Made by a program: the position numbers and the translations under genes
Assembly (NCBI GenBank): GCA_902474645.1
Contig: CABRWN010000001.1
Span: 1-42,136, forward strand
Length of the DNA stretch: 42,136 nucleotides
Direction of reading: 5' to 3'
DNA from: an uncultured Collinsella sp.
GTDB lineage: Bacteria > Actinomycetota > Coriobacteriia > Coriobacteriales > Coriobacteriaceae
The notes under the pieces: generated by a model
What the model saw: the letters and a program-made list of their open reading frames with translations, nothing else
What the model was told of the DNA's origin: nothing
The model's database searches: none
Shown here: positions 1 to 42,136 of the stretch, piece by piece
Numbering within the stretch: the first letter of the stretch is position 1
Layout: each line of letters begins with the position of its first letter

Positions 1-11405: not shown

Positions 11406-12758
11406 TTAGCTCTGAGCTCGCACGCGAGCGGCGCCGAGTTCGGTCAGATGGTATTTCTGGCCATGCTTGATGACCAAGCCGGCCTGCGCCAAGTCATTGA
11501 GCGTGCGTGACCAAGTGGGGGCCGAGTTTCCAAACGCCCTCGCCAGATCGGTTGCACCGCACGCTTGATTTTGCGCCAGATAGCCCAGCGCGGCGTTGCC
11601 GCGATCGCTTACGAACACGTCCGGTTGTGGCTGCGCATACTGATTTGCTGCATTAGGATACATCATTTGAGCTGCTGGTTGTTGAGAACTCTGCATCGGC
11701 GGCATTTGCTGTTGAAAACTTTGAGGCCACTGTTGGTAAGGCTGTGGAGGCACCTGCTGGGCCCAGGGGTTGTACTGCTGCTGCGGCATCTGCTGGTACG
11801 GCTGCTGATATCCCTGCTGGTACTGCTGCGGGAACTGCTGGCCGCACCCCAGTGGCGACATCTGCTGATATGGATATCCCTGTTGGTACGGCTGATAGCC
11901 CATTTGCTGGCCACCCGGTGCCCCCGTCGCCTGCTGCATTGCTGCTGCATCCTGATCCGCCAGCGGCATGGCCTCTGGCATGTTTGGCGGCATCGACATC
12001 GATGCCGCTTGGGGTTCTTGTGTAGGAAGCATTCCGGGCTGCTGCATCTGTCCCACGGGGGGCTGCATCTGCTGCGTTGCCATGGGCTGCTGCGCAAAAG
12101 CTCCCGGCAGGGGATATGTGGGCTGCTCCGTCTCGGGCCGCACGGCAGCGCCGCGTCCGCCGGCACGCTCGATTTCCTGCACGCGTTTAGGGTTCAGGCT
12201 TACCGTAACCACGGTGCCGTTGCCCATGTTGTCCTCGATGGATACGGCACCGCCGGCGTTTTCCAAATACTCCTGCACCATGGGAAACCCTGCTCCGGTT
12301 CCACGGATATAGCGCTTCATCTTGCTGTTTGCACTGGTAACGCCAAAGTCGAAAGCGCGCTCCTTGTCGTCGATGCCGGGTCCTTGATCGGCAAAGCGGA
12401 TGGTGTCTCCGCCGTCCAGAATCGAGATGATGGGCTCGGCAAAGTGCGCGTGGATAAAGTTTTCGACAATCTCGCGGATGACCATGAGCGAGATATGGCC
12501 ACCTTGTTCTTTCATGCACTGGTAGACGGTGTTGGTGGTCTCTTCCAAATACGTGCGGACATCTTGCGGATCAATGACGATCACACGCGGTGTCGACAGC
12601 ATGTCGTCATAGACGGCGATGCGTGCGGCGTACATGGCTTTTGGCGCCTGCGTGGTCGTCTGCTCGCCTTCCTCACGCTCTTCGCGCACGCCGGTGATGT
12701 GCTCGTTGTCGGGTGCCGGGTCTCCGGAATCGACCATGGTGTAAAAGTCGTCAGACAT
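11406..12758 (-). CDS. GHKL (HATPase_c-like) ATP-binding protein with Gln/Pro-rich linker and C-terminal winged HTH
   Basis: N-box IREIVENFIHA, G1 FADQGPGI, G2 RGTGAGF, GTVVTV; ~170 aa Q/P/M/Y-rich region; C-terminal GATDLARAFGNSAPTWSRTLNDLAQAGLV...YHLTELG. Confidence 0.8.
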   Translation of the reverse strand: MSDDFYTMVDSGDPAPDNEHITGVREEREEGEQTTTQAPKAMYAARIAVYDDMLSTPRVIVIDPQDVRTYLEETTNTVYQCMKEQGGHISLMVIREIVENFIHAHFAEPIISILDGGDTIRFADQGPGIDDKERAFDFGVTSANSKMKRYIRGTGAGFPMVQEYLENAGGAVSIEDNMGNGTVVTVSLNPKRVQEIERAGGRGAAVRPETEQPTYPLPGAFAQQPMATQQMQPPVGQMQQPGMLPTQEPQAASMSMPPNMPEAMPLADQDAAAMQQATGAPGGQQMGYQPYQQGYPYQQMSPLGCGQQFPQQYQQGYQQPYQQMPQQQYNPWAQQVPPQPYQQWPQSFQQQMPPMQSSQQPAAQMMYPNAANQYAQPQPDVFVSDRGNAALGYLAQNQACGATDLARAFGNSAPTWSRTLNDLAQAGLVIKHGQKYHLTELGAARVRAQS

Positions 12759-12781
12759 GCCGCTCGCAATCTTTCATAAGG

Positions 12782-12925
12782 TTTCGAACAAATAGTAGCT
12801 CACTGTGCAATGTTTCTCATCTTTCGACAACTTTTCAAAACCTGTTGAAAACTTTGGAAAACGGACGAAAAGTTCTCAACATTGCCAACATGACCTGTTG
12901 AAAACTCGATGAAATATCGTGAAAA
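12782..12925. promoter_or_regulatory. cluster of DnaA-box-like 9-mers upstream of the dnaA operon
   Basis: TGTTGAAAA 12843 and 12896, TTCTCAACA 12873, TTGCCAACA 12882, TTTTCAAAA 12832, TTTGGAAAA 12853, CTTTCGACA 12821, TTTCGAACA 12782. Confidence 0.65.
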
Positions 12926-13001
12926 GTTGCCATACACCGCTAAATCGAGCTCGGCTTATGGGGGAACCGTGTGAACTGCGCAACCTTTTACCTTTGATTT
13001 C

Positions 13002-13031
13002 TTGACATTTGAACATTGATTTCCCTACAAT
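13002..13031 (+). promoter_or_regulatory. sigma-70-type promoter of the rpmH operon
   Basis: TTGACA (13002-13007), 18 bp spacer, TACAAT (13026-13031). Confidence 0.7.
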
Positions 13032-13103
13032 CTTCAAGCTCACGTGTCTATATCTGCGTCCGCGCCCCCGCGGACACTCGAAATGCAGCAGGAGGAACTT
13101 AAG

Positions 13104-13238
13104 ATGAAGCGTACGTATCAGCCTAATAAGCGTAAGCGTGCCAAGACCCATGGCTTCCGTGCCCGTATGGCCACTAAGGGTGGTCGTGCCGTGCTCGCCC
13201 GTCGTCGCGCCAAGGGCCGCAAGCGTCTCACTGTCTAG
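13104..13238 (+). CDS. rpmH: 50S ribosomal protein L34
   Basis: [53 protein letters not shown] upstream of ATG 13104. Confidence 0.98.
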
Positions 13239-13258
13239 CAGCGATACACACATCTCGC

Positions 13259-13597
13259 ATGAAGACTATTAAGTCTCGGCAAGATTTCGAGCATGTGTTC
13301 AGTCAGGGGCGTCGTTTCAATCACCCTCTGATTCGAATGACCATATGTGAATCGGTTGGCGAAGGCGACTCCGGAAGGGTCGCCTTCGTTGGTGCTAAGC
13401 GACTCGGTTGTGCCGTCGTGCGCAACCGATCTAAGCGTGTGATGCGCGAGGCCGCCCGCAGCTGCGGATTTCCCGTTGCGGGTTATGACATCATCTTGTT
13501 CGCAACTCCCAAGACGAGGGTTTCCTCGCCGCAGGAGATGGACAAGGCGTTGCGTTCGCTTATGAAGCGCGCCGGCGTTGCCGGGGAGGAGCGATGA
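13259..13597 (+). CDS. rnpA: ribonuclease P protein component
   Basis: RNR motif KRLGCAVVRNRSKRVMRE; follows rpmH. Confidence 0.95.
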   Translation: MKTIKSRQDFEHVFSQGRRFNHPLIRMTICESVGEGDSGRVAFVGAKRLGCAVVRNRSKRVMREAARSCGFPVAGYDIILFATPKTRVSSPQEMDKALRSLMKRAGVAGEER

Positions 13598-13818
13598 GCA
13601 ATCACGTTTTGCGACGTGTTGCCATCGCTCCTATTCGCATATATCAACAGGTTATTTCGCCCTTATTGCCTGACGCGTGCATTTATTACCCAACGTGCTC
13701 GCAATACGCCATCCAGGCGATTGAGAAGTACGGTTTTTTGAGAGGCTGCTGGCTTGCCGTGAGGCGCATCGCTCGCTGCAATCCCCTGCACGTCGGCGGT
13801 TATGACCCTGTGCCTTAG
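13594..13818 (+). CDS. yidD: membrane protein insertion efficiency factor YidD
   Basis: YQQVISP, CIYYPTCSQYA, RCNP..GGYDPVP. Confidence 0.95.
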   Translation: MSNHVLRRVAIAPIRIYQQVISPLLPDACIYYPTCSQYAIQAIEKYGFLRGCWLAVRRIARCNPLHVGGYDPVP

Positions 13819-13847
13819 CGGGCACTCGCTATCGGAGGAAAACTTAC

Positions 13848-14618
13848 ATGTGGGATTGGATCGTTAACATCATTTTCGAGCTGCTCAAGCTCATCCAGGC
13901 CTTTGCGGTCGACTGGGGCCTGTCCATCATCATCCTGGTGGTCATCATCCGTCTGCTGCTGACGCCGCTCATGCTCAAGTCGACAAAGTCGACGGCTCGC
14001 ATGCAGGTGCTGCAGCCCAAGATGCTCGAAATCCAGGAGCGCTACGCCGACGATCCCCAGCGTCAGGCCGAGGAGATGCAGAAGTTCTACAGCGAGAACA
14101 AGTTCAATCCGCTGGCCGGCTGCCTGCCGCTTCTGATTCAGATGCCCGTCCTTATCGCCCTGTTCACGCTTCTGCGCAACCTGCCGCAGTACTTTAACGA
14201 GGGCACGTTCTCGTTCTTCAACATCCTGCCCGACCTGACCACCACGCCGAGCGCTTCCTTTGCCGATGGCTTTATGGTTGCGTTGCCTGCGCTGGTTTGC
14301 CTGATTCTCTTCGCTGTCTTGACCCTGATTCCGCAGCTGTATATGTCCCGCAATCAGACCGGTCAGCAGGCCCAGAGCATGCGTATGATGGCCGTTGTCA
14401 TGACCGTTATGATGCTTTGGATGGGCTGGAGCCTGCCCGTCGGCGTTCTGCTGTACTACGATGTGTCTTCTGCCTGGCAGGTTATCCAGCAGATCTTTGT
14501 GACGCAGAAGGTCATCGACAAGGCGAAGGCCGATGAGGAGGAGCGTCTTAAGAACGCTCCGCTGCAGGTTGAGGTCACTCGTCGCGAGAAGAAGCCGCGC
14601 CCGCACAAGAAGAAGTAG
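13848..14618 (+). CDS. yidC: membrane protein insertase YidC/Oxa1
   Basis: WGLSIIILVVIIRLLLTPL, LQPKMLEIQERY, GCLPLLIQMPV, LLYY; synteny. Confidence 0.93.
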   Translation: MWDWIVNIIFELLKLIQAFAVDWGLSIIILVVIIRLLLTPLMLKSTKSTARMQVLQPKMLEIQERYADDPQRQAEEMQKFYSENKFNPLAGCLPLLIQMPVLIALFTLLRNLPQYFNEGTFSFFNILPDLTTTPSASFADGFMVALPALVCLILFAVLTLIPQLYMSRNQTGQQAQSMRMMAVVMTVMMLWMGWSLPVGVLLYYDVSSAWQVIQQIFVTQKVIDKAKADEEERLKNAPLQVEVTRREKKPRPHKKK

Positions 14619-14662
14619 TGGGATATCAATCTTATTTAGGTACCTAACTTTTGGAGTACGTT

Positions 14663-15232
14663 ATGTCTGAAGAGATCATCGAGGATATGCTTGAGGAGGT
14701 TGCCCCGCAGGTCGCGGGCGATTATCCCGAGATTGCACAGCGCTACAAGGCTGGTGAAGAGCTGACCGATGAGGAGCTCGACACCATTGCCGATGTTGCG
14801 ATTTCCATCCTGCGTTCCATCCTTTCGCACTTCGATGCCGCCAACTCTCCTATCGATGAGTATGAGGGCGACGAGGGTGAGCTGATTTTGGATGTAACGG
14901 CTCCCGACCTTGCCGTTCTCATTGGCCGTCATGGTCGCACCCTTGATGCCCTTCAGGTTATGTTCTCTTTGCTGGTGAGCCGCAAACTTGGCTTTAGGTA
15001 TCCGGTTGTAGTGGACGTCGAGGGATATAAGAGCCGCCGTCAGGACAAGGTTGCCTCCATGGCTCAGTCTGCTGCCGAGCGTGCCATTCGCACTCATAAG
15101 AGTGTTTCGCTTCCGCCCATGAATGCCTACGAGCGTCGACTGGTTCACATTGCACTTCGTGGCAATGATGCCGTCGATACTCATTCTGAGGGTTCTGACC
15201 CTGATCGCCATGTGGTGATTGTTGCTCGATAA
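14663..15232 (+). CDS. jag: Jag/KhpB (EloR) RNA-binding protein, KH + R3H domains
   Basis: KH GxxG LIGRHGRTLDALQ; R3H PMNAYERRLVH; GGAG RBS before ATG 14663. Confidence 0.9.
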   Translation: MSEEIIEDMLEEVAPQVAGDYPEIAQRYKAGEELTDEELDTIADVAISILRSILSHFDAANSPIDEYEGDEGELILDVTAPDLAVLIGRHGRTLDALQVMFSLLVSRKLGFRYPVVVDVEGYKSRRQDKVASMAQSAAERAIRTHKSVSLPPMNAYERRLVHIALRGNDAVDTHSEGSDPDRHVVIVAR

Positions 15233-15250
15233 TCTACTCGAGCTTATGCT

Positions 15251-15282
15251 AAGGGGACGTGGTTTCCACGTCCCCTTTTTTT
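15251..15282 (+). terminator. intrinsic terminator after jag
   Basis: AAGGGGACGTGG-TTT-CCACGTCCCCTT followed by a T-run. Confidence 0.8.
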
Positions 15283-15328
15283 GTCAAAAGTTCTCGATAC
15301 ACTGATTTTTGTCAGAAAGGAGCTTTCG

Positions 15329-16066
15329 TTGTTAGTACTTACTGATCAGCAGGCTGACGAGATGCTGAGTCGCCTAACTTCCTATTGCAAAGAGTATTCC
15401 TTGAGCGTAACTGATGTTGAGCTGAGGAAATGTATTCAACATTTGGATTTGGTTCTGGAAACAAATAAGACGACCAATCTCACCCGTATTCTTAACGTAG
15501 AGGATGCTGCCGTACTTCATATCCTCGACTCACTTGTTTTGCTCCCCTATATCAATAAGGCTCCTGAGGGAGCTTTGCTCGATATGGGTACAGGTGCGGG
15601 CTTCCCTGGTATTCCGTTAACGCTAGCCACGCATCGTAAAGCTACTTATATTGACTCTGTTGGCAAGAAGGTTGATGCTGTCAATTCCTTTGTCCATGCT
15701 CTTGGATTAAAACATGCTCATGCGGTTCATGATCGTCTTGAAGAATATGCTCGAAGCCATAAGAAGCAGTTCTCTGTCGTAACCGCCCGCGCACTGGCCC
15801 CTCTACCGATTCTTGTTGAGTATGCGGCTCCGTTCCTCAAGGATGGAGGTCTATTTGTTATCACCAAGGGCAATCCTTCGGATGAGGAGCTTGCTTCCGG
15901 CATGTCAGCAGCTAAGATTTGCGGCTTCACTTCGCTTCTGAATGACGCAATTGATTTGCCTGAGGGCTTGGGCCACAGGGAGTTCATTGTTCTTAAGAAG
16001 AGTCATCCAGCATCTGTTTCATTACCTCGTGCAAATGGCATGGCAAAGAAGAATCCGCTTGCCTAG
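15329..16066 (+). CDS. rsmG: 16S rRNA m7G527 methyltransferase RsmG (GidB)
   Basis: NLTRI, HILDSL, DMGTGAGFPGIPL, VTARA; likely TTG start at 15329 after AGGAG. Confidence 0.95.
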   Translation: MLVLTDQQADEMLSRLTSYCKEYSLSVTDVELRKCIQHLDLVLETNKTTNLTRILNVEDAAVLHILDSLVLLPYINKAPEGALLDMGTGAGFPGIPLTLATHRKATYIDSVGKKVDAVNSFVHALGLKHAHAVHDRLEEYARSHKKQFSVVTARALAPLPILVEYAAPFLKDGGLFVITKGNPSDEELASGMSAAKICGFTSLLNDAIDLPEGLGHREFIVLKKSHPASVSLPRANGMAKKNPLA

Positions 16067-16067
16067 A

Positions 16068-16161
16068 TGTTTCACGTGAAACATAATGGATACTAACAAC
16101 TTGCAGTGTTTCACGTGAAACATGGCGGTTGATATCGAATCGGAATGTTTCACGTGAAACA
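16068..16161. promoter_or_regulatory. three perfect parS palindromes
   Basis: TGTTTCACGTGAAACA at 16068-16083, 16107-16122 and 16146-16161, directly upstream of parA. Confidence 0.93.
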
Positions 16162-16200
16162 TCCTCCGTTTGACAGCTTTAATACACACCAGGAGGGACC

Positions 16201-17001
16201 GTGGGATTTCGCGACGTTAAGCGTTCTAAGAGCGCAAAAGACACGCGTATAATTGCAATCATCAATCAAAAAGGCGGCGTCGGTAAGTCAACGACAGCTG
16301 TAAATCTTGCAGCAGCACTTGGAGAGCAGGGTCGTAAGACACTGATTGTCGATTTTGATCCACAGGGAAACAGCACCAGTGGATTTGGAATTGAAAAAGA
16401 AGACCTTGATCACTGCATCTATGATGCATTGTTGAATGATGTGCCGGCAGAATCGCTTGTTCTTGATACAAATTGCAAAAAGGTATTTGTAATTCCGGCA
16501 ACAATTCAGCTTGCAGGCGCAGAAATTGAGCTCGTAAGCGCAATTGCTCGTGAAACCCGCCTCAAAGATTTGCTTGAGCCGATTCAGGACGAGTTTGACT
16601 TTATTTTCATTGACTGTCCTCCTTCGCTCGGCCTGCTTACTATCAACGCTTTGACCGCAGCAGACAGCGTTTTGATTCCGATCCAGTGCGAATATTACGC
16701 ACTCGAGGGCGTTACCAAGCTGCTTGAGTCAATGAAGATGGTCAAATCACGGCTGAACAAGGGCTTAGACACCTATGGTGTGCTTATGACCATGTATGAC
16801 TCGCGTACTTCACTATCGAATCAGGTTGTTGAAGAGGTTCAATCGTACTTTGGTGATAAGGCGTTTAAGACGCTAATCCCCCGTACGGTTAAAATCTCCG
16901 AAGCTCCGTCTTTTGGAGAACCGGTAATTACCTATGCACCTCAAAATAAGGGTGCAAAAGCATATATGAACCTTGCAAAAGAGGTGATCAAGCGTGCCTA
17001 G
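16201..17001 (+). CDS. parA: chromosome partitioning ATPase ParA/Soj
   Basis: NQKGGVGKSTT, DFDPQGN, DCPPSLG, PIQCEYYALEG, SEAPSFG. Confidence 0.96.
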   Translation: MGFRDVKRSKSAKDTRIIAIINQKGGVGKSTTAVNLAAALGEQGRKTLIVDFDPQGNSTSGFGIEKEDLDHCIYDALLNDVPAESLVLDTNCKKVFVIPATIQLAGAEIELVSAIARETRLKDLLEPIQDEFDFIFIDCPPSLGLLTINALTAADSVLIPIQCEYYALEGVTKLLESMKMVKSRLNKGLDTYGVLMTMYDSRTSLSNQVVEEVQSYFGDKAFKTLIPRTVKISEAPSFGEPVITYAPQNKGAKAYMNLAKEVIKRA

Positions 17002-17899
17002 TGTAAAGAAACGTGGCGGATTGGGACGTGGACTCAATGCTTTGGTCTCAGAGGCCGAGTATGAGACCGGCGGTTCGGCTGCATCGGCTTCAAATGCAGC
17101 ATCTGAAACAAAACTACCTATTGAGGATATCGTTCCCAACCCTAATCAGCCGCGAATTCACTTTAACGAAACTGAACTTCGCGAGTTGAGCGAGTCAATC
17201 CAAGAACATGGCGTTTTGCAGCCGCTTTTGGTTCGCAAGCATGGAAACGGCTATGAGATCATCGCTGGTGAGCGTCGTTACCAGGCATCAAAGCTTGCTG
17301 GTCTTGAGGAACTGCCTGTCATCATTAAAGAAGTTAATGATGAAGAGATGTTGGCTCTTGCTCTTATCGAAAACCTTCAGCGTTCTGATCTGAATCCCGT
17401 CGAAGAGGCTAAGGGCTATCGCCAACTCATTGATGCCAGCGGGATGACCCAGGAGGCATTGTCGAAGGCAGTAAGCAAGTCACGCTCTGCAATTACAAAC
17501 TCGCTGCGTCTTCTCGATCTCCCCGAAGTAGTTCAGCAGATGATTTTTGAGGGCAAACTTACTGCTGGTCATGCACGTGCGATTCTTGCAGTTCCCTATG
17601 AGGACGCGCGTATTCGACTTGCAGAGAAAGTTGTTACAGAGGGCCTTTCCGTAAGAGCGACAGAAAATCTTGCTCCGTTGTTTTCTGCCGGAGAGACACC
17701 TAAGACGCCAAGGCCTGCAACGCCTCAGTCCTTTAAAAAGGCTGCCCGTGTGCTTCGTCAGGTATTTAATACCAACGTGCGTGTGAAGAGCTCGCGTGGA
17801 AAGAATAAGATTGAGATTGAGTTTAAAGACGAGGAAGAGCTCTCTCGTATTCTTGGCGAAATGATTCAGTTTGATCAAGGAGGCCAAGATGAGGAATAA
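16994..17899 (+). CDS. parB: chromosome partitioning protein ParB/Spo0J
   Basis: GLGRGLNAL, PNPNQPR, IIAGERRYQA, ENLQRSDLN, HTH. Confidence 0.96.
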   Translation: MPSVKKRGGLGRGLNALVSEAEYETGGSAASASNAASETKLPIEDIVPNPNQPRIHFNETELRELSESIQEHGVLQPLLVRKHGNGYEIIAGERRYQASKLAGLEELPVIIKEVNDEEMLALALIENLQRSDLNPVEEAKGYRQLIDASGMTQEALSKAVSKSRSAITNSLRLLDLPEVVQQMIFEGKLTAGHARAILAVPYEDARIRLAEKVVTEGLSVRATENLAPLFSAGETPKTPRPATPQSFKKAARVLRQVFNTNVRVKSSRGKNKIEIEFKDEEELSRILGEMIQFDQGGQDEE

Positions 17900-18143
17900 G
17901 ATTTTAACAGCGATTGCATTGGTGACGACTGTCGCGGCTGGTGCCTTTGCTGGCTATAAGATCGCGACAGACGATGAACTTCGAGGTCGTTTGCTTCGTG
18001 GCGCGCAAGATATCGTCGATACTTCCAAAAAGAAAATGGATGTTATGACGGAAGATGTTGCCATGCGTACTGCTCAGGTAACGAAGAATCCCAAGATTAA
18101 TCAAGGTTGGGTCAGCAACCAATGGGAAAATGTAGGCTATTAG
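17889..18143 (+). CDS. small N-terminally membrane-anchored hypothetical protein
   Basis: MRNKILTAIALVTTVAAGAFAGYK hydrophobic helix; start overlaps the parB 3' end; followed by a terminator. Confidence 0.7.
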   Translation: MRNKILTAIALVTTVAAGAFAGYKIATDDELRGRLLRGAQDIVDTSKKKMDVMTEDVAMRTAQVTKNPKINQGWVSNQWENVGY

Positions 18144-18171
18144 GTACCTAACAATTACTCAGCATATTTTG

Positions 18172-18213
18172 AGGGGTCCTTGTCTGATTCATGAGACAAG
18201 GACCCCTTATTTT
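18172..18213 (+). terminator. intrinsic terminator of the parAB operon
   Basis: AGGGGTCCTTGTCT/AGACAAGGACCCCT 14-bp stem + TATTTT. Confidence 0.75.
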
Positions 18214-18261
18214 GGCCGTAAAAAATGGGACAGGTAGCAGCTGATTCAAATTTAAGGTCAA

Positions 18262-18305
18262 TAAATGAAACGACCCCGGTTGCATATTCTGTAACCGGGG
18301 TCGTT
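18262..18305 (-). terminator. intrinsic terminator of rlmN
   Basis: AACGACCCCGGTTGCA/TGTAACCGGGGTCGTT stem with an A-rich left flank. Confidence 0.65.
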
Positions 18306-18308
18306 CGA

Positions 18309-18324
18309 TGTTTCACATGAAACG
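18309..18324. promoter_or_regulatory. parS-like site
   Basis: TGTTTCACATGAAACG, 2 mismatches from the consensus. Confidence 0.7.
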
Positions 18325-18342
18325 TTTTGGGATGCGACTCCC

Positions 18343-19395
18343 CTATGCGTTCTTCTGAACTTTGAAGCGCTGCTTCAGCTGTCCGCAAGCGGCGTCAATA
18401 TCGTTACCACGGGAGTTACGAATCGTGGTCTCGATGCCACGGGACTCAAGACGACGTTGAAGATCCTCAACCTTATGAATCGGCGACGGCTTGAGCGGGC
18501 TACCCTCGATGTCGTTAAGCTGAATGAGGTTAACGTGGCACAGCGTTCCCTCACAGAAGTCGCAGAGCGCCTGCATTTCCGGATTCGTATCGTTGACGCC
18601 TTCGATCATGGCATACTCATAGGTCGGGCGGCGGCCGGTCTTCTCGGTGTAGAGCTGAAGCGCTTCGTGAAGGCGAAGCAGCGTGTACTTCTTAACACCA
18701 GGCATGAGCTTATTGCGCGTCGACTGGATGGCGGAATGCAGGGAAACGGCAAGCGTGAACTGCTCGGGGATGTCGGCAAATTTGCGAATACCGGGAATAA
18801 CGCCGCTGGTAGAGACGGTGAGGTGACGAGCGCCGATACCGATGCCATCGGGGTCGTTGAGGGTTCGCAGCGCCTTGAGAACCTCGTCGTAGTTGGCAAA
18901 CGGCTCGCCCTGGCCCATGAAGACTACGCTCGTGGCGCGCTCGCCAAAGTCGTTGGATACATGAAGTACCTGGTCGACGATCTCTTGAGCGGTCAGAGAG
19001 CGCTTGAGGCCGTTGAGACCGGTAGCGCAAAAGGCACAGCCCATGCCACAGCCTGCCTGGGTGGAAACGCAGACGGAAAGTTTGTTACGACGGGGCATGC
19101 CGACGGTCTCGACGGAAACGCCGTCGTGGTACTCGAGCAGATACTTGCGAGAGCCATCTTTGGAAACCTGCTTGGTGAGTTCAGTCGGCGTGTCAAAGGC
19201 AAAAGCCTCTTTAAGCTGCTCGCGGAAAGCCTTGGGAAGGTTGGTCATATCGTCAAACGAACAAACGTTCTTCTCAAAGACCCATTCGTTGAGCTGCTTC
19301 GCGCGGAAGGCGGGCTGGCCAAGCTCGGCCACGAGCTCGCGAATATCGTTTTGGCTCAAGTCGCGAATGTCCTGAGATTTAGTCCTGGGATTCAT
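18343..19395 (-). CDS. rlmN: 23S rRNA m2A2503/tRNA methyltransferase RlmN
   Basis: CVSTQAGCGMGCAFCATG radical-SAM motif, FMGQGEP, SLHS, DIDAACGQL. Confidence 0.95.
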   Translation of the reverse strand: MNPRTKSQDIRDLSQNDIRELVAELGQPAFRAKQLNEWVFEKNVCSFDDMTNLPKAFREQLKEAFAFDTPTELTKQVSKDGSRKYLLEYHDGVSVETVGMPRRNKLSVCVSTQAGCGMGCAFCATGLNGLKRSLTAQEIVDQVLHVSNDFGERATSVVFMGQGEPFANYDEVLKALRTLNDPDGIGIGARHLTVSTSGVIPGIRKFADIPEQFTLAVSLHSAIQSTRNKLMPGVKKYTLLRLHEALQLYTEKTGRRPTYEYAMIEGVNDTNPEMQALCDFCEGTLCHVNLIQLNDIEGSPLKPSPIHKVEDLQRRLESRGIETTIRNSRGNDIDAACGQLKQRFKVQKNA

Positions 19396-19480
19396 GGAAG
19401 CCTTTCGATTTTGGGGAAACGTAGAGGGTATCGCTACAATATGGTATCAGCTGCAGAAATTATAGAGGAGGAGTCTGCCC

Positions 19481-20446
19481 ATGCCGGGTAAAAGCCTAGA
19501 GAACATGCACGTAGCGGTCTTGGCGGGCGGTCATTCCGCTGAGCGCGAGATCTCGCTCAATTCGGGAAAGAACGTCGTGGTTGCCTTGAAGGAGGCCGGC
19601 TACACTTCGGTGGAGCTGCTCGACACGGCTGCCGATGATTTTATGGTAACCATGGCGACCGGCGGCTTTGACGTGGCGTTTATCGCCATGCACGGTGCCG
19701 GCGGCGAGGATGGCGCCATGCAGGGCGCCATGGAGACCCTGGGTATCCCCTACACGGCCTCGGGCGTGCTTGCCAGCGCCTGCGGTGCCGACAAGGAGGT
19801 CTCTAAGCTCTTGTACGCCAAGGCGGGCATCCCCATTGCCCCCGGCCTCGCGCTCGAGGTGGGCGATGAAGTCGATATCGATCATATCGTCGAGGTTTGT
19901 GGCGAGCGCTGCTTTGTGAAGCCGGCCGTCAACGGTTCCAGCTATGGCATTTCCCTGGTCCATGAGCCCTCCGAGCTGCCCGCGGCAATCGCCAAGGCGT
20001 TTGAGTACGGCGACAAAGTGCTGGTCGAGAAGTGCATCGAGGGTACCGAGATCACCGTCGGCGTGTACGGCGAGGACGACGTGCGCGCTCTGCCGATTGT
20101 CGAGATTCGTAAGCCCAAGGACTGCGAGTTCTACGATCTGGACGTGAAGTATGTCGACCCTACGGACATCCATCGCATTCCGGCGCAGATTTCACCCGAG
20201 AATTACACTCGCGCTCAGGAGCTTGCCTGCGCTGCTCACAAGGCCCTCGGTTGCCTGGGTATCTCGCGCAGCGACTTTATTGTGAGTGAGGACGGCCCCG
20301 TCATCCTCGAGACCAATACCATTCCCGGCATGACCGATACGTCGCTGTATCCGGATGAGATCCGCCACACCGACGACATGACGTTCCCGCAGGTCTGTGA
20401 CAGCCTGATCCGTATGGGCCTTCGTCGAGCGGGCATTGCATGCTAA
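19481..20446 (+). CDS. ddl: D-alanine--D-alanine ligase
   Basis: GGHSAEREISL, HGAGGEDG, FVKP..GSSYG, FYDLDVKY, LETNTIPGMT. Confidence 0.95.
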   Translation: MPGKSLENMHVAVLAGGHSAEREISLNSGKNVVVALKEAGYTSVELLDTAADDFMVTMATGGFDVAFIAMHGAGGEDGAMQGAMETLGIPYTASGVLASACGADKEVSKLLYAKAGIPIAPGLALEVGDEVDIDHIVEVCGERCFVKPAVNGSSYGISLVHEPSELPAAIAKAFEYGDKVLVEKCIEGTEITVGVYGEDDVRALPIVEIRKPKDCEFYDLDVKYVDPTDIHRIPAQISPENYTRAQELACAAHKALGCLGISRSDFIVSEDGPVILETNTIPGMTDTSLYPDEIRHTDDMTFPQVCDSLIRMGLRRAGIAC

Positions 20447-23318
20447 TCGAGGACGCGGTTTCGTCAGGAACGCCGCAGTTTGTCATCGACTCCTATGCCA
20501 CGCTTGCCGAACGCGCCAAAACGCAGTCCTTCGGCCTTATCGAGGAAGATGTGATCGTCCTCGATACCGAGACCACAGGTCTTTCGGTGCAGGACAATGA
20601 GCTGATCGAGATCTCGGCGGCCCGTCTTTCGGGCCGCGAGATCGTCGACCGCTTCGATACCTTCGTGCATCCCAAACAGCTGATTCCCGCCGAGATTACC
20701 GAGCTCACGAGCATTACAAATGCCGATGTGGCAGATGCCCCGTCGGCCGTTGAGGCCGTAGCCGCTCTCGCCGATTTTGTCGGTGGTTGCCCGGTAATCG
20801 CACATAACGCCACGTTCGACCGCTCGTTTATCGAGTCGGTCAAAGGCGGCGTCAGCGTGAGCGATATTTGGATCGATTCGCTGGCGCTGTCGCGCATCGC
20901 GCTTCCGCGCCTGGCCTCGCACAAGCTGTCTTTTATGGCCGATCTGTTTGGCTGTGACTCGGTATCACACCGTGCCAATGCCGACGTCGACGCCCTGTGT
21001 GGCGTATGGCGCGTGTTGCTCGTGGCACTCACCGACTTGCCCCAGGGCCTCATGGCGCGCCTAGCCGACATGCATCCGGACGTGCCTTGGTCCTATCGTC
21101 CAATCTTCTCATTCTTGGCGGGGCAGAACCCTGGTTCTATCTTCTCTCTCAGCGCCGCTCGTGCTGACGTTCTCAAGGCCGATCGCGCCGACGATCGGGT
21201 GGACGCCGACGAACTGCCGGTCCTCAAGATGCCGAGTCGTGAGGAGATTGAGGCAGACTATGCGCCGGGTGGCCTGGTCAATCGCATGTATCCCACCTAC
21301 GAGCCGCGTGATGAGCAGATCGCGATGGCGCTCGAGGTCCGCGATGCGCTGGTCACGGGCACTCATCGTGTAATTGAGGCGGGCACAGGCGTCGGCAAAT
21401 CGATGGCCTATCTGGTGCCTTTTGCCGAGGCAGCACGCCGTAACAACATCACGGTTGGTATTGCGACCAAATCGAACAATCTTGCCGACCAGCTCATGTA
21501 CCATGAGCTGCCAAAACTTGCCGAGCAACTGGACGGTGGTCTGTCATTTTGCGCTCTCAAGGGCTATGACCACTATCCGTGCCTGCGCAAGCTTGAGCGC
21601 ATGAGCCGAGGCCAGGTCGAGATTACCACCAAGCGCGATCCGGCGGACACGCTCACGGCGGTCGCGGTCATTAACCAGCCGATGGCGACCTCGACTCGCT
21701 CGGCATTCGGTGGCGCAGCGTCAACCGTCCCGACTTTACGACGGCCTCGCGCGAGTGTGCTCGTCGCCTCTGCCCGTTTTTCCCTGACAAATGTTTGGTC
21801 CACGGCGCTCGACGTCGTGCGGCGCATGCCGACGTGGTGGTCACCAATCATTCCCTGCTGTTCCGCAATGTCGCGGCCGAGGGCAGGATTTTACCTCCGA
21901 TTCGTCATTGGGTAATCGACGAGGCCCATTCCATCGAGCGCGAGGCGCGCCGTCAGTGGGCGCGCGTGGTGTCGGCGGACGAATCACGCGTTCTGTTTGA
22001 GCGCCTGGGTGGCTCGAGCACCGGCGCGCTAAGCCAGGTTTCCCGTGATTTGGCAACCTCCGAGGGCTCTACGCTCTACCTGGGCCTTACTGCCAAGGCG
22101 ACGTCGATGGTTGCGCGCGCGAGCATGGCAATCGCCGACGTGTTCGATGGCGTTCGCGAGCTCGGTCGCCGTGCCCGTGGGGGTTATGACAATGCCAATC
22201 TATGGATTGGCCCCGAGTTGCGCGAATCTGACGACTGGCATGATTTCTTACAGTCGGCCTACACTGCCATCGACGCATTGGAACAAGCTGACAAGAGCGT
22301 CGACGCGCTGGTGCAAGCCGTCGCCGCCGACAAGCCCGAGGTTGTTGTCGACCTGGGCGATATCTCGCGCCGCCTGCACGAGCTGGCCGAGAACCTCAAA
22401 CTCATCATCGACGGCACCGATGAACACTACGTGTATTCGCTGCAGGTCAATCGCAGGCTGCGTGCCGGCGGAGAGTCAATGACCGCAGAGCGCATCGACA
22501 TTGGCGAGGCCTTGGCAACCGAGTGGCTGCCCGAGGTTCACACGGCTATCTTTGCCTCGGCGACCATGACGGTGTCCAAAAGCTTTGAACACTTTAACCA
22601 CGCGGTCGGCCTCGATCGCATTGGTGCTTCAACATCCACATCGCTGCACTTGGACTCGAGCTACGACTTCGATTCGAACATGGCTGTAGTCGTTGCGGGC
22701 GATATCCCCGATCCGCGCGATCGTGAGAGCTATCTTACGGCGCTCGAGCGCGTGCTGGTCGACGCCCATCTTGCCATGGGCGGATCGGTGCTCACGCTGT
22801 TCACCAATCGGCGCGACATGGAAGACCTGTACGCCCGCGTTGAGCCCAAAATGGCCCGTGCGGGTCTGGAGCTCAACTGCCAGCAGCGCAACTCATCTCC
22901 TCGTCGCCTGCGCGACCGGTTTATCAACGAGCCGACCTCGTCGCTTTTTGCTCTTAAGGCCTTCTGGGAGGGATTCGACGCCAGCGGCGAGACGTTGCGC
23001 TGCGTCATTATTCCCAAGCTGCCGTTCTCGAGCCCCACGGACCCGCTCTCGTGCGAGCGCAACCTGCGCGAAGACCGCGCTTGGGCGCGCTATTCGCTGC
23101 CCGAGGCGGTGCTCGAGGTCAAGCAGGCGGCCGGCCGCCTTATCCGCTCGTCGACCGATTGCGGCGTGCTGATTCTGGCCGACCCGCGCCTGGTGACGAA
23201 GGGCTACGGAAAGAAGTTCTTAACGTCGCTGCCCACGAGCTCCTACCAGCGCATCGAATCGGCGCAGATCGGTCACTATCTGCAACTGTGGCGCACACGT
23301 CACGAGCGGCGGTGCTAA
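20440..23318 (+). pseudogene. dinG: DnaQ-type 3'-5' exonuclease / DinG Fe-S helicase fusion, split by a frameshift at ~21672
   Basis: DTETTG, AHNATFD, HRANADV (DEDDh) and EAGTGVGKS in frame 1. The second frame, open from 21675, holds three Fe-S Cys, VVVTNHSLL, IDEAH, ASATM, FWEGFD and QAAGRLIR. Confidence 0.85.
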
Positions 23319-24232
23319 AGCGGACAGACGAGGGTTTTTGCCATATCGCACAGACGCTTTGACAGGGCGGGGTCATCCAAGATGCGGATGGCTCCGCCCG
23401 CTGCGATTATCTGGCTCAGTAGCCAACGCTCGGAGCCGTAATGCACGGTTACCGTTGCCATGTCTGCCCCGCTGCGCTCGATTAGGGTGATGCCGGCCCA
23501 GTCCAGATGCTCCGCCATATCGAATGGCATCAAGAGCTTTGCGCTACGCTGCGTCCGGGCAAGGGAATCGTGGAGGGATGCGACGCCCGGTGTGTGAGGC
23601 ACGACGGAGTCTTCCGTCAAGGTGAGTCCCTCGATTTTATCCATGCGATAGGTGCGCTGCTCATCGACCGCGATGTCCCAGGCAATCAGGTATGTTTGGT
23701 CGCCGTTTACCGTAATGCGCAAGGGGTCGACCAGACGCTCGCGTGGCCGCGCATCGTCCATCGAGCGATACGAGATGCGGCAACGAACACCGTCCTGAAT
23801 GGCGCAGCTCAGCTGCTGCCAGTGCGACCCGTGGTTGACGGTGTCAAAGACGCGCTGGTTATAGCCGAGCTCTTCGGGCAGAAGGGCATGTCGAATCCGA
23901 GCTGCCGTCTGCGGCTCGATCCCCAACGATTCAAGTTCATGGTTGAGCACAGCGCCTTCGGCGGCACTCAGGCGCAGCGGTAGCACACGTCCGGCGTCAC
24001 CGGTGAGGACCACACGCTCGCCGTGGCATTCGCAGATGATGCGCGCACCCGATTCTCGGTCCGCGAGCGTCGAGACGATCTCGAGAATCTCGTCGAGCGA
24101 CGCCCCCGTGATGTCAAAGCGGCTGCAAATCTCGGTTCGTGTCATGCCGCCATCGCCGGCGGCGTAGAGGGCCTCCATGATGTCGATGGCGCGCGAGAGT
24201 CTCTGCTCGCTGGTGAGTTTACGCACGGGCAT
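23315..24232 (-). CDS. WYL-domain transcriptional regulator, PafC-like
   Basis: N-terminal HTH, LPLRLSAAEG, RERLVDPLRI, TYLIAWD, RTYRMDKI, WCX-like C-terminus; ATG 24232 with AAAGGA RBS overlaps the upstream gene. Confidence 0.85.
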   Translation of the reverse strand: MPVRKLTSEQRLSRAIDIMEALYAAGDGGMTRTEICSRFDITGASLDEILEIVSTLADRESGARIICECHGERVVLTGDAGRVLPLRLSAAEGAVLNHELESLGIEPQTAARIRHALLPEELGYNQRVFDTVNHGSHWQQLSCAIQDGVRCRISYRSMDDARPRERLVDPLRITVNGDQTYLIAWDIAVDEQRTYRMDKIEGLTLTEDSVVPHTPGVASLHDSLARTQRSAKLLMPFDMAEHLDWAGITLIERSGADMATVTVHYGSERWLLSQIIAAGGAIRILDDPALSKRLCDMAKTLVCPL

Positions 24233-25241
24233 GCTCGTGCACCGTCCTTTCAATGAGGTGGTTCCACGCCTGCTTGAGCGATTTGGGGGCCATGGGCCTC
24301 ATGCCGTCCATGGCGTGGGCCATGCAAAATGAGGCGGCGGCTTCAAGATCGCGCACGTCAACGGTCCAGGTCCATCCCGCATCGGTGTGCGCGAGTTGGC
24401 CTCGCCCGCGCGTGAGGCCGTTGATCATATCGATCTGCGTCTGAGGACCGAACGAGAACGTGGCTGCAACGGGCGGTCGGTCGGCAAAATCGAATTCAAA
24501 GAACAGATAGTCGTTGAGATTGAAGTCTGCAGGGATGGCGTAGGCCTTCGAAGGACGCCAAGCGCGAACGATACGGTCGCAGCGGAATGTCCTGATGTCG
24601 TCGGTGGCATTGTCGAGGCCGCAGAAGTACGCCATGCCCTCGCGCTCGAACATGCCGTAGACGCAGACGGTACGTTCTTTCTGCTCGCCGCGTCCGTTCT
24701 GATATAAAAATCGCAGCGCGCATCGCTCGGCAAAGGCGCTCCATACCGCATCGACGGTGGGAGAGCGGCGGATCGGTGCTTCGTCCACCGCCGACATGCC
24801 GGTGAGGTAGGCAATTTTGGAGCGAATATCGGCAAGCGGCGCGGCAAAGGTGGAAGAGCCGGCCGCTAGCGTCTGGTCGATGGCGTTGAGTAGGATGTCG
24901 GCGTCGTCTGCGGTGATGAGGCCACCTGCTGCAAGCGCGTGCTCGCGGTCGATTGTCCACGAGCTTTCCTCGGTCTCCTGCGCACCGGAGGGGCGAACTT
25001 CCTTGATTAAGATGCCACGCTCGAGCAGTTTGTCACGATCGCGCCGAAACTTGCGCTTATCCGAGTCGATGTTGCCCGAGCCATATCCCAGGTCAGAATC
25101 CAAGACGATCTGCTCGGTCGTCAGCGGTTCGGGGGAGCTGTTGAGCACAAAGAAAAGGTTGAGGATGCGCTGAGCCGTTTTATCGAAACCGGGCTCCGAA
25201 CTTCCCTTTTTAATTGTCGCGGTCGCGTCGCTTGCCGTCAT
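24219..25241 (-). CDS. WYL-domain transcriptional regulator, PafB-like
   Basis: QRILNL, KRKFRRDRDKL wHTH, RTVCVYG, YFCGLD, RTFRCDRI. Confidence 0.85.
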   Translation of the reverse strand: MTASDATATIKKGSSEPGFDKTAQRILNLFFVLNSSPEPLTTEQIVLDSDLGYGSGNIDSDKRKFRRDRDKLLERGILIKEVRPSGAQETEESSWTIDREHALAAGGLITADDADILLNAIDQTLAAGSSTFAAPLADIRSKIAYLTGMSAVDEAPIRRSPTVDAVWSAFAERCALRFLYQNGRGEQKERTVCVYGMFEREGMAYFCGLDNATDDIRTFRCDRIVRAWRPSKAYAIPADFNLNDYLFFEFDFADRPPVAATFSFGPQTQIDMINGLTRGRGQLAHTDAGWTWTVDVRDLEAAASFCMAHAMDGMRPMAPKSLKQAWNHLIERTVHEHARA

Positions 25242-25439
25242 AGAGTCCTCGCATGAGAAGGTGGTTTGCTGCCATGATTTTAGTCCGATATGGAGATTAG
25301 GCTATATCCTTGTCCGCTCGGGGCGTTAAGATGGCCCGAATTCGGTCGTTTGCGCTCGCTCGGGGTATACTTTCGACTATATACGGTTCTAATGTGCATG
25401 CATTGGGCCTATTTGTCGGATTATGGATGTGGAGCGCAC

Positions 25440-28400
25440 ATGGCGAACACCCAGAACTATATTAACCACCTGCTGCAGAACACCGGCATTACGCCGGCAT
25501 GCAGCGAAGAAGAGCGCTTGGCTGCCGAGGATATCGCTCAGATCTTCCGCAACCACGGCTTTGATCCCGAGGTTCAGGAGTTCAATGCCCCGGCGCCCGG
25601 TAGGTTGGCATTTGCCGTTACCGGTATTCTTGCGTTTGCCGGCGCCCTGCTGATGGGCATCGGCGGCGGTATCGGCTTGGTCGGCACCTTGCTGGCCGTT
25701 GTCGGCGCCGTTCTTTACGTGCTCGAGCGCACGGGCCACCCCGTGGTTTCGCGCCTGGGCAAGACGGGCGTGAGCCAAAATGTCATCGCCTACCACAAGG
25801 CCTCGGGCCCGCTCGCGTCTCCGCGCAACCGCCCAGTGGTCGTTGTCGCACACTACGACTCTCCCCGTGCTGAGCTGCTCGCCCGCGAGCCCTATGCTTC
25901 GTATCGTGCGCTCATCGCCAAGCTGTTGCCCGTTGCCACGGTTGCCCCTGCTGCCGTTGCCATCCTGCGTATCCTGCCGCTCCCCGGCGCGCTCAAGGTT
26001 CTGCTGTGGATTGTCGCGATCCTCGCTTCCCTCGTTGCACTTGCCAACGCGGCAAACATCATCTCTAACCGCCACATTCTTCCCTATACGTCCGGCGCGG
26101 TGTGCAACAAGTCTTCTGTCGCCGCTATGCTCGGTGTTATGGACAACGTTGCTCCCTTCCAGGGCGAGAACGAGTTTCCCGACGATGTTCCGTTCGATAC
26201 CTATTTTGGGGAGCAGAAACGTCGTGCCGAGGAAATGGCGCGCGCGGCGGCGGAGTATGCCGCGGCCCAGCAGCAAAACGACTACGGCAACACCATCGAG
26301 TATGAAGAGCCTACCTACGCCGAGGACGAATTCGGTCAGCCGATTGCTCCCGACGCTCAGACCGAGCCCGAACAGGGTGAGGCTTTCGACGAGCAGATCG
26401 AGGGCTTTGAGGGTGCATCTGCCGACGAGACGCTGATCGGCGCTATCGTGCCCGAGGATCAGAATCAGGCTGTCCAGGCCGAAGAGTTCAATGACGAGGT
26501 TCCCGCTGCCGAGTCGGCGGAGGAACCTGCCGCGGTCGAGCCCGAGCCCAAGCTCTATCGCAACGCCGCCGGCAACATCCGCTTTGGTTCGGATGCCATC
26601 CGTGCGCTCGGAATGCTTCCCGAGTCCTGCACGCTCGATTACGAGGAGGGCGAGGAGCCGACGTTTGAGCCCGAGCCTGCGCCCGTTGTCACTGCGGATG
26701 ATGAGTCTGCCGCGGTTACCGCTGCCGTTGCCGAGTCCGAGGTGGTGTCCGCGATCGATCCCGCGGCAGGACTGGACATTTTGGCTCCCGCCGCGCCGGC
26801 GCAAGACGTTGCGGACGAGTCTGACGACGATTACGTTGAACAGCCGAGGCGCGTGTCTTACGAGAGCGATACTGATTTCTCGGCCGAGATTCCCGCGGCA
26901 ACGCCCCATGCCGATATTGCATCCGCGTTCTCTTCGATTGGCGCCAGCGCTTCCAACTTCTTTAAGGGTGCGCTTGCAAAGGGCAAGAAATTTGTCGACG
27001 ATTTCGAGGAGAAGCGCGCTGCCGCACGCGAGGCTGCCGAGCAGGAGGCTATCGCTCAGCAGCAGGCAGCCGAGGCGGCACGTGAGCTCGCGGCGCAAGA
27101 GTTCGAGCAGAACGAGGCTGTGCAGTCCGTGCCCGTCGACGCCGCCGAAGCTACAACGTCCTTTGAGTCCCAGCAACCGACGTCCGCGGATGTTGTTGAG
27201 GCAACAACGTCTTTCGAGGCTCAGCAGCACGTCGATAGCACCATGTCGTTTGATGCCGCGAAGTTCGATTCCACGATAACGTTTGAAAAGCAGGGCACCG
27301 CGATTGCCGAGCCCCTTCCTGTTTCCGATGAACAGGGCGACGCGGTGGACGATGACGAGCCCATTGATGCTGCCGAAATTCAGGATGCTGCCGAGGACGA
27401 GTCCGTCGAGGCCAACTCTGACGAAGAGCAATACGCGGCAGCCGATCAAGGTGATTCGACCGAGGTCGAGCAGGAGGAAGTGCCTGCGGTTTCCGAGACT
27501 CCCGAGACGGATGAGTCGAGGCCTTATTCCACGCAGATTTTCACCATGCCGACCCCGAGTGGTTCCGGTGCCACGGTTGCCAATGTCGCTCCCACCCAGG
27601 ACGAAACGGTCGATTCCCTTATGGCCCAGATTTCCTCCCAGGCATCGCCGCGTCCGCAGATGAATGTTCCCGATCCGGCGTCGGCACCGTCGCCTGCACC
27701 TTCCTCGTCTCCGCTGGCTTCGGTCCCCGATCCGTCGCTGCCGTCTATGGAGCAGGCAAACGTTGCGTCTCGCACGTCGCTGTTCGACCTTCCCGATCCC
27801 TCTGCCCAGGTCAACGACCCCTTTGCTACCGCCCAAGGTCCCGAACCCACATCGGCACCCGTTGCGCCTCCTATGCCCGTTGCGTCGGGCGCGCAGCCGA
27901 TCGAGACCATTTCGGCTCCCGCCCCGGCGGCACCCAAGTCTCGTAAGCGCGGCCTGGGTGGCCTGTTCGGTCGTAAAAAGAAAAACGAGCAGGACAGCAT
28001 GAGTGACTGGCTGGGCGTCGAAGACGATTACGATGCCAAGAAATCCGGTCGCGGTATCGGTTCGTGGGATAACTTCGAGGACGATAACGATGGCTGGAAG
28101 GGCGGCGCTACGTCTTCCGATGGCGCTTCTTCCGAAGATATGCTCTCGGCTGTCGCCTCTATGGGCGATGATGAGCTGCTCGGTCACGATATCTGGTTTG
28201 TGGCAACGGGCGCCTCGGATTGTGATGGCGCCGGCATGAAGGCCTTCTTGGCTTCGCATCGCGATAAGCTCCGCGGCGTATTCTTTATCAATCTTGAATC
28301 CGTCGGCGCCGGTAGGCTTTCGGTTGTGACGGTCGAGGGCGAACAGCAGCTGCTCAAGGGCGATCGCCGCATCATGAACCTGGTCAGCAAGGTCTGCAAG

Positions 28401-28616
28401 TCGTTCCATGTCGATTGTGGCGCGCTCGAGATGCCCTATGCCAAGACCGATGCCTATGCCGCGCTCGAGGCGAGCCGCCGAGCCCTCACCATCGCCGGTG
28501 TGGACGGCACGCGTCTGGCTTGCGCTCGTACCGAGGACGACCTGCCCCACAATGTCAACCCGACGAACATTGCCACGGTATCCGAGGTCGTGACCGAGGT
28601 TATCCGCCGTTCGTAG
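25440..28616 (+). CDS. membrane protein with split, apparently inactive M28 peptidase domain and a long acidic disordered insertion
   Basis: SQNVIA, VVVVAHYDS, four TM helices, GAVCNKSSVAAML; then ~650 aa E/D/A/P-rich region; then IWFVATGAS, FFINLESVG, TDAYA. GGAG RBS before ATG 25440. Confidence 0.8.
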   Translation: MANTQNYINHLLQNTGITPACSEEERLAAEDIAQIFRNHGFDPEVQEFNAPAPGRLAFAVTGILAFAGALLMGIGGGIGLVGTLLAVVGAVLYVLERTGHPVVSRLGKTGVSQNVIAYHKASGPLASPRNRPVVVVAHYDSPRAELLAREPYASYRALIAKLLPVATVAPAAVAILRILPLPGALKVLLWIVAILASLVALANAANIISNRHILPYTSGAVCNKSSVAAMLGVMDNVAPFQGENEFPDDVPFDTYFGEQKRRAEEMARAAAEYAAAQQQNDYGNTIEYEEPTYAEDEFGQPIAPDAQTEPEQGEAFDEQIEGFEGASADETLIGAIVPEDQNQAVQAEEFNDEVPAAESAEEPAAVEPEPKLYRNAAGNIRFGSDAIRALGMLPESCTLDYEEGEEPTFEPEPAPVVTADDESAAVTAAVAESEVVSAIDPAAGLDILAPAAPAQDVADESDDDYVEQPRRVSYESDTDFSAEIPAATPHADIASAFSSIGASASNFFKGALAKGKKFVDDFEEKRAAAREAAEQEAIAQQQAAEAARELAAQEFEQNEAVQSVPVDAAEATTSFESQQPTSADVVEATTSFEAQQHVDSTMSFDAAKFDSTITFEKQGTAIAEPLPVSDEQGDAVDDDEPIDAAEIQDAAEDESVEANSDEEQYAAADQGDSTEVEQEEVPAVSETPETDESRPYSTQIFTMPTPSGSGATVANVAPTQDETVDSLMAQISSQASPRPQMNVPDPASAPSPAPSSSPLASVPDPSLPSMEQANVASRTSLFDLPDPSAQVNDPFATAQGPEPTSAPVAPPMPVASGAQPIETISAPAPAAPKSRKRGLGGLFGRKKKNEQDSMSDWLGVEDDYDAKKSGRGIGSWDNFEDDNDGWKGGATSSDGASSEDMLSAVASMGDDELLGHDIWFVATGASDCDGAGMKAFLASHRDKLRGVFFINLESVGAGRLSVVTVEGEQQLLKGDRRIMNLVSKVCKSFHVDCGALEMPYAKTDAYAALEASRRALTIAGVDGTRLACARTEDDLPHNVNPTNIATVSEVVTEVIRRS

Positions 28617-28637
28617 ACGGAGCTCTAAGGAGTCAAC

Positions 28638-28856
28638 GTGTTTTCGTATATTAAGCGCCATTGGCCTGTCTACGTGATTTTGACTTTGATTGCCATTGCG
28701 TTAGGATTTGGGGCCGCCTACATCGTGGGTGCAAAGGGCTCGACCCCCGCCTCCGCAATCAGCGAAGAGGTGGAGCAAGAACAGAGCACGGGTGCCGATG
28801 GGATTCCTGAGTCCGAGCAAGCAATCGTTGATGGTGGATCTTCGTCTGCAGAGTAG
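28638..28856 (+). CDS. small single-TM hypothetical protein
   Basis: AAGGAG RBS, GTG start, TM helix plus acidic tail. Confidence 0.7.
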   Translation: MFSYIKRHWPVYVILTLIAIALGFGAAYIVGAKGSTPASAISEEVEQEQSTGADGIPESEQAIVDGGSSSAE

Positions 28857-28877
28857 ATACGGCGATTTACATGATTG

Positions 28878-28916
28878 AAAGCGGGCGAGCCAGGGGACTG
28901 TCTCGCCCGCTTTTTC
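28878..28916. terminator. bidirectional terminator between convergent genes
   Basis: AAAGCGGGCGAG...CTCGCCCGCTTTTT. Confidence 0.75.
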
Positions 28917-28922
28917 ATCGCG

Positions 28923-31900
28923 CTAGCGCTTCTTTGGGATCGACCTAAGGCGAGCGAACCATAGGGCTGCGACACCCGAGGTCAGGAGCGCGGTGATGCA
29001 AGCGGCGATGGGAGCTGATCCTGTTGCCGGTAGGTCCTGCGGTAGGGTACAGCGTTGAATGACGCTGTCCTCGTCATGTGACTCAAGTTTATCGCCGCCG
29101 CCGTTGCGGCAAAGATCGACGCGCGCGCTGTTGGTGAGTGCGGTTTGGGGCGTATAAGCCGACGTTGCCTGCATGTGTACGACTGCGCCCCGAGCGTCTG
29201 TGCCAAGGATTGCTTTGGCATCGTCAAGGTCGTCGTGCTCATCTTTGAGATCATCGCGGGTCCAAGAATCCACATCGCTTCGAGTCGTAAAGTCGGCGGC
29301 TACCGCACCGTATTCAATTCGAATGCCCGTTACGACGGTATTGGACGCAAGGTCGAGTTCTTTCGCCTCGAGTGTGGTGGATTCCGTGGTCGAGACATCC
29401 GCCTTCCAGAGGTGCCAGCCGTCGTAATCGACGAGGCGGCAATCCTCACCCAGACTCTCCCTTACTTCGTCGGACTCAAGCCAAGGATTTTCGTGCCCAT
29501 CGTCAAGTGTCGCGTTTGCCGGCTCATCGACGTCTGTCGAGTCCAACGGCGTCGTGCGATACCACACGTTGCACAGACCATTGAGGTCGCCGATGGCGAC
29601 GGGGGTTTCGATTGAGACGAATCTCGCCGTATCGTCCTCGGCACACTCAAGATCATCGGTAATTGTGAACTCATCAACCCAGGTAGTTGAATCGTTTCGA
29701 GCGTCGATGGTATAGGAGAAAAGCCCGTCCGTATTGGTTTGCATCGCGGCACGGTTTTTACCATCGCCGTTAGCCAACAGGCCCTTTTCGATAGGTTGGA
29801 CAAGTTCCTGACGCTTGTCGACCTGCCCCTTGATCTCGATGGGCGCATCCTTCATCGCGACGGATTGGACTTCTCCCGTATCCTTTATTTCAAACGTTAT
29901 CTCCTCGGCAAGGTCATAGGTCCGCGGAGACATCATTTCGCGCAACGAGTAGGTGCCGGGTGCAAGATGTTCGACGCGGTGTGGCTTGTCGGATGAGGTC
30001 CAGGAGTCTATTTCGGTTTTATCGGGACCATATAAGGCGAGCTGTGCGCCTTCCACTTCCTGCTCACCGCTTGCATCGACCTTGGAGATATCAACCTTGG
30101 TGTAATCGTCGGATACGTTAAGCCGTGCTTCTACAACGGGTGTTTTCTGGTCGGCATAAGTAAGGTCGACAATATGGGTTGTCTGATCGAGCAAGAAGCC
30201 TGCCGGCGCTTGAGTCTCGACAACCTCGTAGCGTGCGGTGCCAGATCCCAGTGGGAGGTTGCCCGCGCGTGCTTCTCCAGTTTCATCCGTCGTGACGGTC
30301 GCGACAGTCTCACCGTCGAGCGCGGCAATGCTACCGTCGGGGCGCACGATATCACCCGAGGCACGGATCTCAAAGACGGCGCCCGCGAGGCTGCTGCCGT
30401 CTATGGCATCGGTTTTAACGATCCTGATGTTTCCGGTCGCGGCGTGGTCATAATACGAGGCGATTGCAACGGGCGTTAGGTTCATGTCGGCGGGTATGTT
30501 TACCTCGATCTCTTCGCCGACAAGATAGGGCTCTTTGGCCGAGGTTTCGCGTACATAATAGGTGCCCGGCACGAGCGATTCGGGCAGTGTGACGGTCCCG
30601 GTCGCGTCAGTCGTAAAGGTGTCCATTACGTTATGTGCTGGATACCAGCAAGTTTGTGAGACAGGTTCGTGATTGCTGTCGAGGAGTTGGAAGGTGAATC
30701 CGGCTAGGGGAACAGAAGCGCCTGTTTGGGCATCGCGTTTTACAATCTGGAGATGCGTCGACAGAGCGTGGTTGTCCACGATATATTGAAGCTCGGCGCC
30801 GTCGGAAATCTGATTGGCCCCGACGGTCCATTCCCCTGCACGTTTAAAACCCTCGGGGACGGTTTCCGGAACCTCGCGAACCGTGTAGCCGGCACGGTCG
30901 TATGGGACGGCTCCGTGGACACCGGCGGGTCGCTTGCCTGTGCCGAACCATGCTTCGGGCTGATCTTTGGTGGAGGCAAAGCCATAGATGTTTGTGATCA
31001 GTGTGCCAACAACCTGCTGAGAGCTGTTGCTGACAACCTCAAAGACAACACCACCCGCCGGCTGCTCCAGGCCGGATTGGTCGCTATTGCCGTAATCCTT
31101 GAATTTGGAAATCTCAAGGTTAAACGCAATGGGGATATCGGAAACGCGAGATTCGATCTCGACCACGCCCGAATCGCCGAGCTGGTCGGCTCCAACGGTA
31201 TAGGTCCAGCTGTCGTTGGATGGCAGGTAGCCCTCGGGGGCTTTTGATTCGTAGATGGTAAAGGTTCCTAAGGGGACATCGGCGAGGGCGGCCCGACCGC
31301 TTTCGTCGGTCGTGAGGATTTGTGCCCATCCAGGGGTTGATTGCGACACACACGTGAACTCTGCTCCTGCGAGTGAAGATCCCACCTGGGGGCCGGCATT
31401 CGTCGCGGCATCGAGTTTTACGATACGCAGGTTGATGGTGCCGGGCTGTTCATCAATGGCGACCCGCCCGCCGTCATTCCCCGTGGTAAAGGCAATACGA
31501 TCGTGGCGGGGGACATAGCCGGCCGGCGCCTTCGTTTCAACTAGGTAGTATGCCGTGTTGGGCAGAAGTGTTGCTTGCGCTCGACCGTTGCTGTCCATCT
31601 TGATGGTGCCGACACGCGCGCCGCTGGCGCTCTCAAAAATATCGAATGTTGCCCCGGTAAACTGATAGGTATTGTTTCCGCTGGTAATAACGGTGTTAGC
31701 AGACTGCTTTTGGAAGGAAACAGAGACCGCCGGCAGTACATAGAGCATGTCTTGACGTTTGCTGCCGCCCGATACGGCCCCTAGATAGCGTCGCGCGCGG
31801 TGCGGAGCGGCTTTGATGCTTCCTGATTTTGCGCTGTCGTGGAGCCACCGCGCAGCCGCCACGACTTCATTGTCGGCGGTAAAGTGTCCGCTCTTGGTTT

Positions 31901-32354
31901 TACCCTGAGCGGTCGTGTAGGAGTAGGTGCCGTCGACATGGGTAGTGCCGTTGAGCATCCATACGGCAAGCTGGGTGGCGGCGCGGGCGCGATCGGGTGA
32001 AAGATGGTAACCGCCAAACGACGTGGTGGTTGGATATCCGTGACAAACGATTGCCGCGAACTCGTCGTCGAGCCACACCCAGCCTTGATCAAAGTTGAGC
32101 CATGGGCCGCCCGGTTTGGTGGGGCCGGGGCGCTCCTGGTTCATGCAATAGGCAATCGAGGTGTCTTGAGCTTCATACTTGCCGATGAAGAAGGGTCCAC
32201 AATCATCGCTAATAGTGCGGAAGCCGAGCTGGTCGTAGCCATCGACGGCAAATGCGGCTCCCGGTGCCAGGCAGCCGAAAAGCAGGAAGAGGAGCAGGAG
32301 CAGCGGACCTGTTGCGATTGCGCTGTGGACAGAGTGCGTGGGTGCGTTGGACAT
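28923..32354 (-). CDS. sortase-anchored surface adhesin with thioester domain (TED) and SpaA/Cna-B isopeptide repeats
   Basis: Signal peptide; AYCMN, ATQLAVW and RQDML TED motifs; repeated L.GA.F / Y...E..AP.GY units; C-terminal LPATG + TM + basic tail. Confidence 0.9.
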   Translation of the reverse strand: MSNAPTHSVHSAIATGPLLLLLFLLFGCLAPGAAFAVDGYDQLGFRTISDDCGPFFIGKYEAQDTSIAYCMNQERPGPTKPGGPWLNFDQGWVWLDDEFAAIVCHGYPTTTSFGGYHLSPDRARAATQLAVWMLNGTTHVDGTYSYTTAQGKTKSGHFTADNEVVAAARWLHDSAKSGSIKAAPHRARRYLGAVSGGSKRQDMLYVLPAVSVSFQKQSANTVITSGNNTYQFTGATFDIFESASGARVGTIKMDSNGRAQATLLPNTAYYLVETKAPAGYVPRHDRIAFTTGNDGGRVAIDEQPGTINLRIVKLDAATNAGPQVGSSLAGAEFTCVSQSTPGWAQILTTDESGRAALADVPLGTFTIYESKAPEGYLPSNDSWTYTVGADQLGDSGVVEIESRVSDIPIAFNLEISKFKDYGNSDQSGLEQPAGGVVFEVVSNSSQQVVGTLITNIYGFASTKDQPEAWFGTGKRPAGVHGAVPYDRAGYTVREVPETVPEGFKRAGEWTVGANQISDGAELQYIVDNHALSTHLQIVKRDAQTGASVPLAGFTFQLLDSNHEPVSQTCWYPAHNVMDTFTTDATGTVTLPESLVPGTYYVRETSAKEPYLVGEEIEVNIPADMNLTPVAIASYYDHAATGNIRIVKTDAIDGSSLAGAVFEIRASGDIVRPDGSIAALDGETVATVTTDETGEARAGNLPLGSGTARYEVVETQAPAGFLLDQTTHIVDLTYADQKTPVVEARLNVSDDYTKVDISKVDASGEQEVEGAQLALYGPDKTEIDSWTSSDKPHRVEHLAPGTYSLREMMSPRTYDLAEEITFEIKDTGEVQSVAMKDAPIEIKGQVDKRQELVQPIEKGLLANGDGKNRAAMQTNTDGLFSYTIDARNDSTTWVDEFTITDDLECAEDDTARFVSIETPVAIGDLNGLCNVWYRTTPLDSTDVDEPANATLDDGHENPWLESDEVRESLGEDCRLVDYDGWHLWKADVSTTESTTLEAKELDLASNTVVTGIRIEYGAVAADFTTRSDVDSWTRDDLKDEHDDLDDAKAILGTDARGAVVHMQATSAYTPQTALTNSARVDLCRNGGGDKLESHDEDSVIQRCTLPQDLPATGSAPIAACITALLTSGVAALWFARLRSIPKKR

Positions 32355-32608
32355 GGCTGCTCCTTATCCCTCGTGCGTCGCACGGGGAGGCTGCGACGCG
32401 TAGGATGAGGCTACCCCCGAGGTTCATGCGGGTAAGTACCGGAGCCTGACCAAAAGCTTGCCCAATTCCTGACAAATTGAGCTCAAATACAACAATCAAG
32501 CAAAAGTGCAGGTAGAAGATAGGGAGAACAGGAAGTCAAAGGTCCTCGTCTCCACAATTGACGCGATTTTCAAACGAATCTCCACAGCTAAAACAAGCAT
32601 CGCCACCC

Positions 32609-32638
32609 TTGTATCGAACAAGACAACCGCGTTATACT
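32609..32638 (+). promoter_or_regulatory. putative promoter of tRNA-Gly
   Basis: TTGTAT, 18 bp spacer, TATACT, 13 nt before the tRNA. Confidence 0.5.
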
Positions 32639-32651
32639 ATCCCCCACATAT

Positions 32652-32726
32652 GCGGGCATCGCCAAGTGGTAAGGCATCAGCTTCCCAAGCTGACACTCGC
32701 GGGTTCGAGTCCCGTTGCCCGCTCCA
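32652..32726 (+). tRNA. tRNA-Gly(CCC)
   Basis: Acceptor GCGGGCA/TGCCCGC, anticodon arm TCAGC-TTCCCAA-GCTGA, GGTTCGAGTCC T-loop, encoded CCA. Confidence 0.96.
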
Positions 32727-32736
32727 TTCGAATTTC

Positions 32737-32769
32737 AGGCACGGTAACGTTTCGTTACCGTGCCTTTTT
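32737..32769 (+). terminator. intrinsic terminator after tRNA-Gly
   Basis: AGGCACGGTAACG-TTT-CGTTACCGTGCCT + T-run. Confidence 0.85.
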
Positions 32770-32780
32770 CAATAAAGTGC

Positions 32781-33047
32781 CGGGACTCGAACCCGACAGG
32801 GTGCGAGCGTTAAATAAACGCGAAGCGTTTATAGCGAGCAGGCAAGGTCGCCGATAGGCGGCCGCAGCCGGTGCGCGTCCGCGACGCGGGCGCGCGGACG
32901 TCCCGTTGCCCGCTCCATCGAGTACGGGGGACCTCGGGAACGTCGGGTCCAACCCGCTGTGCCCGTGCGTGTGCGCGGACCGGGTCTGCCGACCGCAGCC
33001 GGTGCGGATTTGCGAAGCAAATACGCGGATGTCCCCATGGCTGCTCT
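32781..33047 (+). repeat. tRNA-Gly-linked structured repeat units (one complete, one degenerate)
   Basis: 15-bp antisense T-arm copy 32781-32795; 19-bp tRNA 3'-end direct repeat 32900-32918; CCGCAGCCGGTGCG repeated at 32862 and 32993; degenerate 3'-end copy 33031-33047. Confidence 0.8.
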
Positions 33048-33150
33048 TGCGGCAAAATGTTAGGTTAATGCCTGCTGCCCATACTTGCACCTGCGCACGG
33101 TACAATGGTTGGGTTACGACCAACGTGCCAATAACCAAAAAGGAGCCGCT

Positions 33151-34497
33151 ATGATCGATCGCTATACCCGCCCGGAGATGGGACACATCTTCTCCCTCGA
33201 GAACAAGTACGCCATTTGGCAGGAGATCGAGGTCTTGGCCTGCGAGGCCCAGGCGGAGCTCGGCAAGATCGGTATTTCCAAAGACGAGGCCCAGTGGATC
33301 CGCGACCATGCCAACTTTGAGAAGGCGAAGGTCGATGAGATCGAGGAAGTCACGCGCCACGACGTCATTGCCTTTCTGACCAACATGAAGGAATACATCG
33401 ATGCCGATGTTCCCGAGGGCGACCCCAAGCCCAGCCGCTGGGTTCACTATGGCATGACCAGCTCCGATCTGGGCGACACGGCCCTGTGCTACCAGCTCAC
33501 CCAGGCCTGCGACCTGATCATCGAGGACGTCAAGAAGCTCGGCGAGATTTGCAAGCGTCGCGCCTTTGAGGAGCGCAACACGCTCTGTGCCGGCCGCACT
33601 CATGGCATCCACGCCGAGCCGATGACCTTCGGCATGAAGTTTGGCTCTTGGGCCTGGGAGCTCAAGCGCGATCTGGATCGTCTTGAGGACGCCCGCAAGA
33701 ATGTTGCCTTCGGTGCCATCTCGGGCGCTGTCGGCACGTACAGCTCCATCGAGCCGTTTGTCGAGGAGTACGTCTGCGAGCACCTGGGCCTGGTTCACGA
33801 CCCGCTGTCCACGCAGGTTATCAGCCGCGACCATCACGCCTATCTCGCCGGCGTTCTCGCCACCACCGCAGCCACCTGCGAGCGCATCGCTACCGAGGTT
33901 CGCAATCTACAGAAGACCGATACGCTCGAGGCCGAGGAGCCGTTCCGTAAGGGCCAAAAGGGCAGCTCAGCCATGCCGCACAAGCGCAACCCCATCACCA
34001 TGGAGAAAGTCTGCGGTCTGTCGCGCGTCGTGAAGTCCAACGCCCAAGTTGCCTTCGATAACGTCGCCCTGTGGCACGAGCGTGACATTTCGCACTCCTC
34101 TGCCGAGCGCGTCGCCCAGGCCGACAGCTTCATCGCCCTCGACCACATGTTCCAGTGCCTCATTCGCGTTATCGACGGCCTGCAGCTGTACCCTGCCCGC
34201 ATGATGGCCAACCTCAATAAGACCCGCGGCCTCATCTTCTCCTCCAAGGTGCTGCTCGCCCTCGTCGACACGGGCATCACCCGCGAGGACGCGTACGCCA
34301 TTGTGCAGGAGAACGCCATGGCAACCTGGCACGAGGTACAGGATTGTGTCTCCGGCCCTACCTTTAAGGAGCGTCTCGAGGCTGACCCGCGCTGCACCGT
34401 CAGCCAGGAAAAGCTCGATGAGATCTTTGATCCGTGGGACTTCCTCACCCGTATTGACACGGTCTTTGATCGTCTGGAGCAGCTGAGCTTCGAGTAG
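33151..34497 (+). CDS. purB: adenylosuccinate lyase
   Basis: MIDRYTRPEM, HDVIAF, HYGMTSSD, GRTHGIHAEP, GSSAMPHKRNP; AAGGAG RBS before ATG 33151. Confidence 0.97.
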   Translation: MIDRYTRPEMGHIFSLENKYAIWQEIEVLACEAQAELGKIGISKDEAQWIRDHANFEKAKVDEIEEVTRHDVIAFLTNMKEYIDADVPEGDPKPSRWVHYGMTSSDLGDTALCYQLTQACDLIIEDVKKLGEICKRRAFEERNTLCAGRTHGIHAEPMTFGMKFGSWAWELKRDLDRLEDARKNVAFGAISGAVGTYSSIEPFVEEYVCEHLGLVHDPLSTQVISRDHHAYLAGVLATTAATCERIATEVRNLQKTDTLEAEEPFRKGQKGSSAMPHKRNPITMEKVCGLSRVVKSNAQVAFDNVALWHERDISHSSAERVAQADSFIALDHMFQCLIRVIDGLQLYPARMMANLNKTRGLIFSSKVLLALVDTGITREDAYAIVQENAMATWHEVQDCVSGPTFKERLEADPRCTVSQEKLDEIFDPWDFLTRIDTVFDRLEQLSFE

Positions 34498-34625
34498 GTT
34501 CGGGCATAACGTTAGCTTTTTAGGGCGCTTTGCTGGTAATGTGTGTTGCCGGCGAAGCGCCTCGTTGCATTTAGGGAAAGACGGGGATAATAGTCGTCTC
34601 GAATAACATTCTGAGAGGGGATCGC

Positions 34626-34889
34626 ATGATTTCGTTTGATTACAAGCCTCAGGGCGTGTGTGCTCGCAATATTCACCTTGACCTTTCCGATGACGGCAAC
34701 AAGGTGATGGGCGTTGAGTTTACCGGTGGCTGCGACGGCAATCTCAAGGCAATCTCCAAGCTGGTCGAGGGCGCTCCTGCCGATCGCGTAATCGAGGTTC
34801 TCGCCGGTAATACCTGCGGTATGAAAAAGACCTCCTGCGCCGACCAGCTTACGCGCGCTATCGAGGCCGCTCGCGCCGAGATCGCCTAA
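34626..34889 (+). CDS. TSCPD-domain protein (TIGR03905-like)
   Basis: GVC..., FTGGCDGNL, TCG.K.TSCADQL. Confidence 0.85.
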   Translation: MISFDYKPQGVCARNIHLDLSDDGNKVMGVEFTGGCDGNLKAISKLVEGAPADRVIEVLAGNTCGMKKTSCADQLTRAIEAARAEIA

Positions 34890-36100
34890 TGGGTATCGCC
34901 GATCACATCAAGAACGGAATATCGCGTCGCGGCTTTGTACTCGGTGGGGCTGCCGCGGGCGCTGCCACGGTGCTTGCCGGATGCTCGAAAAAAACGGGTA
35001 CCAGCGATGATGCTGCCGGCGAGCCGCAGGTTATCAAGGACGATTCCAAAATCATCTCGATTACGGATGAGTACGAGGCAGTCGACATCGATCTTGAGCC
35101 GGCGGCGTCGTGGACGCTGCCGCTGGGTACGCTGCTGTACTACTGCGACGGCGATTACGCCGCGGCGATGATGGCGCCCGCATCGGCACTGCACGCCAAC
35201 ACACTCGGTGTGCTCAACCTGGGCGATGGCTCGCTTACCACATTAATCGAGGATCCTATCGAGGGCACGGGATATGCATTCTACGATGTCCGTGCCGGCG
35301 ACGGCGTGTTTGCGTGGGTTGAGATGAACTTTGCCAATTCATCGTGGAAGCTCTACGCTCAAAATCTGTCGGGCGCTTCGCTCTCTGGCGATGTGGTTGA
35401 GCTCGATCGAGGTGGCAAGGACTATGATCCGCCCCTGTTTACGGCGTTCGGGTCATCGGTTATCTGGTATAAAATGCCTTCGGCAGGCGGCAATAAAACG
35501 AGTAGTGATTCGTTTTGCTATCGTCGCTCGCTTGATGAATCCAAGGCCGAGGCAATTTGGAAATCGACGGGCCGCTTTGCATCGGCCCCGCGCGCGAGCG
35601 ACGGCATTTTGACCATCTCGCCGCGTGTCCGCAACGACGAGGGCGTCTACTACGGCATAACGGCAATCGATCTGACAGATGGCAACAACACCAAACGTGC
35701 CCAGCTAGTCCTTCCCTCGTCAGTCTCGCCTTTCGAGGCCGTATATATGGGCGATACCTTCGTGTTTTCTATCGAGGCGACCTATAGTGGCGTGGGCAGC
35801 TTGGGCAACATGGGCACGTATATCGGTAATGAGGGAGGGCCGTACCTCTTTCTGTCACGCGAGCCGCTCGCATGCGCGGCTGGCAAGAAGAATAAATACC
35901 TTGTTAAGGTACAGGCGTCGCATTTCCTGATCGACACCTCTGCCAAGACCTATGGCTCGCTGCTGTCGCCCGACCGCGCTTTGGAGTATGGCGATTATCC
36001 AGCTACGGCGGGAAAATCGGACTCATTCCTTACGTACGCCACGGTGCGCAACAGCCAGGGTATACCAGAGACGGTCACTGCACGCCTATTCTCTCTTTAA
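34889..36100 (+). CDS. Tat-exported lipoprotein of unknown function
   Basis: Twin-arginine ISRRGFVLG and lipobox VLAGC; TAATG overlap with the upstream gene. Confidence 0.8.
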   Translation: MGIADHIKNGISRRGFVLGGAAAGAATVLAGCSKKTGTSDDAAGEPQVIKDDSKIISITDEYEAVDIDLEPAASWTLPLGTLLYYCDGDYAAAMMAPASALHANTLGVLNLGDGSLTTLIEDPIEGTGYAFYDVRAGDGVFAWVEMNFANSSWKLYAQNLSGASLSGDVVELDRGGKDYDPPLFTAFGSSVIWYKMPSAGGNKTSSDSFCYRRSLDESKAEAIWKSTGRFASAPRASDGILTISPRVRNDEGVYYGITAIDLTDGNNTKRAQLVLPSSVSPFEAVYMGDTFVFSIEATYSGVGSLGNMGTYIGNEGGPYLFLSREPLACAAGKKNKYLVKVQASHFLIDTSAKTYGSLLSPDRALEYGDYPATAGKSDSFLTYATVRNSQGIPETVTARLFSL

Positions 36101-36253
36101 GCTTAGAGGGGTTAAAAAGGCGCCAACAGGGGAATAAACGCGTTGTAATTGTGAGTACCGCCCGCCGAGCTGCCGCGTCATAGCGGCATCCGGCGGGCTC
36201 AGGTGCGTTAAAATGGGCTTGTTCTTAGCTAATTGAGACAGGGGGGCCGTGTT

Positions 36254-36976
36254 ATGGCTTCAGATGCAAAAAAGATTCTGCTGGTCGAGGATGAGAAGGC
36301 AATCCGTGACGCCGTCGCTGCCTATCTCGAGCGCGAAGGCTACTGGGTTGTGGGCGTCGGCGACGGCCAGTCCGCGATCGAGGAGTTCGAGAAGCATCAG
36401 TTCGACCTGGTCGTGCTCGACCTTATGCTCCCCAAGATCCCCGGCGAGCGCGTTTGCCGCACCATTCGCGATACCTCGGATGTCCCCATCATCATGCTGA
36501 CGGCTAAGGGCGAGATCGAGGACCGTATTATCGGTCTTGAGCTCGGCGCCGACGACTATCTGATTAAGCCGTTCTCGCCGCGCGAGCTCGTCGCCCGCGT
36601 TCGCGCTCTGTTCCGCCGTGCCCATCAGGCCGACGAGCCCGCCGTCGAGGTGCTCGACTTCGGCGATCTGGTCATCGATATCTCGGGCCACAAGATCTTG
36701 GTCGAAGGCAAGGAAGTCGATCTGACGGCTTCCGAGTTCAAGCTGCTCACCACGCTCGCCCGCCATCCCGGCCGTGTGTATAACCGCATGGAGCTGGTCG
36801 AGAAAGTGCTCGGGTATGACTTTGAGGGCTATGAGCGCACTATCGATAGCCACGTGAAGAACCTTCGCGCCAAGCTGGGCGATGATCCCAAGAAGCCCAA
36901 GTGGCTCTACACCGTCCATGGTGTCGGCTATCGCTTCGAGGCTCCGGCCAAGACCGATAAGTCGGACGAGAAATAG
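36254..36976 (+). CDS. OmpR/PhoB-family response regulator
   Basis: LLVEDE, LDLMLP, IIMLTAK, GADDYLIKPF, RTIDSHVKNLRAKL, TVHGVGYRF. Confidence 0.95.
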   Translation: MASDAKKILLVEDEKAIRDAVAAYLEREGYWVVGVGDGQSAIEEFEKHQFDLVVLDLMLPKIPGERVCRTIRDTSDVPIIMLTAKGEIEDRIIGLELGADDYLIKPFSPRELVARVRALFRRAHQADEPAVEVLDFGDLVIDISGHKILVEGKEVDLTASEFKLLTTLARHPGRVYNRMELVEKVLGYDFEGYERTIDSHVKNLRAKLGDDPKKPKWLYTVHGVGYRFEAPAKTDKSDEK

Positions 36977-36987
36977 GGAAATCACAT

Positions 36988-38553
36988 ATGACACCTGCGC
37001 GCTTTGAAATCGGACAAAAGCACAAGCAGGAGAGCGAGGCGGGTTCCAAGGCTAGTTGGAACACGCCTCGTTCCGATTCACGGCCAACGATGAGCTATCC
37101 CTCGCGCATGGCACTTGCTTTTGCTCTGACATCGCTCATGACAGTATTGGTGCTGGTGGGCGTTGTCTCTGTTGTGTGGGGCACGGTCTTTTCGGATTAC
37201 ACACGCTCCAATATCGTCGAAATCGCAAATTCCGCTGCCGAGAAGTTGGCAACCTCATATGAGGAAAACGGCTCTTGGACCGCGGGGGAACTGCGCACGG
37301 TCGCAACGTCGAGTTTGGTTTCCGACGATCTGGGTATGCAGGTCGTCAATAAAAAGGGCGTGATCGTTTATGACGATTCCTGGCCCTCGGCAAGCGCCAC
37401 CGCCGATGTACGCGAAAACCAGGCTACGACCGACGACACGAGCGGCAAGAGGGCATCGCATAGCCCGGTCTCGTCTGCTCCAACCGACTCCGATAGCGTT
37501 GCTAACGTCGAGATTGTAACGTCTTCCGGCGAGCATGTCGGACAGGTAAAGCTGTGGGCCATCGGCTCCGACGCGCTGCTCACCAAGGCGGACTCTGCGT
37601 TTAGGGAGAAGACCTTTAACGCCATGGCCCTCGCCGCGGTTGTTGCAATCTGCATTTCGGTCGTTATCGGATCGCTCGTGTCGCGCATGCTCACCAAGCC
37701 GATTCATCGCATCACCAGTACCGCAAAGCAAATCCGTGACGGCGACCTGTCGGCTCGCACGGGACTGCGCGGTGATGACGAGATCGATCAGCTGGGTGAG
37801 ACCTTCGATGAGATGGCCACTTCGCTCGAGAAGGATATGAAACACGAGAAGCGCCTGACCTCTGATGTTGCCCACGAGCTGCGCACGCCGCTCATGGCCA
37901 TGCTTGCAACGGTCGAGGCCATGCAGGATGGCGTGTATCCCACTGACGATGAGCATTTGGAGACCGTTGCTTCTGAGACGCGTCGCCTGGCTCGTCTGGT
38001 GCAGCAGATGCTCGACCTATCGCGTATGGAAAACAGCACGGCTCCGCTCAATCTAGAACCGGTGGACATGGTTCCGTTCGTGCGATCGATTGTGAACGGC
38101 CAGGAGCGTCTGTTTGCCGACCGTGACCTTCGTCTTCGCTTTGCAGATGAAACCCAAGGGCACGACGATGTCGTCGAAGCCGATCCCGACATGATCACGC
38201 AATGCGTCATCAACCTCATGAGCAACGCCATGCGCTACACCCCCGAGGGCGGTTGGGTCGTGGTGTCGGTGCTCAGTGACCGCAAGCATGTCAGTATTGC
38301 CGTTTCGGATACCGGTATCGGTATTGCCAAGGACGATCTGTCGCGCATCTTCGGGCGGTTTTGGCGCGCCGATGCCAGCCGCGCCCGCGAAGCTGGCGGC
38401 CTGGGCGTTGGCCTCGCCGTGACCAAGCAGATCGTCGAGCGTCACCATGGCTACATATCCGTGGAGTCGGAGCTTGGAAAGGGTACGACTTTTACAATTC
38501 ATCTGCCCCGCGAGCACACGGCGGACGCGGCATCTACTACAATGGAGCACTAG
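36988..38553 (+). CDS. membrane sensor histidine kinase (HAMP-HisKA-HATPase_c)
   Basis: Two TM helices, HAMP, DVAHELRTPL, NLMSNAMRY, DTGIG, GLGVGL. Confidence 0.95.
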   Translation: MTPARFEIGQKHKQESEAGSKASWNTPRSDSRPTMSYPSRMALAFALTSLMTVLVLVGVVSVVWGTVFSDYTRSNIVEIANSAAEKLATSYEENGSWTAGELRTVATSSLVSDDLGMQVVNKKGVIVYDDSWPSASATADVRENQATTDDTSGKRASHSPVSSAPTDSDSVANVEIVTSSGEHVGQVKLWAIGSDALLTKADSAFREKTFNAMALAAVVAICISVVIGSLVSRMLTKPIHRITSTAKQIRDGDLSARTGLRGDDEIDQLGETFDEMATSLEKDMKHEKRLTSDVAHELRTPLMAMLATVEAMQDGVYPTDDEHLETVASETRRLARLVQQMLDLSRMENSTAPLNLEPVDMVPFVRSIVNGQERLFADRDLRLRFADETQGHDDVVEADPDMITQCVINLMSNAMRYTPEGGWVVVSVLSDRKHVSIAVSDTGIGIAKDDLSRIFGRFWRADASRAREAGGLGVGLAVTKQIVERHHGYISVESELGKGTTFTIHLPREHTADAASTTMEH

Positions 38554-38653
38554 CTTTTCGCTATTCGGTGAAGGAGGGGCCGCGTCCCTGCCGCTCCGAG
38601 TTTGCGAAAACATGCGGGAAAGAACCCGCATTTCTGTCGTATTTAGGTAAGGA

Positions 38654-39550
38654 GTGACTCACGTGACAACGATGGAGCGTCGTCCGGATTCCCGTGGCAA
38701 GGTTCGTGATATCTACGATGCCGGTGAAAACCTGCTGATGGTCGCCACCGACCGCATTTCTGCGTTCGACTTCATTCTTCCCGACGAGATTCCGTTTAAG
38801 GGAGAGGTGCTCAACCGCATCTCGGCATTCTGGTTCGATAAGTTTGCCGATATCGTTCCCAACCACCTCGTTTCCATCGATCCGGCGGATTTCCCCGAGG
38901 AGTTTGCCGAGTATCGTGACTACCTCGCAGGCCGCGCCATGCTGGTCAAGAAGGCCCAGACGATTCCTATCGAGTGCATCGTCCGCGGCTATCTGACCGG
39001 TTCGGGCAAGAAGACCTATGACGAGAACGGCACCGTCTGCGGCATTCAGCTGCCCGAGGGTCTGACCGAGGCCTCCAAGCTTCCCGAGCCGCTGTTCACG
39101 CCGTCCACGAAGGCCGAGATCGGCGACCACGACGAGAACATTTCGTTCGAGCGTTGCTGCGAGATCGTGGGTGAGGACATCGCCGCGCAGATTCGCGACC
39201 TGTCCCTCAAGATTTACAAGGCTGCTGCCGAGTATGCAGCGACCCGTGGCATCATCATCGCCGACACCAAGTTCGAGTTCGGTGTCATCGATGGCAAGGT
39301 CACGCTGATCGACGAGTGCCTCACGCCCGACTCCAGCCGTTTCTGGCCTGCCGCCAGCTACGAGGAGGGCAAGATTCAGCCCAGCTACGACAAGCAATTC
39401 GTCCGCAATTGGCTCAAGGCCAACTGGGATATGACGGGGGAGACCCCGCACCTGCCCGCCGAGGTCATCGATGGCACGTCCGAGCGCTATCGCGAGGCCT
39501 TCCAGATCATCACGGGCTCCCAGTTCACAAGCATGAAGGAGAACGCATAA
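38654..39550 (+). CDS. purC: SAICAR synthase
   Basis: GKVRDIY, ATDRISAFD, ECIVRGYLTGS, ADTKFEFG, TPDSSRFW, SYDKQFVR. Confidence 0.97.
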   Translation: MTHVTTMERRPDSRGKVRDIYDAGENLLMVATDRISAFDFILPDEIPFKGEVLNRISAFWFDKFADIVPNHLVSIDPADFPEEFAEYRDYLAGRAMLVKKAQTIPIECIVRGYLTGSGKKTYDENGTVCGIQLPEGLTEASKLPEPLFTPSTKAEIGDHDENISFERCCEIVGEDIAAQIRDLSLKIYKAAAEYAATRGIIIADTKFEFGVIDGKVTLIDECLTPDSSRFWPAASYEEGKIQPSYDKQFVRNWLKANWDMTGETPHLPAEVIDGTSERYREAFQIITGSQFTSMKENA

Positions 39551-40126
39551 GTGAGTACCCGTAGCGCCACGAACAAGCGCACGCAATCCCACGAGGTTAC
39601 CGGGGTTGCGCGCAAGTCCGCCGCATCTGCTAAACCCGCCCGCCAGGCAGCGAGCTCCGTTCGCGTCGTGCCGGCTTCGTCTAAAGCTCGCCGCAAAGAG
39701 CTCGAGAAGGGTGAAAACCTGGAAGGCCTTTCCAAGGAGGAGAAGCGCGCCCGCAAGGCCAAACAGCGTGCTCGCGAGGATCGTATCTACACGGTGTCGA
39801 ATATTCTCCTCAAGCAGGACGAGGACTACACCAAGCGCCGTCGTATCTGGTGGGCCGTGCTCGCCATCGGCATGGTACTCGTCGTGGCAATTTGGGCTTC
39901 GCTCTACTTCGCTCCCGGCGGCACGGTGTCCAGTCCCGTCCAGATGGTCGGCATCGTTTTGTCCTATGTCATCATTCTGGGTGATTTTATCTACGACTTC
40001 GTTCGTATTCGTCCCCTGCGCAACATGTACCGCACGCAGGCCGAGGGCATGTCCGAGAACAAGCTCAACGCTCTTATCGAACGCTCGGCTGCCGAGGAGG
40101 ACAAGAAGGACTCCAAGAAGAAGTAG
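39551..40126 (+). CDS. hypothetical membrane protein (basic N-terminus, two TM helices)
   Basis: GTG start immediately after the purC stop; K/R-rich N-terminus; two hydrophobic segments; terminator downstream. Confidence 0.75.
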   Translation: MSTRSATNKRTQSHEVTGVARKSAASAKPARQAASSVRVVPASSKARRKELEKGENLEGLSKEEKRARKAKQRAREDRIYTVSNILLKQDEDYTKRRRIWWAVLAIGMVLVVAIWASLYFAPGGTVSSPVQMVGIVLSYVIILGDFIYDFVRIRPLRNMYRTQAEGMSENKLNALIERSAAEEDKKDSKKK

Positions 40127-40157
40127 CGTTTGTATCCATACATATCGCTAAGATATA

Positions 40158-40188
40158 AGGCGCGTCGTTTTTGCGGCGCGCCTTTTTA
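40158..40188 (+). terminator. intrinsic terminator
   Basis: AAGGCGCGTCG...CGGCGCGCCTT + T-run. Confidence 0.7.
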
Positions 40189-40203
40189 CTGTTCTATAGA
40201 TAG

Positions 40204-41496
40204 ATGGAGTGGCACATGATTCGAGCTGCCCTGACGGTCGAAGAGGCTCTGGAGGGCATGAAGGCCCTGGAGCCCAAGATTAAAAACTACGCGCGCCTGG
40301 TCGTCCGCAAGGGCGTAAACGTCAAGCCCGGCCAGGAGGTCGTCGTTCAGTCTCCGGTCGAGTGCGCGCCGTTTGCGCGCGTGGTGGTCGCGGAGGCCTA
40401 TGCTGCCGGCGCCGGCCACGTGACGGTCATTTGGGCCGATGATGCCGTGACGAGGCTCACGTACGAGCATGTCGAGAAAAGCTATTTTGAGCAGACACCC
40501 GAGTGGAAGCGCATGCAGCTGGATTCCTTGGCCCAGGATGGTGCCTGCTTTGTCTTTATCGAGGGTGCGGATCCTGCGGCCCTCAAGGGCGTCGATCCAG
40601 CCAAGCCGGCCGCGGCATCAAAGGCGAGGAATACGCAGTGCAAAGTTTTCCGCCGTGGACTGGATTACAACATCAATCCGTGGTGCATCGCCGGCGCTCC
40701 GGTCGTGGCTTGGGCGCGCGAGGTGTTCCCGGGAGACGCCGATGAGGTTGCAATCTATAAGCTGTGGAATGCGATTCTGCACACCGCTCGCGCCGATGGC
40801 CAGGACCCAGAGAGTGACTGGGAACTCCATGACGCCGCATTCGAAAAGAACCTGCGTTTCCTGAACGACAATCGTTTCGACTACCTGCATTACACCGCGG
40901 CAAATGGAACCGATCTGACGATTGGTATGACGAAAGGTCACGAGTGGGCCGGCGGCAAGGGCAAGACGCCCGATGGGCACCCTTTCTTCCCCAACATTCC
41001 CACCGAGGAAGTCTTCACTTCGCCCGATCGCATGCGCGCCGACGGTATCGTGTACTCGGCCATGCCGCTCATCCACCACGGCAATAAAGTCGACGATTTT
41101 TGGATTAAGTTTGAGGGAGGCCGCGTGGTGGACTACGACGCCCGTGTGGGCAAGGCGACGCTCGCAAGTATCATCGATACTGACGAGGGCGCTGCTCACC
41201 TGGGAGAGGTCGCGCTCATTTCCAAGAACACGCCGATCCGCGAAAGTGGTGTTCTGTTCTACGATACGCTCTATGACGAGAACGCTAGCTGCCATCTCGC
41301 GCTAGGTGTCGGTTTCCCCGAATGCATCGAGGGTGGGTATGACATGTCCAAGGAGGAGCTCCTGGAGCATGGCGTTAACGTCTCGAGCACGCACGTCGAT
41401 TTTATGATCGGCACGGACGACATCGATATTACGGGCATTACGCCTGATGGACGTGAAGTTGTGATTTTCCAGAACGGCCAATGGAGTTGGGAATAG
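40204..41496 (+). CDS. pepS: M29 family aminopeptidase (AmpS/PepS/AmpT)
   Basis: YARLVVRKGVNVKPGQ, PNIPTEEVFTSP, LGEVAL, LYDENASCHLALG, HVDFMIG; exact start uncertain. Confidence 0.9.
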   Translation: MEWHMIRAALTVEEALEGMKALEPKIKNYARLVVRKGVNVKPGQEVVVQSPVECAPFARVVVAEAYAAGAGHVTVIWADDAVTRLTYEHVEKSYFEQTPEWKRMQLDSLAQDGACFVFIEGADPAALKGVDPAKPAAASKARNTQCKVFRRGLDYNINPWCIAGAPVVAWAREVFPGDADEVAIYKLWNAILHTARADGQDPESDWELHDAAFEKNLRFLNDNRFDYLHYTAANGTDLTIGMTKGHEWAGGKGKTPDGHPFFPNIPTEEVFTSPDRMRADGIVYSAMPLIHHGNKVDDFWIKFEGGRVVDYDARVGKATLASIIDTDEGAAHLGEVALISKNTPIRESGVLFYDTLYDENASCHLALGVGFPECIEGGYDMSKEELLEHGVNVSSTHVDFMIGTDDIDITGITPDGREVVIFQNGQWSWE

Positions 41497-41515
41497 TCCC
41501 AGACCGTGGTACAAT
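41487..41515 (+). promoter_or_regulatory. putative promoter of tRNA-Lys
   Basis: TTGGGA, 17 bp spacer, extended -10 TGGTACAAT, 9 nt before the tRNA. Confidence 0.55.
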
Positions 41516-41524
41516 GCCACCCGC

Positions 41525-41600
41525 GGGCCGTTAGCTCAGCTGGCAGAGCAGGGGACTTTTAATCCCAAGGTCCAGGGTTCGAACCCCTGACGGCCCACCA
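41525..41600 (+). tRNA. tRNA-Lys(TTT)
   Basis: Acceptor GGGCCGT/ACGGCCC, anticodon loop CTTTTAA, GGTTCGAACCC T-loop, encoded CCA. Confidence 0.96.
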
Positions 41601-41605
41601 TAGAA

Positions 41606-41643
41606 AAGAAAGCGATCAACTCCGGTTGGTCGCTTTTTTTGTT
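41606..41643 (+). terminator. intrinsic terminator after tRNA-Lys
   Basis: AAAGCGATCAAC-TCCG-GTTGGTCGCTTT + T-run. Confidence 0.8.
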
Positions 41644-41845
41644 GCCGGTGCGCGGGTTCGAACCCGTCGGGGCGCGGAGCTGAGTAAACGCGTGAGCGTT
41701 TGCCAGTGCAGCGCGCAAGGCGCGAAAGCGCCGCAGCGGCCGCCTGCGAAGCAGGCTGAACCCCTGACGGCCCACCCAAAGATTGTTGAGACGGTCAACT
41801 TCGGTTGGCCGTCTTTTTTGTCGCCCTTTCATGGGTTCGAACCCG
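41644..41845 (+). repeat. tRNA-Lys-linked structured repeat unit plus the start of a second unit
   Basis: GGGTTCGAACCCG at 41654 and 41833; 19-bp tRNA 3'-end direct repeat at 41758-41776; duplicated terminator-like hairpin ~41789-41820. Confidence 0.8.
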
Positions 41846-42136
41846 TATCTATCTATATATAAGAACGCTTGGCGAACAAAACCCGCCTTTTACCGACGGG
41901 AAACAAATAGCCTGATGCTTTTGGAGTAAAGTGGCGCCCCAGAGATGACCGATGCCTTAACACCTATAAACCAGCTGGTCATCGTCAATATCAGAAGCAA
42001 TGCTTCAGTTTTAACCTCAGTGGTGCGACTGAGGGACCTATTCATTTGTGAACAAAATATGGAGTGCCAGATTCCCGCCCGCGGGGCCCCTCCGGTCTGG
42101 CAATATATCTCCTTGCCGCGCGGCCCGGTCGGACCG

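Follow-up and report, generated by a model that had tools for sequence, protein, structure and literature searches.

What occupies the DNA immediately behind the tRNA-Gly(CCC) gene of an uncultured Collinsella species, and by what process might it have come to be there? The gene lies within a stretch of 42,136 nucleotides, which we analysed as a whole and refer to here as the window. A preliminary description of this locus had proposed that the tRNA gene is followed by tandem structured units, and every element that it listed was recovered in place by ARAGORN, Rfam and repeat comparison. Positions 32728-33047 comprise an intact unit of 191 nt and a decayed unit of 131 nt, both of which belong to a non-coding cassette family that is specific to the 3′ ends of genes for tRNA and tmRNA.

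The tRNA gene (32652-32726, on the plus strand like all other features of this locus described below) was identified by ARAGORN and scores 63.5 bits with the Rfam tRNA model. It is intact, encodes its CCA end and carries its T-arm at 32700-32714. Positions 59-76 of the tRNA together with one additional T (32709-32727) recur as a 19-nt direct repeat at 32900-32918, where this second copy of the tRNA 3′ end (the tail) closes the intact unit. Under an insertion model, the copy at 32709-32727 would be the one that was carried in by the unit. Downstream of the tRNA is an intrinsic terminator hairpin of 13 bp with the loop TTT and a subsequent run of T residues (32737-32765), which belongs to the tRNA-specific module of the unit. 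This is followed by a segment (32781-32795) that is antisense to tRNA positions 64 to 50 and is the reverse complement of the T-arm. As the preliminary description had stated, both the inverted and the direct repeat are exact. The antisense match widens to 22 nt at 86% identity (32693-32714 versus 32781-32802), thereby reaching into the variable region of the tRNA.

The rest of the intact unit consists of hairpins. In the minimum-energy fold of the plus strand, nucleotides 32781-32786 of the antisense T-arm pair with the beginning of the tail (32900-32905), and nucleotides 32787-32794 form the 5′ strand of hairpin H1 (32787-32806), which is composed of the 3′ half of the antisense arm, a GACA loop and the T-arm-like start of the core. 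Hairpin H2 (32808-32836), whose core helix pairs 32815-32821 with 32825-32831 around a GAA loop, has the best conserved sequence in the family. The sequence of H3 (32838-32872) varies among family members, with changes on both sides of three of the four pairs of its inner helix. H4 (32873-32899 with its linker) pairs 32873-32882 with 32886-32895 around a GAC loop, shows changes on both sides of four of five pairs, and leads through the linker GGAC directly into the tail. All four hairpins proposed earlier are thus present in this fold, as is the proposed closing helix between CGGGAC and GTCCCG, although the first of the four (ACCC-GACA-GGGT) proves to be only part of the longer H1.

Beyond the tail lies the decayed unit (32919-33047), with a degenerate antisense T-arm at about 32944-32957, the shared hairpin module at 32990-33029 and a degenerate tail at 33031-33047. 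Its positions 32990-33046 are 72% identical to positions 32859-32915 of the first unit. The second unit is therefore real and its tail is degenerate from 33031, as had been suggested, but to call it a decayed copy of the first unit would be too simple. Rather, it is of a 131-nt type that is kept in several other species too.

A search of this region against the Rfam families, RtT included, with cmscan at E values up to 10 returned only tRNA above the gathering score, and neither ARAGORN nor the Rfam tRNA model detected a tRNA or a pseudogene cloverleaf on either strand of 32728-33047. The 191-nt unit holds no integrase or recombinase gene, and the nearest open frames are chance frames. One promoter-like site was found in the scanned region of the window, upstream of the tRNA. 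Just upstream of the tRNA there is also an open frame of 1143 codons on the opposite strand (28923-32354), whose predicted product ends in LPATG, a hydrophobic stretch and basic residues, and is probably a sortase-anchored surface protein.

The same cassette stands behind eight tRNA or tmRNA genes of this genome: Gly(CCC), Glu(TTC), Ser(GCT), Ser(CGA), Val(TAC), Lys(CTT), Lys(TTT) and tmRNA. In each case the order is the tRNA, a terminator, an antisense copy of that tRNA's own T-arm, a related core of ~105 nt, and that tRNA's own 3′ end from position 59. When a profile of the eight copies was run against the genome with nhmmer, it returned exactly eight full copies and three adjacent partial ones, and none elsewhere. 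Among the 37 tRNA and tmRNA genes for which 100 nt or more of sequence is available downstream, a 20-nt measure of antisense matching gave values of at least 13 of 20 (range 13-19) for ten genes, with the match located 48-72 nt downstream, and values of 12 or less for all others. A looser count places an antisense T-arm 52-76 nt downstream of 11 of the 41 genes that could be evaluated, one misparsed record having been left out. Because the pattern recurs behind many tRNA genes, it is beyond what chance would produce. Only the terminator and the antisense arm remain at the Arg-ACG, Leu-CAG and Gln-TTG loci.

A second instance is present in the window itself, behind tRNA-Lys(TTT) (41525-41600). 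A terminator and an antisense arm precede its core, which occupies 41649-41781, and a tail copy at 41760 with one mismatch, a second terminator and a second antisense arm follow. About 330 nt later the contig ends. Across all loci, the antisense arm and the tail track the local tRNA, including its T-loop variants, and the core is common to all. The Val and Glu units are the clearest case, as they are ~90% identical over ~118 nt from the antisense arm to the linker, whereas their tails are unrelated past a shared ATCCC, and their terminators and tRNAs are unrelated too. Such sharing implies either that one scaffold has passed from one tRNA locus to another, unrelated one or that its tRNA-specific module has been swapped, and no other observation is as strong a sign of mobility.

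A MITE of ~390 nt with terminal inverted repeats was also seen directly after the last unit of some arrays or inside its H4. It occurs at Val, Glu and Gln loci of many Collinsella genomes (L033; in the present genome on C33 at about 8330-8720) and seems to prefer these arrays.

Comparison of the copies allows the general anatomy of an intact unit to be described as two modules. The tRNA-specific module comprises the spare tRNA positions 59-76, the terminator and the antisense T-arm copy (from about position 64-76 down to 51), and the shared module of ~105 nt contains the four hairpins, begins with the T-arm-like stretch and stops 2-4 nt short of the next tail. The inner end of the antisense copy is always position 51, and the outer end lies at 64-68, except behind tRNA-Ser(CGA), where it reaches nearly to 76. 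After the antisense arm there is a four-base GNNA loop and a stretch resembling T-arm positions 51-59, which together with the arm gives rise to H1. The well-conserved H2, the variable H3 and H4, the linker of 2-4 nt and the tail then follow. With this arrangement, the antisense arm spans the junction: the T-arm-like stretch that opens the core is the partner of its 3′ half, and the tail is the partner of its 5′ half.

The RNA minimum-energy fold of the plus strand reaches -72.3 kcal/mol (z -3.16), which was equalled by only two of 200 shuffled sequences. With DNA parameters the z-score is -2.59, and the plus strand therefore surpasses its shuffles when folded either as RNA or as DNA, the two comparisons that the preliminary description had recommended; the z-score of the minus strand is -2.17. 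A consensus fold of 32 pairs was derived from ten diverse units that represent eight tRNAs. In this alignment 92.8% of cells pair, compared with 84.8 ± 1.1% in shuffled alignments (none of 500 reach the observed value) and 32-52% in slid controls. Changes on both sides affect 11 of the 32 pairs, against 5.3 in shuffles (again none of 500), and the inner helix of H1 pairs in all ten units. The core fold is maintained by compensatory changes. The alignment also contains 11 G-U cells and two A-C cells, an excess which indicates that the strand in the tRNA sense is the folded one. Many of the loops have the form GNA or GNNA with closure by C-G, which is the motif of unusually stable DNA mini-hairpins, and we regard this as no more than a weak hint of single-stranded DNA.

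The family is not confined to this genome. A covariance model detects it in 16 of 17 other Collinsella genomes, in three of four genomes of two sister genera and, at weaker scores, in six other families of the order, such that 37 of 151 genomes of the order have matches and a single genome holds up to 21 copies. In public sequences, at least 120 stretches match the start of the core, and a tRNA gene was present at 75 of the 80 loci examined, most often one for Val, Lys, Gln, Glu or Ser; the matches listed fall in the genus Collinsella. The same architecture stands behind tRNA-Thr in another Coriobacteriales genome. A single look-alike was seen behind tRNA-Gly(CCC) in an AT-rich metagenome-assembled genome labelled Alphaproteobacteria (L147), where the tail runs ~8 nt into the trailer. 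A literature search at the level of abstracts yielded no published description of the cassette.

Comparison of the Gly locus across species, another step recommended at the outset, reveals that the number of units varies. Twenty loci of the genus hold both tRNA-Gly(CCC) and purB, and the spacer between these genes falls into discrete lengths: 174 nt without a unit in one distant species, 298 nt with one unit at three loci, 427-429 nt with two units at 11 loci (including the present one), 559-564 nt with three units at three loci, 690 nt with four units, three of them identical, at one locus (G013), and 2658 nt at one locus (G010) with an intact unit and a 2.3-kb insert. An invariant locus that shows no structure-preserving substitutions, which the preliminary description had named as the outcome that would speak against it, is not what was found, since both variation and compensatory changes are present. 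The spacer step of 131 nt corresponds to the unit form that has no terminator, no H2 and a degenerate antisense arm. Contigs of other strains, when aligned to the window, skip 131 nt with 14 nt shared at the joint, and forms with one and with three units were observed as well. Given these skips with shared joint sequence and the identical units, unequal crossing-over fits the data, and it explains the copy-number steps at the Gly locus better than new insertion does. Layering can nevertheless be seen: at 11 Gly loci, internal tails are perfect (12 of 12), whereas 8 of the 11 outermost tails are degenerate.

The G010 locus has cargo. Here the intact unit with one terminator allele is followed by a second tail, a different terminator allele and the 2.3-kb insert, which lies between this tail with its terminator and a pair of degenerate tails at its far end. 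The insert has no gene for a recombinase. It encodes, on the opposite strand, a 557-aa protein with Schlafen AlbA_2 and HATPase_c_4 domains (L030, G010:C2).

The Val locus exists in a broader series of states, which include no antisense arm (in two distant species), a terminator and antisense arm only, and one to three units. Terminator alleles often differ between successive Val layers, and among 63 distinct Val arrays the terminator alleles and core variants are thoroughly shuffled across layers, without a discernible preference of the terminators for the core on their left or on their right. At the Val locus of the present genome, the terminators that flank the unit are identical over 67 of 67 nt, and those at tRNA-Arg(CCG) in a genome of another family (G253) differ by one base. 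Identical flanking terminators could have resulted from local duplication or gene conversion rather than from import. A model of target-site duplication was set aside in view of the stacked layers that carry different terminator alleles (G010 and Val), although it would still be compatible with these two loci. The tail copy extends past CCA into the trailer at several loci, and it must thus have been copied from DNA and not from mature tRNA. Reverse-transcribed mature tRNA was set aside as a source for the same reason, since the 18-nt tail starts at position 59 but the copy does not stop before the genomic trailer. A mirror-image duplication centred on the terminator hairpin was rejected, because inspection of the eight copies showed that the spacer on one side is not an inverted copy of that on the other.

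With these observations in hand, we favour the view that the units are non-autonomous insertion cassettes specific to tRNA ends, and we assign this view about an even chance of being correct. In this model, an enzyme encoded elsewhere would catalyse the site-specific recombination that places a unit at T-loop position 58/59 of a tRNA gene, and the unit would bring with it a spare 3′ end and a terminator. The tRNA would thereby be kept whole and properly terminated, and its old 3′ end would be displaced downstream. In the single strand, the antisense arm would pair with the T-arm-like stretch of the core and with the tail, so that a T-arm duplex is rebuilt across the junction, and this duplex might serve as the recombination site by analogy with the attC sites of integrons and the attachment site of CTX phage. 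Arrays would then grow and shrink through unequal crossing-over. All eight full copies in the present genome stand directly behind a tRNA or tmRNA gene, which supports this model, whereas the copy-number steps at the Gly locus fit homologous recombination without any new insertion. The iterative insertion at the T-loop that was proposed earlier thus stands in part: the bounds are at 58/59, the units are layered and the best-preserved unit adjoins the tRNA, but the 131-nt steps are better matched by unequal crossing-over. What the sequences show directly is the anatomy of the units, their recurrence, their tRNA-matched ends, the core common to unrelated tRNAs, the conserved fold and the variable copy number. 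Since no recombinase was found, the mechanism is inferred, and this applies to the act of insertion as well as to a single-stranded intermediate and an enzyme that acts in trans.

The search for such an enzyme covered the recombinase and transposase genes of the present genome. Its tyrosine recombinases comprise two of the Xer type and three others, of which two are phage-type and the third is interrupted by an internal stop; in addition there are a small resolvase, an IS200, an IS110 and three RAYT-like genes. Those that were checked neither lie close to a unit nor have hairpins in common with it, and no piece of a tRNA is found near the tyrosine recombinases. A derivative of IS200/IS605 or REP/RAYT elements was rejected, as neither the IS200 (C17) nor the RAYT-like genes (C53, C85, C189) have flanks that resemble the unit, and a relative of IS110 was rejected because the IS110 copy on C133 bears no resemblance to it. 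The unit is also not the right end of a TnpB element, given that tnpB is absent from this genome above the cut-off and present in only 8 of 121 genomes of the genus, and that none of nine tnpB loci holds a tRNA or a unit. IS91-type Y2 transposases matched in none of the 121 genomes, in a search for which the control genomes were silent too. Outside the window, the RAYT-like Y1 HUH genes on C53 (~5955-6734) and C85 (~4977-5783) encode a C-terminal helix-turn-helix and are flanked on both sides by inverted repeats of ~25 nt in a REPIN-like arrangement. A similar pair of palindromes occurs behind a unit in L075.

A first alternative, which we consider possible but unlikely, is that the unit is a structured RNA similar to rtT, made by read-through from the very active tRNA promoter, whose antisense arm and tRNA-like 3′ end would affect the adjacent tRNA, for example by a part in its maturation or by serving as a decoy, and whose arrays would arise by duplication. 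The compensatory fold, the G-U excess (11 versus 2 A-C) on the tRNA-sense strand and the advantage of that strand over its shuffles (z -3.16) are all expected of an RNA, and at many loci the unit ends in CCA followed by a terminator in the manner of a tRNA gene. However, a strong terminator separates the tRNA from every intact unit, and inspection of the eight copies in this genome showed no conserved promoter-like sequence between the terminator and the antisense arm. There is also no Rfam match, to RtT or otherwise, and an RNA role leaves unexplained why one core is found behind unrelated tRNAs with its ends swapped.

An elaboration of the insertion model would see in the unit a device for insertion that is programmable by nature. 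Its antisense arm and tail, as guides on opposite strands that meet at 58/59, would steer a trans-supplied recombinase to the T-loop of the chosen tRNA, and exchange of the tRNA-specific module would retarget the device with its scaffold kept. We view this possibility as distinctly doubtful. If it is true, the cassette would represent a guide-directed system that spares its essential target by means of a spare part that it carries.

Quite improbable in our judgement, too, is spread that requires no dedicated recombinase, whereby homologous or homology-facilitated illegitimate recombination, with the tRNA as the left arm and the tail as the right arm, would combine with unequal crossing-over, and inverted-repeat gene conversion would keep the antisense arm matched. 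This proposal accommodates much of what was observed, including the 131-nt gains and losses with shared joints, the three identical units of G013, the freely shuffled terminator alleles and core variants at Val, the identical flanking repeats at some loci and the fact that no dedicated enzyme was found. Nevertheless, it does not explain the conserved hairpins or the constant 58/59 junction in unrelated tRNAs, nor the move of one core among Glu, Val and Gln loci without flanking homology.

Prophages do integrate at the same tRNA ends. In all ten viral contigs that bear a core, the core is near the contig end and beside a prophage end. Of five viral records searched, none encodes a tyrosine integrase, but three encode a large serine recombinase, among them every record with a completeness of at least 90% (three in all). 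The serine recombinase genes adjoin the attachment site (L081, 208-1767, minus strand; L082, 1336-2928, plus strand; L083, 1492-3171, plus strand). Two of the recombinase genes run antisense through a tRNA gene (Gln-TTG and Arg-CCT) and contain a terminator hairpin supplied by the phage. One instead reads in the sense direction into a pseudo tRNA 3′ end, after which the elements found at window positions 41600-42136 recur, namely the same terminator and antisense arm, the core and the Lys tail, and in L079 the sequence downstream of the window's tRNA-Lys forms the host side of a serine-integrase prophage junction. Crossover of the phages takes place at the CCA end, whereas the junction of the units is at 58/59. 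The phages also provide their own terminator, and their arm has a different T-arm-like motif, in which the T-loop-like part is 5 nt farther from the CCA end than it is in the tRNA. In lysogens the units are on the host side of the junction. Serine-integrase phages account for some of the debris behind tRNAs but not for the units.

That the units are decay scars of larger integrated elements, either serine-integrase prophages or small islands, is thus very unlikely: these prophages and the core beside them, the phage-like terminator that follows a unit tail in L076 and the G010 cargo island at the Gly locus itself are in its favour, but the crossover point and arm motif of the phages differ, their arms hold no unit core, the units are host-side, and independent decay cannot be the source of the same 105-nt core and boundaries at many tRNAs. 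This agrees with the earlier judgement that the units are too small and too structured for an ordinary prophage scar, and they recur too often for one as well. Searches of phage and plasmid collections gave no match to the unit and no unit-bearing element with genes of its own. As a separate observation, the viral record G057 (L076, L082; 42.7 kb) has a Glu-type unit at one of its ends, and at the opposite end it carries tRNA-Arg(CCT) together with the gene for the recombinase. The Arg(CCT) and Glu-type tRNAs share their last 10 bases, and rearrangement, a secondary attachment site or a chimeric assembly are each possible explanations for this arrangement.

How does the cassette compare with established systems? 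tRNA genes are classic landing sites of mobile DNA, but the tRNA users known to us are large elements with their own integrase, each tied to one tRNA. The cassette resembles such phages, ICEs and islands in its insertion into the 3′ part of the gene, its replacement 3′ end, the old end that persists as a direct repeat, and its arrays at one tRNA; a repeat of the tRNA 3′ segment lies on both sides of the insert and the tRNA is intact. It differs in that it is only 130-190 nt long, has no genes and hence no integrase or recombinase within it, and carries an additional antisense copy of the T-arm. Moreover, one hairpin-rich core serves at least ten different tRNAs as well as tmRNA, with its ends exchanged. 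What is new is therefore not tRNA-targeting insertion, which is known, but its occurrence in miniature, without genes and with exchangeable target-matched ends.

Other precedents share certain features. The 178-nt tandem repeats at E. coli tyrT/tyrV encode rtT RNA, stand directly behind a tRNA and each end in a copy of its 3′ end, as the units described here do. The units have no match to the Rfam RtT model, though, and are parted from the tRNA by a terminator, and neither an antisense T-arm nor a family that spans several tRNAs is known to us for rtT. The attC sites of integrons and the attP of CTX phage that XerCD uses are likewise small hairpins, conserved in structure and variable in sequence, that stack at one site, and their folded strand mimics the target duplex. 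The units show the same combination of conserved fold and variable sequence, but they are set apart by their target, the T-loop of a tRNA, and by the place of the branch point, which is within the mimic and not at its end, and nothing was found that ties them to an IntI-type enzyme or to the Xer-type genes of the genome. Similar to REPs or REPINs with RAYTs and to IS200/IS605 miniatures, the units are short, non-coding, hairpin-rich and multi-copy, and those elements are presumed to be mobilized in trans via single-stranded DNA. However, the RAYT-like genes of this genome have distinct repeats, its IS200 has different ends, and REPs do not have target-matched ends. The units also do not have the makeup of a MITE, because their sole inverted ends are 6-10 nt long and copied from the local tRNA, and their direct repeats measure 18-67 nt. 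Finally, the bridge RNA of IS110 and the omega RNA of TnpB and IscB are structured scaffolds flanked by matches to the insertion target. The unit is like them by design only, in having a scaffold with target matches on opposite strands that meet at the insertion point. There is no linked IS110 or TnpB gene, and the matches of the unit are terminal and 14-26 nt long rather than located in short internal loops.

For those who work with these genomes, the cassettes are of practical importance, as they adjoin contig ends in some assemblies and form the host side of serine-integrase prophage attachment sites, and they mislead the calling of prophage boundaries. More broadly, a structure-conserved cassette without genes stands behind up to about a quarter of the tRNA genes in a common genus of the human gut, and each tRNA is kept working by a spare 3′ end and a terminator, with one scaffold serving all through exchangeable target-matched ends. 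If the cassette is an RNA, it would constitute a large unrecognized family associated with tRNA operons. Should it instead be mobile, it would be the smallest known tRNA-targeting element, and its choice of target would need a new explanation.

Follow-up and report, generated by a model that had tools for sequence, protein, structure and literature searches.

Judged by layout, the closest known counterparts of the repeat units described here are the tRNA-linked repeats (TLRs) of Escherichia coli K-12. Egan and Landy (1978) were the first to describe them, and Rudd (1999) drew up a catalogue, both as cited in the excerpted text of PMC8144298. According to those excerpts, TLRs include the 178-bp tyrT/tyrV repeats (RtT/RttR RNA) and rrA/rrB/rrF behind 5S rRNA, lie on the same strand directly 3′ of a tRNA or rRNA gene in one to five tandem copies per locus, and end in 18–19 nt that are the 3′ end of the upstream gene. 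They are transcribed, some of them as working small RNAs, and are described there as long known and still unexplained in function.

Within the 42,136-nt stretch of DNA analyzed here (the window; uncultured Collinsella sp., assembly GCA_902474645.1, contig CABRWN010000001.1), the sequences flagged by the original prediction are members of a large family of repeat units of ∼125 nt that carry no genes, are rich in hairpins, and stand just past the terminators of tRNA and tmRNA genes in this order; the observation was real and larger than first reported. A unit consists of an arm antisense to the tRNA T-arm, a small hairpin that re-pairs the 5′ half of the T-arm (hp0), three further hairpins (hp1–hp3), and a duplicate of the tRNA end that begins in the T-loop at nt 56–59, reaches CCA, and often continues through the trailer and terminator. 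The features of the two units in the window are listed in Table 1.

Table 1. Positions of the two tRNA-linked units and their surroundings in the window.
Feature	Position	Strand	Basis
tRNA-Gly(ccc), host gene of unit 1	32652–32726	+	ARAGORN; Rfam tRNA, 63.5 bits
Intrinsic-terminator-like hairpin and T-run separating tRNA-Gly from its unit	32736–32769	+	read from sequence
Gly unit	32778–32917		
Gly 5′ arm, exact antisense of tRNA-Gly nt 50–64 (T-stem, T-loop, T-stem)	32781–32795	+	15-nt exact match
Gly hp0, TCGAACCC of the arm pairing back onto GGGTGCGAG across a GACA loop	32786–32807	+	fold
Gly hp1, AAACGC-GAA-GCGTTT stem-loop	32814–32832	+	fold, comparison, covariation
Gly hp2, GGC-AA-(GGTCGCC GATA GGCGGCC)-GCA-GCC; hairpin within an outer stem, conserved internal loop	32841–32869	+	fold
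Gly hp3, GC-rich hairpin, GAC triloop, ending 3 nt short of the junction	32872–32896	+	fold, comparison
Direct copy of tRNA-Gly nt 59–76 (T-loop end to CCA), preceded by conserved GGAC	32900–32917	+	sequence match
Second, shorter "cassette" after the Gly unit	32918–33046	+	sequence reading, comparison with relatives
hp3 copy in second Gly cassette, GCGAAGC loop	33004–33026		
Decayed tRNA 3′-end copy in second Gly cassette	33031–33046		
tRNA-Lys(ttt), host gene of unit 2	41525–41600	+	ARAGORN; Rfam
Terminator-like hairpin and T-run 3′ of tRNA-Lys	41609–41640	+	read from sequence
Lys unit	41649–41777	+	covariance model, 113.3 bits; fold
Lys arm, GGGTTCGAACCC	41654–41665	+	sequence
Lys hp0	41663–41672	+	fold
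Lys hp1 including lower stem, GTGA loop	41670–41716	+	fold
Lys hp2, GAAA loop	41719–41732	+	fold
Lys hp3, GCGAAGC	41742–41756	+	fold
Copy of tRNA-Lys nt 57–75	41758–41776	+	sequence match
Diverged second copy of the terminator hairpin, 3′ of the Lys tail copy	41790–41819	+	read from sequence
Truncated further unit, arm GGGTTCGAACCCGT only, then unrelated AT-rich sequence	41833–41846	+	sequence

The original prediction had drawn a single system across positions 32781–41845. The Gly and Lys units are instead two separate loci, and the 9 kb separating them has an ordinary content of housekeeping genes, namely purB, a two-component pair, purC, and an M29 peptidase. The predicted order of parts was recovered downstream of both tRNAs: antisense T-arm, CCC-N4-GGG, AAACGC/GCGTTT stem, AA/GCA stem, GCGA(A/C)GC stem, and tRNA 3′ end. 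GCGAAGC does occur at 32820, 33012, and 41746 as reported, but the window as a whole shows no enrichment of this heptamer, with 10 matches vs. 14.6 expected. Among relatives, the terminator beside tRNA-Gly has at least two alleles, and the position of Gly hp3 is taken by a different stem, GGATTTGC-GAA-GCAAATAC. The second Gly cassette runs from ∼77 nt of variable sequence through GCAGCCGGTGCG, the hp3 copy, and GGAT to the decayed tRNA end; it is missing from one relative (G008) and present in at least three tandem copies in another (G013), and in another strain, contigs assembled from an RNA library pass over 131 nt at this place. The Lys layout with its second terminator copy recurs in a metagenomic relative.

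The E. coli tyrT repeats, read at their locus, have the same layout: a 10-nt arm antisense to tRNA-Tyr nt 59–68, a fold-back (TCGACC-AA-GGTTCGA) that re-pairs the 5′ half of the T-arm, C-GCA-G triloop hairpins, and, at the end, a tRNA copy that starts at nt 58 and reaches CCA. Folded as DNA, the tyrT unit closes its arm on the copy (z = −4.2). The 5S-linked rrnB repeat lies between two terminators and has a GCGAAGC hairpin inside; no antisense arm was seen in it. Sequence homology between the units and E. coli TLRs was not detectable (the unit model reached 7.5 bits on the E. coli locus), and the Rfam RtT model scored 13.8 bits in the source genome, against a gathering score of 45. A match to an already described Rfam/REP family that fully explains the units had been named as refuting evidence; the TLRs indeed show the same architecture, whereas no Rfam model matched the units. 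The units differ from TLRs in their fixed core of four hairpins, in which the AAACGC/GCGTTT stem is invariant, in the intrinsic terminator that each period contains, and in a longer antisense arm (10–22 nt); they also stand behind many more tRNA species (at least 15), with up to 19 units per genome.

The association with tRNA genes is well beyond chance, and a covariance-model scan of the kind originally proposed found tRNA or tmRNA linkage in every case looked at. All eight full units of the source genome (G000) lie on the same strand as, and 58–82 nt 3′ of, a tRNA or tmRNA gene, and in two relatives (G085 and G031) a tRNA or tmRNA gene stands just upstream on the same strand in 20 of 20 fetched model-match regions. 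Of 121 genomes from the order, 40 had matches; among the 100 with a completeness of 90% or more, the figure was 29. Many counted units are orthologues or tandem copies and not independent of one another.

Single-sequence fold z-scores are modest (Gly −2.6, Lys −1.8), and support for the fold comes from comparing the units with one another. In the model-fitted alignment, 87.7% of cells pair vs. 78.3% in shuffles, both sides change in 21 of 28 pairs, and the covariation score is 0.271 vs. 0.03–0.08 with partners slid, counts that lean towards structure because the alignment was fitted to the model. One covarying fold tailored to each host tRNA, as first proposed, is thus borne out: the hp0 pair CCC/GGG becomes CCT/AGG behind tRNA-Arg and tRNA-Leu(cag), for example. 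The most sequence-conserved part of the family is hp1, and helices 4 and 5 have 97–100% of cells paired. In 37 of 38 units, hp3 has at least 6 bp and ends 0–6 nt ahead of the junction, with 32 distinct stem sequences.

With RNA parameters 37 of 38 units, and with DNA parameters all 38, have a better fold on the sense strand than on the complement; the sense strand holds 68 G-T pairs vs. 27 in the complement. Triloops are GNA in 45 of 55 cases and tetraloops GNNA in 52 of 70, only 27 of them GNRA. Mini-hairpins of the types GCGNAGC and GCGNNAGC are extraordinarily stable in DNA, much less so in RNA, and are located at single-strand DNA priming sites (2026 review, PMC13037366, in excerpt). Strand-specific folding and loops of this type agree with the folded single-stranded DNA character that had been proposed. 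Folding models show that the unit, on the tRNA-sense strand, is predicted to form a closed multi-hairpin in which the antisense arm pairs with the duplicated 3′ copy, a closure found in 30 of 39 units with RNA parameters and 20 of 39 with DNA parameters.

That difference between parameter sets favors the main rival, which we regard as rather unlikely: that the units are functional read-through small RNAs, regulatory or protein-sponging, like RrA/B/F of E. coli. RNA polymerase reading past the tRNA terminator would continue through the unit as far as the duplicated terminator. Closed by the arm, the duplicated tRNA tail would form a helix resembling an acceptor/T-stem, its NCCA end free, and this would allow tRNA-processing enzymes to release a stable structured RNA. 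The order tRNA-T1-unit-3′ copy-T2 is that of 5S-T1-TLR-T2 as read at rrnB, where read-through of T1 yields the TLR and processing takes place at the repeated 3′ end (PMC8144298, excerpted text). The fold also lies on the transcribed-sense strand with many G-U pairs, and its structure is conserved in five families with no visible mobilizing enzyme. Yet a strong terminator precedes every unit, no consistent promoter was found in the spacers, Rfam holds no matching family, and the GNA triloops and GNNA loops without purine preference are typical of DNA hairpins rather than RNA. Nor would a small-RNA role explain how matched units arose behind so many different tRNAs, or sit easily with units that are dispensable and differ in copy number between close species.

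This variability, foreseen in the original prediction, takes the form of gain and loss at orthologous sites. The one clean empty/filled pair is tRNA-Phe, empty in the source genome and filled in G085. The filled site has in addition an insert of ∼125 nt and a direct repeat of 63 nt; this repeat begins at nt 57, extends to where the terminator T-run stops, and matches the resident sequence exactly. The Gly locus has zero, one, two, or at least four repeats among relatives, the Val locus of G085 has three tandem units with a period of 185, and the Glu locus has a full unit in ∼9 genomes and lacks one 188-nt period in ∼13. Truncated end copies occur at many loci, with variable break points and the left (terminator-side) part always kept. 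Open reading frames between units, also anticipated, were found once, in a 2.3-kb insert with a Schlafen/ATPase-like ORF between 3′-end copies in the Gly array of G010; inserts are otherwise almost always tiny and ORF-less, so the arrays are not a gene-cassette system of the integron kind.

The 3′ copy starts in the T-loop in all 39 units, at nt 59 in 20 and at nt 56–57 in 19. When the 37 distinct arms were compared with a panel of 41 tRNAs, 26 had their best or joint-best antisense match in the host tRNA, among them the Gly arm, whose hp0 restores a duplex resembling the 5′ half of the T-arm. The antisense relation first noted for both units is exact over the Gly arm; the Lys arm is its own reverse complement and does not reveal orientation, which is instead shown by units with asymmetric T-loops (Gly, tmRNA, Arg, and Leu-cag). 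Behind Ser and tmRNA genes the arm extends to nt 67–72, beyond the reach of point mutation, so that some templated step is needed. Among 30 pairs sorted by a crude ungapped classifier, the 3′-copy repeat ended at the T-run in 8, at the tRNA end in 9, in the next arm in 7, and elsewhere ("other") in 6. At 9 of 30 loci, which by a strict test include both window units, the repeat stops at CCA and the two terminators differ; by inspection, Leu(cag), Leu(taa) in two genomes, and Lys(ttt) of G031 have the same extent as the Phe site.

Direct repeats of a tRNA 3′ part around foreign DNA are the classic signature of integration, and the units resemble tyrosine-integrase islands and cis-mobilizable elements (CIMEs) in that the proximal copy restores the tRNA and in their tandem pile-up at one tRNA. 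They could be attP-sized remnants of T-loop-integrating phages or islands, carrying a replacement tRNA end and terminator, left by element deletion and re-mobilized or accreted by an integrase in trans. The differing terminator alleles and decayed distal copy at tRNA-Gly, the G010 insert, and the use of these tRNAs by prophages all fit; even so, we find this improbable. No recombinase or integrase gene was found beside any unit in the genomes checked, where the shared tyrosine recombinases are Xer-like only, none near a unit, and phage integrases are scattered elsewhere. For the prophages seen in tRNA-Glu, -Lys, and -Gln, crossover falls not in the T-loop but at the very 3′ end (∼7–8 nt of identity that finish with CCA). 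Relative to the attR of these prophages, the units are on the host side, and no phage record searched contained a unit. Unlike islands, the units comprise only ∼125 nt of conserved hairpins and duplicate the local terminator, as in the tRNA-Phe repeat; the range of tRNA targets is beyond one integrase, and the junction has no left half of a T-arm core site.

The small, gene-less, multi-copy, one-strand hairpins also recall REP/BIME with RAYT and ORF-less IS200/IS605 derivatives (PATEs), and, as imperfect palindromes whose ends pair in one strand with a crossover-like junction at the stem foot, arrayed from one fixed anchor, they recall integron attC. As such, they would be mobilized in trans by an HUH enzyme or integron-type integrase, the folded sense strand being cut beside hp3, the extruded T-loop cut after GTTC, and the ends joined. 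We consider this very unlikely, despite sense-strand-only hairpins of the DNA mini-hairpin type, a subterminal hairpin 0–6 nt from the right junction, and a junction after GTTC in 19 of 39 units. All five genus genomes tested carry candidate Y1-HUH genes encoding a C-terminal HTH (three in the source genome), and across the order the units and this protein are found together more often than not (27 genomes with both, 13 with units alone, 17 with the protein alone, and 64 with neither), but that table is dominated by one family (11, 13, 17, and 63 outside it), and Y1_Tnp had no match in three of five unit-bearing genomes of other genera (G020, G072, and G114, 99–100% complete with 3–4 units each). 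The co-occurring tyrosine recombinase or HUH gene that had been expected was not borne out: the presence of Xer, Y1-HUH, and reverse-transcriptase genes does not track the units. No integron integrase was found in the genomes checked, and a Y2/IS91 transposase search gave no match, with its control silent too. Whereas REPs are dispersed over many intergenic regions, the units all stand behind tRNA genes and carry target-derived arms and a long duplication; compared with integrons, their "cassettes" are 77–190 nt without ORFs, and their pairing ends are tRNA copies, not R′/R″ core sites. Single-strand transposons produce no long duplication and would bring along the donor tRNA end, thereby disabling a different tRNA.

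We give about an even chance to the reading that the units are non-autonomous, selfish or semi-domesticated, strand-specific DNA repeats of the same kind as E. coli TLRs, with the T-arm and terminator as anchors. The mechanism we infer from unit anatomy is that a unit would spread to, or be re-copied at, a tRNA gene through two anchors common to nearly all such genes, with the T-run of the terminator as the left anchor and conserved T-loop/T-stem sequence as the right one, so that the 3′ copy would be made from the local gene and match automatically. The replication or repair machinery might achieve this through copy-choice (template switching) where the sense strand is exposed, or a putative structure-specific nuclease might act at C56/G57; the lack of a dedicated enzyme tracking the units fits the host-machinery route. 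Arrays would grow and shrink by homologous recombination between repeated tRNA tails, and the arm may stay complementary because the closing stem is under selection or because the T-arm nearby serves to correct it. Set against this reading, the nine loci whose repeat ends at CCA look like a classical element bringing its own tRNA end and terminator, the long arms behind Ser and tmRNA genes call for the templated step noted above, and the E. coli analogues, some of them working RNAs, point towards RNA, as do the G-U-type pairs frequent in the covariation alignment, as in RNA structures.

The earlier interpretation of the units as tRNA-targeted mobile elements or attC-like sites is partly supported. 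Four conserved hairpins with compensatory changes in five families imply selection on the fold, which a purely passive copy-choice repeat does not explain; either a structure-reading enzyme, of which none was found, or a host function is needed.

At both loci in the window, the tRNA gene is followed by a terminator-like hairpin with a T-run, a short spacer, and then a gene-less hairpin repeat of about 125 nt, here called a unit, made up of an arm antisense to the tRNA, four hairpins (hp0 to hp3) and a copy of the tRNA tail. The contig forming the entire window (C1) belongs to a draft genome of 2.0 Mb and 60% G+C, G000. The order of parts that the original prediction had read in the Gly and Lys units was correct at both loci, and the GCGAAGC heptamer was present at all three sites claimed for it, but its frequency as a word shows no enrichment (10 matches vs. 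14.6 expected). Comparison of the whole window with Rfam at gathering score matched the two tRNAs and no other family; Collinsella-1 RNA (RF01700, named in PMC2864571) was rejected as a candidate, with no match at gathering score in the whole window and none in 32000-42136 at E values up to 1. The 9 kb separating the Gly and Lys loci are housekeeping DNA, including purB and purC. Islands beyond the window units were ruled out, the neighbors being purB, purC and others, as were integrated islands 3' of second repeat copies, where the genes are those of arginine biosynthesis and glutamine synthetase III.

Features of the window and of the contigs and fetched sequences (L-handles) compared with it; positions are those of the window unless another sequence is named
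Feature	Position	Remark
tRNA-Gly(ccc)	32652-32726	ARAGORN and Rfam
Gly unit	32778-32917	
Second, shorter Gly repeat	32918-33046	Directly after the Gly unit; only the last hairpin recurs, with a decayed tRNA tail
tRNA-Lys(ttt)	41525-41600	ARAGORN and Rfam
Lys unit	41649-41777	
Truncated third arm, Lys locus	41833-41846	Preceded by a diverged second terminator 3' of the Lys unit
~45-nt box	L001 (G000:C33) ~8270-8420; L002 (G000:C48) ~11850-11930; L043 (G085) ~470-700; L062/L063 downstream parts	
Y1-HUH (IS200-like) paralogs with C-terminal helix-turn-helix	G000:C53:5952-6722; C85:4974-5783; C189:1695-2720	

Three other features of the window were noted. A 1143-aa surface protein of adhesin or pilin type, with a thioester domain and five SpaA/prealbumin-like repeats, is encoded on the minus strand at 28923-32354. 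A 63-nt GC-rich repeat is common to window positions 42067-42129 and the start of another G000 contig, C19, and is the likely cause of the assembly break; because this repeat is all that the window end and C19 have in common, the Lys array could not be traced past the window end. An AT-rich sequence resembling ATCTAYCTATATAWAAGA occurs at 41847-41870, at approximately 1665-1690 of G000 contig C221 and in the downstream part of L064; it directly follows the truncated arms behind tRNA-Lys(ttt) and tRNA-Gln(ttg), on contigs that both end soon after, and may be the end of another element.

The family of units is large. Scanning of the 41 tRNA and tmRNA genes of G000 revealed the unit layout behind Gly(ccc), Lys(ttt), Ser(gct), Ser(cga), Val(tac), Glu(ttc) and Lys(ctt) and behind the tmRNA gene, plus a truncated copy behind tRNA-Gln(ttg). 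All eight full units recovered by a motif scan of this genome lie 58-82 nt 3' of a tRNA or tmRNA gene and on the same strand; a further regex match, on contig C9, is not a unit. A covariance model built from nine units matched 40 of the 121 sampled genomes of the order (29 of the 100 genomes at least 90% complete), with up to 19 units per genome. By family, matches were obtained in 15/16 genomes of the window's own family and in 13/16, 4/17, 4/16, 2/12, 1/16, and 0/16 of the others. The linkage to tRNA genes expected elsewhere was established in two well-assembled relatives, G085 and G031, where each of the 20 fetched match regions has a tRNA or tmRNA gene just upstream in the same orientation. 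These two genomes add Leu(taa), Leu(cag), Gly(gcc), Arg(acg), Gln, Phe, Ser(tga), Ala, and Thr as hosts, and at least 15 tRNAs are now known to carry units. The genomes compared are drafts, and several G000 contigs stop right behind a tRNA; units disrupt short-read assemblies at such genes and are liable to be confused with integration scars or tRNA fragments.

Unit anatomy was read from 40 strong matches set against their host genes; because the set includes orthologs and tandem copies, its members are not independent. A 3' copy of the host tRNA tail is present in 39 of the 40. The start falls within the T-loop in every case, at nt 59 of the tRNA in 20 units and at nt 56-57 in the other 19, and most of the copies extend to nt 75-76; copies starting at nt 59 have a conserved GA+C immediately before them. 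The 5' arm, 9-22 nt long, is exactly antisense to a stretch of the tRNA that begins at nt 49-53 and ends at nt 59-72. It tracks host-specific T-loops (Gly, tmRNA, Arg, Leu(cag), Lys(ctt), Phe, and Ala), and the Val and Glu arms are generic T-arm sequence only. Against a panel of 41 tRNAs, the unit's own host gave the best or joint-best antisense match for 26 of 37 distinct arms, in line with the claim that units are tailored to their host tRNA; the remaining 11 have a longer match to another tRNA, partly because the measure tolerates no mismatch.

The core between arm and 3' copy consists of four hairpins. In hp0, the arm's TCGAACCC folds back onto a sequence resembling GGGTGCGA, re-pairing the 5' half of the T-arm. 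The hp1 stem, AAACGC/GCGTTT, is nearly invariant, hp2 lies inside an outer stem with an AA/GCA internal loop, and hp3 is highly variable (32 distinct sequences), with at least 6 bp in 37 of 38 units and its end 0-6 nt before the junction, also in 37 of 38. The regex used for hp1 was a crude one. Pairing between arm and 3' copy is possible over a median perfect run of 7 bp, and the closing stem appears in the minimum-energy fold of 20 of 39 units under DNA parameters and of 30 of 39 under RNA parameters.

In an alignment of 48 matches, 87.7% of cells are paired vs. 78.3% in shuffles, and 21 of 28 pairs vary on both sides. The covariation score of 0.271 exceeds that of shuffles (0.139; none of 500 reached 0.271) and of alignments with the partners slid (0.03-0.08); the alignment was fitted to the covariance model and so favors structure, but the slid control keeps the relatedness of the sequences and scores far lower. 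The one covarying fold originally proposed for these units is thus borne out. Of the two strands, the tRNA-sense strand gives the better fold in all 38 cores under DNA parameters and in 37 of 38 under RNA parameters, with 68 G-T pairs on the sense strand vs. 27 on the complement. Among 138 hairpin loops, 45 of 55 triloops are GNA and 52 of 70 tetraloops are GNNA, only 27 of which are GNRA, indicating no purine preference. Sections of a 2026 review (PMC13037366) describe GCGNAGC and GCGNNAGC as extraordinarily stable in DNA, the RNA versions being much less so, and as occurring at single-strand DNA priming sites and phage N4 promoters. Loop types and DNA-hairpin stability together point to folded single-stranded DNA, with RNA also compatible.

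Units are gained, lost and duplicated at orthologous loci. At the Gly-purB locus, neither unit nor antisense arm is present in a distant congener (G014), G008 carries a single unit, and an additional 131-nt repeat found in G000 and others reaches at least three tandem copies in G013, in line with the predicted variability in copy number. The terminator adjoining tRNA-Gly has at least two alleles among the genomes compared. ORFs between units had also been anticipated, but the periods of 131-190 nt are ORF-less, with the single exception of a 2.3-kb insert between tail copies in G010, which carries a 557-aa Schlafen/ATPase-like ORF. In G085, tRNA-Val is followed by three tandem units with a period of 185, and units stand behind two of three tRNA-Arg gene copies. 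The corresponding fetched region (L042, G085:C1:72000-74500) packs three complete tRNA-Arg(acg) genes into less than 800 nt, with promoter-like sequence upstream of the second and of the third.

The cleanest pair is tRNA-Phe, with an empty site in G000 and a filled one in G085. The two differ by approximately 125 nt (spacer, arm and four hairpins) and a 63-nt direct repeat, both extra in G085; the repeat spans nt 57 through the last position of the terminator T-run and is identical to the resident sequence. By inspection, the repeat has the same extent at Leu(cag), at Leu(taa) in two genomes and at Lys(ttt) of G031; at other loci it ends at CCA with differing terminators, or continues into a further truncated arm. 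An ungapped and crude classifier of repeat ends, with key loci judged by inspection, assigned 30 loci to a CCA end (9), a T-run end (8), continuation into the next arm (7), or "other" (6). The Glu locus has the full unit in about nine genomes; in about 13, exactly one 188-nt period is missing and a "solo" truncated arm is left. In truncated end copies the break point varies (behind the arm, behind hp0, or within hp1), and the part retained is always the one on the terminator side. Separately, a conserved box of about 45 nt (...AAAAAATGGCAAAWATGAGTACTGTTAC...) was seen 3' of repeat arrays at the Val, Glu, and Gln loci, and in several sequences it is found again, inverted, approximately 170-230 nt further on (...GTRACAGTACTCATATTTG...); it could be an inverted-repeat mini-element or a common operator before the arg operon and glutamine synthetase III.

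Mobilization in trans had been proposed for the units, the window itself being said to hold no recombinase gene, and indeed none was found there or adjoining any unit. PF00589 had no match in contig C1, its five matches in G000 all lying on other contigs, and the 4-9 tyrosine recombinases in each of four relatives are likewise not near a unit. The one translated, a 364-aa ORF on G000 contig C46, is Xer-like and adjoins pyrG, with similar matches in the four relatives; the remaining matches in G000 and the relatives are scattered phage integrases. A further tyrosine-recombinase frame of about 328 aa (G000:C55:3957-4487) has one in-frame TAG in all four genomes listed, which include G119, G078, and G085, and is either a conserved pseudogene or a case of a read-through codon.

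Y1-HUH genes are present in all five genus genomes tested; the three paralogs in G000 are diverged, occupy single-copy-like loci and have relatives in 44 of the 121 genomes of the order. Across these 121 genomes, units and Y1-HUH occur together in 27, units only in 13, the protein only in 17 and neither in 64; outside the window's family the figures are 11, 13, 17, and 63. Three of five unit-bearing genomes of other genera tested have no Y1 match, and these three are 99-100% complete. With the order-wide association weak outside one family and three nearly or fully complete genomes bearing units without Y1, Y1-HUH is an unlikely mobilizer, and the expected co-occurrence with a tyrosine recombinase or HUH gene was not supported. 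Y2/IS91 enzymes had no match in five genomes, a result of little weight since the control genomes were silent too. A tRNA-copying retro-origin was considered because an 18-nt copy from nt 59 suggested it, and was dropped as the leading idea because reverse transcriptase, found in two of five genomes, is missing from the two richest in units.

Phage records yielded no unit and one 38-nt match at chance level, and the single match among plasmid records is a 0.9-Mb Collinsella aerofaciens replicon. Ten IMG/VR contigs matched (L056-L065), but the seven examined are prophages with host flank and have their units on the host side, and phage-borne units were discarded as an explanation. These prophages have the extreme 3' end of tRNA-Glu, -Lys, or -Gln as their integration site; their host-side junction retains only about 7-8 nt of the tRNA tail, and several have a LysM-type lysin gene just inside the phage end.

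Our literature search for T-arm-antisense, tRNA-linked elements found only one paper, on rrA/rrB/rrF of Escherichia coli (PMC8144298, from 2021); Rudd (1999) and Egan and Landy (1978) lay outside its scope. Passages of that paper count 22 tRNA-linked repeats (TLRs) at ten E. coli loci, one to five per locus, the last 18-19 bp of each being an exact copy of the upstream gene's 3' end, whether tRNA or rRNA. They describe TLRs as known since 1978 and still open as to origin and role, the only three with a known function being the 5S-linked ones, which give read-through small RNAs. In our analysis, the 178-nt tyrT/tyrV unit of E. coli has a 10-nt arm antisense to tRNA-Tyr nt 59-68, a fold-back re-pairing the 5' half of the T-arm, C-GCA-G triloop hairpins and, at its end, the tRNA sequence copied from nt 58 through CCA; folded as DNA, its arm is closed on the copy (fold z -4.2). 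The rrnB repeat lies between two terminators and has a GCGAAGC hairpin inside.

The units resemble TLRs in their position directly 3' of tRNA or tmRNA genes on the same strand (8/8 in G000, 20/20 in G085 and G031), in the tail copy (39/40 strong matches), and in tandem arrangement (three units behind tRNA-Val of G085, at least three cassettes at the Gly locus of G013). They differ in that RtT (RF00391) has no match in 32000-42136 at E up to 1 and reaches at best 13.8 bits in G000 against a gathering score of 45, and the covariance model of the units scores 7.5 bits on the E. coli tyrT locus. We file the units as a variant of the known, unexplained TLR kind, with a common architecture and no detectable homology. 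The concern that they might belong to a described family is thus justified as regards architecture, but no Rfam family matches. A read-through RNA role, as in E. coli, would be compatible with the local copying discussed below, but we consider it unlikely. The RNA-library runs, with contigs of up to 49 kb and libraries of 2-6 million letters, represent whole-genome cover and not evidence of transcription.

Unlike integron attC arrays, unit arrays have no adjoining integron integrase and attI, and their periods of 131-190 nt lack ORFs apart from the G010 insert. Strand-specific subterminal hairpins are a feature in common with IS200/IS605 (PATE) and REP-RAYT systems (sense strand favored in 37-38 of 38 cores; hp3 0-6 nt from the junction in 37 of 38), from which the units differ in having a target duplication, 63 nt at the filled tRNA-Phe site. 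They differ from tyrosine-integrase elements and CIMEs in that neither units nor neighbors include an integrase, the neighbors being housekeeping genes and the integrase matches lying elsewhere.

Sequence comparison establishes the linkage of units to tRNA genes, their anatomy, strand bias, covariation and polymorphism, and local duplication at clean sites. Since the 3' copy is equal to the resident tail plus terminator at clean sites, it was probably copied from the local gene when the unit inserted. The two boundaries lie in sequences common to nearly all such loci, namely the terminator T-run and the conserved T-loop/T-stem, suggesting copy-choice between loci on an exposed sense strand or, alternatively, a nuclease reading the T-arm hairpin at C56/G57. 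Repeated tails would then allow homologous recombination to lengthen or shorten the arrays. We give this local-copying mechanism, read from sequence comparison, an even chance of being right. It accounts for the many hosts, perfect tails, variable truncations, and lack of an element-borne enzyme; alone it does not explain the conservation of the four hairpins or the making of long antisense arms.

A broader reading, which taken as a whole strikes us as quite improbable, would place the units and the E. coli TLRs together in a single, universal class of "target-copying" elements. Each would consist of a mobile hairpin core that settles 3' of a tRNA gene and takes this gene as the template for its matching arms, the T-arm being copied by fold-back (snap-back) on one flank and the tRNA tail and terminator being re-copied on the other. 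The copying would proceed via single-stranded DNA and the cell's replication or repair enzymes, or via a putative nuclease reading the T-arm hairpin. If true, this would amount to self-programming targeting without an element-encoded recombinase, and target-copied arms would represent a novel means by which DNA directs itself. If units are instead read-through RNAs or extra terminators, they would bear on the insulation and processing of tRNA operons. Beyond what E. coli TLRs offer, the present family has clean empty and filled sites, a sharp T-loop junction, local terminator duplication and a strand-specific four-hairpin core, which make the origin of such repeats and their matching to tRNAs directly testable in a cultivable gut bacterium.
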